Positions 1 through 64,000 of a stretch of 64,000 nucleotides of DNA are shown here, piece after piece. The DNA lies in contig CBDHDL010000021.1 of the NCBI GenBank assembly GCA_965261435.1, positions 142,872 to 206,871 on the forward strand, read 5' to 3'. Numbering within the stretch: the stretch's first letter is position 1; the number at the start of each line of letters is the position of its first letter. Below the pieces are notes generated by a model. That model ran no database searches. It saw only the letters and a program-made list of their open reading frames with translations, and was not told the origin of the DNA. This stretch comes from Candidatus Poribacteria bacterium. Its GTDB lineage: Bacteria > Poribacteria > WGA-4E > WGA-3G. Both the position numbers and the translations under genes were made by a program.

Positions 1-65
1 GTGTATCTTCATCTGGTATGCATGTTTTGATACGCTGCTATATACTGAAATTTTCTTATGTACAC

Positions 66-437
66 TTAAAAACTTTTGATTCTTTTTTTCTTGAGTGCTT
101 GATAATTATCTCCAGCTAAGATTGCAGCGATTTCCTTCTCATCACGTTTGGAACGTAGGTCTCTAATAGTCTCATTCTGTTCCTCTTGGATCTTAGCAAG
201 ATCACGATGCAATTGTTGCATCTGAAGTTTGAATAATTGAATTCTGTTTTGAAGACCTTCAAGTTCCTGTTGAATTGTTATTACTCGATTTTTTTTCTCA
301 TCTATTGTAGTTTCACTTTCTTTCTTCAACGTTGTATATAGGATGTAGTCTGGATGTTGTTTTACTTCTTCCTCAGATTTACCTTCTTCTTTCAGTTCAT
401 TAGCAATGGATTCTAATTTTTTCTTATTCTCTTCCAC
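66..437 (-). CDS. hypothetical coiled-coil protein
   Basis: 123-aa ORF with heptad-like charged repeats (KLESIANELKEEGK; QLHRDLAKIQEEQ), GTG start, no recognisable catalytic motif. A 51-aa ORF (approx. 455..610, minus) lies just upstream and is separated by a T7 homopolymer. Confidence 0.35.
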   Translation of the reverse strand: MEENKKKLESIANELKEEGKSEEEVKQHPDYILYTTLKKESETTIDEKKNRVITIQQELEGLQNRIQLFKLQMQQLHRDLAKIQEEQNETIRDLRSKRDEKEIAAILAGDNYQALKKKRIKSF

Positions 438-701
438 AAAACTTGTAAATTTGTCAATATCTGCTTCAAGGCTTGCTCAAGGTGCCTTTTTTTATTTCAA
501 TATGAGGAAGTAACATCCCAACTGCCATTTTGTACTGTTCGAATTTCGCTTCTTTGAATCTGATGAGAATATCATAAGCAGATTGTATCGTCTCAGTATT
601 AATTTTCTCACTTTTTACCATTTGATTATCTCCTATTGTCTGCTAAGTGTAAATTCATATAGATTTATGTCTTTAACTTGAGAATCCTCTTAAAACTTGT
701 G

Positions 702-1544
702 CTATTGTAGCGTTTCTTGTTCAGTAGACTCAACTTTAGGTTGAGTGGACAATGTCTGTGTATCTTCATCTGGTATTGTCGTTTGAGGTATTTCAATCTC
801 GGGGTTCTGTGTAGAGGTGCGTATCTGCTCATCAACCTTTTTAGCGAACGCAAGGCTTTCATCAAGTTCGGATCGTAGGCGAGAAAGTTCAGTTTCGTTA
901 CTATCAGGACTCAATGTTATTACACGTGCATATAATTGCGTTAGTTGTACTATTGTTTTCTCAACATCCGCGATGAGTTGTTCTCTGCGTTCCTGTAAGA
1001 CTCGTCTCACATTTATTAATTTGGAGTTTTTTGACTTTTCATACATACGGAGTGTATCTTTCAAGCACTGAACAGCCTGTGTAAAGAGTTCTGTTACCTT
1101 TCTTGTGATGTCAGCACTAACAGACAAAGGTAGAGACGCCATCCATCCAGCATCATTAACATCCTCTTGGAAGGATTGGTGTAGTGTACGTAGTTCTTCC
1201 AACATCTGCTCAGTTCTCATGTCACCATCTTTTTTCAATTGTAAGTGTAGCGCGTTTAGTTCCTCTTCTTGTTGATGTTGTGTCTCGTGAAGAAGTTCTT
1301 CATGCACGCGTTTTGCTATTTCGTCTGTCCCCGTTGTCCACTTCGTAATCAGACTACCAATTGGGATTGCGATTCCCACAACAGCACTTGCGAAGAGAAA
1401 GAAAATACTTGGTTGAAAATTGAATACCCAGGTCGCAAATGCTCCAATTGTTCCTGCAGCAAAAGGATAAATGACGAAAGGGTTATTTATATGATGATTC
1501 AGATATTTCTTCAGAAACGCTTTCCTATCAATCAACTTTCTCAC
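702..1544 (-). CDS. hypothetical membrane protein with coiled-coil C-terminal region
   Basis: 280 aa. The N-terminus has two hydrophobic helices (FVIYPFAAGTIGAFATWVF; IFFLFASAVVGIAIPIGSLI), followed by a long charged coiled-coil and an acidic tail. Confidence 0.45.
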   Translation of the reverse strand: MRKLIDRKAFLKKYLNHHINNPFVIYPFAAGTIGAFATWVFNFQPSIFFLFASAVVGIAIPIGSLITKWTTGTDEIAKRVHEELLHETQHQQEEELNALHLQLKKDGDMRTEQMLEELRTLHQSFQEDVNDAGWMASLPLSVSADITRKVTELFTQAVQCLKDTLRMYEKSKNSKLINVRRVLQERREQLIADVEKTIVQLTQLYARVITLSPDSNETELSRLRSELDESLAFAKKVDEQIRTSTQNPEIEIPQTTIPDEDTQTLSTQPKVESTEQETLQ

Positions 1545-1966
1545 CCTATAAAATGCGTAATTGTTACAATTTCAAGATTCTTTGAGTGTATGAGAATCAA
1601 TGTTGTTGGTATCGTGCATTGGTAAATTTAAAAGAAAGAAATCTCAGGTCAACTTATTCTCCATACTAATACGCCAAGAAATCACTGACACATCATATTG
1701 CTTTTCTATCTTATTTCTATATAATATTATCATATTGTAGCAATGTTTGTAAAGAGAATTAACAGGACTTCAAAATCTATTTTCAAAGTTCAATAAAGTA
1801 TAACAAAGGATGATGAAAAAATCAATGTGTTTGTGTCTTTCAACACTTCTCAATATTGAAATCATCTTTCTAATTTGGTATAATTGCCAAAAACCGAGAT
1901 TGCTTCTGAAACTTTGCAGAATTATTCTACCATTGCTTAGAATGACTAACCAAAATAGGGGGAAAG

Positions 1967-3514
1967 GTGACGTTTGATATTATTATTACTGGGGGGAGCA
2001 TCGTTGACGGAACTGGGAAACGAGACCCTTTTGTTGCAGATGTCGGTATACAATCCGATAGAATCACTGGGATAGGTAATCTTGAAAATGCAGAAACGAA
2101 CTGTCGCATATCTGCAAATGGATTGGTGGTGTGTCCTGGATTTGTGGATGTTCATGTGCATTCTGAGATTTCATTATTGGGAGGACGAGACCAACATGCA
2201 GCTGTGATGCAAGGGGTAACTACCCATCTTGCAGCACCCGATGGTTTTGGATGGGCACCACTTTCACCGAAGTTAGCACAGGAATTATGGCATTATACGC
2301 AATTTGCTTATGGTGATGATGAAGTGCCACTCAATTGGCAGACCCCTGATGAATATCTCAATATGTTTAATGATAGAATCCCTGCGAATCTTTATCCACA
2401 AGTCCCACACTGCGCTGTCCGTCTTGGTGCAATGGGATGGGATGCAAGACCCGCTACATCGGATGAACTGAAAACCATGGAACGTTCAACAAGAGCGTGG
2501 CTTGAAGCAGGGGCATGTTGTCTCTGTTTAGGCTTGGATTATCAACCCTCTGCAAATGCTGATTTAGATGAATTGGTCTACTTGTCCAAGGTTGCTGCAC
2601 GTTATGACGCAATATATGCTGCACATGTCCGCTACCAACTCATCGGTAGAAAGGCTGCTTGGCAGGAAACCGTAGAAATTGCAAAACAAGCCGATATACC
2701 TGTCCATATTTCACATGAACGGGTTGATGATGAAGTTGGTGCTATACTTGATCAGGTAGACCGTGAGGACATTGATCTGACATTTGAATCGTACCTTTAT
2801 CCTGCGGGTATGACACACCTTGCGATGTTGCTACCGATGGAATATCAGACTGGAACTCCTGAAGAGATGTTAGAGAATTTAGAGGATCCAGCTGTTCAAG
2901 CGAAGTCTCTTCCATATCTTCGCGAAAAATTGGGAGATGCCAATCAAATTATTGGCTATAACAGATCTGGAAGATACATCGGCATGTTACTCTTCCAAGC
3001 AGCGCAAGCTGAAGGTAAATCAAATGAAGAGTTTGCTTATGATTTCATTCGTGATGAAGCGGCAATTGAAACATCTATAATGCCGTGGTCTTCACCCGCA
3101 GAAGAAAATGAACGGATTCTAAACCGCACTGCAAGTCATCCCAGGATGATGATTGCCAGCGATGGCGTTTACAACATACCACATCCACATCCGAGAAGTT
3201 ATGGATGTTTTGTGCAGTATCTCGGAAAGTATGTAAGAGAAAAAAAGATTGTCTCGTTAAAAGAAGCAGTTTATAAGATGAGTGGTTTCCCCGCTGAACG
3301 ATTTCGGATCCATGATCGTGGTAAAATCGCTCAAGGACTTGCTGCGGACATTGTCATATTTGATCCAGAAACCGTTGCAGATCAATCTACTTGGTTTGAA
3401 CCGGTACAGCCACCAATAGGTGTAAATTGGGTATTTGTGAATGGGATACCTGTAATTGAAGATGGTGATGTCACTGATAGGTTGCCGGGGAAAGTTTTGC
3501 GTCATACAAGATAG
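1967..3514 (+). CDS. N-acyl-D-amino-acid deacylase (D-aminoacylase) family amidohydrolase
   Basis: N-terminal IIITGGSIVDGTG...ADVGIQSDRITGIG...GLVVCPGFVDVHVHSE matches the metal-binding HxH region of D-aminoacylases. 515 aa is typical for the family. Confidence 0.7.
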   Translation: MTFDIIITGGSIVDGTGKRDPFVADVGIQSDRITGIGNLENAETNCRISANGLVVCPGFVDVHVHSEISLLGGRDQHAAVMQGVTTHLAAPDGFGWAPLSPKLAQELWHYTQFAYGDDEVPLNWQTPDEYLNMFNDRIPANLYPQVPHCAVRLGAMGWDARPATSDELKTMERSTRAWLEAGACCLCLGLDYQPSANADLDELVYLSKVAARYDAIYAAHVRYQLIGRKAAWQETVEIAKQADIPVHISHERVDDEVGAILDQVDREDIDLTFESYLYPAGMTHLAMLLPMEYQTGTPEEMLENLEDPAVQAKSLPYLREKLGDANQIIGYNRSGRYIGMLLFQAAQAEGKSNEEFAYDFIRDEAAIETSIMPWSSPAEENERILNRTASHPRMMIASDGVYNIPHPHPRSYGCFVQYLGKYVREKKIVSLKEAVYKMSGFPAERFRIHDRGKIAQGLAADIVIFDPETVADQSTWFEPVQPPIGVNWVFVNGIPVIEDGDVTDRLPGKVLRHTR

Positions 3515-3528
3515 CGGAGACAAAATAT

Positions 3529-4971
3529 ATGGATAGGTATGACCTTACTATCATTGGTGGCGGGAGTGCGGGACTTGTGCTTGCAGTCGCGGGTGCTAAA
3601 CTCGGGAAAAAGACCGCACTGGTAGAAAAACATCGTCTTGGCGGAGATTGTCTCTGGACAGGATGCGTTCCTTCAAAAGCATTACTAAAGACCGCAAAAG
3701 TTGCTAATATCTTTAGACACGCAGATAAATATGGGATTCCTTCCATTGATGCAAAACCAGATTTTCAACGAGTCATGGACTATGTTCGCGGTACCCAGCA
3801 CTATATTGAAGAGGAACACGACAACCCCGAACGTTTCCGTGAAATGGGTGTTGATGTAATCTTTGGTGATGGATATTTTGAATCACGCAATACATTCGCT
3901 GTCAAGGACAGTGAAAATAATCAGTCAAGAGTACTGAATAGCAAGAAGTTTGTCATCAGTACAGGATCACGTCCACTGGTACCGAATATTCCTAATTTAG
4001 ATCACTGTGATTATTTGGACAGTGAAAATGTATGGGATTTGGAAGAACTACCACAACGGTTGTTAGTTGTCGGTGCCGGTCCAATCGGCATAGAATTAGG
4101 ACAAGCATTTCACCGACTCGGTTCAGCGGTGACGATAGTTCAGCGAAGTGACAGAATAATGAAAAAAGAGGATTCAGAGGTATCTGAAAGGGTGTTGGAG
4201 TATTTGCGTGCAGAAGGTATTGAAATCAGACTCAATATAGGAATTGATGGCGTTGAAAAACGCAATGATGAAATCGTTGCAACATTCGCTGGAACAAAAA
4301 ACGTTACCAACGAGGATAGACAAAAACGGACATTTGATAAGGTCCTGATTGCTATTGGACGCGCACCCAATATTGAGGGATTGGGGTTGGAAGATATCGG
4401 TGTTAGAACTGGCAAGAATGGAATTATCGTTAATAACAAACTTCAGACACATGTTAAGAACATATATGCTGCAGGCGATGTGATTGGACATTACCTATTT
4501 ACACATGTCGCGGCATTTCAAGCGCAATTGCTCATCAAAAACCTATTACTTCCTTTTAGCCAAAAGATCAACTATGCTGTTGTTCCTTGGACAACGTTCT
4601 GTGATCCTGAGGTGGCACGTTGCGGATTAACTGAGGAAGAAGCTCGTAAGAAATATGGTGATGTGGATGTTTTTAAACTGGATCAATCTGATGTTGATAG
4701 AGCGGTTGCTGAAGGTGAAACACTGGGGTTCACAAAAGTTATTACAAGCAAGTGGAGGGGTCGAATCTTAGGTGTTCATATAGTAGGTACAAATGCTGGC
4801 GAAGTCATTCATGAATATGTCTTGGCGATGCAGGAAGGTATACCTTTAAGAAAACTGAGTGGAATGATGCATGTGTATCCAACCTATTCTACCAGTGTAT
4901 TGCGGGTAGCAGCAAAGTGGTTGTCTGAAGGCACGTTAGTAAAATCTTTGAGAAAGTTGATAGGATCTTAA
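3529..4971 (+). CDS. class I pyridine nucleotide-disulfide oxidoreductase (dihydrolipoyl dehydrogenase / glutathione reductase family)
   Basis: FAD Rossmann motif IIGGGSAGLVLA; redox-active disulfide GGDCLWTGCVPSK (CxxxxC); second NAD(P) Rossmann motif VVGAGPIGIELG; C-terminal H-x-YPT interface motif (HVYPTYS). It sits 14 nt after the D-aminoacylase, probably in the same operon. Confidence 0.7.
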   Translation: MDRYDLTIIGGGSAGLVLAVAGAKLGKKTALVEKHRLGGDCLWTGCVPSKALLKTAKVANIFRHADKYGIPSIDAKPDFQRVMDYVRGTQHYIEEEHDNPERFREMGVDVIFGDGYFESRNTFAVKDSENNQSRVLNSKKFVISTGSRPLVPNIPNLDHCDYLDSENVWDLEELPQRLLVVGAGPIGIELGQAFHRLGSAVTIVQRSDRIMKKEDSEVSERVLEYLRAEGIEIRLNIGIDGVEKRNDEIVATFAGTKNVTNEDRQKRTFDKVLIAIGRAPNIEGLGLEDIGVRTGKNGIIVNNKLQTHVKNIYAAGDVIGHYLFTHVAAFQAQLLIKNLLLPFSQKINYAVVPWTTFCDPEVARCGLTEEEARKKYGDVDVFKLDQSDVDRAVAEGETLGFTKVITSKWRGRILGVHIVGTNAGEVIHEYVLAMQEGIPLRKLSGMMHVYPTYSTSVLRVAAKWLSEGTLVKSLRKLIGS

Positions 4972-5369
4972 ATAGGATTATATATCACGTCATTATGCTG
5001 ATGCTTCAACCAGTTTGAATCTGTGGTAAAAACACTACATTTTTGAACACATTATTCAGGAACAAATAGTATCTTCTTATTCAATTCAGGGATTAGATAT
5101 TTGGATTTTGGAATTGTGAAAAGAGTCGGAGACTACAACCTATATATAATGGTTGAGGTGTATCAGGGAATCTAACCTTACGCATACAAATTCGGTTGCC
5201 ACATGCGTAAATTTAAGATTGTAGCTCCGACTCACCTAAGGAGGCGTATATTCTATTTAGCAATTTTTATGCCAAGAGAAATGTTGTTTATAAGTGTCTT
5301 TGTCGTTATTTTTGCCTATTTTTTTGACATACTGATGAAAAATTGGACACTGAAGATTTTACTTCGCCT

Positions 5370-8300
5370 TTATTCTCGCTCAACTCTTTCAACAATCAAC
5401 GTAACACCAAGTAGACGGGCAATTTTTTCAAGCTCCCCTATTCTATCAACATTATCAAAACCGATCGTTCCTCTTACATAGAATTCATCTACTTTGATTC
5501 CTTTGGTTTTATAGCCAGTGAACGGTTTTCTTGATACGATGTTAGGACGAACTCGCATTACTTTTTCCAGACCTAACTTTTTAAGCACCTCAATATAAGT
5601 ATCGTTACTGCGATAGTGATGAATAACTGTTTTATCAGACATAGTAACTTTAAGGTTCGTAAATTTCCTAAGTCCTCTGCCTTTTTCATAAGGTTGATTA
5701 CTGCCATTAGGTTCTTCTCCCTTCTGTTCATCACTGCTATTTAACGCAGCTAATAGGTTCTTCTCCCTTCTGTTCATCACTTTTCCAATCTGTTCATCAT
5801 TCTCAATAGATTCATCACTCTCAATAGGTTCAGGAACAGAGTTTTCAACAATTTGGGATTGTTGCTGTGCGTAAAAACTCAAGATTGCTTTTATATCCAA
5901 CCAGTGTCTTTCCACAAAACGAATGCTTGCTTCTGTGTCTCCCAGTTTCAAGGGCACTTCAAATTCACCAGAATTATCCGCATTGATCAACTGATTTTTC
6001 AAGGTGTTCATTACTTCAGGAACCTGTTTAACATAAGTCGTATATTTAGGTGAGCACTCTGGACAGAGTGCCAAAAACTGTGCCGCGTACTCTTTTGTGA
6101 AGTGACCTTTTAACATTTCAACAGCGTCAAAGTAGTAATTCCCACCGTGATATTTAAAAGGCATTTTATCTTGACATATCTGACAAACAACTTGGCCGTC
6201 TTCATTTCTATATTGCTCAGTAAGCCAGGTTTTTGGATCAATTGAACCTGTTGAAGTGCGAACGCTTCTAACTTTTTTTTCATATTCTTGGTTCGGAGCA
6301 TTTTCCAACTCTGTGATCACAAGTTTTCTGCGTCTTTCAGGATCCCGTACAGACCTAACTGGAAAAGGGGTGTCTTGAGGTGTTTGTACGAATGCAATAC
6401 TATTATTGGATGGTGACTGAAGGAACGATTCAATTCTTGCTTTTGCCATTGGGGATGCCTCAATAATCTTGTTCAGAAAATCTATTGAGACATCAATTTC
6501 TTGCGAGATTGTCTCAATTATCCGTTTCCTACTCATTGGCATACCAAGTTTTTTTGCCAACTGTTCATTTCTTATAAATGAATCAGGTAGATCATCAATA
6601 CTAATTTCACTTGGCTTGTGCATGTTGCCATCTACATCAGGCAACCAATTGGTGTCAATTAATAACCTACCAAAAGAATCAGATATTTCTTCCTCATTAG
6701 TACTATTTTCATAGTTTTTCTTGCTTGATTTCTCTACAGTCCCTTTAATACAGTCAGCGTTGTAAACAGCGATTTGATTCCATATAAAAACGCTTTTCTC
6801 AGCAGTTAAATCGTTAAGTGCATGTTCTAATCCGTCTACTTCTATGTTTGGATCAAATCCATCAAGCCCTCTACTATGATTGCCATGATAGTTATGAATA
6901 GTAACATAACCTTGCATATCTTTTTCTTTTCTTACGACTCGCACGGAATTCATAACTCCCAATTCTTTAAATAATTCTTCTGCAGAGGGAGGATAAAAAT
7001 CAAGATTGACAAAGCCGTAAGATGGATTTCCTTTAAAATATAGACGTAGATTATCATTACCAAAATAGAGTTGATCAGGCATGAAGTAAATGTTTCTGTC
7101 TAAATCAGGTTTTTCGGCAAGGATGAAAGGAGTATCCTGAAGGGCATTCCTAAGTTGTCTTTTCTTTTCTTCCGAATCTGTATCGTATGCTTTTATAATT
7201 CTGTCAAAATCGCGTCTATGCTCGGAAAATAAAATTATACGTGAGTCCTCCTTGTATTTTGGCGGGATAGTCTCAATAATTTCTGCAACACTATCGTACT
7301 CCTGAACTCCTAATGTTTTTAAGAATTCGTAGGCATCCTTATCTTGTGAGATTTCAAATTTCACTATTGGTCGTGAAGCGTCTACGCTTGTGTCATCTGC
7401 CAAATAGGCAGTTGGCTGTGAACGTTCTTGAGGAGGACTTACGTGTATGCAATTTTGTAAGCGTAAGATAGGTTTGGTACGCAGAACGCTATCACTATCA
7501 CGCCACAACGCTGGTTGATCAGACAAAAATTTATAAAATCTAACGAACCATTCGTCATCTTGTATTGAAAGAAAGTTCACAGAGATTTTACGTCCAAACA
7601 TAGCAGGTGTTACTTCCTCAATTTCTAATAAGTGCATAACATATTGACGAAGAGCTGGAGTCCGATCTGGTGTGATTTCATTAGACAGCCATTTAAGTTC
7701 ATCATCATCAGGACGCGAAAATAACTGACCTAATTGTGTATAGGACAGTATATTTCTAACTGCATTAGAACGCGTGAGTACAGCATTTTGTGCTGATACA
7801 AAAGCATTAGCATCATTCGTAGGAAGAAATTGTTCCACCAGAAACAAGTCACGCACTATCGTAAAAATGTGATAGAACAAACTATCTTCTTCGTTCTCAA
7901 GATCATTCAGACGGTTAGCCAGGGCTTCCAAAAATTGTACTTTTAAAAGTTCTCTTTCTTTTAAAAGAGGTAATAAATCAGAAGCAACTGAATTGGCAAC
8001 GCATTTCATTAACCAGTGATTCCAAGGCACATCTTGGAGGTCTTCACGCGAACTTGGTAAAATAAAATCTGCGTTGATTAAAAATGGGAAATTTGTATCT
8101 GATCGGATGGGTAGATAGGCAAAAATCTTCCCGACTGCTTTAGAATTTTGATCCAATGGAAAAGCTACTGAAACATCACGTTTATCTATTCCCTCTCGTT
8201 TTTCGTGAGAAATATTTGAAGGTCTATCAAAACGTTTGGTACATACTAAAAATTTTTCTGTATTAGAGTAGGGAATGCCTTGTTTTTCGTCTTTAACTAT

Positions 8301-9011
8301 AATTTCCACTTCTGGTCCTGCAGAATTGTCTTTTAAAATGGTAAGATTGTCACCAGAATCCGTTTCAATGCGAATTTCTTGGAGCGTAGAAAGAAATAGA
8401 ATTACTTCTGGTTCAATATCTCGCAGCATCTCTTCAATTTCCTTGTACTTAAAATTGCCCTTTGTCAATGGGAGAATAATATGAGTTTCAGACAAGTCTA
8501 AACCGTCTGGAAACTTGTGAGTCCATTGCGGTACAATATACCCAAGTCCTGTTTCTTCATCAAACTTCGGTAAACTGAAATGGTAACCATTTGAAAAAAT
8601 ATGCGGGTTGTCCGTAACACGAAAAACAGATTTGAAACCGATTCCTTTTTCACCTATATACCCTTGATCTTTTATCTTAGTAGTTTCACCAACTGCACAA
8701 ATTGCCTCTACGTTGTCGCGGTTAAAGCCAGTTTCATTATTTTGAATAATTAATGCACCATTAGATCCTGAGGTAAAGGTTGGATCCGTTCTTGTTAACC
8801 GAAAGGAAATATAGGGAGGTTGAGGACTGTGCTTTTCATACGAATTGTCTTCAGCATTCTGGATCAACTCAAAAATAAAATGAATATCCTTATTATAAAG
8901 GTCATCTGCCAAAGTTTCGATTGAATTGTTTAAACTCGTTTTAAGTTTCTCACTTCCCTCATGAAAACCTGTCCTAATTTTCTGAATATGTTCAAATTGT
9001 TCACTTGACAA
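5370..9011 (-). CDS. large GHKL (sacsin/MORC-like Bergerat-fold) ATPase-domain protein, C-terminal Cys-rich region; candidate conflict-system component
   Basis: N-terminal Bergerat motifs: N-box FELIQNAEDN; G1-like region IIQNNETGFNRDNV; G2 box GEKGIGFKSVF. 1213 aa. A Cys cluster sits near the C-terminus (CQICQ...CPEC). An acidic low-complexity linker contains short DNA repeats. The start is 66 nt downstream of the SNF2 helicase stop on the same strand. Confidence 0.65.
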   Translation of the reverse strand: MSSEQFEHIQKIRTGFHEGSEKLKTSLNNSIETLADDLYNKDIHFIFELIQNAEDNSYEKHSPQPPYISFRLTRTDPTFTSGSNGALIIQNNETGFNRDNVEAICAVGETTKIKDQGYIGEKGIGFKSVFRVTDNPHIFSNGYHFSLPKFDEETGLGYIVPQWTHKFPDGLDLSETHIILPLTKGNFKYKEIEEMLRDIEPEVILFLSTLQEIRIETDSGDNLTILKDNSAGPEVEIIVKDEKQGIPYSNTEKFLVCTKRFDRPSNISHEKREGIDKRDVSVAFPLDQNSKAVGKIFAYLPIRSDTNFPFLINADFILPSSREDLQDVPWNHWLMKCVANSVASDLLPLLKERELLKVQFLEALANRLNDLENEEDSLFYHIFTIVRDLFLVEQFLPTNDANAFVSAQNAVLTRSNAVRNILSYTQLGQLFSRPDDDELKWLSNEITPDRTPALRQYVMHLLEIEEVTPAMFGRKISVNFLSIQDDEWFVRFYKFLSDQPALWRDSDSVLRTKPILRLQNCIHVSPPQERSQPTAYLADDTSVDASRPIVKFEISQDKDAYEFLKTLGVQEYDSVAEIIETIPPKYKEDSRIILFSEHRRDFDRIIKAYDTDSEEKKRQLRNALQDTPFILAEKPDLDRNIYFMPDQLYFGNDNLRLYFKGNPSYGFVNLDFYPPSAEELFKELGVMNSVRVVRKEKDMQGYVTIHNYHGNHSRGLDGFDPNIEVDGLEHALNDLTAEKSVFIWNQIAVYNADCIKGTVEKSSKKNYENSTNEEEISDSFGRLLIDTNWLPDVDGNMHKPSEISIDDLPDSFIRNEQLAKKLGMPMSRKRIIETISQEIDVSIDFLNKIIEASPMAKARIESFLQSPSNNSIAFVQTPQDTPFPVRSVRDPERRRKLVITELENAPNQEYEKKVRSVRTSTGSIDPKTWLTEQYRNEDGQVVCQICQDKMPFKYHGGNYYFDAVEMLKGHFTKEYAAQFLALCPECSPKYTTYVKQVPEVMNTLKNQLINADNSGEFEVPLKLGDTEASIRFVERHWLDIKAILSFYAQQQSQIVENSVPEPIESDESIENDEQIGKVMNRREKNLLAALNSSDEQKGEEPNGSNQPYEKGRGLRKFTNLKVTMSDKTVIHHYRSNDTYIEVLKKLGLEKVMRVRPNIVSRKPFTGYKTKGIKVDEFYVRGTIGFDNVDRIGELEKIARLLGVTLIVERVERE

Positions 9012-9076
9012 AATAAATTCCTCCTACTATCAATAATTTCCATTTAAGAAATAACTTGTCCTAAAATATAAGGAAA

Positions 9077-12000
9077 TCACATCACTGCTTCCACTTCCAA
9101 AACCCCGGATGCCACCAGTTCAGTCGTAATATCCGCCTTTTCTGTACCTTCTTCTAATTTCTGAATACGTCTATTGTATTCTGCCTCAGCATTGGCGAGC
9201 TGCTGGTGGCGCATCCGCTGAATGTTCGGGTCTGGCACCTTCTCAATTTGCATTTCAAGTAGCCTTATCCGTTTCTGATGACTCGTTGATAAGCTCTCCT
9301 TTTGATATTCAACAATTTCCCTGCTGTGTTCTCTATGCTTCTCACGTGCTGCAGTCCACATGGCATGGTGCTGTTCTTCCAATGCTTTCTGATCGGTTAA
9401 ACTCACCTCTTCACGTATATCGTTATCCTCAGCCGTTTCAAGCAAAGGACTAATATGCGGTGTCAACACCTCTGATGAGGTGATAGGCATAAAAACCCAA
9501 TCCTCTTTATTGCCGAGATACTCCCATTTGTAGATAGCAAATTGATAACGCCCCATGGGGACTTGATCGGTTCTAACTTTTAGTGTTGTAACGATCTCTC
9601 CTTCTGTGTCCAACGTCCTTGATGCCTGCTTTACCAATGGATGTATTGGCATAATGAACACAGCTTCAGGCTGCAGCTTTGCACTTTCCGCGTCAAATGT
9701 TATCGTTAGGTGCTGTTCAGTTCCCTTCAACCAATTCTCCCACTCGCGATAGACCTTTGTCCTCTCCCTTGGCAGTTGTTGAAAATCACGCAATAAAGTG
9801 TTTCGCGCATCTTCCGAAAGTCGGAGTGTTTTGAGGGATTTTTCACCGAGAATAAACTCCTGCTCTGTTGCGATTTTCCGCTGAAGATAACGCGTAACAA
9901 GTCGTTGGATTGATGTGGGAGTTAACCAATAACTGGATGCTTCTTCAACCTCTTTCTCCATCCCATGCTTGGGTAACGGATCACTGAAAAGGTCCAATTG
10001 TTGTGCTTCCAAGTTTTCTTGCTCTTGTAATAATCGAATTTCGTTATCTTCCAGCTGTTGTAACTTAGCTATTCTTTCCTCTTGGGTCAATTCAAAATCT
10101 TCGGCTATGTTTTGAAGTTCGGTTGTGATTTCTCCAAGAATTTTTTCACTACCACCCAATGCACTTTCAAATACACCGATACGTAGTAGACATCGTTCAT
10201 AGATATCCGCATCCACGGTGTCCGGCGTGATTAAATTGTAGATGGTAACGCTCTCACTCTCTTGGCCTCTCCTGTCAATACGTCCTATTCGTTGTTCAAT
10301 TTTCATCGGATTCCACGGCAGGTCGTAATTAACAATACAGTCGCAGAACTGGTAATCTAATCCCTCACATCCAACTTCAGAAAAAAGCATCAGGTCTATA
10401 CAATCGTTCTCAGTCCTTGATTTTTCAAATCGCTCGCTGAGTTGGCGGCGTTCTTCGTCTGGTACGCCGCCGTGGATCATCCCTACGCGAACTCCATCCG
10501 CTTTGAGATGCTTGTAAAGATATGCAAGTGTGTGTCGGAAACTGCTAAAAACCATGATTTTGTTATTGGTACGGTTTTCCCTTTCAAGAACGATTGTTTG
10601 GAGTTTCTGCAATTTCAAATCATCTGAATCAAGTTTTCCCACTTTTTCAAGAAGTGTTTGGATCTGTTCTTGGATTCGTGTTACAGTCTCTTGTGTCGGA
10701 ATTGCATCGGCAGCGTCAGCTTCGGTCCACTCAAGTTCATCAAATTGGCGTTTCAAAATACCTTCAATGAATGGTTCAAGTCCATAAAGACAACTTGCCA
10801 ACTGTCGTCGGAGTGTTGTCATCATGAAGTTAACACTCTTATCACCGTGAAGGCTGCGAAATATCTCTGCCTTTGTTTCAAGTAGCACTTCATGAATTTC
10901 TTCCTGTTTTGGTGTCAATGGAACTTCTATGGTTTGCGGCTTCCGAATGGTGAATTCACCGATATCGCGGCGGCGGGTTCTATTGATTATCCGTGAAAAT
11001 GTGTGGAGTGCTTCCATATCGGTGATAAGTTGTACGCGTTCTTTATCGGTGATCTGTCTGTTATCAAGCTGCTTTCTGATTCGTTTGAATTCGGGGTTTT
11101 TTTTGAAAATCGCTTGTCCCCATGCGGTTGCAGCTGCCTGATCAAGATTCTCCTTTACGTGCCGTTCCCAATCTATTTGTCGTGCGCGAGCTGCGTCCAC
11201 TGCTTGATTGATGAACGGATTCGGTTCCGCCATGTGCTCAAAACTTTCGTAATCCAAAACAAGATCAGGACGGAGAACATTTAGCAGTACGAACAAGTCA
11301 TGGTTGCCAAGCTGGATAGGTGTAGCGGTTAGAAAAACAGCTGCTTCCGCATTTTCGCAGAAAAACCGGACAGCTTCGTGGTTTGCAGTGGTTTGGTTTC
11401 GGATATGATGTGCTTCATCTACTATGACGAGATCAAAGTGAGGTGGCGGATCGAGGTCTGCAAGTCCTTTTCCTGTCCGCCGTTTGCGGCTACCGTCCGG
11501 ACCGTAAAGCCGTATTTTATCTAACAGTGAATAGGGGAGAATTGCTTTCTTATATTGCTCCGGCCATTCGCCATCCAGATGGGTTTCTTCAATACAATAT
11601 TTCAAAGTCTTTCCATCCAAATGCATAAAATCTTCATCAAACCTTTTCATTTCGCGCTGCCATTTTGCCTCTGCCACCAATGGACGCGGACATATAATTA
11701 GGACAGATCTGATGTCACCTCGTGCTTGTAATTCACGTAGAATTAAACCTGCCTCAATAGTTTTTCCTACGCCAACACTATCAGCAATTAGTAGTCTTGG
11801 TTGGTCAGACTTGATAAACTTCAAGACTGGTCGATACTGATAGGGAATAAAGTCAATCCGTGCGGTGTTGAGTGAATACAGAGTTGATAGAGCGGGGGAT
11901 TGGATTTGCAGCGCGGTGAGGTAGGCATGAAATCCTTCACATGAAAGTTGTAGAGACTCCTCTTCAGTTTCAACTTCAAGACGTAACTGAGATGCGAAAA

Positions 12001-12160
12001 AGGTTTGAACCTTATTGTTGACAAAAACTTTAACACTGTTTACCGGGTTGCCCGATATTATTTCAACAATTGCCCCGCGGATAGAAGGATCTGATTTCAG
12101 GTATACAATTTGACCTGGTGAAAACTCTATCGATTTAATATCGTTTGTTTCCATAAGCAT
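9077..12160 (-). CDS. SNF2-family (RapA/HepA-like) DEAH-box helicase
   Basis: Motif I LLIADSVGVGKTIEAG; motif II LVIVDEAHHIRN; motif III FLTATPIQ; a helicase-C region with the SNF2-type motif VI QRIGRIDRRGQ. 1027 aa. First gene of a two-gene minus-strand operon. Confidence 0.8.
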   Translation of the reverse strand: MLMETNDIKSIEFSPGQIVYLKSDPSIRGAIVEIISGNPVNSVKVFVNNKVQTFFASQLRLEVETEEESLQLSCEGFHAYLTALQIQSPALSTLYSLNTARIDFIPYQYRPVLKFIKSDQPRLLIADSVGVGKTIEAGLILRELQARGDIRSVLIICPRPLVAEAKWQREMKRFDEDFMHLDGKTLKYCIEETHLDGEWPEQYKKAILPYSLLDKIRLYGPDGSRKRRTGKGLADLDPPPHFDLVIVDEAHHIRNQTTANHEAVRFFCENAEAAVFLTATPIQLGNHDLFVLLNVLRPDLVLDYESFEHMAEPNPFINQAVDAARARQIDWERHVKENLDQAAATAWGQAIFKKNPEFKRIRKQLDNRQITDKERVQLITDMEALHTFSRIINRTRRRDIGEFTIRKPQTIEVPLTPKQEEIHEVLLETKAEIFRSLHGDKSVNFMMTTLRRQLASCLYGLEPFIEGILKRQFDELEWTEADAADAIPTQETVTRIQEQIQTLLEKVGKLDSDDLKLQKLQTIVLERENRTNNKIMVFSSFRHTLAYLYKHLKADGVRVGMIHGGVPDEERRQLSERFEKSRTENDCIDLMLFSEVGCEGLDYQFCDCIVNYDLPWNPMKIEQRIGRIDRRGQESESVTIYNLITPDTVDADIYERCLLRIGVFESALGGSEKILGEITTELQNIAEDFELTQEERIAKLQQLEDNEIRLLQEQENLEAQQLDLFSDPLPKHGMEKEVEEASSYWLTPTSIQRLVTRYLQRKIATEQEFILGEKSLKTLRLSEDARNTLLRDFQQLPRERTKVYREWENWLKGTEQHLTITFDAESAKLQPEAVFIMPIHPLVKQASRTLDTEGEIVTTLKVRTDQVPMGRYQFAIYKWEYLGNKEDWVFMPITSSEVLTPHISPLLETAEDNDIREEVSLTDQKALEEQHHAMWTAAREKHREHSREIVEYQKESLSTSHQKRIRLLEMQIEKVPDPNIQRMRHQQLANAEAEYNRRIQKLEEGTEKADITTELVASGVLEVEAVM

Positions 12161-12208
12161 TCCTCACATTTCAAATTATGGTTAACTATAGAAGTAATTC
12201 AAGAACAT

Positions 12209-12440
12209 ATCTCATAAATCATTTATATTAGGACTTATGCAAAATGACCAAATTTCACCTATTTTCACATGATTCAGGTATGTCAGAATACGCGTTTGGT
12301 ATTCTGAATTGGTTAGGAAACCGCACCTACCGGGGGAGTGCGTAAGTCCTATATATGTTGAATTCTGAGTTGTTTGTGATGTGTATTAGACTGATACAAC
12401 GGACAGGGAGACCCTGTCCCTACGAAAATAGGTTTTGCAT
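12209..12440. repeat. degenerate copy of a dispersed about 110-bp element ending in the hairpin GGACAGGG-aga-CCCTGTCC followed by TACGAA
   Basis: gaacatatctcataaatcatttata... at 12209 and gttgtttgtgatgtgtattagactgatacaacggacagggagaccctgtccctacgaaaa at 12373..12432 match the copies at 12693..12805 and 47968..48060. Confidence 0.55.
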
Positions 12441-12692
12441 ATCGGGTGGGGAAACCCCCTTCCTACGAACGGATCTGCTCATCATTTGAGTGTAGACAGA
12501 ACACTAATATGTTTACTTTATACATTATACATAACTATCATATTTCAGTCAATATTCAAAAAACATATTAAATGTCTTAGTATGATATTATAGGATATAA
12601 TATCATACATTCCGCAGTTGTTTAATCAGATTTTGAGTATTTTAGTGGGGGAAGTGCAGTATCAGGAACGGTCTTGCATGCTTTAGGTGTAG

Positions 12693-12805
12693 AACGTATC
12701 TCATAAATCATTTATATGGTGAGTTTTTTGTTGTTTGTGATGTGTAATAGACTGATACAACGGACAGGGAAACCCCGTCCCTACGAAAAACAGGTGCTTT
12801 AATCT
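12693..12805. repeat. second copy of the same dispersed element (GGACAGGG-N3-CCCNGTCC hairpin followed by TACGAA)
   Basis: gaacgtatctcataaatcatttatatggtgagttttttgttgtttgtgatgtgtaatagactgatacaacggacagggaaaccccgtccctacgaaaaacaggtgct is nearly identical to 47968..48060 plus 48248..48285. Confidence 0.6.
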
Positions 12806-13007
12806 TTATTAGGGACGAGATGTTTATTTTTCTATGCCGTTCCTACGGAACTCAAGAAAGGGGTGATAACGTTTTTCTATAAACATTTCGTCCCAAATGA
12901 AGTTAAAAAAAATAAGTCAGGTAATTGGGCGAGGTTAGGAAGAAATCAACGGTATGAATGCCATTTAGGCATTCCCCGCCTCGCCAGCAGAGTGGGGGTA
13001 ACTGCCT

Positions 13008-14462
13008 TCAACCCTTCACAACACCTATCGGACGCAAACGTGCGACTCGCCGTGAAAGTCCTGCTTCATCAACAACCCGGACTACTTCGTCGACATCTTT
13101 GTATGCTTCAGGTACCTCTTCCTGCAAGGTGCGTTTGCCTTCTGCGCGGACATAAATGCCTTTTTTCTCAAGGTCTTTCTGTATAGAACGTCCCTCAGTT
13201 AAGGCAATGGCTTTACGACGTGATAGCACTCTACCTGCGCCGTGACAGGTTGTCCCCCAAGTCTCTGCCATTGCACCAGGATTACCGACAAGTACATAAG
13301 ACGCAGTTCCCATATCACCCGGAATTAGTACCGGTTGACCAACTTTCTGATATTTTTCTGGGATCTCAGGATGTCCAGCTGGAAAAGCACGGGTTGCGCC
13401 TTTTCGGTGAATAAACAGCTCACGTTCCTCACCATCAACTTGATGTTTCTCGAATTTACCGATATTATGTGCGACATCGTATACGAGCTCCAATCCGAGT
13501 TCATCTTCTGTTGTATCAAAATACTTCATAAAGGTTTGGCGAACAAGGTGCATAATGCATTGTCGATTGTTCCATGCATAATTTGCACTACACGCCATAG
13601 CAGTGATGTAATCCTGACCTTCTGGGGAGTTGATTGGAGCGGACGCAAGTTGGCGATCAGGCAGGTTTATGCCGTATCTTTCTGTGACTTGAACCCAACT
13701 CTTTACGTGTTCATCGCAGATCTGATACCCGAATCCCCGTGAACCCGTATGGATCATGACACAGACATTTCCTACTTCCAATCCCATTGCCTCAGCCGCT
13801 TCCTGATAGAAGATACGGTCAACGACTTGTACCTCAAGAAAATGATTTCCTGAACCGAGTGTCCCGAGTTGGTTTTTCCCGCGTTCTAATGCGCGTTGAC
13901 TTGCGGCATCGGCACTTGCATGTTGTAGGATTCCTGTTGCTTCAGTGTATTTCAGATCATCTGGATGTCCGTATTCACGTTCAATTGCCCATTGCGCGCC
14001 TTTTTCTATCATGTATTTTTCTTCATTTAAGGATAGATTTATCTGTCCTCTTGAACCCACACCGCAAGGGACATTATCAAATAGTTCTCCGATGAGTCCT
14101 TTTGTTCTGCCTTGCAATTGTGTTGATTTTAGATTGGTTCTAATGAGTCGCACACCGCAGTTAATATCGTATCCAATACCACCTGGTGAAACAACCCCGT
14201 CAGCTTTTGGGTCGGTTGCTGCAACCCCACCGATGACAAAACCGTATCCCCAGTGTAAATCAGGCATAGCAAGTGAGTGTTTGACGATGCCGGGAAGATG
14301 TGCGACATTTGCGACCTGCTGCAATGCTTCATCACTTTTAGCTTGTTCAAGGAGTGCTTCGTTAGCATATATCATACCGTCCACACGCATGCCTTTCATA
14401 TAACTTTTTGGGATACGCCAACGGTAATCATCAATTTTTTGTAGTGTTACGTTTTGTGCCAT
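13008..14462 (-). CDS. rtcB: RNA-splicing ligase RtcB
   Basis: RtcB signatures GGIGYDINCGVRL and TTCHGAGRVLSRRKA. 484 aa. Confidence 0.9.
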   Translation of the reverse strand: MAQNVTLQKIDDYRWRIPKSYMKGMRVDGMIYANEALLEQAKSDEALQQVANVAHLPGIVKHSLAMPDLHWGYGFVIGGVAATDPKADGVVSPGGIGYDINCGVRLIRTNLKSTQLQGRTKGLIGELFDNVPCGVGSRGQINLSLNEEKYMIEKGAQWAIEREYGHPDDLKYTEATGILQHASADAASQRALERGKNQLGTLGSGNHFLEVQVVDRIFYQEAAEAMGLEVGNVCVMIHTGSRGFGYQICDEHVKSWVQVTERYGINLPDRQLASAPINSPEGQDYITAMACSANYAWNNRQCIMHLVRQTFMKYFDTTEDELGLELVYDVAHNIGKFEKHQVDGEERELFIHRKGATRAFPAGHPEIPEKYQKVGQPVLIPGDMGTASYVLVGNPGAMAETWGTTCHGAGRVLSRRKAIALTEGRSIQKDLEKKGIYVRAEGKRTLQEEVPEAYKDVDEVVRVVDEAGLSRRVARLRPIGVVKG

Positions 14463-14500
14463 GATAGTCCTTTCCGATGTGTTTGTTTATTTTATTCTTC

Positions 14501-15175
14501 TCACGCTTTTTGTGCCACCATACTTGCGAGGATCCCCAGGATCGTATCGCACTGGGATATATGATAGGCATTCATGTCAATGTAGAGTTTCTTTCCCTCC
14601 AATTTGAGGAAAAGCCAATTTATCCCGGATGTGATGGTTCCATAAATACAAGCGATGTTATTCCCTTCTTCAGCATTGAAACGTTGTGCAGCGACCATTT
14701 CTGCCACACACTGTCCTAATCCTACCAGAAAGTCATCCTTTTTCGCCTCAACAAGGAGGATGACTGGTGCCCTTAAAGAAAATTGACTTGGTGAAAGGCT
14801 TACCAAGAAATCGCAAACACCAGTAAGCCCTTCTTCAGCATTTACGTTAAAGTCGATCCCAGAAAAAAAACTGATGCGTCGTTCAAAGTGTTCCCTGAGC
14901 TCAACCAGAACATCTACAACAATAAGTTCTGATCTTGCTTTTTCAGTGTCAATAGCTAACGCTAAGGGGACATTTCGCTCCAACACCGAGGTGAGAAGTG
15001 TGCTTGGTGGTACAGGTTCTATATCGGCATAAATACCAGCAGCTTCTTCTGTTTTAAGGTTAAATGTTTTGCGTGCTTCCTCTAAGGTAAAATTGCTATA
15101 CGCCATGTAAGAGAATCTCCTTGGAAATAATTTACCAGTGTGAAAGGTCTTGCAACCCCGACGCACATCCAACAT
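14501..15175 (-). CDS. hypothetical protein with PD-(D/E)xK nuclease-like motifs
   Basis: IVVDVLVEL ... ILLVEAKKDD resembles the D ... E-x-K core of restriction-endonuclease-fold proteins. It lies immediately downstream of rtcB. The start may be the internal Met (MAYSNF...). Confidence 0.3.
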   Translation of the reverse strand: MLDVRRGCKTFHTGKLFPRRFSYMAYSNFTLEEARKTFNLKTEEAAGIYADIEPVPPSTLLTSVLERNVPLALAIDTEKARSELIVVDVLVELREHFERRISFFSGIDFNVNAEEGLTGVCDFLVSLSPSQFSLRAPVILLVEAKKDDFLVGLGQCVAEMVAAQRFNAEEGNNIACIYGTITSGINWLFLKLEGKKLYIDMNAYHISQCDTILGILASMVAQKA

Positions 15176-15305
15176 AAGTCAGAATGTTAGACCAGATGTT
15201 TATTATACAGCATTTTTCTGGAGAATGCAATATATCTGCTGAATCATAGATGACAGATTACGCGGACTTTGGTAAATGGAAGAGCAAAAATCTTCACCAC
15301 CTTCA

Positions 15306-16475
15306 TCATAGTGCTGATAGTTCAGGTAACTCCACCCACCTGCGTGATTTCCAAGATTCCATTCCTAATTCTGCTAACTGTACACCTTTCGCACCTTCAA
15401 GTAGTGTCCATGGGAACGGTTCATCTGCTACGACATGTTTGAGGAACAACTCCCACTGTGCTCTGAATGCATTTTCGTAAGTTTCCTGTTCCGGAACTTT
15501 AAGCCATCCATCAAAAAACTTGATCGGTTGTTCTATATCCGGATTCCAGACGGGACGCGGTGTTCCTGATAGTGGTTGTATCCAACAATCTCTTAAACCG
15601 ACAACTGCAGAACCGTTCAAACCATCTACGTGAATAGTTAATAGGTCATCTCTGCGTACTCGAACTGCCCATGAGGAGTTAAAATGTGCTATTATACCGT
15701 CTTCTAATTCAAAAGTTGCATAAGCTGCATCTTCTGCGGTGCATTGATACGGTTCTCCTGCTTCATCCCATCGTTGTGGTAGGTGTGTTGTAGCGATACA
15801 GGATACGCCTTTCACAGGACCGAATAGGTTGTCTAAGACATACCGCCAATGACTAAACATATCAAGAATAATCCCACCACCATCTTCTGAACGATAGTTC
15901 CAAGATGGTCGTTGTGTTGGTATAGCATCCCCTTGAAAGACCCAGTACCCAAACTCACCCCGGACAGCGATGATTTTTCCAAAAAAGTCAGCATCAATCA
16001 GTCGTTTCAGTTTCTGAATACCAGGTAACCAGAGTTTATCTTGGACGACTCCATTTTTGAGTCCAGCCTTTTCCGCGCGCTTATAAAGGTCATAAGCATC
16101 TTTTGTTGATGTCGCTGTCGGTTTTTCACAATATATGTGCTTGCCTGCTTTGATGGCGGCATTCACTGAATCAACTCTAAGTGAGGTAACCTGCGCATCA
16201 AAATAGACTGAATATGTATCATCCGCAAGTGCTGCCTTTAGGTCAGTACTCCATTTTTCAACACCGGTAGATTCAGACAATTTCTCTAATTTTGTCGGAT
16301 TTCTACCAACGAGAAATGGGTCAGGCATAATCACTTCACCATCACCGATTGGGATACCACCATCCTCTGCGATTGCTAAGAGTGATCGGATAAGGTGTTG
16401 GTTTGTACCCATCCTACCGGTAACTCCGTTCATGATGATTCCGACACGGTGTGTCTTCTGAGTATGGTTCGTCAT
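15306..16475 (-). CDS. Gfo/Idh/MocA family NAD(P)-dependent oxidoreductase
   Basis: N-terminal Rossmann region RVGIIMNGVTGRMG and the conserved KHIYCEKP motif. 389 aa. Confidence 0.8.
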   Translation of the reverse strand: MTNHTQKTHRVGIIMNGVTGRMGTNQHLIRSLLAIAEDGGIPIGDGEVIMPDPFLVGRNPTKLEKLSESTGVEKWSTDLKAALADDTYSVYFDAQVTSLRVDSVNAAIKAGKHIYCEKPTATSTKDAYDLYKRAEKAGLKNGVVQDKLWLPGIQKLKRLIDADFFGKIIAVRGEFGYWVFQGDAIPTQRPSWNYRSEDGGGIILDMFSHWRYVLDNLFGPVKGVSCIATTHLPQRWDEAGEPYQCTAEDAAYATFELEDGIIAHFNSSWAVRVRRDDLLTIHVDGLNGSAVVGLRDCWIQPLSGTPRPVWNPDIEQPIKFFDGWLKVPEQETYENAFRAQWELFLKHVVADEPFPWTLLEGAKGVQLAELGMESWKSRRWVELPELSAL

Positions 16476-16661
16476 TTAACTTCCTTTAATATCTGAAAAT
16501 GCAAGAATAGCACGTTATACCATTTCTATTAATTTTTCTCTCATTACCGCCTGTTTAGAAATGAAGCGGGGAACGGCACAATCTAACAGAATGTGCTACA
16601 ACAAAGCAACATTTTCAATTAGAAATGGTATTATTTGATAGGAGTTCTTATTGCACAATAT

Positions 16662-17165
16662 CTACGGTTTCGGTTTATCAGTACATTGTGGTGCAGCCCC
16701 TTTGGGTAAAGGTGGAACATCAATTCCTGCTTTTGGTAGTGTGCCGGCGAGTTCCTGTTTCCAATGGTCAACATCACCAGCAGGTCCGTAGCAGTAAACC
16801 ATCTTCATCGGCGTACTGCTTGTGTTTGTCAATTGGTGAAATACCCAGGAAGGAATAAAGACTGTTTGTCCAGATGAGATTGTCTGTTTTTCCTCACCAA
16901 GACACATCTCGCCTTCCCCTTCCACGATGAAGTAGATCTCTTCCTGTTCGTGGTTGTGCCAGGGTACCTGTCCACCATTGGGTTCCAAGACGACAAATCC
17001 CATACAGAATTCATCTATTTGGATAGGTGATGCACCTCCAACAAGATTTCTGGTTAATCTACGGGCAGGATATGTTCTGCCTTCCATTTCATTTACATCT
17101 GCGATTAACATTGTGTTATCCTTTCCAAGCAAATTTAATGAGACTCTATTCAAAAAGTTCAGCAA
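16662..17165 (-). CDS. cupin domain protein
   Basis: Cupin motifs PWHNHEQEEIYFIVEGEG and GQTVFIPSWVFHQ. Confidence 0.55.
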   Translation of the reverse strand: MLNFLNRVSLNLLGKDNTMLIADVNEMEGRTYPARRLTRNLVGGASPIQIDEFCMGFVVLEPNGGQVPWHNHEQEEIYFIVEGEGEMCLGEEKQTISSGQTVFIPSWVFHQLTNTSSTPMKMVYCYGPAGDVDHWKQELAGTLPKAGIDVPPLPKGAAPQCTDKPKP

Positions 17166-17264
17166 CTGAACAAGTAAATCCTTCTACTACATCTTCACCG
17201 CTGAGCGTATCATTTCGTGTAAGTGTTGTGATTTCTGTTTCTGAACGATAGACGGTCACTGTTT

Positions 17265-17741
17265 TTAATCGAGATTCAAGTACCCATACCAACTGTGTGC
17301 CTGCTTCAAGATATGCAAACACCTTTCTTGAATTTGATGAATCGTGTCAGTTGAAAATACTACCTCTACAGCAATATTTGGTGCGACATAGAATGACTTA
17401 TAATTGTAATCAGGAAGTCGCTCAGTTGAAATATAGGATAAATCTGGTATTAGTCCATATTCTCCAATTTTATATGCAGTGTATGGAAAATATATTCTTC
17501 CTATACTATTGTCACGAACATATTCACCTAAAAAGAAAGCAGTATTAGTACAAGCTCCTCCTAATTCCAATGTCTTTGGTTGCATATACACTAATTCTCC
17601 ATTAACATATTCATAACCCTCTAAGTCACTTTCAAGGAACTCCTCTAAGGTCATTACTGTCTTTCCAGGAGATAGGACATCTTGTTTGTAATGATAAATG
17701 TCTTGTGAATTCATGCATTTTCTCCAGTGTAAATTTGGCAT
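17265..17741 (-). CDS. Uma2 family (DUF820) putative endonuclease
   Basis: YEYVNGELVYMQP; GLIPDLSYIS; APNIAVEVVFSTD match the Uma2 PD-(D/E)xK pattern. The true start is probably the internal MTLEEF. Confidence 0.5.
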   Translation of the reverse strand: MPNLHWRKCMNSQDIYHYKQDVLSPGKTVMTLEEFLESDLEGYEYVNGELVYMQPKTLELGGACTNTAFFLGEYVRDNSIGRIYFPYTAYKIGEYGLIPDLSYISTERLPDYNYKSFYVAPNIAVEVVFSTDTIHQIQERCLHILKQAHSWYGYLNLD

Positions 17742-17825
17742 TTAGTTTATCTTCAATGTAATCATAATTTACCACATTATGCCGATATATTTCAACCGTT
17801 TTGTACTATAGAATGTATTCAAAAA

Positions 17826-17862
17826 GATAAGGCGTGAATGCGGAATGCACACACGCCTATTC
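17826..17862 (-). terminator. putative rho-independent terminator downstream of ppdK
   Basis: On the minus strand: AGGCGTG-loop-CACGCCT hairpin followed by TTATCTTTTT. Confidence 0.35.
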
Positions 17863-17883
17863 TGTGAAAAAACAAAATTATGA

Positions 17884-20532
17884 CTATGCCTTATCTTCAA
17901 TGGAAGCCTGTGCTGCTGCAAGACGCGCTATAGGTACACGGAACGGTGAACAGGATACATAATCAAAACCTAATCCATAACAGAACTTGACTGAATGCGG
18001 TTCTCCTCCATGCTCTCCACAGATTCCTACTTTTAAATCTGGTCGTTCAGATCGCCCTTTTTCACATCCAATTTCCAATAGTCTCCCAACACCTTCTTGG
18101 TCAAGCACTTGGAATGGATCGTATTCAAGGATTCCATCCTTGACATAGTCGTCAAGGAATTTTGCTGCATCATCACGACTCATACCAAATGTTGTTTGTG
18201 TCAAGTCGTTTGTCCCATAAGAGAAGAATTCTGCTTCTGCTGCGATTTTGTCTGCAGTTAGTGCAGCACGCGGGAGTTCAATCATTGTCCCTACGAGATA
18301 CTCAACACGAGTCCCTGTTTCCTTGAATACTTCTTCTCCTGTATCAACTACTACTTTCCGCTGCAATGAGAATTCGTTGATATGTCCGACAAGCGGGATC
18401 ATTATCTCAGGCAAAACTTTGATTCCGCGTTTAGCGACATCAACAGCGGCTTCAAAGATAGCACGCGCCTGCATCTCAGTTATTTCTGGATACACAATGC
18501 CCAATCGACATCCTCTATGTCCGAGCATAGGATTGAATTCGTGTAGTTCTTCAATCCGTTCACGAAGTTTCTGTGCATCAACATTGATTCTCTCTGAGAG
18601 ATCAAGGATTTCAGATTCATTCTTTGGTAAGAATTCATGCAATGGTGGATCAAGTGTGCGGATAGTTACTGGATATCCTTCCATCGCTTCAAAGATACCG
18701 ATAAAATCGGTTCTTTGGTGTGATAGTAATTTATTCAGTGCCTGTTTTCGTTCAAAAGTATCGTCTGCCAGTATCATTTCCCTGACAGCGTCAATTCCTG
18801 TTCCAAAGAACATATGTTCAGTGCGACAGAGTCCGATTCCTTCAGCCCCAAATTGTCTTGCATTTTTTGCATCTTCAGGTGTGTCAGCATTGGTTCGCAC
18901 GTTTAGTGTTCTTGCTTCGTCTGCCCATTCCATGAGCGTTCCAAATTGCCCACTCAGTTCGGGTTGAATCAATGACACTTGTCCTTTGAGAACATCCCCC
19001 GTAGAACCGTTTAGTGTAATAAAATCACCTTCTGCATATCTGTTTCCTCCTGCATAGAATTCCAATGCTTCTTCGTTTATAAAGACATCAGAACATCCAG
19101 CGACACAACATTTTCCCATCCCTCTTGCTACAACAGCGGCGTGACTTGTCATTCCACCTCGAGCGGTCAGAATACCTTCAGCTGCATCCATACCCCCAAT
19201 ATCTTCCGGTGATGTTTCTGAGCGAACTAGTATAACTTTCTCTCCTTTTGATGCCATTTCCTCTGCCCGAATAGCCGTAAAAACGACCTTACCAACAGCA
19301 GCACCTGGAGAAGCGGGTAATCCTTGTGCAATCACCTCGACAGAAGCATCAGGATCAACACTTGGATGTAACAATTGATCAAGATCGTTAGCGGGAACGC
19401 GTGTCAGAGCGGCTTCTTTCTCAATCAAACCTTCCTCAACCATCTCGACTGCTATTCTGACCGCTGCTTGACCTGTACGTTTTCCGTTTCTTGTCTGTAA
19501 CATATAGAGCGTACCGTCTTGAATTGTGAACTCTACATCTTGCATGTCACGGTAGTGCTTTTCAAGTCTCAAACCGATGTCAACTAATTCATTGTATACA
19601 TCTGGCAAAATGTTTCTCAATTCGGAGACTGGAAGGGGTGTGCGGATGCCAGCGACCACGTCTTCACCCTGCGCGTTAATGAGGAATTCACCGTAAAATT
19701 GGTTTGCGCCGGTCGAGGGGTTGCGTGTGAATGCAACTCCTGATCCAGAAGTTCCACCCATATTTCCGAATACCATTGCTTGGACATTAACAGCTGTGCG
19801 CCCGAGTTCTTCAGAAATATCGTTGAGACGGCGATAAGTAATCGCGCGTGGATTGCCTGAAGACTCAAAAACGGCATCCCGTGCCATATCTAACTGTTGA
19901 CGCGGGTTATCAGGAAAATCTCTTCCTGTGTGCTGTTTGACAGCATTCTTGAATTCATTGACAAGTGCGGCTAAATCGTCCGCTTCTAACTCAGTATCTA
20001 ATGTAACACCTTTAGTCTTTTTCTTTTCTTCAAGCAAATGCTCAAATTCATCGTGATCAACATCAAGTACAACGTTGCCGAACATCTGGACGAAGCGCCG
20101 GTATGAATCGTAAGCAAAACGTTCGTTTTCAGATTTAGTAATGAGTCCCTTCACGGCGTCATCATTTAAACCGAGGTTGAGAATAGTATCCATCATTCCC
20201 GGCATTGACACTGCAGCACCTGAGCGAACAGAAAGAAGAAGCGGGTTCTGAGTATCCCCGAATTTTGCGTCCAAGGCATTTTCTAATTTCTGTAAATTCT
20301 CTGTAATCTGTTGATCAAGACCACTGGGATATTTCTTTTCATTGTCATAGTAAAACTTACATACTTCAGTGGAGATAGTAAACCCTGGAGGCACAGGAAC
20401 GCCAAGATTTGTCATTTCAGCGAGATTTGCGCCTTTACCGCCAAGTAGTAATCGCATTGATGCGTCGCCTTCACCTTCACCTGCTCCAAAGAAGTAAACA
20501 TACTTCGGTAGTGTCATTAGATTTCTCCTCAA
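17884..20532 (-). CDS. ppdK: pyruvate, phosphate dikinase
   Basis: 882 aa. N-terminal VYFFGAGEGEGDASMRLLLGGKGANLAEM; PEP-utilising enzyme mobile domain GGMTSHAAVVARGMGKCCVAG; C-terminal TIM-barrel. Confidence 0.9.
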   Translation of the reverse strand: MRRNLMTLPKYVYFFGAGEGEGDASMRLLLGGKGANLAEMTNLGVPVPPGFTISTEVCKFYYDNEKKYPSGLDQQITENLQKLENALDAKFGDTQNPLLLSVRSGAAVSMPGMMDTILNLGLNDDAVKGLITKSENERFAYDSYRRFVQMFGNVVLDVDHDEFEHLLEEKKKTKGVTLDTELEADDLAALVNEFKNAVKQHTGRDFPDNPRQQLDMARDAVFESSGNPRAITYRRLNDISEELGRTAVNVQAMVFGNMGGTSGSGVAFTRNPSTGANQFYGEFLINAQGEDVVAGIRTPLPVSELRNILPDVYNELVDIGLRLEKHYRDMQDVEFTIQDGTLYMLQTRNGKRTGQAAVRIAVEMVEEGLIEKEAALTRVPANDLDQLLHPSVDPDASVEVIAQGLPASPGAAVGKVVFTAIRAEEMASKGEKVILVRSETSPEDIGGMDAAEGILTARGGMTSHAAVVARGMGKCCVAGCSDVFINEEALEFYAGGNRYAEGDFITLNGSTGDVLKGQVSLIQPELSGQFGTLMEWADEARTLNVRTNADTPEDAKNARQFGAEGIGLCRTEHMFFGTGIDAVREMILADDTFERKQALNKLLSHQRTDFIGIFEAMEGYPVTIRTLDPPLHEFLPKNESEILDLSERINVDAQKLRERIEELHEFNPMLGHRGCRLGIVYPEITEMQARAIFEAAVDVAKRGIKVLPEIMIPLVGHINEFSLQRKVVVDTGEEVFKETGTRVEYLVGTMIELPRAALTADKIAAEAEFFSYGTNDLTQTTFGMSRDDAAKFLDDYVKDGILEYDPFQVLDQEGVGRLLEIGCEKGRSERPDLKVGICGEHGGEPHSVKFCYGLGFDYVSCSPFRVPIARLAAAQASIEDKA

Positions 20533-20663
20533 TTGAGAGTTTGCAACAAAGATAGATATGCAATTATTGTGTCGTTTGTTCCATTAATGCTTCATCAAGA
20601 GCATCACGAAAATCATTTCATCCTTCTCCTAATAAAATTGTTTAGGCATCGGACAGTTTCCAA

Positions 20664-21023
20664 TTATCCTTGATTGTTAAACGCTGATATCCCGGGTGTT
20701 TTTCGGCTCTTCTGCAAATCCTCATATACAATTCGGGCGATATCGGGGCCAATCTTCTGGAGTTCTTCTTCCAATCCGGCCTCTTGAATAGGGACAGTAG
20801 CAACGAATGCGCCTTTATGTAGATCAATTGGGAAACCGTTTTCTTGTTCAACACCGTCGCGGGCATATCGAACCCGTGCCATGAAGAGCGGTCCATACTC
20901 TCCATCATAGTGGAGTTCTACCCGCAGCAATTCAATAGAATCAGGACCCGGCACGCGCCCAACGAGATCAAGGGTCTTAATTCTAAGGTCCATCTTATTA
21001 ACGTTGTCAACAATGTGTTTCAT
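20664..21023 (-). CDS. hypothetical protein (possible cognate partner of the upstream ART-like gene)
   Basis: 119-aa ORF 25 nt downstream of 21048..21638 on the same strand. No recognisable motifs. Confidence 0.3.
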   Translation of the reverse strand: MKHIVDNVNKMDLRIKTLDLVGRVPGPDSIELLRVELHYDGEYGPLFMARVRYARDGVEQENGFPIDLHKGAFVATVPIQEAGLEEELQKIGPDIARIVYEDLQKSRKTPGISAFNNQG

Positions 21024-21047
21024 GAGAGTATCTCCTCTTCATTCCGA

Positions 21048-21638
21048 TTATGACGGCTCAGGGTAAACATCAAAACTGTTTTTTACACAAGTTGCGGGAA
21101 TAATTCCGTGTGCAAGAATTTCTGCATCCCGCAATGCGCGCACAAGTGTCTCTAATTCGATTGTTAGGTTTGGCGAGCGTGGGGTGCCTTCACTTGAAGG
21201 TGGTTGCCTCGCGTGTTGTATTAGAAAATGTCCCATACGTCCGGGATCAACAATACCCAATAAGAAATCAGGCAACCCATCGTGTTGGTAGGGTGGTCCT
21301 GAATTTGTCGGAGACGGTAACATCTGTGCGACCTCCTTGACTGGATCCAGGAGATGCAATCCAAGTGGTAGCGGTTCGTGAATTTCAATTTCATGAACGT
21401 AGGCAGGATCCTCTGGGTTAGGCACCCTCTCGCTGCCTAACATTGCATAATGCCAAGCCACCGCGTAAGATCGCGTAAGAGAAATAAAAGGACTGTTCAC
21501 AGTGCTTCTGGCAATATGAAGCATCTGTCGAGTTATAGTAGGTGCCATTCCGGGGGACCTTGCAATAAATCCTTGTTCTATTGGATCGTTGAGATACCAA
21601 TATGTGTTAACACCTGCCCCACGATAGAATATCGCCAT
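21048..21638 (-). CDS. hypothetical protein with ADP-ribosyltransferase-like R / S-x-T-x-S / E-x-E motif arrangement (candidate toxin)
   Basis: MAIFYRGAG (aromatic-Arg); ISLTRS about 50 aa later; HEIEIHE (E-x-E) about 30 aa after that. The order and spacing resemble R-S-E class ARTs. This is pattern-based only. Confidence 0.3.
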   Translation of the reverse strand: MAIFYRGAGVNTYWYLNDPIEQGFIARSPGMAPTITRQMLHIARSTVNSPFISLTRSYAVAWHYAMLGSERVPNPEDPAYVHEIEIHEPLPLGLHLLDPVKEVAQMLPSPTNSGPPYQHDGLPDFLLGIVDPGRMGHFLIQHARQPPSSEGTPRSPNLTIELETLVRALRDAEILAHGIIPATCVKNSFDVYPEPS

Positions 21639-21922
21639 AAGTTCCTTTTAATCCTTCTCCTTTTCTCAAATGTGGATATGCCTTAAGTATATCTCTTGTT
21701 GGATAAAAGGTCAAGTGAAAACTCAACCGAGTATCAAGTCGTTCCAATCGGAAAATTGCTCTTGTTTCGGTGAGCAGTAATTTGATAAGGTCGTGGTCAA
21801 GTTGCCATGCGTGGTTTTGACTGCGGCGGTGAGGAGTTCGCCTGATTCGTCAGTAAATTCGGAATGGATTTTGAGGAGTGCGATCAGTTTTTCGTTGAAG
21901 TTTTGTTTTGACATAGAGATTA

Positions 21923-22222
21923 TTAACCATTACCGATCCATTTTAACGCCATACTAACTGAGAATATAATACCTCCTGTTAGGATTGCACCTAAAAACAA
22001 TTGAATCACTGCCATTTTGCCATTAAGTCCTGATATGCTTGTTTCAAGATCAGATATATTTTTTGACAGTTCTTTATGCTCTTTCCTGTTTTCTTCATCC
22101 ATTTTCTTCACATCAGTCTTTAATTCGTTCACATCAGTCTTTAATCCGTTCACATCAGCCTTTAATCCGTTTATATTATCTTCAAGTCTTTTCAGAATTT
22201 CAGTATTGAGTTCATTTGCCAT
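21923..22222 (-). CDS. XhlA-like coiled-coil protein with C-terminal transmembrane helix
   Basis: 99 aa. Tandem heptads LKADVNGLKTDVNELKTDV, then hydrophobic LFLGAILTGGIIFSVSMAL. Confidence 0.35.
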   Translation of the reverse strand: MANELNTEILKRLEDNINGLKADVNGLKTDVNELKTDVKKMDEENRKEHKELSKNISDLETSISGLNGKMAVIQLFLGAILTGGIIFSVSMALKWIGNG

Positions 22223-22403
22223 TGTTTCTCTCCTCGTATTATTTTAGGTCATGCAGAACTTGCGATACTCAACAAGATTAGTGTTCCAGTAACTACATGT
22301 CAGGTTTTTCGGAGGCTCTATCAACCTACAAACTTTGACATATTTAGCCCTTCTATATAGAATTCTATCCATTAGGTTCTTCATCATCTTCGGGTGTTTT
22401 GGG

Positions 22404-22790
22404 TTATATCTCTGGTTCCTCCGGAATCTCAAAATCAGGAACCTGTCCGTTTATTCTGCTTCTGATGACTGATACTACTTCTTTAAGTGAAGCTCGTGTT
22501 CGCCACCAACTTAACATAAGGTAACCGCCAAACATCGGACCTATTACGGTGATAATTGTAAATATTGTTTTTGCAAAATCCCATTTAAAATCTGCTGTTG
22601 CTAAAGCAGCTATACATGTCAACGCAATAGAAAATAGAAAGATCGCAAAATTGAATTGCAGCGTTCCTGCTGCTCCCTTTTCCAATAACTCTAATTCGTG
22701 CTCTTTGACTTCATATAAATCAACGGAGGCAACTCTTCCTCGTCTTACGGGAAGTTTATCTACATTTTGGGCAGAGTCGGGATTAGCCAT
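22404..22790 (-). CDS. hypothetical membrane protein (2 TM helices)
   Basis: FNFAIFLFSIALTCIAALATA and IFTIITVIGPMFGGYLMLSWW are hydrophobic segments. Translationally coupled to 22792..23061. Confidence 0.4.
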   Translation of the reverse strand: MANPDSAQNVDKLPVRRGRVASVDLYEVKEHELELLEKGAAGTLQFNFAIFLFSIALTCIAALATADFKWDFAKTIFTIITVIGPMFGGYLMLSWWRTRASLKEVVSVIRSRINGQVPDFEIPEEPEI

Positions 22791-22791
22791 T

Positions 22792-23061
22792 TTACAATCT
22801 TTCCTTTAGCCATTCATCATGTTTCGTTCCATAACTATTTATCCACGCAGAATATGTTCCAGAACGAATGACAAAAATTCTATCAGATTCAGAAACAGTA
22901 CTACCCAAGGAATCTCTGATTTGAACTGGAGTTTGATCAGAGACGATAGCCCAACAATTATCATGAATAGGGCAAAAAGTACCGTATGTTTTGAGTTTCT
23001 CTTTAAGAGCACTCTTTTTCAAATCATCAGCGACTTCAAAAGTAACAATATAAGTTGTCAT
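22792..23061 (-). CDS. hypothetical protein
   Basis: 89-aa ORF whose stop abuts the start of 22404..22790. No motif recognised. Confidence 0.3.
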   Translation of the reverse strand: MTTYIVTFEVADDLKKSALKEKLKTYGTFCPIHDNCWAIVSDQTPVQIRDSLGSTVSESDRIFVIRSGTYSAWINSYGTKHDEWLKERL

Positions 23062-23192
23062 TGTATTTTCCTGAATTCCGAATATTGAATCTCACACTTG
23101 GTCATAAATATATTAAGTTTATCATACCTCAGGGAAATGGTCAAAGGAAATGTGGAAAGAACCTACAAATTTGGCTTTAGGGTTTGCGTAGC

Positions 23193-23825
23193 TTACTCAG
23201 GAAATGTGACGCGATCATAAATTTCATGCAAGGGGAGTTCACATTCAACTGAAATAAGTGGTAGACGTTCTTCAATGTTTTGAAAATCGGTGAGAATCCA
23301 ATTGTTCTCTTGGCGACTGAAACGTTCAACGCAAATTTTGTCTTGGGCAACGAGGATATATTCCTGTAAAGATGACAGCTGTCGGTAGTGTCTAAATTTT
23401 TCGCCGCGATCATACACCTCGGTTGAAGGAGACAAAACTTCTACAAGAATAATTGGATTGAGAAGTATATCAAAGACGTCATCTTCAAAACGCGGTTCTT
23501 CACAGACGACAACGACATCAGGATAGAAATAGGATAAAGTGCTGGGTGTGCTAACCCGCATTTCGTTTGCATAGGTTTCGCATTCACTGCCTTTCAGGAG
23601 ATTGCGAAGTTCACCAGATATATTACTGGTAATAAGATTATGTGCTCGACTTGCCCCAGACATTGCGATTATTTTCCCATTAACGTACTCACTTCTAACT
23701 GTTTCTGCGTCAGGTATTGCTTTACGTTCTAAAGTGATGTATTCTTCGGGTGTAAGGTATGTTTGTGCTGCAGGAGTTGCCATAAACTCCTCCGGTAATT
23801 CATTAACTTGTGCTGAGGCAAGCAT
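23193..23825 (-). CDS. Uma2 family (DUF820) putative endonuclease
   Basis: EYVNGKIIAMSGAS; YPDVVVVCEEP; NPIILVEVLSPST are classic Uma2 motifs. Confidence 0.7.
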   Translation of the reverse strand: MLASAQVNELPEEFMATPAAQTYLTPEEYITLERKAIPDAETVRSEYVNGKIIAMSGASRAHNLITSNISGELRNLLKGSECETYANEMRVSTPSTLSYFYPDVVVVCEEPRFEDDVFDILLNPIILVEVLSPSTEVYDRGEKFRHYRQLSSLQEYILVAQDKICVERFSRQENNWILTDFQNIEERLPLISVECELPLHEIYDRVTFPE

Positions 23826-23862
23826 AATGACTTATATTTATTGTTATTCGGATGTTTTAGGA

Positions 23863-25224
23863 TTAGATTGAATATATCATTCTACTTGCTTCTTCAAATT
23901 CTGGTTTGAGGGGATCAGTTGAGAGATACAACTTTTGATAAGGTTCATATAGCTGGATGTAACTCCAGTTTACTCCACATAGGACTTTTCCATTATTGAC
24001 GAGTTTAATAAACCTTCCACGAAACTTCGCGCGTGTGTTTTCAGGTGGTGAATGCATCGCCTTCCGTATCTGTGAATCGTCTAATATCCTTTCTATCAGA
24101 CCACGTTTTTCTGCTTTATAGAATATGCTATTTTCTTGTCGAATATTGTGGTATTCCAGGTCCAACCTTTTCACCTCTGCCGAATCCCAGTTTAGTGAAC
24201 GGTGTTTAACATAGGTCTCAATACACTTTCGCTTGATGACCCAATCAAGTTCACGGTCTAATAGCATTGGGTCTTGTTCCAAGCGTTTCATAACATATTC
24301 CCATCGTGTCATCACCTCATCAGTTGTGGGGTCGGACTCGACCTGTTCAAGATACCTTTTTGCACATTCAAAGTATCGCCACTGAAGTTCAATAGCAGAA
24401 AGTCGTTTTCCGTTGTCTAATTCAATTAGTCTTTTGCAAGTAATGTCATCTGAAATCTCATGTATAGCTTGTACAGAATTCCGTAGTGCGAAGTGTTCGT
24501 TGATAAAGTGGTCTTCAATCATCCGAAGGATAATTCCAGTAGTCCCAACTTTCAAGAAAGTTGCGTATTCGGACATATTAGAATCTCCGACGATGACATG
24601 TAGTCGTCTATATTTTTCTCTATCAGCGTGTGGTTCATCACGTGTATTAATTATGCCGCGTGCGGTGGTAGTAGCGATTGATATTTCTTCTCTGATATGT
24701 TGTGCGCGTTGTGAGATTTCGTAGAAACCTTGATCACTTCGTTTGACTTTTCCCGCGCCAGTGTAAATTTGTCGGGTGACAAAAAAAGGAATGAGTTGTG
24801 AAGCGAGTTGCCTAAAACTAACCTTTTCACGTTCCATCAGATAGTTTTCATGACAACCGTAAGTATTTCCGACTGTATCTAAGTTGTTCTTAAAGATAGA
24901 GATTTTACCTCTAAAACCGTCCGCCTTCATGCGTCGTTCTGCAGTCGTCGCGAGTCGTGTAACGATGCGTTCTCCTGCTTTATCGTGTGCTACCAAATCA
25001 ATGACATCATCACATTCAGGTGTAGCATATTCAGGGTGACACCCGATATCTTGGTAGAATCTTGCCCCGTTTTCTAAAAACACGTCTGGATACATGCGTC
25101 CAGAGATTATTTCACGGAACAGATACATCACCACATTCTGAACGGTAAGTTTTTTCCCTCTATGCTTCTCTGGTGTACAAATAATACCGTATTCAGTTTC
25201 CAAGCCATAAATTCTACGATGCAT
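23863..25224 (-). CDS. pafA: Pup--protein ligase PafA
   Basis: N-terminal IYGLETEYGI. Carboxylate-amine ligase fold shared with the Dop paralog at 27057..28538. It is the shorter of the two (453 aa) and sits distal to pup, as in actinobacterial loci. Confidence 0.8.
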   Translation of the reverse strand: MHRRIYGLETEYGIICTPEKHRGKKLTVQNVVMYLFREIISGRMYPDVFLENGARFYQDIGCHPEYATPECDDVIDLVAHDKAGERIVTRLATTAERRMKADGFRGKISIFKNNLDTVGNTYGCHENYLMEREKVSFRQLASQLIPFFVTRQIYTGAGKVKRSDQGFYEISQRAQHIREEISIATTTARGIINTRDEPHADREKYRRLHVIVGDSNMSEYATFLKVGTTGIILRMIEDHFINEHFALRNSVQAIHEISDDITCKRLIELDNGKRLSAIELQWRYFECAKRYLEQVESDPTTDEVMTRWEYVMKRLEQDPMLLDRELDWVIKRKCIETYVKHRSLNWDSAEVKRLDLEYHNIRQENSIFYKAEKRGLIERILDDSQIRKAMHSPPENTRAKFRGRFIKLVNNGKVLCGVNWSYIQLYEPYQKLYLSTDPLKPEFEEASRMIYSI

Positions 25225-25924
25225 GGTTCAATATCTCAGTTATATCTTCTATAGAAAACCTGCGAAACTTCCGTCTGCCAGCAGTAGCATCCAAGCACGC
25301 AACTTCTATGGTTTGTGGCGTAATCTCATACGGTTCTGACTCTTCAGATTCAATTTTTTCAAAGGTTTGAGATGCAAGTTGTATTGCATCCGTTAAGTCT
25401 AAACCATCGGCATAGTTTTCTTGTAGAATCTCGACAATTGCCTCTGCTCTTCCACCGATAACAGCGTAATTATCCACTTCACGATATGTTCCATCAAAAT
25501 CGATGTAGTATATCTGGTGTCCTATTGATGCGTCTCCATCTACTTCACAGACGAGCAATTCAATTTCCAGTGGTTTTGCATCCCAAGCCTGTGAAATTGT
25601 CCCCATGTGCTGTGAATATATATTAGTCAACCACTTAGCAGTAACATCCTCTCTAAAGTAGGTGTAGCCTTTCACCTCTGCTTCACGGATTCCTGCGACA
25701 CGCAATGCCTCATACTCAGCAATTCGTCCTGTAGATGCAAGTGCGATTTTGTCGTATATTTCAGATATCTTATAGGTTGTTCTGCGTGGGTTCTCAGCCA
25801 CCATTAAGAGACCATTTTCATAAGCTAAGACAACGACCTCTTTTGCTTGCTCTATACCTCGACGGACAAAGTCTCTTTTATCTTCCCAAATCTGCTCAGG
25901 AGAAACATAATAGGGTGTTGACAT
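25214..25924 (-). CDS. prcA: 20S proteasome alpha subunit
   Basis: 236 aa with no propeptide. Immediately downstream of prcB. Family-like N-terminal region YVSPEQIWEDKRDFVRRGI. Confidence 0.8.
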   Translation of the reverse strand: MSTPYYVSPEQIWEDKRDFVRRGIEQAKEVVVLAYENGLLMVAENPRRTTYKISEIYDKIALASTGRIAEYEALRVAGIREAEVKGYTYFREDVTAKWLTNIYSQHMGTISQAWDAKPLEIELLVCEVDGDASIGHQIYYIDFDGTYREVDNYAVIGGRAEAIVEILQENYADGLDLTDAIQLASQTFEKIESEESEPYEITPQTIEVACLDATAGRRKFRRFSIEDITEILNHAS

Positions 25925-25968
25925 TAATACTCCATGAAAGTTCTACCGTTAACCTGTAACTATCAAAT

Positions 25969-26760
25969 CTAAGGTTGTTTTAATCGGGAAATTAACTCCC
26001 GGAACAATTCTGCAACGGTGTCAACTGGAATCTCAGATACACCTTCTTTTGTAATTGTTGTTAAGGATGGAAAGATATTTCTGATTAGGTCTGGACCGCC
26101 CGTTGCAATATCTTCATCAGCGGCATCCCAAAGTGCTTCAGCTACAGCTTCCAATGCGGATTCTTTTGACATCTCAGGTTGAAACGTCTTCTTAAGCGTT
26201 GAGCGTGCATCTTTCCCACCCGAACCGATAGCATAATAGGTGTCTTCTTCGTAACGTCCACCTAAAGCATCGTATTTAAAGATGCGACCTTTCTCAAGTC
26301 GGCGATCATATCCTGCAAAAATCGGTAAGACAATCAATCCTTGCATTGCTAAAGTTAGGTTTGATCTCACAAGTGTAGACAGATAATTGGCTTGTCCATC
26401 CAAGCTTAAGGACATACCTTCAATCTTTTCATAATATTCCACCTGAACTTGAAAAAGTTTAGCAGTTTCAATACAGGGTCCCGCTACCCCAGCGACTGCT
26501 ATTGCAGAATGTTGATCGATTTTATACACTTTCTGAATTCGTCGTTCCCCAACTTGATAACCTTCTGTAGCTTGACGGTCCCCTGCGATTATAACACCGT
26601 CGTTGTAGACAAGCGCGAGCACAGTGGTACCTTCCAATATATTGTTAGGTAGATTATCATTTATGTCGTTCAGCCGGTTCCAATCACCGACCTGATCGGG
26701 GTGTCGATCTTTTAATACTTGTAAAAAATCTGTCATTCCATATTCATGGAGTTTGAGCAA
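25969..26760 (-). CDS. prcB: 20S proteasome beta subunit (with propeptide)
   Basis: Propeptide followed by the catalytic N-terminal Thr context EG-TTVLALVYNDGVIIAGDRQ. Confidence 0.85.
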   Translation of the reverse strand: MLKLHEYGMTDFLQVLKDRHPDQVGDWNRLNDINDNLPNNILEGTTVLALVYNDGVIIAGDRQATEGYQVGERRIQKVYKIDQHSAIAVAGVAGPCIETAKLFQVQVEYYEKIEGMSLSLDGQANYLSTLVRSNLTLAMQGLIVLPIFAGYDRRLEKGRIFKYDALGGRYEEDTYYAIGSGGKDARSTLKKTFQPEMSKESALEAVAEALWDAADEDIATGGPDLIRNIFPSLTTITKEGVSEIPVDTVAELFRELISRLKQP

Positions 26761-26762
26761 TC

Positions 26763-26960
26763 CTACTGTCCTCCCCGCTGTATATAGTTTTCGACGAATT
26801 CCTCAGAATCTTCTTCTAAAATCTCATCGATTTCGTCAAGTAGTGCATCTAAGTCTTCGGTTAATTCGTCAACATTATCATTGAGTTCGGGATTAGGATA
26901 AATCTCCTCATTTTCTTTGATGGAGTTATCTTTGTATTCTTGCTGTTTTTCGCTTGGCAT
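26763..26960 (-). CDS. pup: prokaryotic ubiquitin-like protein Pup
   Basis: 65-aa acidic protein ending in ...FVENYIQRGGQ, the Pup C-terminal GGQ. It sits between dop and prcB, and its stop is 3 nt from the prcB start. Confidence 0.8.
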   Translation of the reverse strand: MPSEKQQEYKDNSIKENEEIYPNPELNDNVDELTEDLDALLDEIDEILEEDSEEFVENYIQRGGQ

Positions 26961-27056
26961 GTCGTGCTCCTTATTAGAATTACAGTTACGAAAACCTGTA
27001 TACCGATGTTATCTTACTTTGACAAGAGGGTTAAACATCTTTCAACAAGATTATTT

Positions 27057-28538
27057 TCAGTCATCACGAAGTTGGTTCACGAGTTCATCAACTGTACATG
27101 TACTAAGTAATTCACCGATTATTCTCTGTGTGCCGAAGTGAGGACGTTCCATCATAATTTTGTCAAAACCTGTAGGGCCGTTGAAAATAATAGAATTCCA
27201 ACTCACACTATGAATGTCATTTGGAAATTTACGTAGACAAGTACCTCTAAAATAGGCTCGTGTATCTAAAGGTGGATGCTGTATGGCATGGACAATTTCC
27301 TCATGAGATAATATACGTTCTACATGTCCATTTTTGAGCAGTCTTAGGTAAAGTCCTTTATCTGGACGCAAGTCATGATACTGTAGATCAAGCATTCGGA
27401 CGCGTGGGTCTGTCCATTCAAAACCGTGCCGTTCGATATACGCATCAATAAGTCTTTTCTTGATAATCCAATCTAAATATTTTCCTAAAGCCATCGGATC
27501 CGTTTGTAAATTCCCTAATACGAAATCCCATTTCTTCAAGAGATCATCTACAATAGGTGTTCTTTCTTCTCCGGATAAGTGTTTATGGGCGAGTTCAAGG
27601 TATTCACGTTGAATATTTATTGCTGTCAATTTGCGTCCATCTTTAAGTTCTAACTCATGTGTGCACTTTAAATCCCGCGAAACTGTTTTAATCGCTTTGA
27701 CTGGATCTTCTAAAGCAAATTTGTTACCGATGACACCTTTCTCAATCAATTGTAAGACAATTGCCGTGATTCCTACTTTCAAGTATATCGTAAATTCTGA
27801 CATGTTGGAATCTCCAACTATGACATGTAATCTCCGATAAAGTCTGGAATCCGCGTGGGGTTCATCTCGTGTATTTATCAATGGTCGTTCGACCATTGTG
27901 CTTAGACCGACTTCTTTCTCAAAGAAATCTGCACGTTGTGAAATCTGATAATCGGCATCGTCGGCTCCGTTTTCAGCACCGACCTTCCCACTGCCAGTTA
28001 TTATCTGTCGTGTTACTATAAAGGGTGTAAATCCATCAACAATATCCGTGAATTCCACCTTCCGCGACATCAAATAGTTTTCATGCGATCCGTAACTATG
28101 TCCTTTATAGTCTGTATTATTCTTATATATTATGATTTCTTGATTATCCAATAATAACTGTTCTGCTGCGAGTCTGCTAAGGTCTAAAATTAGCTCTCCT
28201 GCTTTTTCATATTTGACGAGATCGCGTGCATTTGAACATTCAGGCGTACAATATTCAGGATGTGCATGGTCAACGTAATATCGTCCGCCGTTTATTAATA
28301 TATCATTGATAACACTGTAGGTATCTTCCTCAACCACCGGTTTCTGACTAACATCAATGAAACCTCGTGCATCCATCAAAGGACTTTCTTGTGCATAATC
28401 CCACGATATACTGGGAATATTACGGCTTTTATATGCATTAACAACTAATGTTGATGCTGCAATTGGATCTTGTTCTCTTGCGTTTTTAACAGAAATACCA
28501 AATTCTGTTTCTGTTCCAATTATCGTTGGTGTTGACAT
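27057..28538 (-). CDS. dop: Pup deamidase/depupylase Dop
   Basis: N-terminal IIGTETEFGIS. 493 aa, longer than the PafA paralog, consistent with the Dop-loop insertion. Located between arc and pup. Confidence 0.8.
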   Translation of the reverse strand: MSTPTIIGTETEFGISVKNAREQDPIAASTLVVNAYKSRNIPSISWDYAQESPLMDARGFIDVSQKPVVEEDTYSVINDILINGGRYYVDHAHPEYCTPECSNARDLVKYEKAGELILDLSRLAAEQLLLDNQEIIIYKNNTDYKGHSYGSHENYLMSRKVEFTDIVDGFTPFIVTRQIITGSGKVGAENGADDADYQISQRADFFEKEVGLSTMVERPLINTRDEPHADSRLYRRLHVIVGDSNMSEFTIYLKVGITAIVLQLIEKGVIGNKFALEDPVKAIKTVSRDLKCTHELELKDGRKLTAINIQREYLELAHKHLSGEERTPIVDDLLKKWDFVLGNLQTDPMALGKYLDWIIKKRLIDAYIERHGFEWTDPRVRMLDLQYHDLRPDKGLYLRLLKNGHVERILSHEEIVHAIQHPPLDTRAYFRGTCLRKFPNDIHSVSWNSIIFNGPTGFDKIMMERPHFGTQRIIGELLSTCTVDELVNQLRDD

Positions 28539-28637
28539 ATTTCTTTGTGTCAGTCATTCAAATGTTTAGGCAAATGTTTAGGACAAAATTCCGTTGAAAA
28601 TCTAATCTAAAATACAATAGTATCATCAACTGATATT

Positions 28638-30434
28638 TTATAGGTATGATCCACCTTTGCTAACTCTAACTTCGGGTTTTCTGCGCGTTTCGGGTTCATT
28701 AATTAATGCTCGAATATTGACTATTTTTTCACCTTTTCTACCAGAAATCTTAGCCCAATCATCTGGGTTAGTTGTATTGGGAAGATCTTCATTTTCACGG
28801 TATTCTTCACGTATAGCAGTCTTTAGGTCATTTAAAGAGATACCTTTTTCCCTACCTTCAGAACTGATTAGGCGTTTAATTGCCATCTTCTTTGCCCGTG
28901 AAACTATGTTTCTAATCATCGCGCCACTAACAAAATCTTTGAAGAATAACGTTTCACGTTCGCCTCGTGTGTAGGTAACCTCAATAAATCGGTTATCATC
29001 TCTGGTTGCATACATTTCATCAGCAGCTTCAGAAATAAGGTGTTTGACAACATCTTCAGCATTACCGTCAAATTTTTCCCGTACTGCATCTGCAAGCGGT
29101 AGGTCAGGTGTAAGATAGATTCCAAATATATCTTTTGCGCCGTCAATGTTAGGACGATCAATCTTAATTTTAATGTCAAGCCTGCCGGGTCTTAATACAG
29201 CAGGGTCAAGAAGATCTTGCCTATTACTTGCTCCAATGACAATCACATCACGTAAGTTCTCAACGCCATCTATCTCAGCAAGGAATTGCGGCACTAAAGT
29301 TGACTCCATATCCGAGGATATTCCCATACCACGTGAACGAAATAACGAATCCATTTCATCAAAGAATATGACAACAGGAAATCCTTCTCTTGACTTATCC
29401 CGTGCTTTTTGAAATACTTCTCGAATTTTTCTTTCAGTTTCACCAACATACTTATTCAAAAGCTCAGGACCTTTAATGTTGATAAAATAGCCTCTAATGT
29501 CTTCCCTACCCGATTTTTGTCTGATGCGTTCTGCGAGACAATTTGCAACTGCCCTTGCGATCAGAGTCTTTCCACAACCTGGTGGGCCATAGAGCAATAC
29601 ACCTTTTGGGGGTGTGAGGTCAAATTCTTTATATTCTTCAGGGTATAGATAGGGCATTTCTATTGCGTCTCGAATCGCCTCAATCTGCGTGTCCAATCCA
29701 CCTATGTCAGCATAACTTATATCAGGTACTTCTTCGAGCAGTAAATCATCAAGTTCGCGCTTTGGAAGTTTCTCAAGAAGCATCCCGCTGCTATGATTCA
29801 ACAGAACGGTATCCCCTGTTTTTAGTGTTTCTTCTTTTAATGCGGATGAAACACGCACGACCTGTTCTTCATCGGTTCTCAGGCTTACAACAGCGCGTCC
29901 AGATTCAAGTACCTCCTTGATCTTTACCACATCTCCATGTTTTTCAGGAGGTTTAACTGCGACAACGTTCAGTCCACTATTAACGATTACTTCTTGCCCT
30001 ACATCAATCTGATCAGCTTTAATAGTTGGATCAAGATTAACTCTCCATTTCTTTCCACCGATGTCTACATCAATGGTATTATCATCATTAGTACCGAGAA
30101 AGATTCCGTAATTATTCGGAGGTGCACTGAGTTGTTTCACTTTCTCTTTTAATAGCTCAAGTTTCTCTCTTGCTTCTTGAAGTGTCCCGGTGAGTTTTCG
30201 ATTGCGTCTGTGTGCTTGCATTAATTCGCGTGTCATTTCATACAGGCGCGCATCAACATCTTCATCTGGTGAACTTCTGAGTTGTCTTCTTAGATCTGAG
30301 ACCTCGTTTTGAAGCATCTCAATTTGCCAATTTAGTTCTCGAACCATTTGAGGATAATCGATATTATCAGTTTCGATACCTTCAATATCGGAACTTTTCA
30401 ATAAGTCAGATGAAGTGTCTCTTTTAGTTGCCAT
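28638..30434 (-). CDS. arc: proteasome-associated AAA+ ATPase ARC/Mpa
   Basis: N-terminal coiled coil; Walker A GPPGCGKTLIARAVAN; Walker B VIFFDEMD; C-terminus ...GGSYL resembles the Mpa GQYL docking tail. Confidence 0.85.
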   Translation of the reverse strand: MATKRDTSSDLLKSSDIEGIETDNIDYPQMVRELNWQIEMLQNEVSDLRRQLRSSPDEDVDARLYEMTRELMQAHRRNRKLTGTLQEAREKLELLKEKVKQLSAPPNNYGIFLGTNDDNTIDVDIGGKKWRVNLDPTIKADQIDVGQEVIVNSGLNVVAVKPPEKHGDVVKIKEVLESGRAVVSLRTDEEQVVRVSSALKEETLKTGDTVLLNHSSGMLLEKLPKRELDDLLLEEVPDISYADIGGLDTQIEAIRDAIEMPYLYPEEYKEFDLTPPKGVLLYGPPGCGKTLIARAVANCLAERIRQKSGREDIRGYFINIKGPELLNKYVGETERKIREVFQKARDKSREGFPVVIFFDEMDSLFRSRGMGISSDMESTLVPQFLAEIDGVENLRDVIVIGASNRQDLLDPAVLRPGRLDIKIKIDRPNIDGAKDIFGIYLTPDLPLADAVREKFDGNAEDVVKHLISEAADEMYATRDDNRFIEVTYTRGERETLFFKDFVSGAMIRNIVSRAKKMAIKRLISSEGREKGISLNDLKTAIREEYRENEDLPNTTNPDDWAKISGRKGEKIVNIRALINEPETRRKPEVRVSKGGSYL

Positions 30435-30482
30435 ACAAAAAGTTCTCTCTTTCCATTGAAAAGATTGATGATAGGGTAAAAA

Positions 30483-30511
30483 AAGGTTGGATTTTTACGA
30501 TTCCAACCTTA
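30483..30511 (-). terminator. rho-independent terminator downstream of recA
   Basis: On the minus strand, the AAGGTTGGA-atcgtaaaaa-TCCAACCTT hairpin is followed by TTTTTTT. Confidence 0.55.
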
Positions 30512-30563
30512 GCACGTATAAGTATAGCATGTTGAAATATTTACTTCAAGAAAAACAAGCGTG

Positions 30564-31727
30564 TTAACTATTATTAGTATCTGATGTTGATGCATCAGTG
30601 TTTTCAAATTCCGTTTCTACTTCATCATCAACAACATCAACAGCAGGTATACTTCCTGCAGCGGATTCAGATTGCGCCATTGTACTCAGATTCTCACGTA
30701 TTTTCTTATCAAGTTCAGTTGCGATCTCAGGATTCTGTTCTAAATAGGTTTTCACATTATTGCGTCCTTGTCCAATCCGTTCATTGTTGTAAGAAAACCA
30801 TGAACCTCTTTTTTGAATGAATCCTGCTTCAACTGCGATATCTAAAAGGTTTCCTTCTATTGAGATACCTTTACCGAATGTTATATCAAACTCTGCTTCC
30901 CTGAATGGCGGTGCAACTTTATTCTTGACGACCTTGACAAGTACTCGATTTCCAAGAACATCTTGTCCTTCTTTTATCTGTGTAGCCCGTCGGATTTCCA
31001 ATCGCACAGAAGCATGAAACTTCAGCGCAAGTCCACCGGGTGTAGTATCTGGATTTCCAAACATGATTCCTATCTTCTGTCGGATTTGGTTTGTAAAAAT
31101 CACACAGGTTTTGGATTTGTTTGTTACGCCAGATAGTTTTCGTAGTGCTTTTGACATCAATCTTGGCAATAAACCGACATGTGCATCGCCCATTTCACCT
31201 TCCACTTCTGCTTGAGGTGTCAATGCAGCAACGGAGTCAATAATAACGACATCTATTGCCCCGCTTCGTATAAGGGTTTCTACAATCTCCAATGCTTGTT
31301 CACCGGCATCTGGCTGGGAAATTAATAGATTTTCCAGATTCACACCGATACTACGTGCATAGGTAGTGTCCAATGCGTGTTCAACATCTATAAATGCTGC
31401 GATGCCCCCCATTTTTTGTGCTTCAGCGACGACGTGCAGTGCTAATGTTGTTTTTCCTGTTCCTTCATGCCCAAAGACTTCAATGATTCTCCCACGAGGG
31501 ACGCCGCCGACACCTAACGCGAGGTCTAATGCAAGTGCACCGGTAGGAATAACTTCCACCGGAACAACTTCGTCGCCGGTCAGACGCATAATTGCCCCTT
31601 TACCATAAGCGCGTTCAACCTGAGATATGGCATCATCAACCGCCTTCTTTTTCTCTGCTGCGTTTTTCTGTTCTTCCGGACTAAGTTCATTGTCTAAACT
31701 GTTTTTGTCATCATTCGCCATTATCAA
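30564..31727 (-). CDS. recA: recombinase RecA
   Basis: [20 protein letters not shown] (Walker A). L1/L2 regions conserved. It has an about 20-aa N-terminal extension and an acidic C-terminal tail. Confidence 0.95.
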
Positions 31728-32303
31728 CTATCTCCTACTCAATTGAAATTTTTTAATAGGTGTGTATACCGATCCACTTGGGTGTAGTTTGCTTTTGACT
31801 AATACAATTTCATTTACTGTCAGCTTTGAATTTTGTAAGGTGTCATATTCCTCAAATATATCCTTAAAACCACTCAAATTCATAGGATTTCTTATTCTTG
31901 CCAGTGTAACATGTGGGTGAAATCGACTCTCGTTCTTAAAACCTAAGTGTACCATTTCAGTGTTAATTTCTTGACCTAATTCTGTTGTAGTCAATGTTCC
32001 TTGTTTTAATCCAATCCATAAGACGCGTGGTCGTGGTATGTTCGGAAATGCCCCTATACCACCAAAATTCAAAGGAAAAGGTTCATATTTTTTTGAAATA
32101 TATTCTATGGTATTGCCGATCTGAGAAATTCTATTCTGCTTTACATCACCAAGGAATTTCAAGGTCAAATGAAAGTTCCCCAATTTTGTCCAGGATGCAT
32201 TACTAATCCTTGACCTTAATGTAGTCTGTATCTCCTCAAAAATCTTTTGAATACTATGTGGTAACTCAATAGCAATAAAACACCGAATAGAGGAATCTCT
32301 CAT
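31728..32303 (-). CDS. thpR: RNA 2',3'-cyclic phosphodiesterase (2H family, ThpR/LigT)
   Basis: Two H-x-T-x motifs, HLTLKFLG and HVTLARI. 191 aa. Confidence 0.7.
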   Translation of the reverse strand: MRDSSIRCFIAIELPHSIQKIFEEIQTTLRSRISNASWTKLGNFHLTLKFLGDVKQNRISQIGNTIEYISKKYEPFPLNFGGIGAFPNIPRPRVLWIGLKQGTLTTTELGQEINTEMVHLGFKNESRFHPHVTLARIRNPMNLSGFKDIFEEYDTLQNSKLTVNEIVLVKSKLHPSGSVYTPIKKFQLSRR

Positions 32304-32333
32304 GACAATTTTATTAAAGAGTGCACGTTTTGC

Positions 32334-32921
32334 TTAAGTTGAAAATGCCTTTCGATTCCCGTATAGGAACTCAATTCCAGAGGTTACCGTTATTATGACT
32401 GGTAAATACATCATAAAATAGATGGGACCGTAAGGTTGAATAACCATTTCAGAATCGAGGTAGAATACCAATAAAAGTAAACTAATTGTTATTATACTAA
32501 GTTGGGTTACAGTTTTGTATTTTCCCCATTTATTAGCGGAAATTACATCCCCATCCTTAGCCACAACAATGATTCGGAATGTAGTTACTATTGTCTCCCG
32601 TCCGAGTATGACCAGCACCATCCAGATAGGAATAAGCCTTGCCCCATTTGCTAAGTGTTCATGTTGAAATAGATAGAAACTGATTAACGCTGCAGCTACA
32701 AGAATTTTATCCACGATGGAATCCATAAAGCTTCCAAACTCTGTTATCCCCTGCTTTCGTGCGATTTTCCCATCTAATAGGTCTGTTAACGCTGCTAACC
32801 CGAAACAGATAGCAGAAGGAAACATCATTTTTGCGCGAAAGAAGAATAGAAAAGGAACTGTTAGCAATAACCGTGAAAATGTTAGTAAATTTGCTAAACG
32901 TAAATATGGATGAGAACTCAT
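32334..32921 (-). CDS. pgsA: CDP-alcohol phosphatidyltransferase (CDP-diacylglycerol--glycerol-3-phosphate 3-phosphatidyltransferase-like)
   Basis: CDP-OH transferase motif DLLDGKIARKQG...GSFMDSIVDK and multiple TM helices. Confidence 0.7.
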   Translation of the reverse strand: MSSHPYLRLANLLTFSRLLLTVPFLFFFRAKMMFPSAICFGLAALTDLLDGKIARKQGITEFGSFMDSIVDKILVAAALISFYLFQHEHLANGARLIPIWMVLVILGRETIVTTFRIIVVAKDGDVISANKWGKYKTVTQLSIITISLLLLVFYLDSEMVIQPYGPIYFMMYLPVIITVTSGIEFLYGNRKAFST

Positions 32922-32927
32922 AAGTGT

Positions 32928-33686
32928 TTATTTTTCCGTAAAGTCAATCACCTCTGCATCTTCTGGAATTTTGAACTTAAATACATCTGCAGTTAACTGC
33001 TTATCTCGTTCAATCTTGGATAGCGTTGTTATTACACTCCTGCGGCTCTTATCAGAATATTCCATAACATATCCGAATTGGACGGGTAGCCAATCTTCTT
33101 CCTGGACCCAAATTTCAAGTGTTTCTTTTACCTGATCTTCATCAGGTGTTTCTTTTACAGTTGTATTTAGCAGATGTGGTTTTGGTGTCAATCTAATTTG
33201 AAACACGCCTTTAGCATTTGCGGCTTCATCGGGGACAAGTTCCATGTTCCAGTTTGATGACACATCTTCAAGAGATGCCCCGACACCAGGTAGTATCTCC
33301 CGTCGTTTTGAGGTATCCCATTTCTTTTTGTTGACTTGGTTGTATATTGGAACATAAGACCATGCGAAAGAACCATCTAAGACGATTACTTTTACGATCC
33401 GTTTCGGATCTTTTGGAGAGACATATTCCTTCCGTAGTAAGTTGGGTTTACCAAATGTGAAGTGTCCGCGTGCAACCCTTTCCTGTGCTTTAAATAGGGT
33501 CGTCTCCTCAAATTCAGCACTGAAATTTTTTGACTCAGTATAAGCGTTTTTGAAATTTTCAAATATTTCATCAACCGTATAGGTATGGGCATTGACACTA
33601 ATACCAAACATCAGTAATAACAGAATCAAAATACAGAAGTGATATTTCACAATGAATCTCCTATCATGTGAGCTGAGGGACGGCAT
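32928..33686 (-). CDS. LolA-like outer-membrane lipoprotein carrier/sorting family protein
   Basis: Signal peptide followed by a pattern reminiscent of the LolA fold. This is a weak motif-level call. Confidence 0.4.
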   Translation of the reverse strand: MPSLSSHDRRFIVKYHFCILILLLLMFGISVNAHTYTVDEIFENFKNAYTESKNFSAEFEETTLFKAQERVARGHFTFGKPNLLRKEYVSPKDPKRIVKVIVLDGSFAWSYVPIYNQVNKKKWDTSKRREILPGVGASLEDVSSNWNMELVPDEAANAKGVFQIRLTPKPHLLNTTVKETPDEDQVKETLEIWVQEEDWLPVQFGYVMEYSDKSRRSVITTLSKIERDKQLTADVFKFKIPEDAEVIDFTEK

Positions 33687-33724
33687 TTGTTAAGAAGATA
33701 GTATATCACACCCAATTTTGCATG

Positions 33725-34240
33725 TCAACGATATTTTTCCGATGTTTCCATCTGAACTGCTTTCTCAATATCTACGTCGGAAGTTAAAATACGCGTCCAA
33801 TCACTTAATTCTACTTCATGACCATCAGTATCATCCAAGGCAAAGTAGACAAGTGTTTCTAAAGTTTTAGACAACTGCGTATCACGAAAAAGTGCTTGGA
33901 ACCAGATACCGAAAAGTTTTAATGCCTCGGATGATTCTGAGAATACCCAAAAGATTACACGGCAGAAATCAAGTCCTTCGTCAACTGATTGGTGCGAAAT
34001 CCATACTTCAGAAGGAAAATCGTGAAAATGGGGTAGAAGATCAGCAATAATGACTGTTTTTTCATGATTCAAGTATGTAATCTCAGGAAAGATGTCTAAT
34101 TGGATAGAATATTTCTGTGCATAAAGTGTAGTTTCTTGAATTTTAGTGTTCATTATCACTCTCCAGTCGCAATATAACAGAATGTGGTACAAAGAACGCA
34201 AGCTAACAGAATGCCTCTTATTGGCGAGGGTGTTGTTCAA
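33725..34240 (-). CDS. hypothetical protein
   Basis: 171-aa ORF with no recognisable motif. Confidence 0.3.
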   Translation of the reverse strand: MNNTLANKRHSVSLRSLYHILLYCDWRVIMNTKIQETTLYAQKYSIQLDIFPEITYLNHEKTVIIADLLPHFHDFPSEVWISHQSVDEGLDFCRVIFWVFSESSEALKLFGIWFQALFRDTQLSKTLETLVYFALDDTDGHEVELSDWTRILTSDVDIEKAVQMETSEKYR

Positions 34241-34940
34241 AATAAGCCCAAAATATTATAGTTGTAAATTAGCAAAAATTGTCTTATTATAACTGTAATA
34301 CGATTTATGGTAGTGTGAGCGTTCACACTATATTGATTCTTAGCAAGTGCTACTTTTTAGGTGTGTCTTTTATCTAAAACTGTACCATCAAAAATGATAT
34401 GTCCGTTGTGGGTTTGATTCAGGTGCGGTTTAACACTTTCCCAGACACAACGGGGTAGTAAACGATCACTCTATATGCGTCAATTTAGTGAATTTCCCAG
34501 GCCGGTAGGTGCGATTTCCTAATCGCGCTGGATCCTTCGCGAAAACCTTTATGAACGCAATTCGCACAAAGCCGGTTCGGTTAGGAAACCGAACCTACCG
34601 ACCTGAAATTTATAGCGGGATTCTCCTTAAAGTGACGCTTACGGGGTGGTAAACGATCACCCGCAAAATAACGATTAATTTGATCATGACTGAACTGTTC
34701 ACAGTGATCCGTAAAATTGATTATAGCATAGTTGACAAGTGTAGTTAGTAGATATTGACAATAATTTACTGTTTTGTCAATACTTAACTAAAAATAAACG
34801 GAGATACTCCATCATAAGAGATTGTTTGAGATTGCTATTAAGTATTATATTAACCCAAGTCGCCGCCTTGTAGCATAATCTGTTAGATTGTGCCTGTGAG
34901 GGTGCAATCTAACAGTTTACGCTACGATATATTATGAAAA

Positions 34941-37900
34941 ATGGATTATTTTCTATTTAAGGAATTATTAATGTCTCATAGAAAATATGGAAGATGGTAT
35001 GTAACATTTTTACTTTTGTGTGTTTTTGTCCTCTATTCTATAAGTTATGCGGATGTGACTCCTGTTGCTGACCGCACGCCACAAGTGCGTGATGCGATTG
35101 TTGCTGCAGTACCGGGTGTGGATTCTGCAGCCGATGTGACTGCGGAGCATCTGTCAACGATGACGAGTCTTACCCTGCGTTTGTTAAAGATAACGTCGTT
35201 GGCATCAGGTGATTTTTCTGGGTTAACAGGTATGACTTCTCTGAACCTCTACGGGAACCAGCTCTCCAGTTTACCTGCTGGTATTTTTGAAGGGTTGACA
35301 TCTTTGACAACACTACGTTTAGGGAGAAACGCTGTGGATCCTCTCCCTTTGACTGTATCATTAGAAAAGGTTGCCGAAGGTGAGTTCAAGGCGGTTGTCC
35401 CTGCAGGAGCGACGTTTGATATTGTTTTACCGATCACTGTTGCAAATGGCAGTATCACGGGTGGTACGACAGCACTCACAATTTCTCAGGGTGGCACAGA
35501 GAGTAGCCTGTTTGAGGTAACACGCACCCCTGGTACAACAGGTGAAGTCACCGTTGATATTGGTACATTACCGAGTTTGCCTCGTAATCATTATGGTTAC
35601 GAACTTGTCAAATCCGATGCACTTCTCCTGACTATCATCGGTGGCATAAACACGGCACCTACTTTTGCTGAAGGCAATATCACTATACGTACCATTGCAG
35701 AAAATGTCTCGGTAGGCACGAACATCGGTGCGCCGATAACAGCCACGGATGTAGAGGATGACACACTGACTTGGACCCTCGGTGGCGTTGATGCCGATTC
35801 CTTTGAGATAAATAGTACAACAGGGCAGCTTAAGACCAAAGCACCGCTTGACTATGAAACCAAGCGTGTCTATTCGGTGTCCCTCACAGTTGCTGATGAA
35901 GAGCTATCCGATACGATAACGGTAATTATCAGCGTGATTGACGTAAGTGATACTGTTGTCGCTGCGGATGTTTTTCCTGTCGTTGACCGCACGCCACAAG
36001 TGCGTGATGCAATCGTGGCGGCGATCCCCACTGTGCGTGATGCAACCCAAGTAACCGCCACACACCTCGCAAGTATAACAAGTCTGAACCTGCGTAGCAA
36101 AGGTATTTCTGCACTGAAAATAGGTGATTTTTCTGGACTTGTCGCACTTACAAATCTCAATCTATTTGGGAATCAACTTTCCAGTCTACCCGTAGGCACT
36201 TTTGATGGTTTGGGGGCACTCACTACGCTCCGATTAGGTGGCAACGTTGTTGACCCACTCCCGTTGATCGTGTCTTTACAACAGGTCCGTGATAGCGAAT
36301 ATCGTGCGATAATACCTACTGGCGCGCCTTTCCCGATCCGCCTCCCGATTACCGTCACTGATAGTAGTATTAGCGGTGGGATAACATCTGTTGTGATCTC
36401 ACAAGGTAGGCGTCATAGTGCCCCATTTACCGTAGTCGGCACCTCCGCAAAAGTGTCTATCGGCATGTTGCCCGGAGTGCCGCGTAACCATTACGGGTAT
36501 GTGCTTGCACAATCCACCGTCAGCAGCCGCACCGAACAAGTGGCAACTGCGATTGCTGCTGCGATAGGTGTTAGCGATAGTCGTTCTGTGACCGAGATAG
36601 ACCTTGCTACGATAACAAGTCTCGATCTCTCAGGAACTTCTCTTACGACGCTCAAAACAGGCGATTTTGCGGATATGGTATCGTTGACAACACTCAACTT
36701 GTCAAACAATGCACTGACGTACCTACCGGCTGACATCTTTGATGACACACCGTCGCTGCGTTCCATTACTTTAGCCAATAACCAGCTTTCAAGTCTCCCT
36801 GTTGGATTGTTCACGGGGTTGTCGTTTCTGAGCACGGTTGACCTCAGTGGCAACGGCATCACAAGCTTATCAGATGGAACATTCAGTGAGTTATCTACGT
36901 TGACAACCCTCAATTTGTCCAACAACAAGATGTCTACGTTACCAGCTGGCATTTTTGAGGGGTTGACATCGTTGAATCAACTCTCATTAAGTGGGAATAC
37001 AGTGGATCCGTTGCAGATAGGTGTATCACTCCAGAAGGTAGGAATAAATCAGTTTAAAGCAGTCGCTCTCACAGGTGCGCCGTTTAATATCGTGTTGCCA
37101 CTCGAACGGATAAATGGCACGGTTCGCGGCGTGGCAACAACCATTCAGATACCGAAAGGCAGTGTGGAAAGCCAACCCTTGACAATGATCCGGATGCCCA
37201 ACACTATTGCAGCAGTTGAAGTAGATATAGTCAATGTGCCGCAGCTCCCCTCAAATCATAACGGGTACGCGCTTGTGAAATCTATGACTCGGCGGTTAGA
37301 AGTACTCCCGATCTTGAACTCGCCACCCGTGTTCACTGAAGGCACAAGCACGACTCGCAATATCGCAGAGAATACCGCAGCAGGCACAAACATCGGTGAT
37401 CCTGTTTCAGCGACAGATGTTGATGAAGACACGTTAACCTACCGGATCGGTGGTACAGATGCAGCCGCTTTCGCTATTGATACATCCTCCGGACAACTGC
37501 GAACAAGTGCAATCTTAGACTATGAAAACAAGAACTCTTATTCTATCACCGTCTCGGTTTCTGATGGCAATGGTGGAAGTGATAGCATTACCGTCACTAT
37601 CACTGTGACGGATGTTAGTGAAACTAAGATAACACCTGCGATTAGTGACCGCACACCACAGGTACGTGATGCCATCGTTGCTGCAGCCAGTGTTTCCTCC
37701 GCTGCTGATGTGAACGCAGCGCACCTCACAGCGATCAGAACTCTGGACCTTTTAGACCACTCCATCAGTTCCTTGAAAGCAGGTGATTTCAGTGGACTTA
37801 CCTCACTGATATGGATCGATCTGTCTTCCAATTCCATAAGTGATATATCTGCCCTTGAGGACTTGACTTCACTTGAAACGCTCCGTCTGTATGACAATTC

Positions 37901-39038
37901 CATAAGTGATATATCTGTCCTTTCAGGGTTGACTTCATTGACAACACTCAATCTGTCTGGTAATTCCATAGGTGATATATCTGCACTTTCAGGATTGACT
38001 TCACTGACAACGCTCAATCTGTCTATCAATTCCATAAGTGATATATCTGCACTTTCAGGGTTGACTTCACTGACAAGGCTCGGTCTCAGGGGTAATTCCA
38101 TTTCAGATTACGGACCGCTGCGCAGGCTACTCGCAGCAATTGAGGCAGCTGGTAATAGTTTATCACTTGATACTACTATCCCGCTTGTCGGAAACAACAA
38201 CGATGCCCCCATATTCACAGATGGCACCAGCACGACACGTTCTATCGTTGAAAATACTGGATCTGGTGTCAATATCGGTCCTGCGGTATCAGCAACCGAT
38301 GCGGATAACGATACACTCACATATACGCTCATTGGTACGGATGCGTCATCATTTAGCATTGTCAGTTCATCAGGACAGCTCCAAACAAAAGCATCCCTTG
38401 ACTATGAAAACAAAAACTCTTATTCTGTCACCATCTCTGTCTCTGATAGCAACGGTGGGACAGATAGCATTACCGTCACTATCAATGTTACGGATGTGAG
38501 TGAAACGACAATAACACTTGTCAGTGAACGAACATCACAGGTACGCGATGCTATTGTCGCCGCACTCCGTGGTGTTTCCTCCGCGGCGGATGTGACCGCA
38601 GCACACCTCACAACAATTACATCTTTGGACCTTTCAGACCAATCCATCAGTTCATTGAAACCAGGTGATTTCAGTGGACTTTCTTCACTGACAACGCTCC
38701 GTCTGTATGACAATTCCATAAGTGATATATCTGCACTTTCAGGGTTGACTTCACTGACAACGCTCAATCTGTCTGGCAATTCCATAAGTGACATATCTGC
38801 ACTTTCAGGGTTGACTTCACTGACAAGGCTCAATCTGTCTATCAATTCCATAAATGATATATCTGTCCTTTCAGGGTTGACTTCACTGACAAGGCTCAAT
38901 CTGTCTATCAATTCCATAAGTGATATATCTGCACTTTCAGGGTTGACTTCACTGACAAGGCTCGGTCTCAGGGGTAATTCCATTTCAGATTACGGACCGC
39001 TGCGCAGGCTACTCGCAGCACTTGAGGCAAGCTGGTAA
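34941..39038 (+). CDS. giant surface protein, segment 1 (signal peptide, Ig/cadherin-like repeats, LRR modules); open frame ends at a +1 frameshift
   Basis: Signal-like N-terminus. Repeated module RTPQVRDAIVAA...AADVTAAHL followed by LRRs (NSISDISALSGLTSLTTLNL). Cadherin-like repeats (LDYE.K..YS.TV.VSDG...D.ITVTI.VTDV). It stops at 39036 where ...LEAAGNSLSLDTTIP of every other module reads gcaAgctggtaa, with an extra A at about 39029. Confidence 0.7.
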   Translation: MDYFLFKELLMSHRKYGRWYVTFLLLCVFVLYSISYADVTPVADRTPQVRDAIVAAVPGVDSAADVTAEHLSTMTSLTLRLLKITSLASGDFSGLTGMTSLNLYGNQLSSLPAGIFEGLTSLTTLRLGRNAVDPLPLTVSLEKVAEGEFKAVVPAGATFDIVLPITVANGSITGGTTALTISQGGTESSLFEVTRTPGTTGEVTVDIGTLPSLPRNHYGYELVKSDALLLTIIGGINTAPTFAEGNITIRTIAENVSVGTNIGAPITATDVEDDTLTWTLGGVDADSFEINSTTGQLKTKAPLDYETKRVYSVSLTVADEELSDTITVIISVIDVSDTVVAADVFPVVDRTPQVRDAIVAAIPTVRDATQVTATHLASITSLNLRSKGISALKIGDFSGLVALTNLNLFGNQLSSLPVGTFDGLGALTTLRLGGNVVDPLPLIVSLQQVRDSEYRAIIPTGAPFPIRLPITVTDSSISGGITSVVISQGRRHSAPFTVVGTSAKVSIGMLPGVPRNHYGYVLAQSTVSSRTEQVATAIAAAIGVSDSRSVTEIDLATITSLDLSGTSLTTLKTGDFADMVSLTTLNLSNNALTYLPADIFDDTPSLRSITLANNQLSSLPVGLFTGLSFLSTVDLSGNGITSLSDGTFSELSTLTTLNLSNNKMSTLPAGIFEGLTSLNQLSLSGNTVDPLQIGVSLQKVGINQFKAVALTGAPFNIVLPLERINGTVRGVATTIQIPKGSVESQPLTMIRMPNTIAAVEVDIVNVPQLPSNHNGYALVKSMTRRLEVLPILNSPPVFTEGTSTTRNIAENTAAGTNIGDPVSATDVDEDTLTYRIGGTDAAAFAIDTSSGQLRTSAILDYENKNSYSITVSVSDGNGGSDSITVTITVTDVSETKITPAISDRTPQVRDAIVAAASVSSAADVNAAHLTAIRTLDLLDHSISSLKAGDFSGLTSLIWIDLSSNSISDISALEDLTSLETLRLYDNSISDISVLSGLTSLTTLNLSGNSIGDISALSGLTSLTTLNLSINSISDISALSGLTSLTRLGLRGNSISDYGPLRRLLAAIEAAGNSLSLDTTIPLVGNNNDAPIFTDGTSTTRSIVENTGSGVNIGPAVSATDADNDTLTYTLIGTDASSFSIVSSSGQLQTKASLDYENKNSYSVTISVSDSNGGTDSITVTINVTDVSETTITLVSERTSQVRDAIVAALRGVSSAADVTAAHLTTITSLDLSDQSISSLKPGDFSGLSSLTTLRLYDNSISDISALSGLTSLTTLNLSGNSISDISALSGLTSLTRLNLSINSINDISVLSGLTSLTRLNLSINSISDISALSGLTSLTRLGLRGNSISDYGPLRRLLAALEASW

Positions 39039-40986
39039 TAGTTTATCACTTGATACTACTATCCCACCTGTCCGCAGCAACAACAATGCCCCCGTATTCA
39101 CAGATGGCACGAGCACAACACGCTCTGTCGCGGAAAACAGTGGTTCTGGTGTCAATATCGGTTCTGTGGTATCAGCAACCGATGCGGATAACGATACACT
39201 TACATATACGCTCATTGGCACAGATGCGTCATCATTTAGCATTATCAGTTCATCAGGACAGCTCCAAACAAAAGCATCCCTTGACTATGAAAACAAAAAC
39301 TCTTATACAGTCACAGTGTCAGTTTCTGATGGCAACGGTGGGACAGATAGCATTACCGTCACTATCAATGTTACGGATGTTAGTGAAACGACGATAACAC
39401 TCGTCAGTGAAAGAACATCACAGGTGCGCGATGCTATTGTCGCCGCACTCCATGGTGTTTCCTCCGCGGCGGATGTGACCGCAGCACACCTCACAGCGAT
39501 TACATCTTTGGACCTTTCAGACCAATCCATCAGTTCATTGAAACCAGGTGATTTCAGTGAACTTACCTCACTGACAACGCTCAATCTGTCTTACAATTCC
39601 ATAGGTGATATATCTGCACTTGAGGACTTGACTTCACTGACAACGCTCAATCTGGCTGGCAATTCCATAAGTGATATATCTATCCTTTCAGGGTTAACTT
39701 CACTGACAAGGCTTAATCTGTCTATCAATTCCATAAGTGATATATCTGCCCTTGAGAACTTGACTTCACTGACAAGGCTCAATCTATCTGACAATTCCAT
39801 AAGTGATATATCTGCCCTTGAGAACTTGACTTCACTGACAAGGCTCGGTCTCAGGGGTAATTCCATTTCAGATTACGGACCGTTGCGCAGGCTCCTCGCA
39901 GCACTTGAGGCAGCTGGTAATAGTTTATCACTTGATACTACTATCCCGTCTGTCCGTAGCAACAACAATGCACCCGTATTCACAGATGGCACGAGTACAA
40001 CGCGCCACATCCCAGAAAACAGTGGTTCTGGTGTTAACATCGGTTCTGCGGTCTCAGCAACCGATGCGGATAACGATACACTCACATATACGCTCATTGG
40101 CACAGATGCGTCATCATTTAGCGTTGTCAGTTCATCAGGACAGCTCCAAACAAAAGCATCCCTTGACTATGAAAACAAAAACTCATATACAGTCACAGTG
40201 TCAGTTTCTGATGGAAAGAGTGGAACCGATAGCATTACCGTCACTATCAATGTTACGGATGTTAGTGATACGCCGCTAACATCTGACAGTGAGCGAACAC
40301 CGCAAGTGCGTGATGCCATCGTTGCTGCAGCCGGTGTAGCATCTGCGACTGATGTGACCACAACACACCTTGCAACGATTACATCTTTAGACCTTTCAAA
40401 CCTATCCATCGGTTCCTTGAAAGCAGGTGATTTCAGTGGACTTACCTCACTGACATGGCTCGATTTGTCTGACAATTCCATAAGTGATATATCTGCACTT
40501 GAGGACTTGACTTCACTTGAAACGCTCCATCTGTATGACAATTCCATAAGTGATATATCTGCACTCTCAGGGTTGACTTCACTGACAACGCTCAATCTGG
40601 CTGACAATTCCATAAGTGATATATCTGCGCTTGAGGACTTGACTTCACTGACAAAGCTCGGTCTCAGGGGTAATTCCATTTCAGATTACGGACCGTTGCG
40701 CAGGCTCCTCGCAGCACTTGAGGCAACTGGTAATAGTTTATCACTTGATACTACTATCCCGCCTGTCCGTAGCAACAACAATGCACCCGTATTCACAGAT
40801 GGCACGAGCACAACGCGTTTTGTCGTGGAGAACACTGGTTCTGGTGTTAACATCGGTTCTGCGGTATCAGCAACCGATGCGGATAACGATACACTTGCAT
40901 ATACGCTCATTGGCACGGATGCGTCCTCGTTTAGCATTGTCGGTTCATCCGGGCAGCTTGCTAACAAAAGCAACTTTGGATTATGA
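39022..40986 (+). CDS. same giant gene, segment 2 (cadherin-like plus LRR modules); ends at a second +1 frameshift
   Basis: Continues the about 880-bp module periodicity. The first residues of the ORF call are out of frame. It ends at 40986 where gggcagctTgctaac (extra T at about 40959) replaces the gggcagctgctaac of the following units. Confidence 0.65.
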   Translation: MRQAGNSLSLDTTIPPVRSNNNAPVFTDGTSTTRSVAENSGSGVNIGSVVSATDADNDTLTYTLIGTDASSFSIISSSGQLQTKASLDYENKNSYTVTVSVSDGNGGTDSITVTINVTDVSETTITLVSERTSQVRDAIVAALHGVSSAADVTAAHLTAITSLDLSDQSISSLKPGDFSELTSLTTLNLSYNSIGDISALEDLTSLTTLNLAGNSISDISILSGLTSLTRLNLSINSISDISALENLTSLTRLNLSDNSISDISALENLTSLTRLGLRGNSISDYGPLRRLLAALEAAGNSLSLDTTIPSVRSNNNAPVFTDGTSTTRHIPENSGSGVNIGSAVSATDADNDTLTYTLIGTDASSFSVVSSSGQLQTKASLDYENKNSYTVTVSVSDGKSGTDSITVTINVTDVSDTPLTSDSERTPQVRDAIVAAAGVASATDVTTTHLATITSLDLSNLSIGSLKAGDFSGLTSLTWLDLSDNSISDISALEDLTSLETLHLYDNSISDISALSGLTSLTTLNLADNSISDISALEDLTSLTKLGLRGNSISDYGPLRRLLAALEATGNSLSLDTTIPPVRSNNNAPVFTDGTSTTRFVVENTGSGVNIGSAVSATDADNDTLAYTLIGTDASSFSIVGSSGQLANKSNFGL

Positions 40987-43357
40987 GAAAAAAGTCCAGT
41001 ATTCTGTGACGGTGAAAGTTTCTGATGGAAAACTCACGGACACAATCACGGTTACTATCAATGTGACAGATGTGCAGGAGAACCGAGCCCCGCTATTTAG
41101 TGCTGACACAGCAACACGGTCTGTCGCAGAAAACACTGCTGCTGGACAAAACATCGGGGCTGCAATAACAGCAACAGACTCGGATAACGACAACTTGACC
41201 TATACTCTTGAGGGTACGGATGCGTCCTCGTTTAGCATTGTCAGTTCATCCGGGCAGCTGCTAACAAAAGCAACTTTGGATTATGAGAAAAAAGTCCAGT
41301 ATTCTGTGACGGTGAAAGTTTCTGATGGAAAACTCACGGACACAATCACGGTTACTATCAATGTGACAGATGTGCAGGAGAACCGAGCCCCGCTATTTAG
41401 TGCTGACACAGCAACACGGTCTGTCGCAGAAAACACTGCTGCTGGACAAAACATCGGGGCTGCAATAACAGCAACAGACTCGGATAACGACAACTTGACC
41501 TATACTCTTGAGGGTACGGATGCGTCCTCGTTTAGCATTGTCAGTTCATCCGGGCAGCTGCTAACAAAAGCAACTTTGAATTTTGAAAGCAAAAGCAGCT
41601 ATGAAGTGACGGTGTCTGTTTCTGATGGGAATGGCGGAAGTGATAGTATTACTGTCACTATCAATGTGGCGGATGTGAATGAGAACCAACCTGTATTTAG
41701 TGATGGCGCAAGCACGACGCGGTCTATCGCAGAAAACACTGTCGCAGGTCAAAACATCGGAGACCCAGTATCCGCAACGGATGCGGATACTGGTGATACG
41801 TTAACCTATAGTCTTGGCGGTACGGATGCGTCATCGTTTGATATTATTAGCACATCAGGACAACTTCAAACCAAAGTTGCTTTGGATTATGAGGGGTCGA
41901 AAAATTCCTATACCGTCACCGTGTCTGTCTCTGATGGTAAAGGTGGGACTGATAAGATTACCGTGTCCATCATCGTCACAGATGTAACCGAAACTACTAC
42001 GGCACCTCAGATACAGATTACACCTGTCGGGAAACGGACATCACAGGTGCGTGATGCGATTGTGGCTGACATCTCTGGTGTTTCCTCCGCGGAAGATGTG
42101 ACCGAAGCACACCTCACAACGATCACATCTTTGGACCTTTCAAACCAATCCATCAGTTCCTTGAAAGCAGGTGATTTCAGTGGACTGACTTCGCTGACAC
42201 ACCTCCGTCTGTATAACAATTCCATAAGTGATATATCGGCTCTTTCGGACTTGACTTCACTGACATGGCTCTTTCTGTCTAACAATTCCATAAGTGATAT
42301 ATCGGCTCTTTCAGGGTTGACTAAATTGACAAGGCTCACTCTGTATGACAATTCCGTAAGCGATATATCGGCTCTTTTGGACTTGACTTCACTGACATGG
42401 CTCCATCTGTATGACAATTCTATAAGTGATATATCGGCTCTTTCAGCCTTGACTGAATTGACATGGCTTGAACTGGGGGAGAATTCCATAAGTGATATAT
42501 CGGCTCTTTCAGCCTTGACAGACCTGAGATCGCTCAATCTGTATAACAATACCATAAGTGATATATCGGCTCTCTCGGGCATGACTAAAATGACAGACCT
42601 CTATCTGTCTAAAAATTCCATAAGTGATATATCGGCTCTCTCGGGCATGACTAAAATGACAACGCTCTATCTGTCTAACAATTCCATAAGTGATATATCG
42701 GACCTTGAAGACTTGACTAAATTGACAACGCTCTATCTGTCTAACAATTCCATAAGTGATATATCGGCTCTCTCGGGCATGACTAAAATGACATGGCTCT
42801 TTCTGTCTAACAATTCCATAAGTGATATATCGGACCTTGAAGACTTGACTAAATTGACAACGCTCTATCTGTCTAACAATTCCATAAGTGATATATCTGC
42901 CCTTGAAGACTTGACTAAATTGACATGGCTTCAACTGGATGGCAATTCCATTTCAGATTACGGACCGTTGGGCAGGCTCAAGGCAGCAATTGAAGCAGCC
43001 GGTAATAGTTTATCACTTGACATTACTATCCCAGCAGATGCTCCCTCACATGCCGCTGTTCCTAAGTCAACATCACTTTTACCCAACTTCCCCAACCCGT
43101 TCAACCCGGAAACGTGGATTCCGTATCAGTTAGCCAAACCCTCAGCGGTGACAATAACGATATTTGATGTCCGGGGACGTGTTGTGCGGACGTTGATTTT
43201 AGGCACTCAACCTTCGGGTATCTATAGAAGTCAAAGCAAGGCAGCCCATTGGGATGGTAAAAACGCGTTCGGGGAAAAGGTCGCAGGAGGAATGTATTTC
43301 TATAGGCTTACGGCAGGTGATTTTTCTGCCACACGCAAAATGTTAATTTTGAAGTGA
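40957..43357 (+). CDS. same giant gene, segment 3: cadherin-like repeats, LRR array and T9SS-type C-terminal sorting domain
   Basis: In-frame continuation LLTKATLDYEKKVQYSVTVKVSDG. The C-terminus NFPNPFNPETWIPYQL...VTITIFDVRGRVVRTL...GIYRSQSKAAHWDGKNAFGEKVAGGMYFYRLTAGDFSATRKMLILK matches the T9SS-type CTD. The listed ORF start at 40718 is an out-of-frame artefact. Confidence 0.7.
40981..41580. repeat. perfect 2 x 300-bp tandem duplication (one cadherin-like repeat unit) inside the giant gene
   Basis: 40981..41280 and 41281..41580 appear identical. The antisense ORFs 40981..41193 and 41281..41493 have identical 70-aa translations. Confidence 0.85.
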
Positions 43358-43411
43358 CTTTTGACAAAATGGGCAAATTTGAAATAGAATCAAACAATTA
43401 AAGGAGTTTAT

Positions 43412-45760
43412 GTGAAAACTTTAGGCAATAAATCAAAGAAAATTGGGCAAACCTTGATGATTCTTAGTTTTGCTTTTCTAATGTTAACAACAGTTCCTGT
43501 TATAGCGAATGAATTTGAAATCGGAACACAGTTCGGGATTTCCCGTTTTATTCCTGACAGCGAGGATTCTTCAACGACAAGTATTACCTTCACTCGGTTA
43601 CCAGCAGGAACACTTGTTGATATTGGGACATCTCCAACATCACTGTACGCGACGTTCTTTCTGGGCAAAAAATATGCGGTTGGGTCAGAATTCAGTTTTG
43701 GAGAAATGTCAGTGTCAGATGAGTCTTGGGCCGATGAGGATAACGCAAGCTTAATGACACTTCACCTTGGTGGTCGCGCATCATACTTTTTGTTTAGTCA
43801 TTCAGTATCTTCACCTTACGTATTCGGACAGATGGCTCGCACTATATTTATTGGTGATGCTAATTTCTTTTTTGAAGGTGACAACAACTCATCTCTTGCG
43901 AGTTTGGGGGGCGGTTTAGGGTATCAGTGGCGTATAGGCCCTGCTTTTGTGCTGCGGACAGAAGCACAGTATCAACGCGTGTTTGTTGTAGATGAAGATC
44001 AAAATGCAAATGAGTTCTCATTTATTATTGGCATCGGCACACGGTTCGGAGGCAATAACAACCCAGCAGAGGCAAAACTTGATCTCAATGACACAGAATT
44101 CACGCCTGTCAGTGCAAGAACACCACAGGTACGTGACGCGATTGTTGCTGCGGTGCCGGGTGTGAATAATGCTGATGCTGTGACCGCAGCACACCTCGCG
44201 GAGATTACATCTTTAGACCTTGCAGACCCATCCATCAGTTCCCTAAAAGCAGGTGATTTCAATGGACTTACCTCACTGACAGAACTCTTTCTGACTTCCA
44301 TAAGTGATATATCTGTACTTGAAGATTTGTCTTCACTGACAGAACTCAATTTGTGGAATAATTCCATAAGTGATATATCCGCACTTGAAAACCTAACAGC
44401 ACTGACAGATCTTTTTTTGTCTTCCAATTCCATAAGTGACATATCTGCGCTTGAGAACCTCACAGGACTGACAACGCTCGATCTGTCTTCCAGTACCGTA
44501 AGTGATATATCCGCCATTGAAAACCTAACAGCACTGGAATGGCTCAAGCTGGGTAACAGTTCCATCAGCGATATATCTGCGCTTCAAAACTTGACAGCAC
44601 TGAAAGAACTCTATCTGTCTTCCAGTACCATAAGTAATATATCCACACTTGAAAACCTAACAGCATTGGAATGGCTCGATTTGTCTTCCAATTCCATAAG
44701 TGATATATCTGCCCTTGAAAACATGACAGCACTAACATTTCTCGATCTGTCTTCCAATTCCATAAGTGATATATCCGCACTTGAAAACTTGACAGCACTG
44801 ACAATGCTCAATCTTTATGGTAACAACATCAAGGATATATCTGCGTTTGAGGACATGACTTCACTAACAGATCTCTATCTGAGTCACAATTCCATAAGTG
44901 ATATATCCGCACTTGAAAACTTGACAGCACTGAGAACACTCAATCTGGCTAAGAATTCCGTAAGTGATATATCTGCGCTTGAAAATCTCACAGCACTGAC
45001 AGAGCTCACTCTACCTGAAAGTTCCATAAATGATATATCTGCGCTTGAAAATCTCACAGCACTGACAACGCTCTATCTGGGTAGCAACGATATCAATGAT
45101 ATATCTACGCTTGAAAACTTGACAGCACTGACAGAACTCCATCTGTTTTCCAATTCCATAAGTGATATATCTGCGCTTGAAAACATGACCTTACTGAGAG
45201 AGCTGAATCTGGGGGGTAATTCCATAAGTGATATACCGTCTCTTGAAAACTTGACAGCACTGACAACGCTCTATCTGTGGGATAATTCCATAAGCGATAT
45301 ATCTGTGCTTGAAAACCTGACTTCACTGAGAACACTGAATATATATCGCAACGACATCAAGGATATATCTGGGCTTGAAAACCTGACCTTATTGAAAGAT
45401 CTCTATCTGAGTCACAATTCCATAAGTGATATATCCGCGCTTGAAAACTTGACAGTGCTAACAAGGTTGACTTTGCATCACAATGCTATCAGCGATGTAT
45501 CTGCGCTTGAAAACCTGAATGCACTGAAAATGCTCAAGCTGAGTCACAATTCCATCAAGGATATATCTGCACTTGAAAACCTGATTGCACTGACAGAGCT
45601 CAATCTGGATAATAATTCTATAAGTGATATATCCGCACTTGAAAATTTGACAGCATTGAAAAAGCTTGAACTGCGGAACAATCCGATTTCAGATTACGGA
45701 CCGCTTCGTAGACTCAAAGCAAAAAATCCAGGTATGCAGACTGATATTACTATTCCGTAG
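43412..45760 (+). CDS. paralogous LRR protein with N-terminal signal peptide and outer-membrane beta-barrel-like domain; C-terminal sorting domain lost
   Basis: GTG start 5 nt after AAGGAG. Signal MILSFAFLMLTTVPVIA. About 200-aa region of alternating hydrophobic strands ending ...FSFIIGIGTRFGG (OMP beta-barrel-like). Then the RTPQVRDAIVAAVPGV cap and about 25 LRRs (NSISDISALENLTAL). It ends ...TDITIP-TAG. Confidence 0.7.
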   Translation: MKTLGNKSKKIGQTLMILSFAFLMLTTVPVIANEFEIGTQFGISRFIPDSEDSSTTSITFTRLPAGTLVDIGTSPTSLYATFFLGKKYAVGSEFSFGEMSVSDESWADEDNASLMTLHLGGRASYFLFSHSVSSPYVFGQMARTIFIGDANFFFEGDNNSSLASLGGGLGYQWRIGPAFVLRTEAQYQRVFVVDEDQNANEFSFIIGIGTRFGGNNNPAEAKLDLNDTEFTPVSARTPQVRDAIVAAVPGVNNADAVTAAHLAEITSLDLADPSISSLKAGDFNGLTSLTELFLTSISDISVLEDLSSLTELNLWNNSISDISALENLTALTDLFLSSNSISDISALENLTGLTTLDLSSSTVSDISAIENLTALEWLKLGNSSISDISALQNLTALKELYLSSSTISNISTLENLTALEWLDLSSNSISDISALENMTALTFLDLSSNSISDISALENLTALTMLNLYGNNIKDISAFEDMTSLTDLYLSHNSISDISALENLTALRTLNLAKNSVSDISALENLTALTELTLPESSINDISALENLTALTTLYLGSNDINDISTLENLTALTELHLFSNSISDISALENMTLLRELNLGGNSISDIPSLENLTALTTLYLWDNSISDISVLENLTSLRTLNIYRNDIKDISGLENLTLLKDLYLSHNSISDISALENLTVLTRLTLHHNAISDVSALENLNALKMLKLSHNSIKDISALENLIALTELNLDNNSISDISALENLTALKKLELRNNPISDYGPLRRLKAKNPGMQTDITIP

Positions 45761-45829
45761 CAGTTTCTACTTCTGTACACGGAAGGTAGGGACTTTACTG
45801 CAACACGGAAGATGTTGATACTGAAGTAA
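45761..45829 (+). pseudogene. vestigial T9SS CTD tail, in frame after the TAG stop of the LRR paralog
   Basis: In-frame translation after the stop: QFLLLYTEGRDFTATRKMLILK-stop, versus FYRLTAGDFSATRKMLILK at the end of 40957..43357. Confidence 0.6.
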
Positions 45830-46138
45830 ACGCTACCAAACGGAAGGTAAAAACCATATATGAAAAAACTAACATTTGTCTTGCACATCTACACGAATTG
45901 GCGTCCCTTCAAAAGTATTTCTCTCAGCGCAGTGTGATTATCATCGCATTGGCGTGGTTGACAGGTGCAGGTCTGGTTGCATGAACTACCATTTTCTGTA
46001 ATGTTCAGTGAACAAGTTGCCGATGAACACGGTGCGGAAACGGATGACATCTTGTTATCAGTGTTCCGTGAACCGACATAATACCATTTCTATAAATTAT
46101 TGTGTCATTAGACTGTTATTATTGTAGTCATTTTTCAG

Positions 46139-46202
46139 GCCACAAACTGAAAGTTTGTGGTACAAAAAAGAGACATTTTCAAGAAGAAATGGTATAAGAT
46201 TG
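46139..46202. repeat. dispersed about 65-bp element with perfect hairpin CCACAAACT-gaa-AGTTTGTGG followed by TACAAAAAAGAGACATTTTCAAGAAGAAATGGTAT
   Basis: Second copy at 63404..63470 (about 85% identity, with compensatory hairpin). The 3' half alone recurs at 16585..16625 (aacattttcaattagaaatggtatta). This copy is about 75 bp upstream of apt. Confidence 0.6.
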
Positions 46203-46275
46203 GAGGAGGGATACCTTGTCCATTTCCAAGTATTTCTAAACGTTACAACAAAATACCGAGAGGTTTTACAATTTT

Positions 46276-46791
46276 ATGAACGATCTAACGAAGTTTATCC
46301 GAACGATACCTGATTTTCCGAAACAGGGTATTGCATTTAAAGACATTACACCACTTTTAGGGAATGCCTCTGTTTTCAACGCTGTAATTGAAGTCTACGC
46401 GAATCATTACAAAGATGCAGGAGTTGACGTAATTGTAGGTCCTGAAGCCAGAGGGTTCATTTTTGCATCTGCACTTGCATATCGGATGGGAACAGGCTTT
46501 GCTCCGGTTCGTAAAAAAGGAAAGTTACCTTATGACACATATCAAGTGACCTATGAACTGGAGTATGGCAAGGATACCCTCACTATTCATCAAGATGCTT
46601 TTCCAAAGGGGAGTCGCGTGCTGTTATGTGATGATCTCTTGGCTACTGGTGGCACACTTGCGGCAACGGTTGAACTTATTGAAAAACTGGACGGAGACAT
46701 TGTCGGTATTGCCCTCTTAATAGAACTAACGGAACTCAACGGACGAGAAAAGATCGGGAATTTACCAATCTTTTCTTTCTTTGAATTGTAG
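46276..46791 (+). CDS. apt: adenine phosphoribosyltransferase
   Basis: FPKQGIAFKDITPLL and the PRPP-binding motif VLLCDDLLATGGTLAA. 171 aa. Confidence 0.85.
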   Translation: MNDLTKFIRTIPDFPKQGIAFKDITPLLGNASVFNAVIEVYANHYKDAGVDVIVGPEARGFIFASALAYRMGTGFAPVRKKGKLPYDTYQVTYELEYGKDTLTIHQDAFPKGSRVLLCDDLLATGGTLAATVELIEKLDGDIVGIALLIELTELNGREKIGNLPIFSFFEL

Positions 46792-46802
46792 ATGCCCGAA
46801 TT

Positions 46803-47495
46803 TTGCCCTATAAGAAACGAAAACAGATGAAAGAAAGCCTACAAAACCTCATTGATATTATCATGAACCCGAAGGCAGCGTTTACTCGGCTAAAATCCGA
46901 GCCAAAGTGGGTGGTTGTTTTCATAATTTACTGTTTATTTTCTATCATTTTAGCGTGGGCACTCGTCCCATATACGCAGCAGCTCCTCGCTGTTCGCTCC
47001 GCAAATACCTTACCTCCTAACAAACAGCCTTCTGTTATATCTTCTGCGATATTTTCAATGAGTTACAGTTTCTTGATGACGATTTTGTTCAGTATCATTC
47101 TCACAACCTCAGTCGGATTGTGCAAGATAGCGAGTGCTGTAAAATTTAGACATATCTACGCAGCCCTTGTACATATTATGCTGATTCGCTCAATGACATT
47201 TTTCGTGAATGCGGGTCTGCTTCCAATTTTTAAAAATATTGAAGACATTCAATCCGTAATAGATACGAGAGCTATCCCAGGACTGCATCTGTTAGGAGGA
47301 CCCATTCAAAATCAACTTGTTCTGATGTTCCTCTCCTACATAAACCCCTTGGCTGTGTGGTATGTTTTTATCATAACAATCGGTATTCATATTTTTGCAG
47401 AAGTCAGCAAAGTTAAGGCATTGTGCGTAGCACTCATCATGTGGCTATTAAGAGTAAGTCTTGATGTAACATTTGTTGCGTTATTTTTATTGTAA
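46803..47495 (+). CDS. hypothetical polytopic membrane protein (Yip1-like?)
   Basis: 230 aa with about five hydrophobic helices. Family assignment is weak. Confidence 0.4.
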   Translation: MPYKKRKQMKESLQNLIDIIMNPKAAFTRLKSEPKWVVVFIIYCLFSIILAWALVPYTQQLLAVRSANTLPPNKQPSVISSAIFSMSYSFLMTILFSIILTTSVGLCKIASAVKFRHIYAALVHIMLIRSMTFFVNAGLLPIFKNIEDIQSVIDTRAIPGLHLLGGPIQNQLVLMFLSYINPLAVWYVFIITIGIHIFAEVSKVKALCVALIMWLLRVSLDVTFVALFLL

Positions 47496-47975
47496 TCCTT
47501 TATACATGATGCACTCAATGACCTATTTGAAAAACAAGAGTATCCGCGTATAGCGGATTAGCCATCAGAAAGAGAGAGCGAAGGACGAGTTGTTGAGTCT
47601 CATGACCGGAAACATTCACCTGGTTGTGTAAAGTTTTTGGCAAAGCATTGATTTTTTGCTTATGTTTGGTTTTGTTTACATAGCACTCCGCTGGAGTGCG
47701 GGCACTTGACATACATTTTTCTATAGACATAATGCTCCGCTGGAGCAAAAAGCGTTCTTGACAGGTAAGAGATATCCTCACGCCAGAGGCGTGATATGTC
47801 TATAGAACTCACAATGTCCAAAACCCCCACTCCAGCGGAGTGCTATGTCTTGGATCGAGCCGATAAGGAAACGCTGCCAAAATATTTACAGACCCGCAAC
47901 TTAGGTTAAAATAGACAAAGACATCTACACATGTTATAATATTTGATTGGAACTGTAGTCAATCTATACCAGAAC

Positions 47976-48325
47976 GTATCTCATAAATCATTTATATGGT
48001 GAGTTTTTTGTTGTTTGTGATGTATAACGGACAGGGAGACCCAGTCCCTACGAACAGAACGGACAGGGAAACCCAGTCCCTACGAACGGAACGGACAGGG
48101 AGACCACGCCCCTACGAACGGAACGGACAGGGAGACCCAGTCCCTACGAACAGAACGGACAGGGAAACCCAGTCCCTACGAACAAACGGACAGGGAGACC
48201 CAGTCCCTACGAACAAACGGACAGGGAAACCCAGTCCCTACGAACAAACGGACAGGGAAACCCAGTCCCTACGAAAAACAGGTGCTGTGATGAGAAATTT
48301 ATGGACAATTAGGTTTATGAGATAC
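47976..48325. repeat. about 350-bp element with 12-13-bp terminal inverted repeats (GTATCTCATAAA ... TTTATGAGATAC) containing the dispersed 110-bp element and a spacerless tandem array; it ends 17 nt before the metH ATG
   Basis: Left end 47976..47987 gtatctcataaa; right end 48314..48325 tttatgagatac. The interior matches 12693..12805. Confidence 0.55.
48026..48278. repeat. tandem array of eight 31-32-nt units AACGGACAGGGA(G/A)ACCCAGTCCCTACGAAC(A/G)(G/A), each containing an imperfect hairpin
   Basis: Units at 48026, 48058, 48090, 48122, 48154, 48186, 48217 and 48248. No spacers. The ORF 47996..48370 is just a translation of this array. Confidence 0.85.
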
Positions 48326-48341
48326 ACTCTAAATCTATATC

Positions 48342-51300
48342 ATGGAAGAGAATTTAGCGTTTATGGCTGATCCAGATCGAATTACACAGTTGAAACATGC
48401 ACTGTCAGAGCGGATTTTGGTGCTTGATGGTGCGATGGGTTCACTTATACAGACGTATCAACTCTCGGAAGCGGATTTTCGAGGTGAGACGTTCGCTGAT
48501 CATACTTCTGAACTCAAAGGTTATAATGACCTGTTATCTATCACGCAACCACAAATTATCAGAGAAATTCATAGCAGTTACTGTAACGCAGGTGCTGACA
48601 TACTCACAACTAACACCTTCACAAGCACGTCGGTGTCAATGGCAGACTATCAGCTTGAAGAATTTGCATATCAGGTCAACGTTTCAGCAGCCCAAATTGC
48701 TCGTGAAATAGCTGATGCTTGCTCAACAGTTGAAAAGACTCATTTCGTTGCAGGTAGCATGGGACCAACGAATCGAAGTTGTTCAATCTCTCCGGATGTA
48801 AACGATCCAGGTTACCGTAATATCACTTTTGCTGAACTCGTTTCTGCCTATACGACACAAGCTGAAGGCTTAATTGATGGCGGTGTGGATTTACTACTCG
48901 TTGAGACCGTTATGGACACACTAAATTGCAAAGCAGCACTTTTTGCAATTCAAACTCTAACAGAAAAACGTGGGATCAACATCCCGACTATCGTTTCATC
49001 AGACAGGAGTGGTGGCGGCGGAAGAAACCTGTCAGGACAAACAGTCGAAGCATTCTGGAATTCTATTCGACACGTAGACTTACTTGCTGTCGGTTTAAAC
49101 TGTGGTTTTGGAGCGAAGCAGATAAGACCCTTTCTTGTGGAGATGTCAAAGCTTGCAGACATTCCCATCATTTGTTATCCAAATGCGGGTCTACCCAATG
49201 AACTTGGTCACTATACTCAGACACCTGAAGAACTGGGTAACTGGATGCACGATTTCGCTCGCAACGGATTCGTCAATATCGTAGGTAGTTGTTGTGGTAG
49301 TCAACCTGAGCATATAGAAGCGATTGTCAAGGTCGCGGCAGCGTATCCACCCCGTCAACTCCAATCACAAAAACCTGCCTGCAGACTCAGCGGTTTAGAG
49401 GCATTCAATATTACACCGGAATCCCTCTTTGTAAACGTTGGCGAAAGAACAAATGTCACAGGTTCACGAAGATTTGCATCACTCATCAAGAAGGAAGATT
49501 ATGAAACAGCATTAGAAGTCGCTCGTGATCAAGTCGAAAACGGTGCACAACTGATCGATATTAATATGGATGCGGGTCTGTTAGATGCCAAAACTGCCAT
49601 AGTCAAGTTCATAAATCTCATCGCTGCAGAACCAGATATAAGCCGTGTTCCTATTATGATAGATTCCAGTAAATGGGAAGTAATTGATGCAGGTTTACAA
49701 TGTATACAAGGAAAAGGTGTCGTCAACTCAATTAGTTTGAAAGAGGGTGAGGACGATTTCTTAGATAAAGCACGAAGTATTAGACATTACGGCGCTGCTG
49801 TCATTGTAATGGCGTTTGATGAAAAAGGACAAGCCGATACGCTTCAACGCAAAGTAGAAATTTGTCAAAGAGCGTATCAATTGTTAATAGAAGAAGTTGA
49901 TTTCCCCCCTGAAGACATTATCTTTGATCCTAATATCTTCGCGATAGCAACAGGGATTGATGAGCATAATGAATATGCGCTTGCTTTTATAGATGCATGC
50001 AAGCAGATCAAAGAGACTTGTCCGCACGCCTTAGTCAGTGGAGGCGTCAGTAACGTTTCCTTTGCCTTTCGCGGTAACGATACAGTTCGCGAAGCGATGC
50101 ACGCAGCGTTTCTTTACCATGCGATCAATGCTGGTATGGATATGGGGATCGTAAATGCTGGACAACTTGCTGTCTATGACGACATCCCTAAACCCCTCTT
50201 AGATTCTGTAGAAGATGTATTATTTAATCGACGAAAAGATGCAACAGACCGACTCGTTAATTTGGCAGAAACATTGCATGGTACAAAAAAGAAGAAACGT
50301 GTTGATAAAGAATGGCGGAAGCTCTCCGTTGAAGATCGGTTAAGTCACGCCCTCGTAGAAGGTGTCACTGAACACATCGTGGAAGATACTGAGGAAGCAA
50401 GATTAAAATACAAGCGTCCGATACAGGTAATTGAAGGTCCTCTGATGTTCGGAATGGACAGAGTCGGTGAGTTGTTCGGAGACGGTAAGATGTTCCTACC
50501 TCAAGTTATCAAAAGCGCACAGGTAATGAAACGCGCTGTTGCACATTTAATTCCATTTATTGAAAAGGAGCAATCTGAAGGAGAAATCAAATCAAGAGGG
50601 AAATTAGTCATGGCAACAGTGAAAGGTGATGTCCATGACATTGGGAAGAACATCGTTGGTGTGGTCCTTGGTTGTAACAACTATGAAATCATTGACCTTG
50701 GGGTCATGGTAGCTGCAGAAGATATATTGGAAACAGCACGCAAAGAAGATGCTGATATAATTGGTTTAAGTGGTCTAATTACACCTTCATTGGATGAGAT
50801 GGTTCATGTTGCAAAGGAGATGGAAAGAGAAGGTTTCAGTATTCCACTCCTCATTGGTGGTGCCACTACATCAAAAATACATACAGCTATTAAGATTGAA
50901 CCTGAATACAATGGGGCAACGATACACGTCAAAGATGCATCCCGCAGTGTTGGTGTCGTTCGCAACTTACTGAGCAATGAAAACCGACAAACAATAGTCA
51001 ACCAGACACGTGAAGAATATGAAGGAATTCGTAAGAAGCGAGCCAAAACGCAACAACGAACCAATCTTTTACCATTTGGAACAGCACAGCAACGCAAACT
51101 AAGACTTGATTGGCAAGACTACAATCCAGATAAACCGAGAATGACAGGAGTCAAGGTTTATGAGGATTTTCCGCTTGAAGAACTTGTCACCTATATTGAT
51201 TGGACACCTTTTTTCACTACTTGGGAAATGAAAGGAAAATATCCTAAAATATTGGATGATTCAAAGATAGGTCCAAAGGCACAAGAACTGTATAAAGATG

Positions 51301-52034
51301 CAAATAAATTATTAGATGATATTATCAGTTATAAGAAGATTTCCGCCAAAGGGGTTATAGGAATCTTCCCAGCTAATTCTGTTGGTGAAGACATAGAAAT
51401 ATATAATGAAGACAGAACAGCAGTCATCGCAACAATTCATCACTTACGGCAACAGACAGAACAACCATTCTCAAGACCAAATCTGAGTCTTGCAGATTTC
51501 ATAGCGCCAAAAAACACATCAATACCTGATCATATAGGTGCATTCGCAGTGACAACAGGTATTGGTGTACCTGAACTTTGTAATGAATTTGAAGAGAATC
51601 ATGACGACTACAACAGCATTATGACCAAAGCAATCGCAGACCGTTTAGCAGAAGCCTTCGCAGAATATATGCACAAGCATGTGAGGAGAGAATTATGGGG
51701 TTACGCTGGTCATGAGGAATTGGAAAACGAAGAACTCATTGCGGAAAAATATAGAGGTATCAGACCCGCCCCAGGTTATCCAGCATGTCCAGATCACAAT
51801 CAGAAACGAGTATTGTTTCGTCTATTGAATGCGACTGAAAATACCGATATCTCACTCACTGAGAGTCTTGCCATGTTTCCAGCTGCTTCAGTGAGTGGTT
51901 GGTATTTTTCACATCCGGAATCAAGATACTTTAGCATTGCCAGAATTGGAGAGGATCAAATTGCAAGTTATGCCAAACGATCAGAAATGGATTTGGACAC
52001 TGCAAGACGCTGGTTAAGACCTTTATTGCTGTAA
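48342..52034 (+). CDS. metH: cobalamin-dependent methionine synthase
   Basis: 1230 aa. N-terminal [15 protein letters not shown] (Hcy domain), pterin-binding domain, B12-binding domain and C-terminal activation domain. An alternative start, MADPDR at 48363, is preceded by GAAGAG. Confidence 0.9.
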
Positions 52035-52051
52035 AGGAAATAAAAAACAGG

Positions 52052-52082
52052 GAAGCTATAATAGATAACTTCCCTGTCCTGC
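52052..52082 (-). terminator. rho-independent terminator for the minus-strand VOC gene array (between metH and the first VOC gene)
   Basis: On the minus strand, CAGGGAAG-ttatctattatag-CTTCCCTG is followed by TTTTTT. Confidence 0.5.
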
Positions 52083-52148
52083 CAACCTGATATGCCAAGC
52101 AATTATGTGTATGTATTAGTATGAATATGAAAGTATATGCATGACAAT

Positions 52149-52511
52149 CTATTGTTGGTGTAAACCCAAGATATTTCCACTTGGATCAATAAACATAGCA
52201 AAAGACCCCATGTTATTAGGTATTTCTTGGGGTGGGATAAGTATTTTACCGCCGTTACTTTCAACGTTCTTAACTGCTGCGTGCAGATCGTCAACGGATA
52301 TATAAAAAGTGACCTGGTTTGTATACGGCATTTCATCTGTAGTTGGGAAGATGTGTCCTTTTATTCCTTCTTCTGAACCAGTATCACAGAAATAGACTCC
52401 ACTGTTTTCTGGTGAAATCTCCCAACCAAATATTGATCCGTAAAACTCACAGAGTTCATCAGCGTTTTTACCTGCTATTTCAAACCACATGACTGGATTA
52501 CTCATTGACAA
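52149..52511 (-). CDS. VOC (glyoxalase / bleomycin-resistance-like) family protein, paralog 1 of 5
   Basis: MSNPVMWFEIAGKNADELCEFYGSIFGWEI ... VESNGGKILIPPQEIPNNMGSFAMFIDPSGNILGLHQ. 120 aa. Confidence 0.6.
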   Translation of the reverse strand: MSMSNPVMWFEIAGKNADELCEFYGSIFGWEISPENSGVYFCDTGSEEGIKGHIFPTTDEMPYTNQVTFYISVDDLHAAVKNVESNGGKILIPPQEIPNNMGSFAMFIDPSGNILGLHQQ

Positions 52512-52572
52512 TAACTCCTTTTTGTTTTTACATGTATGACTATTGGTTAGTCCATATTAAAATCGTTGTGTC

Positions 52573-52660
52573 TATCATGTCCAAATCAACGTCAAATGCG
52601 CGTTTGGCATTTGACGGGTTTCGCTTCGCTCTACCCGACCTACAAGTTAAGTATTGACTA
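52573..52660. repeat. dispersed about 90-bp element: CCAAATCAACGTCAAATGCGCGTTTGGCATTTGACG hairpin plus GTTTCGCTTCGCTCTACCCGACCTACAAGTTAAGTATTGAC
   Basis: Near-identical partial copy at 63880..63930 and a diverged copy at 63520..63610. All are intergenic. Confidence 0.7.
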
Positions 52661-52682
52661 AAGAGGGTATGTATACCGTTTT

Positions 52683-53075
52683 CTATTTTTGATGTAACCC
52701 GATAACATTTCCACTCGGATCACTGAACATTGCAATTGCCCCCAATCCATCAGGAAGTTCTTGCGGTGTTACAAGTGTCTTTCCGCCGCTGTTTTCAATT
52801 TTATTGAGTGTTTCATGCAGGTCTTCTACCTGTATGAATATAGAAATGCGATTTTCAAAGTCAGTATTATCAGGCAATGGATAGATGTGTCCTCTAATTC
52901 CTTGGTCAGGTAAAGGTTCTGGAGTTGGATCAATCACCAAGATGTCATTAGGATAGTGTGATGTGCTCCATTTGAAGGGTAGAATTATCCATTCATCATA
53001 TAAGGAAGAATAAAAGTCTTGTAAGGATTCACCATCCTTACCCGCGATTTCAAAAAACATTACAGGATTACCCAT
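52683..53075 (-). CDS. VOC family protein, paralog 2 of 5
   Basis: MGNPVMFFEIAGKDGESLQDFYSSLY ... GGKTLVTPQELPDGLGAIAMFSDPSGNVIGLHQ. The start is taken at the internal Met (53075) rather than the 155-aa ORF start at 53150, which overlaps paralog 3. Confidence 0.55.
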   Translation of the reverse strand: MGNPVMFFEIAGKDGESLQDFYSSLYDEWIILPFKWSTSHYPNDILVIDPTPEPLPDQGIRGHIYPLPDNTDFENRISIFIQVEDLHETLNKIENSGGKTLVTPQELPDGLGAIAMFSDPSGNVIGLHQK

Positions 53076-53478
53076 TGTGTAAGTCTCCTTTTCTCTGATT
53101 TGAGTCATATAATCCAATTCGATTTCCACTGGGGTCAAGGAACATTCCAATCATTTCACCTTTTTCAGATACAACAGTAGGAGGCATCAGTATCTTACCA
53201 CCAAGGATCACAAGTTTATCAACCGTAGCCTGTATATTTTCAACAGTAACATAGATAGTTACACTGTTTCCAAAAGGAACACCTTCAACTAATTGCATTT
53301 CATCGTTTGGAGGGTATATGTGTCCTTCAATACCTTTAGCATCTTCAGAACCTGTCTCAAACCAATAGAATCCTTCCTCATAAGAATGCATCTCCCAATC
53401 AAACACATCACTATAAAATTCACTTAATGCCTTACTTTCTTCAGAAGCAATTTCAATGTTAGTAACTGGATTAGACAT
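53068..53478 (-). CDS. VOC family protein, paralog 3 of 5
   Basis: MSNPVTNIEIASEESKALSEFYSDVFDWEM ... GGKILMPPTVVSEKGEMIGMFLDPSGNRIGLY. Confidence 0.55.
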   Translation of the reverse strand: MSNPVTNIEIASEESKALSEFYSDVFDWEMHSYEEGFYWFETGSEDAKGIEGHIYPPNDEMQLVEGVPFGNSVTIYVTVENIQATVDKLVILGGKILMPPTVVSEKGEMIGMFLDPSGNRIGLYDSNQRKGDLHNG

Positions 53479-53492
53479 TTCCTTCTCCCAAT

Positions 53493-53864
53493 TTAAGAAG
53501 TTTGCAATCTACGCTGCAGCAGTCCAATACTATTTCCGCTTGGATCATTGAACAATGCATAATGGCTTGAATTACCGGGAATTTCTTGGGGTGGTATAAT
53601 TATTTCTCCACCGAGGTTCTCTGCTTTCTTAAGACATGCATGAATATCATCAACTTGGACATAAATTAAAATAAGGTTTTTAAAGTTCATCTTATCGGTT
53701 GTTTCAAATAGATGCCCTTCTATCCCTTTGTCGGTTTCTGGATCAGCTATATATAATTCGTCATCTAATGGAAATATGTTCCATCCGAATACTGCACTAT
53801 AGAAGCCGATCTGTTTTTTGAGATTCTGTCCACCTATTTCAAAATGTAAAACAGGACTGCTCAT
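53493..53864 (-). CDS. VOC family protein, paralog 4 of 5
   Basis: MSSPVLHFEIGGQNLKKQIGFYSAVFGWNI ... GGEIIIPPQEIPGNSSHYALFNDPSGNSIGL. Confidence 0.6.
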   Translation of the reverse strand: MSSPVLHFEIGGQNLKKQIGFYSAVFGWNIFPLDDELYIADPETDKGIEGHLFETTDKMNFKNLILIYVQVDDIHACLKKAENLGGEIIIPPQEIPGNSSHYALFNDPSGNSIGLLQRRLQTS

Positions 53865-53917
53865 AGTTCACTCCATCCAAAGTGTGTAATTTAGAGTAAT
53901 AAATTGGTTGAAATACA

Positions 53918-54277
53918 TTACTTAGATTGGAACAGACCAAGACAATTACCACTTGGGTCAAGAAACATAGCAAACAGATCATCACCATCAGGGATAGGCA
54001 TGGGTCCCATAATTACCTTACCACCATGATTTTCAACCTTTTTGGCAGATTTTTCAATGTCACTTACCTCAATGTAAAAGGTAACATGGTTTGTTATTGG
54101 CATCTCTTCGGTTGTCTGGACAATATGTCCATTAATGCCTTCTTGAGACCCCGTATTGACGGTATTACCACACTCATCATCTTGATTGATTTCCCATTGG
54201 AACAGTGAACTATAGAAATCGATTAGGTTATCCTCTTTTTTGCCTGCGATTTCAAATATCGTTACAGGGTTTCCCAT
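53918..54277 (-). CDS. VOC family protein, paralog 5 of 5
   Basis: MGNPVTIFEIAGKKEDNLIDFYSSLFQWEI ... GGKVIMGPMPIPDGDDLFAMFLDPSGNCLGLFQ. Confidence 0.6.
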   Translation of the reverse strand: MGNPVTIFEIAGKKEDNLIDFYSSLFQWEINQDDECGNTVNTGSQEGINGHIVQTTEEMPITNHVTFYIEVSDIEKSAKKVENHGGKVIMGPMPIPDGDDLFAMFLDPSGNCLGLFQSK

Positions 54278-54509
54278 TTTTTACTCCATCTTTCTCATTT
54301 ATGATATAGTGCATAGTCCATCTTAAACTTGTAGGTGGGTAGATGTTTTTTACATTGATTTTTCCACCACATTAAAATACGCTTATATTTAGCAATCGTT
54401 GCATTGAATTCAATAGAAAATCACTGTATTTTCCTTACATTTTTTCTGTTGTTATTTTGCGGTATATTCTATATAATTGTGTTCAAGTAAATATTGGTGA
54501 AACATAAAC

Positions 54510-55400
54510 ATGCAAACATCACATAAATATCTTGACCCAGTTGCTCTTTCACGTATAGGCGGCATGGAACTCGTTGCGCGACTCGTGGTAGAGGGGTTTG
54601 TTACCGGACTACACAAAAGTCCATATCAAGGATTCAGTGTTGAATTCGCTGAGCATAGACAGTACATGCCTGGCGATGAGATTCGTTATATTGATTGGAA
54701 AGTGTTCGGCAAGTCAGATAGGTTTTATGTTAAAAAGTTTGAAGAGGAAACAAACTTACGCGCATACATCCTGCTTGATACAAGTGCATCAATGAGCTAC
54801 AAACACAGTGACGATGTCCTTACGAAGTTTGAATACGGGTGTTATCTTGCAGCGACACTAACCTATCTCATGTTGAAACAGCGTGACTCAGTTGGTTTAG
54901 CACTTTTTGATACTGATATTAATCAATACATCCCACCGAGAGGCGCAGCAACTCATCTACGTGCAATCATGAATGCATTGGAGAATGCTACGCCAGGTGA
55001 GGAGACTAAGTTAAGTAGTCTATTTCACGAACTTGCTAAACGTATAGTCAGACGCGGTTTGGTCATTGTAATCTCAGATCTTCTTGATGAACCATCACAA
55101 GTAATTTCTGCCCTTAAGCATCTGCGTCATCAAAAACATGAAGTGATTGTTTTCCACCTCCTTGACAACGCAGAACTCACCTTCCCATATAAGGGATCAG
55201 TCATTTTCCGTGACATGGAAACTGGACAGACATTATCAACGCAAGCGGACTCACTTAAATCTGCATATCTTGAAAAGCTTAACCAGTTCATTCAAAGTTA
55301 CCGACGCGGGTGTGGATCAAGCCAAATAGACTATGTGCAAATGGATACTCAAACCCCGTTTGATCATGCCTTATCGGCATACCTCTCTCGACGTAAATAG
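54510..55400 (+). CDS. DUF58 domain protein (vWA-like, normally a MoxR-ATPase partner)
   Basis: QGFSVEFAEHRQYMPGDEIRYIDWKVFGKSDRFYVKKFEEETNLRAYILLDTSASM is the DUF58 signature. Confidence 0.75.
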   Translation: MQTSHKYLDPVALSRIGGMELVARLVVEGFVTGLHKSPYQGFSVEFAEHRQYMPGDEIRYIDWKVFGKSDRFYVKKFEEETNLRAYILLDTSASMSYKHSDDVLTKFEYGCYLAATLTYLMLKQRDSVGLALFDTDINQYIPPRGAATHLRAIMNALENATPGEETKLSSLFHELAKRIVRRGLVIVISDLLDEPSQVISALKHLRHQKHEVIVFHLLDNAELTFPYKGSVIFRDMETGQTLSTQADSLKSAYLEKLNQFIQSYRRGCGSSQIDYVQMDTQTPFDHALSAYLSRRK

Positions 55401-55431
55401 TTGCCGAAATATAAAATCAAAGGTTTTGTAA

Positions 55432-55989
55432 ATGCGAATTCTGATCACTTTCTTTATTTTTGGATCACTCTTTGTTTTTGCTTGTTCTGAAGAGATGGAT
55501 AAACCGGAAGTTCCTATAATAGATACATCTTTGGAAAAAGCTAAAGCAGCAATGGCAAGAGTTACAGAGAGAAGAATTGAAGCTCACCAGAAGGCTAAAG
55601 AAACTGGTGACTACTCGACATTATTTGAAATTTCTGACCAGATATTGGAAGAAGAACTCGGTTTTGATACTGATTACTTTAATGATGAAATACGTGTTGC
55701 CTATGAAGAAGCACGGGGTGAACTCCAAAATGATGGCAAGTTAGAACTTGAAGATTCAGACAGATATCTGAAATTTATAACAACATACTTTAAGAAACTT
55801 TCTTGGGAGATGGAAACAACAGGTGGAGAATTTCTGTTTGAGTTTCTAAGTGCCTATGATGAAATCGTAACGGAGTATGTAAGACTCACCTATCGATTTC
55901 CTACGCTTAGTAAGGAAAGGTTGCTTGAAGAATTAAAGAAATCCGTTCTGAAAAAGAAGATAGATATACAGTATCCTGAAGGATTTTGA
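55432..55989 (+). CDS. hypothetical lipoprotein
   Basis: Signal peptide with lipobox-like FVFAC. Acidic, coiled-coil-rich. It overlaps the next gene by 4 nt. Confidence 0.4.
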   Translation: MRILITFFIFGSLFVFACSEEMDKPEVPIIDTSLEKAKAAMARVTERRIEAHQKAKETGDYSTLFEISDQILEEELGFDTDYFNDEIRVAYEEARGELQNDGKLELEDSDRYLKFITTYFKKLSWEMETTGGEFLFEFLSAYDEIVTEYVRLTYRFPTLSKERLLEELKKSVLKKKIDIQYPEGF

Positions 55990-57200
55990 TGTCATTTTCG
56001 GTAAATGAAGGTAGTATCAACCTATTGGAAGAGTTTATGAAAACATACCGTATAGCCATTTTAGGATGTAGAGGACGTGGCACTACTGCTGCTCGTGCCT
56101 ATAATGCACATCCGCGAACAGAGATCGTGGGACTGTGTGATTTAATAGAAGAGAGACGCAATGCGTTAGGAAAGGAAGTCAATGTAAGTGCACGTTATGA
56201 TGATCTTGATGAGATGATTCAAGATACTTCACCTGACATCGTAGCCATTCCTACAGCGACTGAGTTGCATTACGATTTATCTATGAGAGTCTTAGATCAC
56301 GGTGTAAACATTGAAGTAGAAAAGCCGATGTGCGTAGACCTTATACAAGCTGATGCTGTCATCACTAAAGCCGAAGAGCAAAGCGTTCAGGTCGCCGTTC
56401 ATCATCAAGGTAGAGTCGGAGCATCTCACCGAGCTATTGCAGCTGCTTTTGACGCAGGTAAGATTGGTGATTTACGCTATATGTATGGTAGTGGTAAAGG
56501 TTACTATGGTGGATACGGTTTGATGAATATAGGCACACACATGCTCAATAACATGCTCCATTTTGGGAAGCGATGTGAGAGTGTCTTTGCACAACTAACA
56601 ACAGGTGGAAAACCTATAACAACTGCTGATGTAGTGCCATCACCCAGTGGAATGGGAACAATCGCTGGTGAATACATCACAGCTACCATGCAGTATGAAG
56701 GCAATGTTACAGGTACGCTGCTACAACACCGATTTGGTAAGATGGACACTAATGCATATACGATGGAACTCTTTGGAACTGAAGGAAGATTATTTTGGTC
56801 AAGTAATAGTGCGTGGTACTTACCGACTCCCCATTATATCCCAGATGGCACACTTGACAAATGGGAATCATTAGATTTAATCTATCCTGAACATTACGAT
56901 AAAAAAAGCAGTGCATCAATAGATGATTATTGGTTTGTTGAGGAATATGTCAATGCATTAGATGAGAAAAGACCCCACACGTGTAGCGGTTATGAAGGAA
57001 GACACATTATTGAAATGATGATGGGTATATTTGAATCTGCAGCTTACGAAAGCAGAGTAGATTTACCTCAAGAAGATAGAAGACATCCGTTATTGAGATG
57101 GCGAGAGGCGTTTGGACTAAAACCGCCTGAAGAGATGCCGCGGGGTTATGGTGAATGGTTAGGATTGGAATCCAGTCGGATAAATAAATTTAAATCGTAA
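55986..57200 (+). CDS. Gfo/Idh/MocA family oxidoreductase
   Basis: YRIAILGCRGRGTTAARAY Rossmann region and the EKPMC motif. 404 aa. Confidence 0.75.
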   Translation: MMSFSVNEGSINLLEEFMKTYRIAILGCRGRGTTAARAYNAHPRTEIVGLCDLIEERRNALGKEVNVSARYDDLDEMIQDTSPDIVAIPTATELHYDLSMRVLDHGVNIEVEKPMCVDLIQADAVITKAEEQSVQVAVHHQGRVGASHRAIAAAFDAGKIGDLRYMYGSGKGYYGGYGLMNIGTHMLNNMLHFGKRCESVFAQLTTGGKPITTADVVPSPSGMGTIAGEYITATMQYEGNVTGTLLQHRFGKMDTNAYTMELFGTEGRLFWSSNSAWYLPTPHYIPDGTLDKWESLDLIYPEHYDKKSSASIDDYWFVEEYVNALDEKRPHTCSGYEGRHIIEMMMGIFESAAYESRVDLPQEDRRHPLLRWREAFGLKPPEEMPRGYGEWLGLESSRINKFKS

Positions 57201-57209
57201 AGTAAGATT

Positions 57210-58184
57210 TCAGTTTTTTGCAGCATATATCTGAGATATAATACGATTTGTTCGCAAACCTGATTCACCTGTAACTCGAATAGGTTCACCCGTTCTGATA
57301 TGATTGACGAAATCCTCAACTATGCCTGTATGGGTATGTGTTAAAGGTGTTTGGTGCAAATCTACCAGTCCATCCGATTTAGTTTCAAGTGTCAGTTTCC
57401 CTGAATTTAGCGGTGAACAACGTAGACATCCGGTGGTACCATATACCTCTACATCGTCAATTCCGATTCCGATGTTCCAGTTTATATTCGCGACAGCGTG
57501 CGTGCCACTTTCAAAACGGAGTGTAAAAACAGCTGAATCATCCACTGGTATATCTTGATGTATAGTCTCAGCATAACCCGTTGCAGATTCAATGTTTCCC
57601 ATCAGGTATTCAAGCAGACTGATTCGATGACTTCCAATGTCCATTAGGACACCACCCCCACTTATCCCTGGGTTTATCCGCCAATTTTTCAAATCAGGAC
57701 GGTTTGGATTGTAGTAAGCGGTGCAGTTGACGCGAGCAAGTACCACGTCACCAATTGCGCGTTCATCCATCAGTGCTTTCATTTTGACGATATTTGGAAA
57801 GAAGTTTCTGTAGTAAGCAACCATCAAGGTAACACCAGTATCTTTGCAAGCATCTACCATGCGTTGACACTCTTCAACAGTGATCGCCATCGGTTTTTCA
57901 CAGAGAATATGTTTGCCAGCGTGTGCGGCTTGAATTGTCTGTTCACAGTGCAGATAAGGAAGGGTTGCTATGTAAACTGCATTAACCTCCTCATCTGCCA
58001 GGAGTTGATCTACATCAGTATAGTAACGTTTTGCACCGTGTCTTTTAGCAAAATCCTCTGCTTTCGCACGATCACGGCGCATCACAGCAATAAGTTCAGA
58101 GTCTTCAACTGTATATAGTGGTGGTCCACCTTTATGCTCAGCGACATTACCACAACCGATGATACCCCATCTCAGTGTTGCCAT
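57210..58184 (-). CDS. Gfo/Idh/MocA family oxidoreductase
   Basis: LRWGIIGCGNVAEHKGGP and HILCEKPMA. 324 aa. Confidence 0.8.
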   Translation of the reverse strand: MATLRWGIIGCGNVAEHKGGPPLYTVEDSELIAVMRRDRAKAEDFAKRHGAKRYYTDVDQLLADEEVNAVYIATLPYLHCEQTIQAAHAGKHILCEKPMAITVEECQRMVDACKDTGVTLMVAYYRNFFPNIVKMKALMDERAIGDVVLARVNCTAYYNPNRPDLKNWRINPGISGGGVLMDIGSHRISLLEYLMGNIESATGYAETIHQDIPVDDSAVFTLRFESGTHAVANINWNIGIGIDDVEVYGTTGCLRCSPLNSGKLTLETKSDGLVDLHQTPLTHTHTGIVEDFVNHIRTGEPIRVTGESGLRTNRIISQIYAAKN

Positions 58185-58359
58185 AAATTGTGTCCTATAG
58201 TATTGTTATAACAAAAAATGATAGAAGTCAGAGGATATTATACTTGAGAGAATTAGAATTCCACCACCCCCTTGCTGATACAGATGATGGATTACGTGCT
58301 TTTGAGTTGAAGGAACATGATGGGTATGTATTGTGTTGTGGGAAGATGACGTGAGTGAT

Positions 58360-60846
58360 TTAGTGCAATCTATTTGATGCTGGTTCATGTTTTACCGGTT
58401 TTACACATCGAAATCCAATGGTGGGACTTGTACAATCAGGCGAATTTGTAACAATACGAAAAGTGACTCGAATGCCGTTTTTGGAACTAGCCCAAGATCC
58501 TCCGCGCACTACACGACCAGTTACAATATTTCTATAGTTTTTTACAATGCTATTGATACTACCTCCGGATATAGGATTTAGTTCAGGAGATATTGTATAA
58601 AAACTACCGTTATAGTCATCAAGACAATACTCAGAAACATTCCCGTATAGATCATATAAACCATAAGGATTAGAGGCATATTTACCAACAGCTGTTGTAC
58701 TCCCCACTAAAAAGTTATAATTTACATCTGAAGTCTGAGGTAGATTTATAGATTGATTATTCATTCTCCCACGTGCAGCTTTCTCCCATTCTGCTTCTGT
58801 TGGTAGTCGTTTTCCTTTCCAATTGGCATATGCCATGGCTGCATACCAACTCACATAAACTATAGGGTGATTTCCTTTACCTATTGGATAATTGTTACCA
58901 TTCCAATGGTGCAAATATTTGCCATCATGATATTTGCGCAAAATCAGATCTTTGCGCCAATTTTGATGTGAATCAATGAATTTTTTGTATTCCGAATTAG
59001 TTACCTCATAAATGTCTATGTAGAATGCATCTAAATAAACTGAATGTTCTGGTCTTTCATCCCTAAATGCATTTTGATCAGTTGCGCTGCTTCCCATTCG
59101 AAATTCACCAGCAGGTATCAGTACCATCCTTAAGTTGTTATTAATTCTTGGTGAGCTAATACGCGTGTCTTGTAACACTGATTGATTATCAGAGTTCCTA
59201 ATAGATCTAAAAGTGGAAGTTAACCGTTTTATTTCTGCATTTTTCTCGCTGAGTTGAGATTTCAGCTTGTTGTTTTCATTGGTTAATGTCCTTTGATTTT
59301 TTTTCGATGTTTCTACACTTGCTGTAAGCTGCTGAATTTCAGTACTTTGATTTTTCTGACTAAGTTTTAGTCTATCGATTTCAAGTAAAGCGGAATTCTT
59401 CTTATCCATCTGAAACACAAAGGCTATAATGCAACAGACCGAGACTAAGGCTAATAGACCTATGCTGTATTCTTTTATTTTAAATGGGGGTTTTGATGAC
59501 AAAGTATGTGCTGGTTTAGTATGGGTTGGTTGATCGGTAGAATCTTGTTCTTGAGTTGAATTAGCATCTGTAGAGGCATGTATAGAAGTGACTTCTGAAG
59601 TCTTAATAGTTTTCAACAACTGTTTTGCAGGTTGGTAGTGTGGATCAATTCTTAACGCATCACTAATTGCACTATTTGCCTTGTTAATTTCACCCAATTT
59701 AAAATGGGTTAGTCCTAACCCGTAATGTGCTTCTTTATAGTCTGGATCTTGACTGATTGCGTATCCAAATGCAACTATCGCTTCAGTAAATCTCTTAGTG
59801 TGGAGATTAGCAAGGCCAAAACCATAAATAGCGCGCTTATAATTGCAATCTATAGATACGGCCTTCTGGAATTCTATAAGTGCTTCAGTATACTGTTTGT
59901 TGCTTAAAAGTATAAAACCGGAATCTGTATGTGAATTAACATCGGGCATTGGTAGTATATCTTCTAAGGGATGTAATTGATCAATGGAAGTCTTACCACA
60001 ATAATCTTTTAGAGTTGTTGCTAACTGACGAATTTCAGAGGATAATTTGTTAAGTTCTTGAAATATCTCCGATTGGTTTGGATTCTTAAAATCCTCCTTT
60101 GTGAATAGCAAGCCTTTTTCAGTCTTATCTTTAAACTTATCCCACAATTCAGGTCTTTCAGATAAACTAAGAAAAGACAAATATATCACTAACTCAGAAA
60201 AATAATCCATTTTCTCGTTGCATTGATCAGTTCTTAGAGGATGTTGATATTCTGGAAGTCCTGGAGTTGGACTTTTTTGGCCTTGAAGATTAGGTACAAA
60301 GAGACTGTCATAATCAATTAGTTTGATTGTTATATTTTTTCCATTTCTTGTTAGTAGTATATTCCCATCTTGCAGATCACCATGGGATATCTGATTTACA
60401 TGTAGACACTCAAACATTTTCCTAAATTCATCTGCTACTATGGCAAAGATACCAGTATCATTGAGATTCTGATCAACAAATGCGCGCAACAAATCACCAT
60501 CTGTCCATTCCATACGAGTGATCGGCCATTTCTTACCGTTGATTAGGATTCCTTCTTGTACATATTCAAAATCAACGAAGTATGGTAGATTAACTTGTTT
60601 AAGGTATCTATCAATTTTTTCATAACGATTCTTTGAATCACCAATGTCTTTATTCCAGCACCGCAACGCGTATTTACTGTGCGCGATATCAATAGGAAAA
60701 ACAGTTGAAAAACCACCAGTGTATACAAGTAATTGATTTGTCGAATTCTTCTTGGATTTACCTCCTTTAAGTAACGGATCTAGCAAGCAAACATCTGGAT
60801 ATCCACCGACAGCTTGTACATAATCCGCTGGAGTTGGCCAAAGCAT
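58360..60846 (-). CDS. transmembrane protein-kinase-like / TPR / FGE-sulfatase-domain fusion protein
   Basis: N-terminal kinase-like motifs (HGDLQDGNILL; IDYDSLF); three to four TPRs; Ser/Thr-rich linker; TM helix LLALVSVCCIIAFVF; coiled coil. C-terminal FGE/SUMF1-type domain (RMGSS...RDERPEHSVYLDAFYID.YEVTN.EY..F...; YVSWYAAMAYANWKGKRLPTEAEWEKAARG; YGLYDLYGNVSEY; RVVRGGSWAS) that lacks the catalytic Cys pair. Confidence 0.7.
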   Translation of the reverse strand: MLWPTPADYVQAVGGYPDVCLLDPLLKGGKSKKNSTNQLLVYTGGFSTVFPIDIAHSKYALRCWNKDIGDSKNRYEKIDRYLKQVNLPYFVDFEYVQEGILINGKKWPITRMEWTDGDLLRAFVDQNLNDTGIFAIVADEFRKMFECLHVNQISHGDLQDGNILLTRNGKNITIKLIDYDSLFVPNLQGQKSPTPGLPEYQHPLRTDQCNEKMDYFSELVIYLSFLSLSERPELWDKFKDKTEKGLLFTKEDFKNPNQSEIFQELNKLSSEIRQLATTLKDYCGKTSIDQLHPLEDILPMPDVNSHTDSGFILLSNKQYTEALIEFQKAVSIDCNYKRAIYGFGLANLHTKRFTEAIVAFGYAISQDPDYKEAHYGLGLTHFKLGEINKANSAISDALRIDPHYQPAKQLLKTIKTSEVTSIHASTDANSTQEQDSTDQPTHTKPAHTLSSKPPFKIKEYSIGLLALVSVCCIIAFVFQMDKKNSALLEIDRLKLSQKNQSTEIQQLTASVETSKKNQRTLTNENNKLKSQLSEKNAEIKRLTSTFRSIRNSDNQSVLQDTRISSPRINNNLRMVLIPAGEFRMGSSATDQNAFRDERPEHSVYLDAFYIDIYEVTNSEYKKFIDSHQNWRKDLILRKYHDGKYLHHWNGNNYPIGKGNHPIVYVSWYAAMAYANWKGKRLPTEAEWEKAARGRMNNQSINLPQTSDVNYNFLVGSTTAVGKYASNPYGLYDLYGNVSEYCLDDYNGSFYTISPELNPISGGSINSIVKNYRNIVTGRVVRGGSWASSKNGIRVTFRIVTNSPDCTSPTIGFRCVKPVKHEPASNRLH

Positions 60847-60865
60847 AATTACTCCTAAATTCTTA

Positions 60866-61795
60866 CTAATTCTTATTCAACAATACTATTACAAGTATTA
60901 CAAATCCTACTATAAAACCGAAAACACCTGCAAGAAAAGCCCAGAATATGAAACTAATTAATTTTGAAATTGTCTGACTATCTTCATTTGGAATATTATT
61001 TACACCTTCATGGTCATCCGAAATTTCACATTCTTCAATAGAAATCACCATTAATGTAACATCGTCATTGACTAAGCGCAACTCATCGTTACGTGCTTGT
61101 TCAACAAAGTATTCAAATTGTTCTTGTTGTTCTAAATTTGTTAATTTATCAATAATAGGACTTAGCCCTTTTGCTTCGTAGTTTTGTAAAATCCATTTTG
61201 ATAAGGCATCTGTTGCTAAGATAAGAATATCACCAGGGATGATTGTACCATTTTCTTTTCTCGGTGGACCTCCGACAGGATTGTCCTTTGGAAAACTAGC
61301 AAAACTGTCAGGCCTATATGGGAAATCATCTGACTTTTTTAATGGAAAACTGATGCATTTGGAATTCCTTAGATGAAATAGACAACTGTCTCCTATAATT
61401 AAAGCGTCCCATTCACTCCTTTCACGGTTGAATTCAATTCCAATAAAAGTAGAGAGTGCAGATTCATGTTGAGATAGACGATCAACAAGAATATATGACT
61501 TGGATTCTTGGACGATTTTAGATACTAATTCTATCCATTCTTGTTGAATAGGTTTTATCCATTCTTTCCAATTTTTTTCATTCAGTGTCAGGTTTTCATC
61601 TTTTTTGTTACAATAATATTTAACTAAAAGCTCTGCCCATTCTTTTGGAAAGAAAGATAATGTAGCACCATCCGCAACTGCAAAACGACCATTCTCTTCG
61701 TTAAGACCGTAATCGTCTTGACAGTCATCTATGGTTTCCCCTTTTTTATGGGTTTTGAAATGACTAACCTTTAATTTATTCATTAGATAATCCAT
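60866..61795 (-). CDS. PP2C-like protein phosphatase with C-terminal membrane anchor
   Basis: Metal-binding Asp contexts FAVADGAT, IIGDSCLFHL and LILATDALS fit PP2C motif order. The C-terminal hydrophobic helix is FIFWAFLAGVFGFIVGFVILVIVLL. Confidence 0.5.
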   Translation of the reverse strand: MDYLMNKLKVSHFKTHKKGETIDDCQDDYGLNEENGRFAVADGATLSFFPKEWAELLVKYYCNKKDENLTLNEKNWKEWIKPIQQEWIELVSKIVQESKSYILVDRLSQHESALSTFIGIEFNRERSEWDALIIGDSCLFHLRNSKCISFPLKKSDDFPYRPDSFASFPKDNPVGGPPRKENGTIIPGDILILATDALSKWILQNYEAKGLSPIIDKLTNLEQQEQFEYFVEQARNDELRLVNDDVTLMVISIEECEISDDHEGVNNIPNEDSQTISKLISFIFWAFLAGVFGFIVGFVILVIVLLNKN

Positions 61796-61892
61796 TCTTT
61801 ATTCATTATAACACTTATTAAAAAGAACATGAAAAATACGACCATGCAAGGTCTTACAACAAGCCAATAAAACCGGACCAAGACAAACTAAT

Positions 61893-62711
61893 CTATTTAG
61901 TGACTTTTACAAGAGATCCTGGTGAGCCAAATTCAATGATCCGACTGGTCAGAGCTTCATCTGCGTTATACGCGAAGCACCGAGCACCTGGCTGGGGAGC
62001 AAAACCGTGTTCACGGGCACTTGGAAATAAAGATTCAGGTAAAACACTCGAAATACTAAAAAGAAACTCAGCAGATGGATTATCAGAAAACTGTGAGTTA
62101 TCATATTGAAATTCCACTGGGTTGTCAGAATTTGCAATATGGATGTTATAGACTAATACATTTCCATCTGTGGTTTGGAGATTCATTATCGTTCTTGCTG
62201 CATCACCTGCTAAATCTGGATAGGTTGCTTCACCATCTGTGACGTTTATTATCACAGGTGGAAAACTGTCAGGCCAGTCAGCAATCCAATCATTGACAAT
62301 CTTTGAAGCCCTTTCAAATGCTTCATGCATTGGAGTTCCTCCACTTGCGCGAGGGAGTAACCATATTGGCAATTCTACATCTACTTCAACAACGCCGCCT
62401 GCACCATCTGGTATTTTTTTTGTAACTGCCTTTACTTCAATTGGTGAATTATAGACATCATCTATCATTCCTTCCACTACGGTATCAACGTTTTCACCAT
62501 AACTAATCACACTTACAAAGCATCGCGGTCTATACTCCGGACCTACTTGACACTTTAAAGCAAGATTAAAAATTGCACGATTGACTATTAATGTAGCTTG
62601 TTCTAATTTCAATCCAGTTTGCCAATCTTCATTCATAGACCACGACTGATCTACTAAAATAACAATACAACCTGGATTTGATGTTCCTATAGGGAGATTA
62701 CTATAAGCCAT
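61893..62711 (-). CDS. vWA domain protein (TerY-like)
   Basis: MIDAS motifs VILVDQSWSM, SGGTPM and NVTDGEAT. 272 aa. First gene of a vWA / phosphatase / kinase triad. Confidence 0.7.
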   Translation of the reverse strand: MAYSNLPIGTSNPGCIVILVDQSWSMNEDWQTGLKLEQATLIVNRAIFNLALKCQVGPEYRPRCFVSVISYGENVDTVVEGMIDDVYNSPIEVKAVTKKIPDGAGGVVEVDVELPIWLLPRASGGTPMHEAFERASKIVNDWIADWPDSFPPVIINVTDGEATYPDLAGDAARTIMNLQTTDGNVLVYNIHIANSDNPVEFQYDNSQFSDNPSAEFLFSISSVLPESLFPSAREHGFAPQPGARCFAYNADEALTSRIIEFGSPGSLVKVTK

Positions 62712-63119
62712 TCAACCCTCCTATTACTATGAATATGTTTAACACAATACCTTCGCCAAAAATGGACAGTTTTTCATAAGCCAATCAACTTTGAAAAACC
62801 ATTCAATGTGCAGGTGGAGCAGAAAACTACTTTTATCCACATCCTGTTTAGAATACACTAAGTTTAGAACCTTTACACCTCAAGACAGTCAAATGTTTGT
62901 TGAAGTATTTACATGATTAAAATGCTTCTGCTAAAACATGAAACTATTCTAATTCATTAAAATCCTTGAACATCACGGATCGTCGGGTGGTATCCAACAC
63001 ATATCCATTCAACGCAAACTTAGATAATTGGCGAAGTTATTGATAAATGTACTACAACTATAACGAGTTGTGTTAGTTAACTATTTGTTTGTATCCTTTT
63101 CACACAGATGGACTTAATG

Positions 63120-63210
63120 TTATAAACATATCGTCCCTACGGGACTGAAGAGAGGGTATTCTACGTTTTTCTATAAACATATCGTCCCTACGGGACTGAA
63201 GAACCTATCT
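63120..63210. repeat. two direct copies of a 35-bp palindrome-containing unit (CTATAAACATATCGTCCCTACGGGACTGAAGAGA) about 50 bp apart
   Basis: The core GTCCCTACGGGAC is a perfect hairpin. The units are separated by only about 15 bp. Confidence 0.8.
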
Positions 63211-63627
63211 TTCATAAGGAAAACACACTGAATATTGGACACATGTGAAAACATGTTGTACAATAAGTTATTTAGCAGAAGTCGTAACTATAATAATGCA
63301 TATATTCATATTATGCAATAACTATTTTTATATGTTGCTTTATGTTTAATATCTTAATATTAACTTTACAATACGAAAAAAATACCGTAGTTATTCTATA
63401 GGACACAAACTGGGAGTTTGTGGTACAAAAAAGAAACATTTTCAATTAGAAAATGTCAATAAGATACCAGTAAACACTGCGGTGAATCTTTCTATGTTTA
63501 TGGTCAATGTGAGTGCGCGTATGGCATTCGTCCAAATCAACGTCAAATACGCGTTTGGTATATGGTGGGTATCGCTCACGCTCTACCTATAAGTGTAAAC
63601 TTAAGGAATTTTCTATGTCAGAAATCC

Positions 63628-63810
63628 TCTCCAGTCCCGTAGGGACGCTATGTTTATAGTTAAACGTTATACAACCCCTCTTTAGTCCCGTAGGGACGAT
63701 ATGTGTAGTAGTTCATCCTGATATAAACATATCGTCCCTACGGGACTGAAGAGAGGTGAGGGTATACATTTTTCTATAAACATATCGTCCCTACGGGACT
63801 GAAGAGAAGA
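63628..63810. repeat. cluster of four more copies of the same unit, two inverted then two direct
   Basis: Inverted copies at about 63629..63660 and 63677..63708; direct copies at 63722..63757 and 63771..63808; the period is 48-53 bp. Confidence 0.8.
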
Positions 63811-64000
63811 CAATCCCAATAACTATAAGGGTTCGAAATGATTCATAGAAACATCAAAATTCTCTTAAATTGACACCTATAGGTTTCGCTTCGCTCTACC
63901 CGACCTACAAGTTAAGTATTGACAGAACACTAATGTGAACCTGAACTGTCGAATTTCCTGATCGCATCATCAATTGCTTTTCTGTATGCAGCTCTGGCTA

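Follow-up and report, generated by a model that had tools for sequence, protein, structure and literature searches.

A SNF2 helicase paired with a sacsin-type GHKL ATPase in Poribacteria: a probable defence module related to Tiamat

The window, i.e. the whole stretch of 64,000 nucleotides of Candidatus Poribacteria DNA that was analysed, contains two co-directional genes on the minus strand (A and B). Both were found as given in a preliminary description of this DNA, and all the motifs quoted there could be located by position in the two proteins; the gap between the genes is 65 nt, not 66. The genes and their surroundings, from window annotation and a repeat analysis of the upstream spacer, are as follows.

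9077..12160, minus strand: gene A, SNF2 helicase (1027 aa, intact ORF)
9012..9076, minus strand: A-B intergenic spacer (65 nt), with Shine-Dalgarno AGGAGG at 9020-9025
5370..9011, minus strand: gene B, predicted sacsin-type GHKL ATPase of the TmtA (Tiamat) family, helicase-paired subtype (1213 aa, intact ORF, TTG start)
12161..13007, no strand: rtcB-gene A intergenic spacer (847 nt), with repeats and hairpins
12343-12428 and 12704-12789, no strand: two copies, 87% identical, of an 86-nt repeat element with hairpin GGGACAGGG...CCCTGTCC
12449-12469, no strand: third, short hairpin copy
12202-12228 and 12691-12717, no strand: two copies of a 27-nt repeat
12524..12552, minus strand: best sigma-70-like promoter match, TTGACT-17-TATAAT (11/12, consensus match only)
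3529-4971, plus strand: pyridine-nucleotide disulphide oxidoreductase, convergent, the immediate 3' neighbour
1967-3514, plus strand: amidohydrolase
66-1544: coiled-coil ORFs, farther off

The TTG start of gene B is supported by a strong Shine-Dalgarno sequence (AGGAGG, 8 nt upstream) and by homologues that start at the same position, beginning MSSEQFEHIQ. For gene A, a start at the second ATG (12154) is more likely, given a GAGGA 6 nt before it. Where the window has a 65-nt gap, the two genes of other phyla lie end to end or overlap. Promoter-like sites upstream of the pair show no enrichment over shuffled sequence. The surrounding DNA had been called repeat-rich; repeats and hairpins are present in the 847-nt spacer, but only to a modest extent. 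This spacer is not conserved with its orthologue at L004, and pieces of it recur, in other orientations, in the spacer of L005. On the 3' side, the coiled-coil/membrane genes previously thought to bound the pair are not its immediate neighbours, the oxidoreductase and amidohydrolase lying in between. Overall, the pair is flanked in the window by rtcB, oxidoreductases, PPDK, Pup-proteasome genes and recA, with no defence island around it. Four related Poribacteria MAGs share the synteny of this locus, as would fit vertical inheritance.

Gene A displays the following features.

11966..12133, minus strand: N-terminal small domain, aa ~10-65 (FSPGQIVYLKSDPSIRGAIV...FFASQL), kept in all partner helicases as judged by alignment
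11759..11773, minus strand: Walker A/motif I, GVGKT, aa 130-134, invariant in a 15-sequence alignment
11405..11419, minus strand: motif II, DEAHH, aa 248-252 (motif location, same alignment)
10262..10294, minus strand: motif VI, QRIGRIDRRGQ, aa 623-633 (motif location, same alignment)
9080..10123, minus strand: C-terminal region, aa ~680-1027, matched by the C-terminal portions of the DrmD and RapA models

Family searches identify this protein as a predicted DrmD/RapA-like SNF2 (SWI2/SNF2) ATPase/translocase. Pfam matches to SNF2-rel_dom (3.5e-19) and Helicase_C (2e-21) agree with the full set of SNF2 motifs noticed earlier, although neither the small N-terminal domain nor the C-terminal region matches a Pfam domain. 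The best PADLOC models are DrmD (PDLC02623, 5e-115, aa 12-974), BrxHI, HmaA and DpdE, and the best PDB match is RapA (1.6e-34). With NCBIfam models, gene A scores 305 bits for DrmD (cutoff 610) and 188 bits for RapA. Its dN/dS versus four orthologues is 0.10-0.13.

Gene B is composed of an N-terminal ATPase module, a long middle region and a composite C terminus.

8022..9011, minus strand: Bergerat-fold ATPase module and following beta-rich domain, aa 1-~330 (AF2 model, Foldseek)
8844-8870, minus strand: motif I, ELIQNAEDN, aa 48-56 (motif location)
8628-8654, minus strand: ATP-lid motif, GEKGIGFKS, from aa 120 (GEKGIGFKSVF, 120-130; motif location)
6591..9005, minus strand: TmtA-homologous region, aa 3-807, matching positions 4-808 of the 1302-position PADLOC model PDLC03972
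5877..6269, minus strand: McrA-like HNH (beta-beta-alpha, zinc-knuckle) domain, aa ~915-1045 (homology)
6054-6185, minus strand: zinc ligands CQIC (943-946; CQICQ, 943-947) and CPEC (983-986) of the HNH-like domain (motif location)
5373..5876, minus strand: variable C-terminal tail, aa 1046-1213, an acidic low-complexity linker and a ~125-aa globular segment (homologue comparison)

The Bergerat-fold ATPase boxes described at the N terminus were borne out by family searches (Pfam SACS, 4.9e-14, 53 bits with a cutoff of 32.8; NCBIfam sacsin N-terminal domain, 71 bits with a cutoff of 50) and by the predicted fold. In Foldseek, the AF2 model of aa 1-~330 (pLDDT 83, pTM 0.84) has human sacsin SR1 on top (1.5e-7), with GRP94/Hsp90, MLH1/MutL, SMCHD1 and MORC2/4 among further top matches. 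N91, N92, G95 and T176 are invariant among relatives, as are the ATP-binding residues of both ATPases. The sacsin SR1 construct used for crystallisation reportedly showed no nucleotide binding, so ATPase activity should not be assumed for sacsin-type modules. The middle region, said to have no recognisable homology, indeed matches nothing in Pfam or PDB, but most of it falls within the match to the PADLOC TmtA model (aa 3-807, 1e-105, only 62% of the model covered), which assigns gene B to the TmtA/Tiamat family. Gene B also evolves under purifying selection (dN/dS 0.13-0.32 versus four orthologues).

The Cys cluster at the C terminus of gene B is recognisable as a McrA-type HNH domain. The preliminary description, which saw no nuclease domain in this protein, thus missed a nuclease fold, but one in which Glu965 stands in place of the general-base His, Gln978 in place of the Asn, and the final His is gone. 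After the zinc ligands comes a conserved RFVExHW (R1031-H1036), and the HNH-like segment has a dN/dS of 0.29. Across the whole family, most members have an HNH without this His. Beyond this domain, a family search with the ~125-aa globular segment gave no match. Most family members end at ~1020-1050 aa; the closest homologues continue with a DUF7669 domain, which is missing from the window copy with no remnant found downstream, and other relatives have an Hfq-like tail or no tail. In most non-Poribacterial partner helicases, a ~170-aa Swt1-type HEPN RNase domain (RNRWAH) precedes the small N-terminal domain (HEPN_Swt1, 1.4e-19 in the L028 helicase). Aligned with these partners, gene A has no such domain, and no HEPN-like ORF was found anywhere in the window. 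The window copy therefore has no canonical nuclease site.

The two genes are near-obligate partners. Of 35 genome loci anchored on GHKL and long enough on the upstream side, 32 have the helicase directly upstream on the same strand; of 65 helicase-anchored metagenome loci, 63 have GHKL directly downstream (GHKL ORF start no more than 400 nt after the helicase stop). Over 69 loci, distances among the helicases correlate with those among the GHKL proteins (Mantel r = 0.63, p <= 0.001). The hosts are patchily spread, including Poribacteria, Thermodesulfobacteriota, Anaerolineae, Pseudomonadota, Bacteroidota and Planctomycetota among bacteria, and Methanoculleus and Methanomethylovorans among archaea; the pair also occurs in human-gut, soil and marine metagenomes and on plasmids. 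No third gene is conserved next to it across phyla. Neither a methyltransferase nor any DrmA/B/C or Brx gene is conserved nearby in 45 genome loci, 80 metagenome loci and two plasmids, in line with the earlier view that this is not a classical R-M system. Distant members have as neighbours a Type III R-M system and RelE, ABC-3C, or a Type ISP R-M system with a group II intron and a transposase. An AAA_15/AAA_21 (OLD/AbiEii-like) ATPase gene is inserted between A and B in three loci, HsdR and UvrD-like genes recur as neighbours, and housekeeping genes also flank many of the loci in other phyla. Comparative genomics thus supports the proposal of a self-contained SNF2 plus sacsin-type GHKL conflict module, through a pairing kept across phyla, archaea and plasmids with no other gene conserved around it, and through the defence-type neighbours of distant members. 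In the window itself, the pair sits among housekeeping genes, in an order shared with close Poribacteria relatives, and outside any defence island.

We favour, with some reserve, the explanation that A and B work as one unit, related to the Tiamat anti-phage system but dependent on a helicase. In its favour are the homology of both proteins to defence components, the two-way pairing, the conservation of these two genes alone across phyla, the defence or mobile genes beside distant members, the different nuclease-type domains of helicase-less and helicase-paired relatives, the invariant ATP-binding residues, and purifying selection on two intact genes; against it are the lack of a defence island and of a canonical nuclease site in the window copy, the partial TmtA match, and the housekeeping flanks here and at many other loci. 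The pair is probably a defence module, and we infer that its products form a physical complex acting on DNA. Gene A would translocate on double-stranded nucleic acid, whereas gene B, by analogy with MutL, MORC, Hsp90 and SMCHD1, should dimerise on ATP binding to form a gated clamp, its McrA-derived zinc-knuckle HNH domain and variable tail holding or reading nucleic acid. The SNF2 motor would scan, or be recruited to, invading DNA or its transcription/replication complexes, and load or activate the GHKL clamp, upon which the complex would block the invader. In most non-Poribacterial relatives examined, killing would probably come from the Rx4H HEPN RNase fused to the helicase, to which an intact HNH could add in some; the outcome would be RNA and/or DNA cleavage, possibly abortive infection. 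Because the Poribacteria lineage has no HEPN and a Glu as HNH general base, one of three alternative modes is needed there: interference without canonical nuclease chemistry (e.g. ATP-driven clamping, compaction or polymerase eviction), a non-canonical active site (conserved E965, Q978 and H1036), or an effector unlinked to the pair.

These same losses, together with housekeeping flanks, synteny kept in the window clade and strong purifying selection, would also suit a domesticated, non-immune role in Poribacteria, with a nuclease-free RapA-like remodeller and a GHKL clamp/chaperone acting on the host chromosome or RNA polymerase (e.g. transcription-complex recycling, nucleoid organisation or silencing of resident elements). 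The end-to-end alignment of gene A with RapA and the Hfq-like tails of some relatives point the same way. We nevertheless consider such a role unlikely. The His-less HNH is also seen in plasmid-borne and defence-island copies, and hence is not specific to a domesticated lineage. The patchy spread over phyla and archaea argues against it as well, as do the at least two genomic contexts in Poribacteria, where the pair may come with a second SACS paralogue or have an AbiEii-like ATPase inserted, and the fragmentation of some copies (L010, L014, L016 and L027), which is expected of dispensable genes. If the losses, including that of the DUF7669 tail, and the repeats inserted in the upstream spacer were instead signs of decay, the locus would be an inactive Tiamat-like relic stripped of its effector domains. 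Two intact ORFs, dN/dS of 0.10-0.32, invariant ATPase motifs and a strong Shine-Dalgarno sequence at gene B speak against this, and the His-less HNH, as the majority state, is not a recent lesion; a relic is thus highly improbable.

Scarcely more probable is that the pair forms part of a larger DISARM-, BREX- or R-M-like system, with methyltransferase and nuclease partners elsewhere in the genome. The best helicase models, the HsdR/ResIII neighbours in 3-5 of 24 loci and the prediction that MORC + SWI2/SNF2 (+HNH) operons are R-M-like (Iyer et al. 2008) are in its favour, but the genes typical of such systems are not conserved near the pair, gene A reaches only half the NCBIfam cutoff for DrmD, and the unit moving between phyla is the pair alone. 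Finally, a canonical sensor histidine kinase or two-component protein beside an unrelated helicase would share with gene B the Bergerat fold, which is its sole support. Pfam found neither HisKA/DHp nor HATPase_c in gene B, nor a receiver partner among the window genes, histidine kinases come up in the Foldseek comparison only at E > 0.1 versus 1e-7 for sacsin, and the helicase coupling is near-obligate. This reading is refuted by the domain search and the predicted fold.

Among known systems, the pair is closest to Tiamat (TmtA), a single-gene system with validated anti-phage activity, the mechanism of which is still listed as unknown. The preliminary description knew of no characterised defence system with exactly this architecture. 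Indeed, we found no experimental work on the helicase-paired subtype in the searchable literature, but gene B does fall in the TmtA/Tiamat family. Both helicase-less GHKL relatives scanned (L046, a full-length TmtA match at 798 bits, and L045) carry a NOV_C/DUF3883 nuclease and correspond to canonical Tiamat; a third such locus (L047) was left out, since only a fragment of its GHKL (168 aa) is present, at the end of a contig. In contrast, helicase-paired GHKL proteins have no NOV_C and instead have the McrA-like HNH zinc domain. As for gene A, its NCBIfam score is half the equivalog cutoff for DISARM DrmD. In class 1 DISARM, deleting drmD and drmMI together all but removed protection against one phage, and two validated systems, ietHAS and ARMADA II, cannot do without their DrmD-like SNF2 accessory motors. 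Set beside these systems, the pair most likely represents an unnamed form of Tiamat-type immunity that depends on a helicase.

The two genes lie on the minus strand and are separated by 65 nt in the ORF list, which gives them as follows:

9077..12160, minus strand: helicase ORF, 1027 aa, ATG start
5370..9011, minus strand: GHKL ORF, 1213 aa, TTG start

The two-gene observation of the preliminary description is genuine, and all the motifs it listed (GVGKT, DEAHH, QRIGRIDRRGQ, ELIQNAEDN, GEKGIGFKSVF, CQICQ, and CPEC) were found in the translations. The TTG start of the GHKL gene appears credible, because AGGAGG is found 8 nt upstream and homologues begin with MSSEQFEHIQ at the same residue. The real start of the helicase gene is probably at 12154, after GAGGA and two codons downstream of the annotated ATG. 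The 847-nt 5' spacer, which had been described as repeat-rich, does contain two copies of an 86-nt hairpin-bearing element and two shorter repeats, but the original wording was inexact. The coiled-coil/membrane genes that had been placed directly 3' of the pair are not there; that position is occupied by convergent Pyr_redox oxidoreductase and amidohydrolase genes.

Bioinformatic analysis of the GHKL protein identifies SACS (aa 39-142; 53.2 bits versus a cutoff of 32.8) as its sole Pfam domain; HATPase_c_3 and NOV_C, for which searches had also been suggested, are not found. NCBIfam NF047352, the sacsin N-terminal ATP-binding-like domain, scores 71 versus a cutoff of 50, and a profile search matches sacsin SR1 structures at 5.6e-8. 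When an AlphaFold (AF2) model of aa 1-420 (pLDDT 83, pTM 0.84) was analyzed with Foldseek, the structures retrieved were, in order, human sacsin SR1, GRP94/Hsp90 N-domains, MLH1/MutL, SMCHD1, and MORC2/4. Across 57 homologues, no variation is seen at the ATP-binding residues E48, N52, D55, N91/N92, G120/G123/G125, and T176. The protein thus has the Bergerat fold, the sacsin-specific motifs, and the scores above curated cutoffs of a sacsin-type GHKL (SRR) ATPase. Two other assignments were considered and rejected. A MORC/paraMORC type is disfavored by the missing HATPase_c_3 match and by the rank of MORC2/4 behind sacsin, Hsp90/GRP94, MutL, and SMCHD1 (1e-4 to 6e-4), and kinship with MORC exists at the superfamily level only. 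The possibility, raised in the preliminary description, that the large protein is a canonical sensor histidine kinase is contradicted by both Pfam and Foldseek, since it lacks the HisKA/DHp plus HATPase_c combination and histidine kinases appear in the Foldseek list at E > 0.1 only.

In PADLOC, aa 3-807 of the GHKL protein align with positions 4-808 of the 1302 in the TmtA model PDLC03972 (1.1e-105, 353 bits), which corresponds to a model coverage of only 62%, and seven further TmtA models also match. The middle of the protein had been reported to be without recognizable homology. This holds for Pfam and for structures, as aa ∼330-900 have no significant PDB counterpart, but the PADLOC TmtA model spans aa 3-807.

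Further downstream, the GHKL protein displays a ββα fold with a CxxC...CxxC zinc site typical of HNH (His-Me finger) domains, but it lacks the general-base His and the metal-binding Asn/His. The general-base motif of McrA (EVHHVI) lines up with DAVEML. Among 104 close homologues, the general-base His position is Glu965 in 98 and the metal-binding Asn is replaced by Gln978 in 98, while the terminal His of HNH has become Ser/Ala. Across 52 relatives from metagenomes, this position is most often occupied by Glu (23), Gln (17), or Asn (4), i.e. 44/52, and never by His. Because the His is kept only in a distant long subtype (loci L040 and L041), whose siblings have Tyr, this unusual HNH domain is ancestral yet has been repeatedly de-catalysed. 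It is followed by a conserved RFVExHW motif. No family could be assigned to the tail (aa 1046-1213), and Pfam searches with aa 1085-1213 returned nothing significant. Tails vary in the family: most members stop at ∼1020-1050 aa, the closest homologues of the window protein run on into a DUF7669 domain, and other relatives have an Hfq-like tail. The window protein has no DUF7669, and no remnant of it was found downstream of the gene. dN/dS values of 0.10-0.13 for the helicase, 0.13-0.32 for the GHKL protein, and 0.29 for its HNH-like segment show that the window copy is under purifying selection.

The helicase matches SNF2-rel_dom and Helicase_C in Pfam, as had been anticipated, and motifs I, II, and VI are intact, which identifies it as a SNF2 (SWI2/SNF2) ATPase. 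Its N-terminal 100 aa and C-terminal 340 aa returned nothing significant in Pfam. The best PADLOC model is DrmD, matched over its full length (5e-115, 383 bits), followed by BrxHI, HmaA, DpdE, and ZorD. It also aligns end to end with NCBIfam DrmD (NF038317), although its 305 bits are below the 610-bit equivalog cutoff, and with NCBIfam RapA (188 bits), which is its closest solved relative (1.6e-34). Partner helicases outside Poribacteria are larger (∼1200 aa) and have an N-terminal Swt1-type HEPN domain (HEPN_Swt1, 70.9 bits, 1.4e-19) with a conserved RNRWAH (Rx4H) motif; one HEPN-bearing pair is that of Thermodesulfobacteriota on JBFMFO010000010.1 (L028/L049). Poribacterial helicases, including that of the window, have no HEPN, and no HEPN-like ORF with the Rx4-6H motif of HEPN RNases was found in the six frames of the 64-kb window. 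Loss of the HEPN effector is lineage-specific. Because HEPN is absent and the HNH His is lost, the window copy consists of two intact ATPases with no canonical nuclease active site.

Additional domains are found at the ends of several GHKL homologues. In many Poribacteria homologues (class P0016-P0046, e.g. P0018 aa 1185-1235), the last domain is Hfq-like (Sm fold; PF17209, 1.5e-6 to 5.6e-8), and one of these proteins is labelled "RNA chaperone Hfq" by NCBI. Such tails, together with the HEPN of partner helicases, hint at an RNA connection of the system. Homologue P0002, a protein of 1503 aa that shares 84% identity with the window GHKL protein, has an extension (aa 1-170) fused before its GHKL module. 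This extension shows a weak HEPN_Swt1 match (E 0.014) and an RNKISH (Rx4H) motif. A profile of the helicase-borne HEPN domains failed to match it, and the idea that it is the HEPN of the helicases, transferred to the GHKL partner, is thus not supported.

Next, the linkage between the two genes was assessed from both sides. In a GHKL-anchored set of 45 loci from species-representative genomes, 35 of which have at least ∼3.2 kb upstream and could be scored, a helicase (48-81% identical) is directly upstream on the same strand in 32. The exceptions are L016, in which only a C-terminal fragment of the helicase is left, L046, and L047, where the contig ends and no more than 168 aa of the GHKL protein are present. 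Conversely, in a helicase-anchored set of 80 metagenome loci (38-63% identity), a sacsin-GHKL ORF begins no more than 400 nt after the helicase stop in 63 of the 65 loci with at least 400 nt downstream. Conservation of the pair, which the preliminary description had recommended examining, is thus seen in both directions. All-against-all clustering of neighbouring ORFs showed that these are the only two families common across phyla, other neighbour families being conserved within Poribacteria only. Helicase and GHKL pairwise distances co-vary (Mantel r = 0.63, p ≤ 0.001, 69 loci), and the phylogeny that the host organisms share should account for part of this correlation. The window protein has its closest relatives in Poribacteria MAGs, and an exact-sequence look-up matched no record for it. 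The pair is also present in Thermodesulfobacteriota, Anaerolineae, Pseudomonadota, Bacteroidota, Planctomycetota, and Methanoculleus, on plasmids, and in metagenomes from gut, soil, marine, and bioreactor sources. A search with aa 381-1060, the region specific to the paired subtype, retrieves 2102 representatives of 50%-identity clusters at E ≤ 1e-3, of which 690 reach E ≤ 1e-30. A scan of viral contigs found only six distant relatives (24-31% identity) and no sign of phages carrying the paired subtype. The helicase and/or GHKL gene is in fragments in L010, L012, L014, L016, and L027, with a remnant in L016. These split genes in MAGs may reflect assembly frameshifts or genuine pseudogenisation, and the latter would mean that the pair is dispensable.

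The pair is located in the window between rtcB and oxidoreductase genes, a layout shared by four MAGs (L004, L005, L012, and L027). In all five, rtcB (13008-14462, minus strand, in the window; RNA 3'-phosphate/5'-OH ligase, Pfam 1.7e-174) is directly upstream of the helicase gene. RtcB mends the type of RNA ends that HEPN RNases produce, but the linkage is probably plain synteny, because the helicases of this clade have no HEPN and the linkage is unseen outside the clade. Between rtcB and a GFO/IDH/MocA oxidoreductase gene, the window has a 224-aa ORF (14501-15175, minus strand) with no Pfam match, which is matched in PADLOC by the Cas-associated PD-(D/E)xK model PDLC01472 at 3e-49. The otherwise syntenic L004 lacks this ORF and has 43 nt between the two flanking genes, which suggests that a putative nuclease gene was inserted beside an RNA ligase in the window alone. 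At 17265-17741 and 23193-23825 (both minus strand) there are a gene of the Uma2 family (DUF820), putatively restriction-endonuclease-like, and another ORF resembling it by eye, and L012 has three tandem Uma2 (DUF820)-type copies at the corresponding position. A Pup-proteasome cluster (23863-30434, minus strand) comprises two Pup-ligase/deamidase-like genes, candidate proteasome-subunit ORFs, and a Mpa/ARC AAA ATPase gene with proteasomal OB domains, and is followed by recA (30564-31727). Four consecutive large genes on the plus strand (34941-45760) encode LRR, cadherin, and bacterial Ig-domain proteins, one of which has a Por_Secre_tail (T9SS sorting signal).

Some Poribacteria loci contain additional ATPase genes. 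In L001 (13842-17027) and L019 (13623-16928), the paired GHKL gene is followed by a second, divergent sacsin/TmtA-like paralogue (∼25% identical, TmtA 5e-61), with two small ORFs after it in L001. In three other loci, the helicase and GHKL genes are separated by an inserted gene that encodes an AAA_15/AAA_21 (AbiEii/OLD/SMC-like) ATPase of 560-670 aa:

L011, 7890-9578: inserted AAA_15/AAA_21 ATPase gene
L020, 7828-9585: inserted AAA_15/AAA_21 ATPase gene
L026, 7649-9667: inserted AAA_15/AAA_21 ATPase gene

The inserted gene may represent either a second defence gene nested within the pair or a third component that is optional.

What kind of function does this context support? A classical restriction-modification (R-M) system was discounted, in agreement with the preliminary description, because no DNA methyltransferase is linked to the pair in the window or conserved beside it in related loci. 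A housekeeping role, which that description had set against defence, gains support from the window, where the flanking genes are of this kind and no defence island was found within the 64 kb, and from many neighbours elsewhere. R-M, RelE, and ABC-3C neighbours at other loci speak against it. Indeed, the pair on plasmid pMETHO01 of Methanomethylovorans (METHO_RS12415/12410) adjoins genes for RelE, for a restriction endonuclease, and for a DEAD-helicase/methylase. An ABC-3C system precedes the pair on a Rhizobium plasmid (R. bangladeshense p2, J2J98_RS24650/24655), and the L050 copy has a group II intron, a transposase, and a Type ISP enzyme around it. Among 102 neighbours in 24 non-Poribacterial loci, UvrD-like helicases, ResIII/HsdR, and PD-(D/E)xK proteins recur most, along with many housekeeping proteins. 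This survey (PADLOC and Pfam) consists of family counts without a background model, and the contexts outside the window are suggestive of defence-island behaviour on that basis. The best-supported reading, which we favor with some reserve, is that the pair is a defence module.

For the mechanism of such a module, including complex, target, and phenotype, we offer a proposal. GHKL modules of the MutL, MORC, SMCHD1, and Hsp90 type are ATP-gated dimeric clamps. Because such clamps are known and DrmD-like motors are required in validated systems, we propose that the motor loads the clamp. The SNF2 motor would scan, or be recruited to, foreign DNA or its polymerase complexes and would load or activate the GHKL clamp, while nucleic acid would be bound by the HNH-like zinc knuckle and by the variable tail. 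Add-on effectors (HEPN RNase or intact HNH) would provide the output wherever they exist, whereas in the window lineage it would stem from non-canonical chemistry or non-nucleolytic blocking. A bolder version of this proposal, which we regard as improbable but worth stating, is that the pair represents a distinct, widespread prokaryotic immune/silencing class whose core action is perhaps non-nucleolytic. Here the GHKL clamp, gated by ATP and loaded by a translocase, would use an inactivated HNH zinc domain to read nucleic acid, and swappable add-ons (HEPN RNase, Hfq-like, DUF7669, intact HNH) would give the output. The Poribacteria copies, that of the window among them, would be "effector-less" and would clamp or compact foreign DNA in order to restrict or silence it, much as MORC/SMCHD1 silencing works in eukaryotes. 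The eukaryotic sacsin (GHKL + HEPN) and NO VEIN (GHKL + NOV_C) architectures would have their prokaryotic source in this family.

The family unites, in a minimal two-gene unit, the validated but mechanism-less Tiamat with the essential but unexplained DrmD-type motors of DISARM, ARMADA, and ietHAS, which makes the pair an experimental entry point into the function of both. Its natural variants (HEPN present or absent, HNH His kept or replaced, NOV_C instead of a helicase) are evolution's own experiment, and therefore the role of sacsin-type GHKL proteins on nucleic acids and the contribution of the SNF2 partner are directly testable. The family also provides a prokaryotic context for the ATPase modules of plant NO VEIN and of human sacsin, which is mutated in ARSACS. 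It is common in sponge symbionts (Poribacteria), on plasmids, and in metagenomes from gut, soil, and marine samples, so present annotation tools for defence systems probably report the pair as plain Tiamat or overlook the partner.

Among known systems, the closest to the GHKL protein is Tiamat (TmtA; PADLOC PDLC03964-03972), listed as a single-gene anti-phage system (Millman et al. 2022, as cited in PMC12926258), placed among single-gene PD-(D/E)xK systems in a 2024 survey, and still given as mechanistically unknown in reviews. Both families are wide across phyla, begin with a sacsin-type GHKL module, and have the same architecture over ∼800 aa (1e-105). However, canonical TmtA proteins are standalone, have 1400-1650 aa, and end in a NOV_C/DUF3883 PD-(D/E)xK domain, whereas the window protein ends in a His-less HNH-like domain and a tail and is coupled to SNF2. 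It matches the Tiamat profile, but with a SNF2 partner adjacent in 32/35 and 63/65 loci it is not arranged as a single-gene system, and no NOV_C/DUF3883 match was obtained even at E ≤ 1 on its C-terminal fragments. All helicase-paired proteins tested likewise have the HNH-like domain and no NOV_C. By contrast, of three helicase-less GHKL loci, the two that were scanned (L046 and L045) both have a C-terminal NOV_C/DUF3883, and judging from this architecture they are canonical standalone Tiamat. L046, the sole full-length TmtA match identified, aligns end to end with PDLC03966 (798 bits) and has no such helicase within 10 kb.

The helicase resembles DrmD of class 1 DISARM, ArmA of ARMADA II, and IetH of ietHAS in its full-length DrmD alignment and RapA-like build, and recruitment of a DrmD-like motor to differing effector modules is a common theme. 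These motors matter for protection: Walker A and DEAH mutants of IetH lose defence, ARMADA II is abolished by ArmA deletion, and class 1 DISARM protection against one phage is nearly abolished by joint deletion of drmD and drmMI. Unlike in these systems, the partner is a GHKL ATPase, many orthologues of the helicase have an N-terminal HEPN, and the window neighbours include no DrmA/B/C, DrmMI, ArmB-D, or IetAS. Indeed, drmA (helicase), drmB (DUF1998), drmC (PLD), and the drmMI methylase are absent from the window flanks and not conserved in 125 related loci.

The MORC/paraMORC operons share with the pair a GHKL ATPase, a superfamily-II (SNF2) helicase, an HNH fold, and a predicted R-M-like conflict role, but in the window the GHKL module is sacsin-type (Pfam SACS; best structure sacsin SR1), no methylase is linked, and the HNH is fused to the GHKL protein without its catalytic His. 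Compared with the modification-dependent HNH restriction endonucleases EcoKMcrA and TagI, the window protein has lost the general-base His and the terminal His and has no McrA-type N-terminal 5mC reader. Sacsin (SRR Hsp90-like modules, DnaJ, and HEPN) and NO VEIN (sacsin-like GHKL and NOV_C) have the same GHKL subtype. The ATPase and HEPN combination of sacsin is mirrored at the operon level by HEPN-SNF2 plus GHKL, and the NOV architecture mirrors standalone TmtA, but the eukaryotic proteins have neither a SNF2 partner nor HNH, sacsin is described as a chaperone, and its HEPN belongs to another family than the Swt1-type HEPN of the bacterial helicases. Anantharaman et al. 2013 described HEPN-SNF2 fusions and the sacsin HEPN, but not the SNF2 plus sacsin-GHKL pair. 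In literature searches of incomplete coverage (Tiamat mechanism, sacsin-like plus helicase, Swt1-HEPN), no description of a helicase-paired HNH-type Tiamat relative was found; the Millman preprint, written before the systems were named, has none either. Taken together, the pair is not categorically new. Its two component families are known from existing catalogues, and a 2008 study had anticipated conflict operons of GHKL + SNF2 + HNH type, proposing that MORC plus SWI2/SNF2 (+HNH) operons are R-M-like with no mention of sacsin-type proteins (Iyer, Abhiman & Aravind 2008, PMC2292703). It is an apparently unnamed variant that joins the TmtA and DrmD-like SNF2 families.

What the first reader, a model, noticed from the sequence alone, without database searches (positions are those of the whole stretch)
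23863..30434. Complete Pup-proteasome locus (arc-dop-pup-prcB-prcA-pafA) in a low-GC, apparently non-actinobacterial genome
All six components are present in the canonical actinobacterial order. Pup ends in GGQ and therefore requires Dop deamidation. ARC ends ...GGSYL, similar to the Mpa GQYL docking tail. prcB has a propeptide before TTVLAL.

Outside Actinobacteria, intact loci are reported only sporadically (for example Nitrospirae and some PVC lineages). Their presence here, together with T9SS-type CTDs and Uma2 genes, is taxonomically informative and suggests horizontal acquisition or an unusual lineage.
Basis: partly seen in the sequence, partly recalled or inferred. Interest (0 to 1): 0.5.

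Follow-up and report, generated by a model that had tools for sequence, protein, structure and literature searches.

The report
Poribacteria Pup-proteasome operon, native and ordinary
The window carries a complete, intact bacterial "ubiquitin-like tag plus proteasome" gene cluster, in a sponge-symbiont bacterium of the candidate phylum Poribacteria. The cluster is a conserved native feature of that phylum and is already annotated in public genomes, so it is real but ordinary.

Summary
Six minus-strand genes at 23863-30434 encode ARC/Mpa, Dop, Pup (ending QRGGQ), PrcB (44-aa propeptide before Thr1), PrcA and PafA. Each matches its family profile and keeps its catalytic motifs.

The genome is not actinobacterial. 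It is a Candidatus Poribacteria bacterium: 78 of the 80 best PafA loci in species-representative genomes are Poribacteria MAGs, including closed chromosomes, and the window is collinear with one over 20 kb.

The locus is not a recent import:
- 72 of 78 Poribacteria loci carry all six genes in the same order. Most of the rest are cut by contig ends.
- About 50 loci have the same recA-thpR-pgsA neighbours.
- GC, GC3 and codon usage match the flanks.
- Divergence of the locus proteins tracks RecA divergence.
- PafA and Dop each form a well-supported Poribacteria clade that is not nested in the labelled actinobacterial sequences.

An ancient transfer at or before the base of the phylum cannot be excluded.

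NCBI and JGI already name these proteins in Poribacteria, and Pup systems outside Actinobacteria have been described since 2008. Interest is therefore low.

One item outside the window is new to me: Poribacteria also encode ECF sigma factors fused to degenerate PafA-like domains.

The parts
30521..30549 (-). Sigma-70-type promoter candidate upstream of arc: -35 TTGAAG (30549-30544), 17-nt spacer, extended -10 TGcTATACT (-10 hexamer at 30526-30521).
   Evidence: The consensus scan hit is not significant on its own. However, the block cTTGAtGTAAA...CAACATGcTATACT is conserved in 15 of 16 close Poribacteria relatives while the surrounding intergenic DNA varies. Sequence read. Function is inferred, not shown.
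30478..30510 (-). Hairpin in the arc leader: AAGGUUGGA, 10-nt loop, UCCAACCUU, followed by a U-run. Possibly a 5' stabiliser, a weak attenuator or the recA terminator.
   Evidence: Fold -16.7 kcal/mol, z = -1.65, so not significant alone. Several relatives keep a hairpin with changed stem letters (TTGGA/TCCAA against TCGGTT/AACCGA), but L001 and L002 lack it. Role unknown.
28638..30434 (-). arc/mpa: proteasomal AAA+ ATPase with an N-terminal coiled coil, two OB domains, an AAA module and the C-terminal tail ...KGGSYL.
   Evidence: TIGR03689 713 bits; Pfam Prot_ATP_ID_OB_N, Prot_ATP_ID_OB_C and AAA. 592 bits to M. tuberculosis Mpa over residues 37-581, with Walker A GPPGCGKT, Walker B FFDEMD and pore loop KYVGE aligned.
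27057..28538 (-). dop: Pup deamidase/depupylase.
   Evidence: TIGR03688 571 bits, above the cutoff of 492. 469 bits to Acidothermus Dop, full length. A Dop-loop insertion is present, with YVDHAHPEY around the catalytic Asp and an EVGL-type alpha-loop.
26763..26960 (-). pup: 65-aa acidic tag ending ...LLDEIDEILEEDSEEFVENYIQRGGQ.
   Evidence: PF05639 63.8 bits; TIGR03687 53.4 bits, above the cutoff of 41.45. The C-terminal 12 residues are nearly invariant in 75 related loci, ending GGQ in 56 and GGE in 19.
25969..26760 (-). prcB: 20S beta subunit. It starts 2 nt after the pup stop codon. The propeptide is 44 aa (26760-26629) and the Thr1 codon is at 26628-26626.
   Evidence: TIGR03690 279 bits. 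228 bits to Rhodococcus beta1. Mature PDB chains start at query residue 45. Thr1, Asp17 and Lys33 were read from TTVLALVYNDGVIIAGDRQATEGYQVGERRIQK.
25214..25924 (-). prcA: 20S alpha subunit.
   Evidence: TIGR03691 242.6 bits, above the cutoff of 139, full length 1-232.
23863..25224 (-). pafA: Pup ligase. It overlaps the end of prcA by 11 nt.
   Evidence: Pfam Pup_ligase 510 bits. TIGR03686 519 bits, the best model for this protein but below its cutoff of 551. It has GLETEYG (the GhExE motif) and a PafA-type one-residue insertion after the catalytic Asp (D-I-G-C-HPEY). It has no Dop loop, and TRDEPHAD and RRLH are intact. The discriminating positions are from PMC7947786.

Best explanation
This is the native Pup-proteasome system of a Candidatus Poribacteria bacterium, organised as one compact six-gene unit (arc-dop-pup-prcB-prcA-pafA) directly downstream of recA. 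It was probably inherited vertically within the phylum.

The inferred mechanism is the canonical one established in mycobacteria:
1. Dop deamidates the C-terminal Gln of Pup (GGQ to GGE).
2. PafA uses ATP to activate that gamma-carboxylate and ligates it to substrate lysines.
3. The ARC/Mpa hexamer captures Pup on its coiled coils, unfolds the tagged protein and feeds it into the PrcA/PrcB 20S core. The core is activated by autocatalytic removal of the 44-residue PrcB propeptide, which exposes Thr1.
4. Dop also removes Pup again.

Shown here: the genes, their order, their family membership, the integrity of the catalytic and docking motifs, the host lineage and phylum-wide conservation. Inferred, not shown: expression, every enzymatic step and the substrates.
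For: Family assignment and motifs:
- All six profiles match.
- Catalytic residues are intact against solved actinobacterial structures.
- PafA and Dop are told apart by the Dop loop and by the residues around the catalytic Asp, using the published discriminating positions (PMC7947786).

Host lineage:
- 78 of the 80 best PafA loci in species-representative genomes are Poribacteria, at 96% down to 59% identity. The next best are Acidimicrobiales at 51%.
- The window is collinear with Poribacteria locus L001 over window 14374-34117, at about 81% nucleotide identity.
- LRR/cadherin repeat proteins in the window fit a sponge symbiont.

Native and old:
- 72 of 78 Poribacteria loci hold all six genes in order. 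Four of the other six are truncated contigs.
- 51 loci keep recA upstream, most of them with thpR and pgsA.
- Identity of each locus protein to the window correlates with RecA identity (Spearman 0.54-0.87).
- Locus GC is 0.404 against 0.420 +/- 0.038 for the rest of the window, and GC3 is 0.322 against 0.351 +/- 0.051. The RSCU correlation is 0.92, against 0.87 +/- 0.05 for controls.
- A promoter-like block upstream of arc is conserved among relatives.

Phylogeny (neighbour-joining, 100 bootstraps):
- Poribacteria PafA and Dop clades have 99-100% support.
- The Dop clade is sister to an Entotheonellia Dop (91%).
- Neither clade is nested among the labelled actinobacterial sequences.
Against: - PafA scores below the curated NCBIfam equivalog cutoff (519 against 551).
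- PafA departs from actinobacterial 'uniquely conserved' PafA residues at several positions: Gln for Leu before the catalytic Asp, Cys for Ser two residues after it (the Cys in D-I-G-C), Pro for Ala in ATPE, alpha-loop HIREEISIATTTA against HIWEGVSSATTRS, and Asn for Asp418 (M. smegmatis numbering). Ligase activity is therefore inferred, not certain.
- By phmmer, PafA scores slightly higher against Acidothermus Dop (347.5 bits) than against Corynebacterium PafA (340.4 bits).
- No expression or biochemical data exist.
- Deep nodes of the tree are unsupported, with bootstrap values under 25. The ultimate origin of the system, whether vertical from a deep ancestor or by ancient transfer, is unresolved.
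- No pafBC, bpa or cpa homologues were seen next to the locus.
Confidence: 0.9

Rival explanations
1. The locus was recently transferred from an actinobacterium into this genome, or the contig is an actinobacterial contaminant or chimera.
For: The system is best known from Actinobacteria. The nearest non-Poribacterial genome hits are Acidimicrobiales (51% PafA identity). An Ilumatobacteraceae PafA is among the closest 50%-cluster representatives (47%).
Against: - Composition and codon usage are the same as the flanks.
- The same locus, with the same neighbours, occurs in dozens of Poribacteria genomes. These include closed 5-7 Mb chromosomes.
- Divergence parallels that of RecA.
- Within-phylum identities are 66-96%, against at most 51% to any other lineage.
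- The Poribacteria clades are monophyletic and are not inside the actinobacterial groups.
Confidence: 0.02
2. The system entered the Poribacteria stem lineage, or a common ancestor with other Gram-negative candidate phyla, by ancient horizontal transfer that originated in Actinobacteria. This is what Hecht et al. 2020 proposed for Nitrospirae and other phyla. On this view the locus is native today but is not ancestral to bacteria outside Actinobacteria.
For: - The distribution outside Actinobacteria is patchy (PMC2588565; PMC7947786).
- The whole six-gene block travels together in the same order as in Acidimicrobiales locus L079.
- The neighbours in the tree come from unrelated phyla: Moduliflexus, Tectomicrobia/Entotheonellia and Nitrospinota. 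Entotheonellia Dop is sister at 91% bootstrap. Members of that class are known to me as sponge symbionts too, though the source of this sequence was not checked.
Against: Nothing here speaks directly against it. The deep branching order is unresolved (bootstrap under 25), so neither the direction nor the timing of any transfer can be read. This reading is compatible with the main explanation for everything that concerns the window itself.
Confidence: 0.45
3. The locus is a 'UBact'-type system distinct from Pup, or a decaying or partly non-functional remnant. One form of this would be tagging without degradation, or a PafA that is really a second depupylase.
For: - PafA is below the equivalog cutoff and scores about equally against a Dop structure.
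- PafA has several non-canonical residues at ligase-specific positions.
- An Arg precedes the C-terminal GGQ, as in the UBact motif as I recall it.
Against: - Pup passes both Pup models and ends in GG[Q/E], not R[T/S]G[E/Q].
- All six genes are intact ORFs with intact catalytic motifs, and they are conserved across the phylum. That conservation implies purifying selection.
- PafA lacks the Dop loop and has the ligase-type D-x-G-x-HPEY insertion and S-x-A-T-T alpha-loop core.
- PrcB keeps Thr1, Asp17 and Lys33.
Confidence: 0.05

Closest known systems
Actinobacterial Pup-proteasome system (M. tuberculosis / M. smegmatis Mpa-Dop-Pup-PrcB-PrcA-PafA; Rhodococcus ARC and 20S; Acidothermus Dop; Corynebacterium PafA)
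   Same: - All six components are present in the same order, as also seen in Acidimicrobiales locus L079.
- Pup has the same C-terminal half (LLDEIDEILEE...FVENYIQRGGQ).
- ARC has the same domain plan as Mpa (592 bits).
- PrcB has a propeptide and the Thr1/Asp17/Lys33 residues.
- Dop has a Dop loop and PafA lacks one.
   Different: - The host is a Gram-negative-type candidate phylum with about 40% GC.
- pafA directly overlaps prcA, and no pafBC follows it; a Uma2 gene does.
- The ARC tail is GG[S/T/A][Y/F]L instead of GQYL.
- The propeptide is 44 aa, against 57 in M. tuberculosis and 65 in Rhodococcus, derived from the alignments.
- PafA differs at several positions that are invariant in actinobacterial PafA, and it falls below the TIGR03686 cutoff.
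- The locus is fixed next to recA.
Non-actinobacterial Pup / 'UBact' loci (Nitrospirae, Verrucomicrobia such as Methylacidiphilum, Nitrospinota, Tectomicrobia/Entotheonellia, Moduliflexus, Armatimonadota)
   Same: These are complete or near-complete Pup-proteasome gene sets in Gram-negative lineages (PMC2588565, PMC2474590, PMC7947786). They are the nearest sequence relatives of the Poribacteria PafA and Dop. From memory, not verifiable with the held library: Lehmann et al. 2017 (BBRC, the 'UBact' paper) list Poribacteria among the candidate phyla that carry such a tag.
   Different: As I recall it, the UBact definition is a C-terminus R-[T/S]-G-[E/Q]. The Poribacteria tag ends R-G-G-[Q/E] and passes the Pup models, so it is Pup proper. 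Here the system is phylum-wide with fixed synteny rather than sporadic.
Archaeal PAN-20S proteasome
   Same: It has homologous 20S alpha and beta subunits and a homologous AAA+ unfoldase with an OB ring. The archaeal models give secondary hits.
   Different: There is no Pup, PafA or Dop in archaea. All the window proteins score far better against the bacterial equivalog models.

Membership tests
Pup-proteasome system (PPS) | Pup: a small protein (about 60-70 aa) with a conserved C-terminal helix region that ends in Gly-Gly-Gln or Gly-Gly-Glu | tested here: met
   65 aa, ending YIQRGGQ. PF05639 63.8 bits and TIGR03687 53.4 bits, above the cutoff of 41.45. Conserved in 75 related loci.
Pup-proteasome system (PPS) | PafA ligase: carboxylate-amine ligase fold with the GhExE ATP motif and the catalytic Asp in a D-x-G-x-HPEY context, no Dop loop, and intact TRDEPHAD and RRLH motifs | tested here: met
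   GLETEYG, FYQDIGCHPEY, INTRDEPHAD and YRRLHV are present, and there is no 35-40-aa loop. Criteria from PMC7947786.
Pup-proteasome system (PPS) | PafA reaches the curated equivalog score of NCBIfam TIGR03686 | tested here: not met
   519.3 bits against a cutoff of 551.3. This is a property of a model that I assume was built mainly on actinobacterial sequences, not of the enzyme. TIGR03686 is still the best-scoring model, 105 bits above Dop. NCBI names the orthologues either 'Pup--protein ligase' or 'PafA2 family protein'.
Pup-proteasome system (PPS) | Dop deamidase/depupylase: a PafA paralogue with a Dop-loop insertion and a D-H-A-HPEY active-site context | tested here: met
   TIGR03688 571.5 bits, above the cutoff of 492.3. 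The loop and YVDHAHPEY are present.
Pup-proteasome system (PPS) | Mpa/ARC: coiled coil, double OB and AAA+ module, with Walker A, Walker B and pore loop, and a C-terminal tail with a penultimate aromatic residue for docking on the 20S core | tested here: met
   TIGR03689 713 bits. Aligned to M. tuberculosis Mpa residues 25-591. The tail is GGSYL. Actual docking cannot be tested here.
Pup-proteasome system (PPS) | 20S core: a PrcB subunit with a propeptide and the Thr1/Asp17/Lys33 nucleophile set, plus a PrcA subunit | tested here: met
   TIGR03690 279 bits and TIGR03691 243 bits. Residues read from the alignment with the Rhodococcus and M. tuberculosis beta subunits.
Pup-proteasome system (PPS) | Biochemical activity: deamidation, pupylation, depupylation and Pup-dependent degradation | not testable with these tools
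   No expression or biochemical data are available. Everything is inferred from homology.
UBact (Pup-like tag of Gram-negative phyla, Lehmann et al. 2017; definition recalled from memory) | C-terminus R-[T/S]-G-[E/Q] | tested here: not met
   The window tag and 74 Poribacteria tags end R-G-G-[Q/E]. The paper could not be opened, so the definition is from memory.
   The nearest genomes are all Candidatus Poribacteria. Flanking genes are collinear with a Poribacteria locus.

The most novel reading that the evidence does not exclude
The Pup-proteasome system is an ancestral, phylum-wide trait of Poribacteria that has been elaborated there. Besides the canonical operon in this window, other Poribacteria genomes encode ECF sigma factors fused to a duplicated PafA domain. 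That domain has lost the ligase active site but keeps the C-terminal-domain motifs, which I take to lie in the Pup-binding part of the enzyme. If the pseudo-ligase domain senses free Pup or pupylated proteins, pupylation would be wired directly to transcription. That link has not been described for any Pup system, to my knowledge and in the held literature. The window itself contains only the ordinary operon.
Probability: 0.2. Interest if true: 0.55.

Novelty: already known. Interest (0 to 1): 0.2.

Why it matters
It matters little beyond bookkeeping. The result fixes the taxonomic origin of the window as Candidatus Poribacteria. It also shows that the Pup-proteasome system is a stable core feature of that phylum rather than a sporadic import.

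This adds one more well-sampled Gram-negative lineage to the debate on whether the system spread from Actinobacteria. It also offers natural sequence variants that could be used to probe which residues are truly essential for ligase activity and for docking:
- GGQ against GGE tags
- Tyr against Phe in the ARC tail
- a PafA that breaks several 'invariant' actinobacterial positions

The sigma-PafA fusions found in passing are the only item that might open a new question.

Tried and rejected
- An exact look-up of the window PafA in the assembly index found nothing, so the window's own contig could not be identified.
- No tRNA, rRNA or Rfam element in the window could help with taxonomy.
- The generic promoter and terminator scan of 23000-32500 gave counts close to the shuffled expectation (30 against 25 promoters, 12 against 6 terminators). 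Only the site upstream of arc gained support, from cross-species conservation.
- Literature searches for Poribacteria with proteasome or pupylation returned no paper that discusses this system in Poribacteria. The UBact paper is not held, and searching 'UBact' gave mostly unrelated hits.
- Deep phylogeny: only neighbour-joining with a Kimura correction was possible. All nodes joining phyla have bootstrap values under 25, so I make no claim about the donor or the direction of transfer.
- Cluster look-ups gave an organism name for only 8 of 30 representatives. One Dop-like protein is labelled 'Woesearchaeota archaeon', which I treat as probable mis-binning.
- I considered that the 677-aa top representative (P0121) was a PrcA-PafA read-through. 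This was rejected, because its N-terminus is an ECF sigma factor.
- I considered that the window 'PafA' might be a second Dop, because it scores marginally higher against Acidothermus Dop than against Corynebacterium PafA. This was rejected on the missing Dop loop and the ligase-type active-site insertion.
- tblastn missed Pup in L061. Reading the ORFs showed that it is present and ends VQRGGE.

Full report
OBSERVATION

- ARC/Mpa: 30434..28638, 598 aa, ending ...VSKGGSYL
- Dop: 28538..27057, 493 aa
- Pup: 26960..26763, 65 aa, ending ...EFVENYIQRGGQ
- PrcB: 26760..25969, 263 aa from a TTG start 2 nt after the pup stop, with ...LEG|TTVLAL...
- PrcA: 25924..25214, 236 aa
- PafA: 25224..23863, 453 aa, overlapping prcA by 11 nt

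Every protein matches its family with very strong statistics:
- TIGR03689: 713 bits
- TIGR03688: 571 bits
- TIGR03687: 53 bits
- TIGR03690: 279 bits
- TIGR03691: 243 bits
- Pfam Pup_ligase for PafA: 510 bits

The one blemish is that PafA reaches 519 bits on the equivalog model TIGR03686, whose curated cutoff is 551.

CATALYTIC AND DOCKING RESIDUES

- PrcB aligns with the Rhodococcus and M. tuberculosis beta subunits, and the mature PDB chains begin at query residue 45. The propeptide is therefore 44 aa, and Thr1, Asp17 and Lys33 are in place.
- ARC aligns with M. tuberculosis Mpa over residues 37-581 (592 bits). Walker A (GPPGCGKT), Walker B (FFDEMD) and the pore loop (KYVGE) are all present.
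- I told Dop and PafA apart with the positions tabulated by Hecht et al. 2020 (PMC7947786).
- The window Dop has the roughly 35-40-residue Dop loop, YVDHAHPEY around the catalytic Asp and an E-V-G-L alpha-loop.
- The window PafA lacks the loop. It has the ligase-type one-residue insertion (D-I-G-C-HPEY), a partly ligase-type alpha-loop (H-I-R-E-E-I-S-I-A-T-T-T-A-R) and intact GLETEYG, TRDEPHAD and RRLH motifs.
- PafA differs from the actinobacterial consensus at several 'uniquely conserved' ligase positions. One of these is Asn in place of Asp418 (M. smegmatis numbering). This fits the sub-threshold equivalog score.

WHOSE GENOME

A scan of one genome per GTDB species with the window PafA returned 80 loci. 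Of these, 78 are Candidatus Poribacteria MAGs (96% down to 59% identity), including many closed 5-7 Mb chromosomes. The next best are Acidimicrobiales at 51%.

The window is collinear with Poribacteria locus L001 over window 14374-34117, at about 81% nucleotide identity.

The rest of the window fits a sponge symbiont:
- a run of LRR plus cadherin repeat proteins at 34941-45760, one of which carries a Por_Secre_tail domain
- two Uma2 genes
- RtcB, PPDK and MetH

NATIVE OR IMPORTED

- I searched all 80 loci with the six window proteins and four flanking proteins. All six genes occur in the same order in 71 of the 78 Poribacteria loci. Reading the ORFs added L061, whose Pup tblastn had missed, which gives 72.
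- Four of the remaining six loci are cut by contig ends. One (L072) has a stand-alone intact pafA. One (L077) is a different protein, described below.
- In 51 loci recA lies upstream as in the window, usually with thpR and pgsA.
- Across those 51 loci, the identity of each locus protein to the window correlates with RecA identity (Spearman 0.54-0.87).
- Locus GC is 0.404 and GC3 is 0.322. Both lie within the spread of the other 32 long ORFs of the window (0.420 +/- 0.038 and 0.351 +/- 0.051). The locus codon usage correlates with the rest of the window at r = 0.92, at least as well as random gene subsets do (0.87 +/- 0.05).
- A neighbour-joining tree was built from PafA and Dop of the window, ten Poribacteria, one Acidimicrobiales locus and 50%-cluster representatives from a 1.8-billion-protein library. 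After length filtering, 148 sequences were used. It gives Poribacteria clades with 99-100% bootstrap for both enzymes.
- The Dop clade is sister to an Entotheonellia Dop (91% bootstrap).
- The PafA clade lies near Moduliflexus (51% identity), Tectomicrobia and Nitrospinota sequences. It is not among the labelled actinobacterial ones (Dermatophilus, Ilumatobacteraceae, Acidimicrobiales).
- All nodes joining phyla have negligible support. An ancient transfer, as Hecht et al. propose for Nitrospirae, can be neither confirmed nor excluded. A recent transfer into this genome is excluded.

OPERON SIGNALS

The generic promoter scan is at chance level overall. One hit, however, lies in a block that is conserved in 15 of 16 close relatives while the surrounding spacer varies. 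It sits between recA and arc: TTGAAG, 17 nt, then TG-n-TATACT, at 30549-30521.

A 9-bp hairpin with a U-run follows at 30510-30478. Its energy is not significant (z = -1.65), and two relatives lack it. Together with the tight spacing of the genes, this points to one transcription unit from arc to pafA. The relevant spacings are:
- pup-prcB: 2 nt
- prcA-pafA: 11-nt overlap
- dop-pup and arc-dop: gaps under 100 nt
- prcB-prcA: 44-nt gap

This is inferred, not shown.

MECHANISM

Nothing in the sequences calls for anything but the canonical pathway known from mycobacteria (established knowledge; PMC3511204 and PMC7947786 summarise it):
1. Dop deamidates Pup-GGQ.
2. PafA phosphorylates and ligates the C-terminal Glu to substrate lysines.
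3. ARC binds Pup and unfolds the substrate into the 20S core.
4. Dop reverses the tag.

Within Poribacteria, 56 loci have GGQ and 18 have GGE. The GGE lineages all keep Dop where the contig covers its position, which fits Dop's second role as depupylase.

COMPARISON WITH WHAT IS KNOWN

- Pup systems outside Actinobacteria were described in 2008 (Iyer et al., PMC2588565; Methylacidiphilum, PMC2474590) and again in 2020 (PMC7947786).
- From memory, the 2017 'UBact' paper lists Poribacteria among the carriers. I could not open it.
- Public annotation already names the orthologues 'Pup--protein ligase [Candidatus Poribacteria bacterium]', 'proteasome accessory factor PafA2 family protein' or 'proteasome accessory factor A'.
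- The Pup-ligase family is very large in metagenomes, with 6130 clusters at 50% identity at E<=0.001.
- I found no open-access paper that discusses the system in Poribacteria.

This is therefore an annotated but undiscussed feature. I rate it as already known, with low interest.

NOTICED ON THE WAY

The closest 50%-cluster representative to the window PafA (P0121, 60% identity) is a 677-aa protein. Its first 200 or so residues are an ECF sigma factor (Sigma70_r2 plus r4_2), and the rest is a Pup_ligase domain.

- The same architecture is encoded at L077:9365-11419 in a Poribacteria chromosome.
- It occurs in at least 20 clusters at 90% identity. These fall into two subfamilies, and NCBI names one of them a Poribacteria sigma-70 family factor.
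- The ligase part is about 67% identical to canonical Poribacteria PafA, which points to a lineage-specific duplication.
- In subfamily A the HPEY histidine, the alpha-loop threonines and part of the NNxDxxGN loop are lost.
- In subfamily B the ExE motif, the catalytic Asp and the CHENY histidine are all lost.
- The C-terminal-domain motifs (PPENTRAKFRG, NWSYIQLYEPYQKL) stay conserved in both subfamilies.
- The gene neighbourhoods are not conserved.
- I found no literature on this architecture.

These genes are not in the window, and they do not change the verdict on the finding.

VERDICT

The locus is an ordinary, native, already-annotated Pup-proteasome operon of Candidatus Poribacteria.

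Noticed in passing
L077:9365-11419 (Poribacteria chromosome OZ244587.1); proteins P0121, P0125, P0337-P0349, P0351, P0352, P0357, P0364, P0365; loci L081, L082. Not in the window.: ECF sigma factor (Sigma70_r2 plus r4_2) fused to a PafA-like domain, 657-684 aa. There are at least 20 clusters at 90% identity in two subfamilies, and all that carry an organism label are Poribacteria. The ligase active site is eroded in subfamily A and destroyed in subfamily B, while the C-terminal-domain motifs stay conserved. This could be a pseudo-ligase sensor domain controlling a sigma factor. No conserved neighbours and no literature were found.
   Followed up: partly
window 30478-30549 (minus strand), between recA and arc: A promoter-like block (TTGAAG, 17 nt, TGcTATACT) is conserved in 15 of 16 close relatives. 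A 9-bp hairpin with a U-run lies in the arc leader. Some relatives show stem covariation, and L001 and L002 lack the hairpin. A terminator-like hairpin placed after a promoter is odd. Its role (recA terminator, attenuator or stabiliser) is unknown.
   Followed up: partly
window 30564-31727 (recA) next to 28638-30434 (arc); the same in 51 Poribacteria loci: The Pup-proteasome operon sits immediately downstream of pgsA-thpR-recA on the same strand across much of the phylum. From memory, in mycobacteria the PPS and PafBC are tied to the DNA-damage response and RecA turnover. Whether the adjacency here has any functional meaning was not examined.
   Followed up: no
ARC C-termini in L016-L063 and other loci: The penultimate aromatic residue of the ARC docking tail is Phe instead of Tyr in 26 of 73 loci with a readable ARC end (GGTFL in 25, GGTFF in one). 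The window has GGSYL, and Acidimicrobiales L079 and Poribacteria L074 have GQYL. This is a natural test of the requirement for Tyr in docking on the 20S core.
   Followed up: no
Pup C-termini in 75 loci: Both GGQ (56 loci) and GGE (19 loci, 18 of them Poribacteria) tags occur, on an otherwise invariant EFVENYIQRGG tail. The GGE lineages keep dop wherever the contig covers its position.
   Followed up: partly
window 34941-45760 (plus strand): Four large LRR plus cadherin plus Big_9 repeat proteins lie in a row. The ORFs at 39022-40986 and 40718-43357 overlap by about 270 nt, and 34941-39038 overlaps 39022-40986 by 17 nt. These may be one or two giant genes broken by frameshifts or assembly errors in repeats. 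Only the 40718-43357 ORF carries a Por_Secre_tail (27.9 bits, just above the cutoff of 27).
   Followed up: no
window 5370-12160 (minus strand): A 1213-aa protein with an N-terminal sacsin-type domain (PF25794, 53 bits) lies directly downstream of, and on the same strand as, a 1027-aa SNF2-family helicase. The pair may be a defence or DNA-remodelling module. Not examined.
   Followed up: no
window 20664-23061 (minus strand): Several small ORFs between PPDK and Uma2 have no Pfam match, or only a weak DUF7587 hit. This stretch is only patchily alignable with the closest relative L001, with gaps at 20529-21821 and 22239-22717, so it is a variable islet just downstream of the operon.
   Followed up: no
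P0189 (868 aa; lineage unknown): A full-length Pup_ligase domain is fused to C-terminal TPR and HEAT repeats. This is another non-canonical architecture in the family.
   Followed up: no
L072:about 3075-4424: One Poribacteria MAG contig has an intact canonical-looking pafA that is not next to prcA. It is flanked by an oxidoreductase gene and, two genes downstream, a likely DNA methyltransferase (judged by eye, not profiled). This is the only exception to the fixed gene order among contigs long enough to judge.
   Followed up: partly

Follow-up and report, generated by a model that had tools for sequence, protein, structure and literature searches.

A giant, putative LRR-cadherin surface-protein gene of a Candidatus Poribacteria symbiont interrupted by two single-base insertions

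One reading frame across three ORFs

The window analysed here, a 64-kb stretch of Candidatus Poribacteria DNA, is part of a 4,832,559-bp (4.83-Mb) contig of a metagenome-assembled genome (MAG) of a sponge symbiont. Three ORFs follow one another on its + strand (34941–39038, 39022–40986, and 40718–43357), with overlaps of 17 nt (first junction) and 269 nt (second junction). Their frame indices are 2, 0, and 1, i.e., each is shifted by +1 relative to its predecessor, the layout that a preliminary description of this DNA had claimed. The end given there also stands, but the start does not: the orthologues and the public gene call use the ATG at 34971, not 34941. Once one A (39029/39030) and one T (40958/40959) are removed, the region reads as 8415 nt, or 2804 codons without internal stops (2794 codons when counted from the start used by the orthologues). 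No other lesion, be it a nonsense codon or a deletion, was found in these 2804 codons. The Pfam homology to leucine-rich repeats (LRR) and cadherins carries on in the shifted frame past each junction, a continuity that chance cannot produce.

The first segment (34971–39038, + strand) encodes 1355 aa as called and ends at a TAA made by the first frameshift. The second (39031–40957, + strand) is the true-frame part of the ORF at 39022–40986. The third, in its true frame (40960–43357, + strand), comprises the rest of the gene including its C-terminal end; codons 1 to ~80 of the corresponding ORF (40718–40957) read the preceding cadherin unit out of frame. The public gene calls on the contig are split likewise, with P0121 being exactly the protein of segment 1 (start at 34971) and P0206 running from a GTG at 41006 to 43354, so the window is faithful to the deposited record. 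The upstream intergenic region (34256–34970, + strand) has a 682-nt gap without any ORF, and the promoter-like hexamers at 34755–34784 are matches to the consensus only. A scan for promoters and terminators returned no more sites than in shuffled sequence and no evidence of internal promoters. We also considered whether four same-frame ORFs at 30567–33689 could be a second broken gene and rejected this, as they are distinct RecA, ThpR, PgsA, and LolA-like genes. The recA gene lies 3 kb upstream of the gene studied here, which we regard as coincidental context.

A hydropathy scan of all in-frame starts identified a Sec-type signal peptide (MSHRKYGRWYVTFLLLCVFVLYSISYA) at 34971–35051 (+ strand), whose hydrophobic core has a mean Kyte-Doolittle hydropathy of 2.84. 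The same scan found no comparable signal peptide at the in-frame starts of segment 2 or of true-frame segment 3. The N-terminus of the gene is the same as in the intact homologues P0069, P0109, and P0056. At the opposite end, a sorting domain of the TIGR04183 Por_Secre_tail / FlgD_ig-like type, with the motif FPNPFNPETWIPYQL (43088–43354, + strand), was identified with NCBIfam and Pfam profiles. It scores above the cutoffs of TIGR04183 (38 versus 23 bits), PF18962 (27.9 versus 27), and PF13860 (28.9 versus 27), and no such domain was found in segments 1 or 2. The scan and the profile scores bear out the earlier view that the signal peptide is confined to the first segment and the sorting domain to the last. 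In the deposited sequence, the two frameshifts part one from the other, and both lie on one polypeptide only after repair.

If intact, the protein would be carried over the inner membrane by its Sec signal peptide and sent to the outer surface by its TIGR04183-type C-terminal domain, from which a T9SS-type export route is predicted. The label 'T9SS' used in the preliminary description thus holds in part: the TIGR04183 cutoff is passed, but a study of poribacterial single-cell genomes reported finding no Por/T9SS structural genes (PMC3909097). Our own search within the 64-kb window found no type IX secretion gene (PorU/PorV/SprA and others). The LRR and cadherin arrays may form adhesion or host-interaction surfaces, as in the eukaryote-like repeat proteins of sponge symbionts, a putative function suggested by the domain content.

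Repeat modules and the two inserted bases

The N-terminal part of segment 1 consists of three modules (caps at 35073, 35988, and 36528), each made of a cap, 24-aa LRRs, and an Ig-like domain ending in NHxGY. Its remainder contains two cadherin units and two 882-nt modules (caps at 37650 and 38529). Repeat families, TRF, the motif map, and PDB matches delimit four tandem modules of ~882 nt at 37265–40724 (+ strand), in which a cadherin unit is followed by a cap (RT[PS]QVRDAIVAA...), 22-aa internalin-like LRRs, and a C-cap (SISDYGPLRRLLAALEAAGNSLSLDTTIP). The start-to-start spacings (repeat families D1–D6) are 882, 883, 882, and 813 nt; the module structure of about 880 bp noted previously is therefore real, with a period of ~882 nt. 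Segment 2 holds two complete modules and the 5' part of a chimeric cadherin unit. Segment 3 holds four cadherin units, a cap at 42035, about 14 LRRs of 22 aa, a C-cap at 42947, and the sorting domain. Two tandem cadherin units of 300 nt at 40959–41558 (+ strand) are 100% identical (family D7, TRF period 300, alignment), and TRF found 11 copies of a 66-nt (22-aa) repeat in the terminal LRR array (42208–42930, + strand). The cadherin profile PF00028 scores 119, 99, and 138.7 bits in the three segments (Pfam gathering threshold of 28.8), and the motif map shows nine cadherin units of the LDYE type. The LRRs, tandem repeats of 22–24 aa, match PF13855/PF12799 with 140–283 bits (cutoff of 27). Matches in the PDB include the LRRs of internalin A, those of Roco, and the cadherin of CELSR1.

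The spacing of 883 nt covers the first junction, and one of 301 nt, instead of 300, covers the second. Alignment of five module copies shows AA at 39029–39030 (+ strand; GAGGCA[A]GCTGG) where the four sister modules have a single base. This site falls in the conserved C-cap, within a stretch of ~130 nt that is almost invariant between copies. Alignment of eight cadherin units shows TT at 40958–40959 (+ strand; CAGCT[T]GCTAAC) where the sister units have a single base; this junction falls inside a cadherin unit, and the identical 300-nt tract begins directly 3' of it. The extra nucleotide previously proposed at each ORF boundary is thus found at both. Without it, the junction sequences are GAGGCAGCTGG and CAGCTGCTAAC, and the peptides across the repaired junctions read ...LEAAGNSLSL... 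and ...SSGQLLTKATLDYE... Each inserted base is a copy of the preceding one, changing the homopolymer length from 1 to 2, and none of the sister modules or homologues carries an insertion at either site. The gene has no homopolymer of 7 nt or more and no 2–7-nt repeat of at least four copies; its longest run is an A6 located elsewhere.

Intact relatives and the origin of the insertions

Two paralogues on the same contig (P0069 and P0109) have the C-terminal domain and the first ~890 aa in common with this gene and are uninterrupted. The same holds for four homologues in a related species (P0056/L002, and L003–L005 in CBDBFT010000001.1). Each of these six is a single intact ORF of 2053–2752 aa, and two more distant homologues (L006 and L007) are intact too. 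The proposed check for an uninterrupted frame in related genomes hence gave single intact ORFs for all homologues examined, relative to which the frame of this gene is disrupted, as in a pseudogene. The N-terminal ~890 aa are 82%–88% identical to those of the homologues, and the C-terminal domain is 85%–93% identical to those of the intact paralogues. Protein searches revealed more than 100 further family members of 2200–4800 aa, and at least four other family genes on the same contig (2467–3651 aa) were assembled without frameshifts. The family is characterised by conserved ends (an N-terminal region of ~890 aa and the C-terminal domain) with a hypervariable, modular middle between them, and forms a paralogous set of dispersed copies: at least three in this genome and four in the related species. 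By these comparisons, the gene belongs to a multi-copy Poribacteria family of giant, predicted cell-surface proteins. The stop-free repaired ORF, the signal peptide and sorting domain that each occur only once, and above all the intact homologues indicate that the locus is one gene and not three, whose intact product would have ~2794 aa. This agrees with the preliminary description of a single ~8.4-kb LRR/cadherin/sorting-domain gene with two single-base insertions.

We favour, narrowly and with a probability of about 0.48, that this one gene was broken by two real, very recent, and unprogrammed single-base insertions and is a young pseudogene, in which case the extra bases would be present in the DNA of the organism. 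At most a fragment of 1355 aa, with the signal peptide but without the sorting domain, would then be made, and its loss would be tolerated because the same genome has at least two intact paralogues. Several observations count for real mutations. Both lesions are in one redundant paralogue. The other ~55 kb of the window are densely coding and contain no broken gene. About 12 kb of flanking genes are 97.5% identical to an independent short-read scaffold of another strain (L012), with no frame-disrupting difference. The accuracy of HiFi long-read consensus is reported to exceed 99.99% (PMC11392814). The concentration of both indels (2/2) in 8.4 kb of the ~42 kb of family genes on the contig has p ~0.04, a value to which we give no weight because the gene was selected for having frameshifts. 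The searches for independent copies of the locus returned none in the collections searched: two exact-pattern scans of JGI metagenome contigs, allowing the extra base to be present or absent, gave 0 matches; a 781-aa junction-to-junction protein query matched nothing above 76% identity besides the window's own fragments; and protein searches gave no near-identical read-through protein. L012 is the only other strain found, and at the end of its scaffold the repeat gene is present in a collapsed form with Ns that is uninformative for the junctions.

The gene of the organism may also be intact (~2794 aa), with the two bases being consensus errors of a long-read metagenome assembly at a locus rich in repeats and variable between strains, a serious contender that we rate somewhat short of even odds. 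Each insertion only turns a single base into a run of two, a difference that is invisible in homopolymer-compressed space, and both lie in highly repetitive DNA, in modules 83%–100% identical to their neighbours, one of them adjoining the perfect 300-nt duplication. Strains with flanks 97.5% identical differ strongly at this locus, which makes mixed reads plausible, the 2804 codons show no further lesion, and every homologue examined is intact. In another long-read Poribacteria MAG (L014), there is a family member with similar indel damage, including the loss of 1 nt at a G6 run. Related contigs bear names of the form 'ctgN_cov x_l', and sponge-metagenome MAGs of similar type are metaMDBG assemblies, although this may not be the assembler of this contig. 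The Sanger sponge-metagenome MAGs, Poribacteria included, were made with a pre-release version of metaMDBG (PMC12181767). This program constructs its graph from homopolymer-compressed sequence and then performs racon-like polishing in SPOA windows of 500 nt; the errors left for polishing are, according to its authors, 'mostly homopolymers' (PMC11392814). A later version added a second polishing round for base accuracy (PMC13087279). Against consensus errors, both the assembler and the read type of the contig are assumed from MAGs of similar type. Length errors from 1 to 2 are the rarest class in HiFi reads, and the A6 runs and the runs of 4–5 nt in the gene show no frame break. Neither the remaining 55 kb of the window nor the other family genes on the contig, at least four, are broken. 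A candidate mechanism would be artefacts at the boundaries of the 500-nt polishing windows; the two insertions are 1929 nt apart, which is no multiple of 500. We also tried a mixed-allele consensus as the mark of the insertions, since each inserted base equals the allele of a sister copy at the next column, but chance alone would produce this at 21% and 28.5% of sites (joint ~0.06), which is not significant.

The other explanations fare much worse. Reversible on/off switching, in which real frameshifts would be removed or re-created by module recombination, gene conversion, or slipped-strand mispairing, is improbable. The repeats would allow it: deletion of one 883-nt module unit restores the frame at junction 1, with crossover in a 36-nt perfect match 3' or a 55-nt perfect match 5'; deletion of 301 nt does so at junction 2, with crossover in a 45-nt near-identical stretch 5'; and the perfect 300-nt duplication is a sign of ongoing recombination between units. 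Yet both independent lesions would have to revert, and no homologue has the same arrangement. There is no simple-sequence tract at the junctions (AA and TT) or elsewhere in the gene, which speaks against a slippage form of the phase variation suggested previously. The specific form in which two real insertions and unequal crossing-over (losses of 883 and 301 nt) make a recombinational switch is a shade less probable still; if true, one member of a variable family of giant adhesins would be expressed reversibly in a sponge symbiont, in a manner linked to the number of modules. Programmed +1 ribosomal frameshifting or transcriptional slippage, by which the deposited sequence would yield the full-length protein, is close to refuted. 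The downstream frame is +1 at both sites, and the zero-frame codon at the second is CUU, the slippery codon of prfB. However, neither shift point is directly followed by a stop or rare codon, transcriptional slippage lacks an A/T run, and the same peptide is encoded unshifted in at least four sister modules and in all homologues, so the sites are not conserved recoding signals. The combination known from prfB, a slippery codon with a stop or hungry codon and a conserved shift, is absent. Three independent genes are just as improbable. The public calls do show separate ORFs, but a signal peptide is missing from segments 2 and 3 and a sorting domain from segments 1 and 2, and we found no separate promoters for the segments. 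The junctions lie inside a conserved C-cap and a cadherin unit, the third ORF opens with ~80 misframed codons, and the homologues are single ORFs.

Significance and comparison with known systems

Real insertions would mean the very recent inactivation, in a sponge symbiont, of one member of a multi-copy family of giant LRR-cadherin surface proteins, which would add a minor piece of evidence on how host-interaction genes turn over. Should they instead be artefacts, they are a warning that long-read metagenome assemblies can split giant repetitive genes, inflating gene counts and hiding full-length adhesins. Current understanding is unchanged under either outcome, and what is of more use is the account of the family gained along the way, with its conserved ends, hypervariable middle, and several dispersed copies per genome.

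As in frameshifted pseudogenes and long-read indel errors in general, single-base indels split a long ORF into products shorter than the homologues, and nothing sets the present case apart from this class. IDEEL-type checks count such splits as frameshift errors, 'some of which may be genuine pseudogenes' (PMC13087279).

The gene product shares with the class 1 internalins of Listeria (InlA, InlB, and InlH) the 22-residue LRRs and the organisation of a surface protein with a C-terminal anchoring or sorting signal, and PDB matches to internalin A and other internalins have E values of 1e-54 to 1e-62. However, among the NCBIfam models of class 1 internalins (NF033189 and related), internalin_A is matched only in part, and the scores are far below the cutoffs of internalin_A (198.5 versus 1600 bits) and internalin_H (138.9 versus 1050), the former placing it outside class 1. 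Internalins are Gram-positive proteins with LPXTG or GW anchors, lack cadherin units and the TIGR04183 tail, and are only about a tenth as large. Frameshift or nonsense mutations that truncate natural inlA alleles remove the anchor, comparable to the effect expected in the present gene.

The C-terminal ~90 aa pass the TIGR04183/PF18962 cutoffs, as in the cargo with type A C-terminal domains of the Bacteroidota T9SS, which is likewise large, repetitive, located at the surface, and endowed with an N-terminal Sec signal peptide. The difference is the host, a Poribacterium, for which structural genes of the secretion apparatus were reported as not found (PMC3909097).

Proteins combining LRRs, cadherins, and a sorting domain have already been described for Poribacteria, and the database names on the family matches read 'Candidatus Poribacteria bacterium', the related loci being from Poribacteria MAGs. 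Kamke et al. (2014, PMC3909097) reported eukaryote-like repeat proteins that carry a TIGR04183 tail and either a signal peptide or a transmembrane helix in addition to LRR, cadherin, and Ig-like domains. The gene described here is from the same phylum and shares with them the PF12799/PF13855 LRRs, the PF00028 cadherins, the signal peptide, and the tail. Their study is a domain catalogue of fragmentary single-cell genomes, whereas we resolve the complete architecture of a single giant gene, a frameshifted copy within a paralogous set.

Three open reading frames and two extra bases

The giant LRR/cadherin/sorting-domain gene spreads over three consecutive ORFs of the plus strand (34941..39038, 39022..40986, and 40718..43357), whose frame indices (2, 0, and 1) show that each is shifted by +1 relative to its predecessor. 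The module they share, given as about 880 bp in the preliminary description, has a period of ~882 nt in our repeat analysis, with start-to-start spacings of 882, 883, and 882. The cadherin units are similarly spaced by 301 instead of 300 nt in one case, and the odd values (883 and 301) straddle the two ORF boundaries. The single extra nucleotide expected at each boundary is indeed seen in the alignments. Five aligned module copies place an additional A in GAGGCA[A]GCTGG (AA at 39029-39030; GAGGCAGCTGG with and GAGGCAAGCTGG without the extra base), inside a stretch of ~130 nt that is nearly invariant between module copies. Eight aligned cadherin units place an additional T in CAGCT[T]GCTAAC (TT at 40958-40959; CAGCTGCTAAC with and CAGCTTGCTAAC without it). 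Removal of both bases gives a stop-free ORF of 8415 nt (2804 codons), the junction peptides of the gene being ...RRLLAALEAAGNSLSLDTTIPPVR... and ...IVGSSGQLLTKATLDYEKK..., and the Pfam LRR_8/LRR_4 and Cadherin matches run on through all three segments. The split of the ORF is fully confirmed, and chance is ruled out as its cause.

The gene calls of the deposited contig (4,832,559 bp at NCBI and ENA) are split as in the window, with P0121 covering segment 1 (34971-39035) and P0206 covering segment 3 from a GTG (41006-43354). The frameshifts are therefore present in the deposited record. Orthologues in related genomes, a comparison already proposed, are uninterrupted ORFs, so the locus is one gene. 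Together with the stop-free repaired ORF and the continuing domains, this supports the initial view of a single interrupted gene of ~8.4 kb.

Architecture of the repaired protein and its neighbourhood

Counted from the ATG at 34971, the start in homologues and in the public gene call, the repaired protein has 2794 aa. It has a Sec-type signal peptide at its N-terminus (MSHRKYGRWYVTFLLLCVFVLYSISYA) and three N-terminal modules, in each of which a cap (RTPQVRDAIVAA...) is combined with LRRs of 24 residues and an Ig-like domain that has NHxGY at its end; two cadherin units lie among these modules. The 882-nt module then occurs four times in tandem, with a cadherin unit, a cap, internalin-like LRRs of 22 residues, and a C-cap in every copy. 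Of four more cadherin units, two are tandem 300-nt copies with 100% identity (40959-41558), and a last cap with ~14 LRRs and a C-cap lies between the final cadherin units and the C-terminal domain. With 38 bits against a cutoff of 23 for TIGR04183, the C-terminal domain (~90 aa, 43088-43354) scores above the curated threshold, as it also does for PF18962 and PF13860. The unit preceding the identical pair (~40760-41058) is a chimera, with a 5' half of the 882-module type and a 3' half of the 300-unit type; this unit and the identical pair are evidence of a very recent intragenic recombination or duplication.

The signal peptide is confined to the first segment, as first described: none of the in-frame starts of segment 2, or of segment 3 read in its true frame, has a signal-peptide-like N-terminus. 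What looks like a mildly hydrophobic leader in 'ORF3' is the preceding unit read out of frame, and the same sequence forms an alternative-frame ORF in other modules; this N-terminus is spurious because it is a +1 reading of the C-cap and cadherin start. ORFs of this kind, starting with MRQLVIVYHLILLSRL... (38140-38499, 39050-39397, 39905-40279, and 40718-40957, all +), are by-products of the repeats.

The gene immediately downstream (43412-45760, +) encodes a 782-aa protein whose N-terminal region has a weak, below-cutoff match to an OMP beta-barrel (PF13505). The protein also has the same RTPQVRDAIVAA cap and ~21 LRRs of 22 aa, without a sorting domain. This gene may be related to the giant one, with a product that is anchored differently. 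The segment 43456-46213 is entirely missing from L012, an otherwise 97.5%-identical scaffold of another strain. On the other side, four same-frame minus-strand ORFs with a single stop between neighbours (30567-33689) were considered as a broken gene and rejected, since they are distinct genes in a very compact string (RecA, the RNA 2',3'-cyclic phosphodiesterase ThpR, PgsA, and a LolA-like protein). Between the LolA-like gene and the upstream region of the giant gene, a 171-aa ORF (33728-34240, -) has no match in Pfam or NCBIfam. Further away, a protein of 1213 aa that matches a Sacsin domain adjoins a 1027-aa SNF2/ResIII helicase (5373-12160, -).

Real mutation or assembly error

The extra bases may be a real recent mutation that made the giant gene a pseudogene, a reading to which we give a probability just under one half (about 0.48). 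That they are consensus errors of the assembly is only slightly less probable, and all other explanations are jointly improbable. No independent copy of the locus was found in JGI contig scans using patterns tolerant of the extra base, and protein searches returned no near-identical read-through protein. The sole other strain found is that of L012, a short-read scaffold with flanking genes 97.5% identical, in which the giant-gene locus is collapsed and structurally different.

Both insertions are 1-to-2 homopolymer-length changes within highly repetitive DNA, the second directly adjoins the perfect 300-nt duplication, and the repaired ORF is free of any other lesion in its 2804 codons, all of which fits an artefact. 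A pre-release metaMDBG, which may also have produced this contig, was used for sponge-metagenome MAGs of the same kind (PMC12181767). This program works in homopolymer-compressed minimizer space, takes the base sequence from individual reads, and polishes with SPOA in 500-nt windows, where the errors fixed are 'mostly homopolymers' according to its authors (PMC11392814); a later version has a second polishing round (PMC13087279). Indel damage, whether by decay or by assembly, also affects a family member in L014, another long-read Poribacteria MAG (ERZ26693581 ctg358791_21x_l, 1-7900): the 4825-aa P0001 is terminated by a 1-nt loss at a G6 run (~6319), and the final ~1.5 kb, with the FPNPFNPETW sorting domain, is spread across all three frames. 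The window is therefore not the only place with a split giant gene. However, HiFi errors are least likely to be length changes of the 1-to-2 type, longer runs within the giant gene do not break its frame, the remaining ~55 kb of the window contains no broken gene, the independent scaffold L012 has the same reading frames over 12 kb of flanking genes, and four other giant family genes on the contig are intact. The loss of one copy would also be tolerable given intact paralogues. Each inserted base matches the sister-copy allele at the next column, which has a chance probability of ~0.06 and is not decisive.

Regulated shifts of frame fare worse. Slippage-type phase variation, one of the explanations initially offered, was not borne out: the longest homopolymer of the giant gene is A6, repeats of 2-7 nt with four or more copies are absent, and the junctions are AA and TT. 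Programmed +1 frameshifting is very unlikely. No stop or hungry codon is found at either shift point, consecutive ORFs share 17 nt (first junction) and 269 nt (second junction), and the junction peptides are encoded unshifted in the sister modules and in all homologues. Promoter- and terminator-like sites do not exceed their frequency in shuffled sequence and so lend no support to the segments being expressed independently. Reversible switching, in which unequal recombination between modules restores the frame, is allowed by the module geometry but has no support beyond it, and we consider it highly improbable. If the frameshifts are real, as in the pseudogene reading, the sole possible product would be a 1355-aa fragment with the signal peptide and without the sorting domain. 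The frameshift phenomenon itself is ordinary.

Family, proposed function, and known relatives

The best homologues carry the name Candidatus Poribacteria. The contig also encodes two paralogues of 2467 aa (P0069) and 2752 aa (P0109), with the same signal peptide as the giant gene, ~88% identity to it over the first ~890 aa, and 85-91% identity in the C-terminal domain; between these conserved ends they are entirely different from it. Four more paralogues (L002-L005), dispersed over the representative genome of a related species (CBDBFT010000001.1, 5.9 Mb), share the conserved ends and are single ORFs of 2053-2349 aa, and two more distant loci (L006 and L007) are likewise intact. The paralogous set numbers at least three copies in the window's genome and four dispersed ones in the related species. 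Common to its members are the signal peptide, an N-terminal stretch of ~890 aa (81-89% identical), and the C-terminal domain; the middle regions are completely different in the number and type of their modules. Copies within a genome are slightly more identical to each other than to those of the other species. More than 100 further family members have 2200-4800 aa. A cluster of Pup-ligase, proteasomal AAA ATPase, and proteasome genes lies near the giant gene (23866-30434, -), and a Pup-ligase/proteasome cluster that includes a UBact gene lies near another family member in L014 (17693-24083), which suggests a loose conservation of neighbourhood.

The domains suggest Sec export of the intact protein and routing to the cell surface by its C-terminal domain, where the LRR and cadherin arrays would be presented for adhesion or host interaction. 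Por secretion structural genes were reported as missing from poribacterial genomes (PMC3909097), and therefore we can only infer the export route. The LRRs are of a type similar to those of internalins, but the giant protein scores far below the cutoffs of the internalin families. It is instead a poribacterial LRR/cadherin surface protein, a known kind: eukaryote-like repeat proteins with LRR, cadherin, and TIGR04183 domains were previously described in Poribacteria (PMC3909097).

Follow-up and report, generated by a model that had tools for sequence, protein, structure and literature searches.

Within the 64-kb window, which is the whole stretch of DNA analysed here and forms part of a contig of 4,832,559 bp, three open reading frames (34941-39038, 39022-40986 and 40718-43357) prove to be pieces of one frame with two 1-nt insertions between them. 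The open frame switches from 0 to +1 to +2 at the two insertion points, and deletion of the A at 39029 and the T at 40958 yields 8415 nt with a single terminal stop. Where the original prediction had spoken of surface-protein genes in the plural, the rejoining of all three frames on removal of two bases thus leaves one gene at 34941-43357, probably a single giant, adhesin-like gene for a eukaryote-like repeat protein of about 2800 residues with a recently duplicated unit. Its main features are as follows.

34941..43357, forward strand: giant leucine-rich repeat (LRR)-cadherin gene, with a 2804-aa product once the two inserted bases are removed
34941..39038, forward strand: ORF fragment 1, 1365 aa, publicly annotated as a 1355-aa CDS (P0089)
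39022..40986, forward strand: ORF fragment 2, 654 aa as listed, the same protein continued in the +1 frame
40718..43357, forward strand: ORF fragment 3, publicly annotated as a 783-aa CDS (P0003, 100% identical)
39029..39030, forward strand: frameshift 1, one extra A, GGCAAGCTGG against GGCAGCTGG or GGCAACTGG at three paralogous junctions
40958..40959, forward strand: frameshift 2, one extra T, CAGCTTGCTAAC against CAGCTGCTAAC in both following copies
43088..43348, forward strand: C-terminal sorting domain, T9SS type A / FlgD-Ig-like (TIGR04183, PF18962, PF13860)

In the first fragment the N-terminus resembles a Sec-type signal (MSHRKYGRWYVTFLLLCVFVLYSISYA/DV); the fragment also holds three 24-residue LRR modules plus a beta-rich domain, cadherin units 1-3 and the first modules combining cadherin and 22-residue LRRs. 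Neither the second nor the third fragment has a signal peptide, and the signal-like N-terminus, present on the first one only, meets the C-terminal sorting domain only when both frameshifts are removed. The third fragment, which is homologous to the remaining protein from 40958 onward only, comprises, besides the sorting domain, an array of 13 LRR units and three and a half cadherin units.

Pfam searches of the gene identify LRR_8, LRR_4, Cadherin and a C-terminal Por_Secre_tail. The nine cadherin units measure 98-102 residues each, and PF00028 matches them at E 1e-38; the bit scores of the three fragments are 119, 99 and 132, relative to a curated cut-off of 28.8. Cadherins in the PDB match at E 3e-60, with CELSR1 and protocadherins among the matches, and in these alignments LDYE lies opposite LDRE and DVNENQPVF opposite DxNDxxPxF. 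At the sequence level, the motifs AEN, LDYE, DADND/DSDND and DVNENQPVF/DVQENRAPLF align with the calcium-site motifs of CELSR1 (8vy2); the cadherin domains, as read from their sequence, carry the usual calcium-site motifs, with calcium binding and homophilic adhesion as putative properties. The 22-residue LRR units feature an NxIxDI signature, are encoded in DNA arrays of 66-nt period and reach 145-290 bits with LRR_4 and LRR_8; in the PDB, the LRR module matches best a chain of a bacterial 'Rab family protein' (8r4b, E 1e-83) and next Internalin A, whose chains match at E 1e-56 to 1e-58 (4.5e-58). The sorting domain scores 38.5 bits with TIGR04183 (cut-off 23), as well as 28.4 with PF18962 and 29.0 with PF13860 (cut-off 27 each), and no T9SS machinery (PorK/L/M/N, SprA, PorU/V) is seen in the ORFs of the 64-kb window. 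These domain families suggest export of the 2804-aa protein and a putative function in cell-surface or host-matrix binding.

The DNA is built as a repeat hierarchy, with LRR units of 66 nt, cadherin units of 300 nt and modules of 882 nt that probably recombine among themselves.

37265..40724, forward strand: four tandem higher-order modules, 73-92% pairwise identity, dS 0.17-0.46, dN/dS 0.3-0.43
38894..39020, forward strand: exact tract of 127 nt, identical to 38012-38138, in modules that otherwise differ at 21% of columns
42208..42930, forward strand: terminal LRR array of 66-nt period, 11 copies with 82% matches

Each higher-order module consists of a cadherin domain, a linker, a 22-residue LRR array of 4-5 units and an LRR C-cap. 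Three of them span 882-883 nt each (37265-38146, 38147-39029 and 39030-39911) and the fourth 813 nt (39912-40724), so that boundaries fall at 38147, 39030, 39912 and 40725, close to the module starts given in the original prediction. The near-identity it attributed to the LRR blocks and the approximately 880-bp modules was, on the other hand, overstated: block 37860-38100 agrees with that 882 nt downstream at 217 of 241 positions (90%), and the modules show the wider range listed above. Exact runs between the diverged modules are non-random by permutation tests (p<0.0002 for the 127-nt tract), and tract 38894..39020 looks like a gene-conversion tract. The terminal array includes a 96-nt exact repeat at offset 132. 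Older events would have given rise to modules of 73-92% identity with patchy exact tracts, and the newest recombination event in the gene would be a perfect repeat further downstream, where 40959-41278 equals 41259-41578.

40915..40958, forward strand: third, incomplete copy of the duplicated unit type, near-exact at offset 301 apart from a substitution at 40942
40959..41258, forward strand: copy 1 of the perfect 300-nt repeat
41259..41578, forward strand: copy 2 of the perfect repeat (41259-41558), followed by 20 further identical nt (41559-41578)

The predicted base-for-base tandem duplication of 300 bp is borne out with small corrections: 40981-41280 and 41281-41580 are identical at 299 of 300 positions, the sole mismatch being G at 41279 versus A at 41579, and the maximal exact repeat is 320 nt long at offset 300. 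To its left the register shifts by 1 nt (offset 301) and near-identity reaches 40915, with a single substitution at 40942 and the extra T at 40958/59, so that the periodic tract overall covers 40915-41578 (664 nt, approximately 2.2 units); beyond 41578, similarity to the next unit falls to 74%. The repeat keeps the frame and the register of the pre-existing cadherin array. Its description as one cadherin-like unit of 100 codons was right in length and family, and the duplicated register, running from ...LTKATLDYE to ...SSSGQL, is offset by about 57-58 residues from the cadherin domain boundary. Owing to the partial third copy, the cadherin domain of the fourth module is a hybrid, module-type in its 5' part and of the duplicated-unit type in its 3' part. 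Only three exact repeats of at least 80 nt exist in the entire 64-kb window, which excludes a chance origin for the 320-nt one. Synonymous divergence is 0 for the 300-nt duplicate versus a dS of 0.17-0.46 for the 882-nt modules, and the paralogous units beside the repeat are 58-74% identical; 320 nt devoid of differences in such surroundings, synonymous sites included, require a very recent duplication or gene conversion, as had been proposed. Most likely, the 300-nt duplication is real and recent, and arose by unequal recombination or gene conversion.

The state of the gene depends on the two frameshifts, absent from the original prediction, each of which interrupts the frame relative to in-gene paralogous copies (three for the first insertion, two for the second). 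The first is located 8 nt past the 127-nt exact tract and leads to a stop at 39036-39038; the second coincides with the left edge of the perfect repeat, leads to a stop at 40984-40986 and splits one cadherin domain, the only split one in the window by HMM scan. Both insertions are thus at or near the ends of long exact tracts, and each doubles the preceding base where the paralogues differ. The evidence leans slightly towards mutations that are real, very recent and inactivating, and away from consensus errors; the duplicated region would then currently sit in a pseudogene. As the frames downstream run without a stop for 676 and 901 codons, the frameshifts, if real, must be extremely young; the duplicated part is cut off from the signal peptide and hence, barring consensus errors, is not now part of an exportable surface protein.

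Somewhat short of an even chance, in our estimation, is that the gene is intact in the organism and that both insertions are consensus or polishing errors introduced where near-identical copies or co-existing strains were merged, so that the perfect duplication would belong to an expressed 2804-aa surface protein. A mixed-strain repeat consensus error would look the same as these insertions, and the long open frames downstream, the position of both events at exact-tract edges and paralogue-variable columns (G/A at 39030; G/C/T after CAGCT at 40959) and the intact related giant genes of other long-read MAGs are all consistent with it, as are the two events in 8.4 kb versus none in the roughly 45 kb of coding sequence outside the gene, a distribution that fits a repeat-specific artefact. 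Long-read consensus errors, however, cluster in long homopolymers, and the insertions are found in 2-base runs. The remaining window is also without frameshift: some 25 other genes match families, the long ones end to end, and only two of 986 cadherin-domain hits in related loci and the window are split, indicating that the assembly is not generally noisy. The one other split hit, among MAGs of the phylum, comes from a short-read MAG, suggesting that repeats alone seldom yield such errors. Finally, a second cadherin gene on the same contig, represented by the frameshift-bounded fragment P0121, also looks frameshifted, which could equally be real decay.

As for the recombination mechanism that we infer behind the repeat, one option is that near-identical stretches of about 64 nt, located 300 nt apart, underwent unequal crossover or slippage in frame, which would add one cadherin-length unit; a second option is a conversion tract of about 364 nt. 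The latter reading, plausible at roughly one chance in three, holds that gene conversion took place between two pre-existing diverged units, with 40915-41278 overwritten from 41216-41578, in which case the number of units would be unchanged and the repeat alone would be no sign of copy-number instability. It accommodates a near-exact tract of 664 rather than 600 nt, whose left end falls inside a domain with a 5' half that stays module-type, and it has precedent in the other conversion-like exact tracts of the same gene. Unequal crossover between the two stretches would nevertheless give the same pattern, and unit counting needs an outgroup allele, for duplication and conversion look alike without one.

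An assembly artefact, in which the perfect 300-nt tandem repeat was traversed once too often and the true sequence has one copy fewer, is improbable. Perfect tandem repeats are a typical mis-resolution in assembly graphs, a frameshift adjoins the edge of this one, and the locus is represented by one assembly only, with none to compare. Against this, a 4.83-Mb contig from an uncultured symbiont implies long-read assembly with reads far longer than 620 nt, rendering misassembly of the repeat unlikely; the repeat preserves the frame and register of the existing array; and exact unit-period repeats of 332-571 nt are found in intact ORFs from several independent assemblies, including chromosome-level MAGs. 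We therefore infer a real duplication.

Very improbable, too, is a scenario of two real frameshifts for which the surrounding repeats provide repair templates in cis, giving recombination-based phase variation of an adhesin in an uncultured sponge symbiont. A loss of 301 nt would follow from unequal crossover of 40915-40957 with 41216-41257, and a loss of 883 nt from crossover of the module copies starting at 39030 and 38147; each deletion would drop the inserted base and restore the frame, as would gene conversion from the adjacent copy. Export and anchoring of the C-terminal part would in that case be switched on and off, and its length altered too. Weakest of all and hardly credible is programming of the repeats and frameshifts, whether by ribosomal +1 frameshifting, by slipped-strand phase variation or by a diversity-generating retroelement. 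In its favour are an AAA-A slippery-like context between the extra T and the stop and reading frames that are still open. Against it, the two sites have no motif in common, their runs of just 2 nt are not contingency tracts, the scanned ORFs of the window include no reverse transcriptase or mobility gene, there is no Rfam match, and a retroelement would leave adenine-specific mismatches where the two copies show no difference at all.

Beyond the gene itself, the source genome belongs to Candidatus Poribacteria, a phylum of sponge symbionts, as do all of the best genomic relatives. The paralogous family is very large (6061 proteins at E<=1e-30), and no close strain, and no relative of the gene above 72% protein identity, was found in any collection searched.

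34167..47890, no strand assigned: 13.7-kb segment delimited by flank alignment of L090 and L091
43412..45760, forward strand: second LRR gene, with a beta-barrel-like N-terminus and about 21 internalin-type LRRs

Besides the giant gene, the segment carries the second LRR gene, apt and a gene for a Yip1/YknW-like membrane protein, and it is absent at this position in L090 and L091, the two nearest relatives found. In both, the alignment runs to 34165 and resumes at the metH promoter and gene, such that metH abuts a hypothetical gene beside lolA; flank identity to the window is 92% at the nucleotide level for L090 and 79-84% for L091. The variation documented concerns the 13.7-kb segment as a whole, present here and absent from this position in the two relatives; variation in copy number or length within the locus, as originally proposed, is a prediction at this stage. 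The second LRR gene shares the LRR C-cap type of the giant one; its OMP_b-brl match is weak (E 3e-4), and its match of 413 bits to the internalin_A model, below the cut-off of 1600 and confined to the LRR part, sets it outside the internalin family proper. Across 1.27 Mb of related loci, seven exact repeats of at least 300 nt occur at repeat-unit-scale spacing, five of them inside open frames of 1490-4037 codons, including in chromosome-level MAGs. That exact unit-period repeats of 332-571 nt recur in other Poribacteria genomes, within giant ORFs that are intact, indicates that the family is prone to recombination and, together with the conversion-like tracts (p<0.0002 for that of 127 nt), supports the view of the locus as recombination-prone.

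The feature is ordinary for repetitive adhesin genes: identical in-frame repeats and recombination-driven length changes are well known in bacterial adhesins. Repetitive LRR/cadherin proteins are nevertheless the main candidates for host attachment or recognition by sponge symbionts, and the locus presents poribacterial genes of this kind as young, mosaic and turning over, with a zero-divergence duplication, conversion tracts, possible recent inactivation and segment presence/absence that together fit fast, lineage-specific evolution of the host interface. Furthermore, in public annotation the gene is divided between at least two CDSs (P0089, P0003), and short cadherin fragments are numerous in the protein database, so that domain and gene counts in symbiont MAGs can be distorted.

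Among known systems, the Listeria internalins (InlA, InlB, InlH) have in common with the present gene the 22-residue LRR of pattern LxxLxLxxNxIxDIxxL; here, however, the LRRs are interleaved with cadherin domains in a lineage of Gram-negative type, with neither an inter-repeat Ig-like region nor an LPXTG or GW anchor. Animal cadherins, protocadherins and CELSR, along with bacterial cadherin-domain proteins such as those of Saccharophagus degradans (cited in PMC8163846), similarly feature tandem PF00028 domains of about 100 residues with xEN, LDxE, DxD and DxNDxxPxF-like motifs; the present protein differs in being set in a bacterial secretion context and in having no transmembrane or cytoplasmic part. 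Type-A cargo of the T9SS (gingipains, SprB-like giant adhesins) resembles it in giant repetitive architecture and in a C-terminal domain of about 80 residues above the TIGR04183 cut-off, although the present phylum lies outside Bacteroidota and poribacterial single-cell genomes are reported to be without T9SS machinery genes (PMC3909097).

Periscope Proteins and other variable-length repeat surface proteins (SasG/Aap, Rib/alpha C, Esp, CdrA, Sgo_0707; PMC8201768) are likewise large, secreted or surface-located and built of tandem folded domains; high DNA identity between their adjacent repeats has been proposed to permit intragenic recombination with gain or loss of whole in-frame units, and counting these units needs long reads (PMC8201768). 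The present gene differs from them in that only two units are identical, alongside a near-exact partial third, the remaining seven cadherin units being 53-92% identical, in an array that alternates with LRR blocks rather than forming one homogeneous stalk, in being frameshifted as assembled, and in a T9SS-type C-terminal anchor in place of an LPXTG or T1SS signal. Eukaryote-like repeat proteins with LRR (PF12799), cadherin and Por C-terminal sorting domains and signal peptides have been reported from Poribacteria (PMC3909097), and sponge symbionts are enriched in cadherin/LRR (PMC8163846). These two studies count domains and are without the present gene, its 66/300/882-nt hierarchy, duplication, frameshifts and presence/absence polymorphism; the proteins they describe come from the same phylum and combine the same domains, and a part in attachment to the host or interaction with it is likewise proposed for them.

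The perfect repeat is a genuine, clearly delimited sequence feature, most likely the product of recent intragenic recombination within a giant, mosaic, eukaryote-like adhesin gene of a sponge symbiont, an ordinary explanation. The stretches at 40981-41280 and 41281-41580, originally predicted to be base-for-base identical, match at 299 of 300 positions, with G at 41279 against A at 41579 as the sole mismatch. The maximal exact repeat, 320 nt long, pairs 40959-41278 with 41259-41578, exactly 300 nt apart. A 300-nt period spans 40849-41760 (Tandem Repeats Finder), and near-identity reaches leftward to 40915 once the register is moved by one base, over an extension with a single substitution, at 40942, and an additional T at 40958/59, giving a periodic tract of 664 nt (40915-41578), or about 2.2 units. 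As only three exact repeats of at least 80 nt occur in the whole window, a repeat arising by chance was set aside; purifying selection as the sole cause of copy identity was rejected since synonymous sites are identical as well. The 300 nt do correspond to the length of one cadherin domain, as first proposed, but are circularly offset by about 57-58 residues from the domain boundary. This offset accounts for the hybrid character of cadherin domain 6 (module-type N-terminal part, duplicated-type C-terminal part) and the mixed one of domain 8 (duplicated type at its start, next type at its end), on either side of a domain 7 that is of the duplicated type throughout.

An unequal crossover that paired 40915-40978 with the ancestral 41216-41278, nearly identical stretches of about 64 nt, would have added one unit, and a conversion tract of about 364 nt would fit the 664-nt periodic tract equally well. 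Under either scenario the exact identity over 320 nt, synonymous sites included, supports the original prediction of a very recent duplication or ongoing gene conversion.

We then consider whether such copies are peculiar to this assembly. The nearest genomic relatives of the cadherin region are all Candidatus Poribacteria MAGs, many of them chromosome-level, with protein identities of 48-70%, and a scan of genome contigs returned 72 loci, mostly from Poribacteria, none exceeding 70% protein identity, at 65-75% DNA identity and none of them syntenic. Metagenome contigs scanned with the same region gave matches of 27-49% only, the duplicated unit, searched by itself at protein level, matched nothing above 71%, and look-ups of exact products (the first fragment of the giant gene, metH, P0003, P0121, apt and pgsA) returned no record. 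Among the 72 loci (1.27 Mb), an exact-repeat scan found seven repeats of at least 300 nt at spacings on the scale of the repeat units; the five listed here are contained in open frames that run unbroken for 1490-4037 codons, with chromosome-level assemblies accounting for several of them.

Exact repeats within uninterrupted open frames of related loci
L008: 457 nt at offset 294
L008: 571 nt at offset 1809
L024: 479 nt at offset 603
L031: 386 nt at offset 303
L039: 332 nt at offset 300

The 571-nt repeat of L008 lies in a gene of the same family (4931-17044 of OZ244616.1) whose open frame runs uninterrupted for 4037 codons, which shows that zero-divergence copies of higher-order modules occur in intact genes of other Poribacteria. 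Zero-divergence unit copies thus recur across independent assemblies of this gene family, which argues against a one-off assembly artefact.

Recombination may also have shaped the 882-nt higher-order modules of the gene (starts at 37265, 38147, 39030 and 39912). The LRR blocks and modules had been described as near-identical, which overstates their likeness: the block at 37860-38100 matches the one 882 nt downstream at 217 of 241 positions, and the modules are pairwise 73-92% identical, with synonymous divergence of 0.17-0.46 and dN/dS of 0.3-0.43. A 127-nt exact tract (38012-38138 = 38894-39020) is nevertheless common to two modules with 21% of columns otherwise different (permutation p<0.0002), and exact runs are longer than expected in four other module pairs. 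Such non-random runs are the signature of patchy gene conversion.

Three large open reading frames on the forward strand, overlapping end to end, cover this region:

34941-39038 (+): fragment 1, frame 0
39022-40986 (+): fragment 2, frame +1
40718-43357 (+): fragment 3, frame +2

At the first junction (39029/30) the sequence reads TTGAGGCAAGCTGG, where paralogous module junctions read TTGAGGCAGCTGG (twice) or TTGAGGCAACTGG; at the second (40958/59) it reads CAGCTTGCTAAC, and the two copies after it read CAGCTGCTAAC. Once one A and one T are taken out, a frame of 8415 nt ends in its only stop and encodes 2804 residues, and given this frame we read the three ORFs as one gene carrying two +1 insertions rather than as the several surface-protein genes of the original prediction. 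In public annotation at least two of its parts figure as CDSs of their own, P0089 (1355 aa) and P0003 (783 aa, 100% identical), and an identical public protein is carried on a 4,832,559-bp contig, which for an uncultured sponge symbiont would imply long-read assembly.

We consider it slightly better than an even bet that the insertions are very recent real mutations, the gene then being dispensable and the insertions perhaps by-products of recombination; consensus errors, from repeat copies or strains merged in assembly, we place a little below even. The frame stays open past the two shifts for 676 and 901 codons without a stop, and both insertions fall in two-base runs, at or near the edge of long exact tracts, within the one highly repetitive gene. 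Were they real, only the first 1365 residues would keep the signal peptide, and these would lack a sorting domain, while the duplicated units would fall in a fragment with no export signal. A generally noisy assembly was rejected, as about 25 other window genes match their families without interruption and the long ones end to end, among them recA, metH, rtcB, PPDK, the Pup-proteasome genes and apt. A family-wide habit of frameshifting or phase variation was likewise rejected: with a cadherin HMM built from the nine units of the giant gene and searched over the related loci and the window, only 2 of 986 domain hits were split between frames, one at window 40958 and the other in L044, a short-read MAG. 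Programmed frameshifting (no motif common to the two sites), slipped-strand phase variation (no long runs at the insertion sites) and a diversity-generating retroelement (DGR; no reverse transcriptase among the ORFs scanned, repeat copies identical) are all unsupported.

The L044 gene (812-9612 of JAJDTM010000007.1), itself a giant Poribacteria LRR-cadherin gene, is called as ORFs of 1953 and 976 aa; its split comes from the loss of one base (CCTTTA to CCTTA) in the part of the cadherin unit that also carries the second insertion in the window. On the source contig but outside the window, P0121 is a cadherin fragment of 216 aa that shares 71% identity with the duplicated unit and has both ends mid-domain, so that at least one further cadherin gene of this genome appears, from its sequence, to be frameshifted as well. 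In sponge-type metagenome assemblies, dozens of short cadherin 'proteins' (P0122-P0178 of the public protein collection) lose homology inside ...SGQLxTKAxLDYE... and stop a few codons past this motif, often with ...GL* or ...RL*. We attribute this clustering of ends to an out-of-frame TGA in the conserved GAYTAYGAR motif together with A-runs encoding QTKA. In public data, giant cadherin genes seem often to be called in fragments.

A search anchored on the lolA-like neighbour brought up three related contigs: L090 (92% DNA identity to the window flanks), L091 (79-84%, from a 1.05-Mb contig) and L092. In L090 and L091 metH lies directly beside a small hypothetical gene adjoining lolA, and both align to the window through 34165 and then again from the metH promoter and gene; L092 is also without the intervening segment. 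From these alignment breaks, the nearest relatives available lack window 34167-47890 (13.7 kb) at this position, and the variability documented at the locus is this presence or absence among three relatives rather than repeat number. The segment contains:

34941-43357 (+): the giant LRR-cadherin gene
after a 54-nt gap: a second LRR gene, with a beta-barrel-like N-terminus
46276-47495: apt (TIGR01090, 225 bits) and a Yip1/YknW-like membrane protein

Neither end of the segment holds an integrase, transposase or tRNA, and carriage by a mobile element was considered against a scan of the window that returned no reverse transcriptase, integrase, transposase, tRNA or Rfam element. The modestly higher GC3 of the giant gene (0.40-0.44 vs 0.30-0.36 in flanking housekeeping genes) hints at a different history. 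As apt is a housekeeping gene, the segment may reflect rearrangement rather than simple island insertion. The single gene, its two frameshifts (one abutting the repeat) and the lineage-specific segment are additions to the original prediction.

Several smaller elements accompany the segment. Its right end carries a candidate MITE-like element or bidirectional terminator, an inverted repeat (47678-47848; 66-nt arms, 76% complementary, 39-nt spacer) containing CACTCCGCTGGAGTG hairpins. In the metH leader (48027-48276) a palindromic REP-like unit of 29-31 nt, ACGGACAGGGAGACCCAGTCCCTACGAAC, occurs eight times in tandem, with 17-nt inverted repeats on either side (47971-47987 and 48314-48330); this array creates a spurious 124-aa ORF (47996-48370), the roughly 340-nt insert is missing in the 92%-identical L090, and two further intergenic copies lie at 12399-12427 and 12760-12788. 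The giant gene leader (34167-34940) comprises 770 nt of non-coding sequence, with 20-nt direct repeats (34450 and 34641) around a palindromic element and a hairpin (34870-34925, 21-nt arms) ending 15 nt upstream of the ATG. Between the giant gene stop and the second LRR gene, a near-consensus promoter-like site at 43361-43390 (TTGACA-18-TAGAAT, 11/12) suggests that the latter may be transcribed independently.

Elsewhere, a complete Pup-proteasome cluster adjoins recA at 23863-30434 (-). Its genes encode the proteasome alpha and beta subunits, two members of the Pup-ligase family (Dop/PafA) and an AAA ATPase of Mpa/ARC type; L091 (13353-19929) and L092 (13246-19791) share the cluster and have, in addition, a called Pup gene of 65 aa. 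At 5370-12160 (-) two very large genes lie side by side, one for a 1213-aa protein that includes a sacsin-like domain, the other for an SNF2/ResIII helicase of 1027 aa; these, like two Uma2-family endonuclease genes (17265-17741 and 23193-23825), may be defence-related.

The N-terminus of the giant gene product, MSHRKYGRWYVTFLLLCVFVLYSISYA/DV, resembles a Sec signal peptide. It is followed by three modules of 24-residue LRRs plus a beta-rich domain, then by four 294-residue modules. In each of these one cadherin domain is joined through the linker RT[PS]QVRDAIVAA to four or five LRRs of 22 residues, which end in a conserved C-cap, GNSISDYGPLRRLLAALEAAGNSLSLDTTIP. Three more cadherin domains and an array of 13 LRR units precede the C-terminal domain, which matches TIGR04183 (38.5 bits, cut-off 23), PF18962 and PF13860 and is by profile a T9SS type-A sorting domain. 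All nine cadherin units score far over the PF00028 threshold, and their AEN, LDYE, DADND and DVNENQPVF motifs align with calcium-site motifs of solved CELSR1 and protocadherin structures. By profile tests the gene belongs to both the cadherin-domain and the 22-residue LRR families. Its own protein family is very large, 6061 scored candidate proteins reaching E<=1e-30. The LRR module finds its best PDB match in a chain (8r4b, E 1e-83) named as a bacterial 'Rab family protein', followed by InlA chains (E ~1e-57), pointing to LRRs of internalin type; an internalin proper is ruled out (413 bits vs a cut-off of 1600). LRR (PF12799), cadherin and Por-type C-terminal domains are abundant in Poribacteria, with signal peptides, and T9SS machinery was not found there (PMC3909097); sponge symbionts in general are enriched in cadherin and LRR genes (PMC8163846).

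The closest functional analogy is to the Periscope Proteins, variable-length tandem-repeat surface proteins in which high DNA identity of adjacent domain repeats is proposed to drive in-frame gain and loss of units (PMC8201768). Unlike these, the giant gene has two identical units only, in an array interleaved with LRR blocks; by analogy it would in principle behave like this class, of which it is a candidate member.
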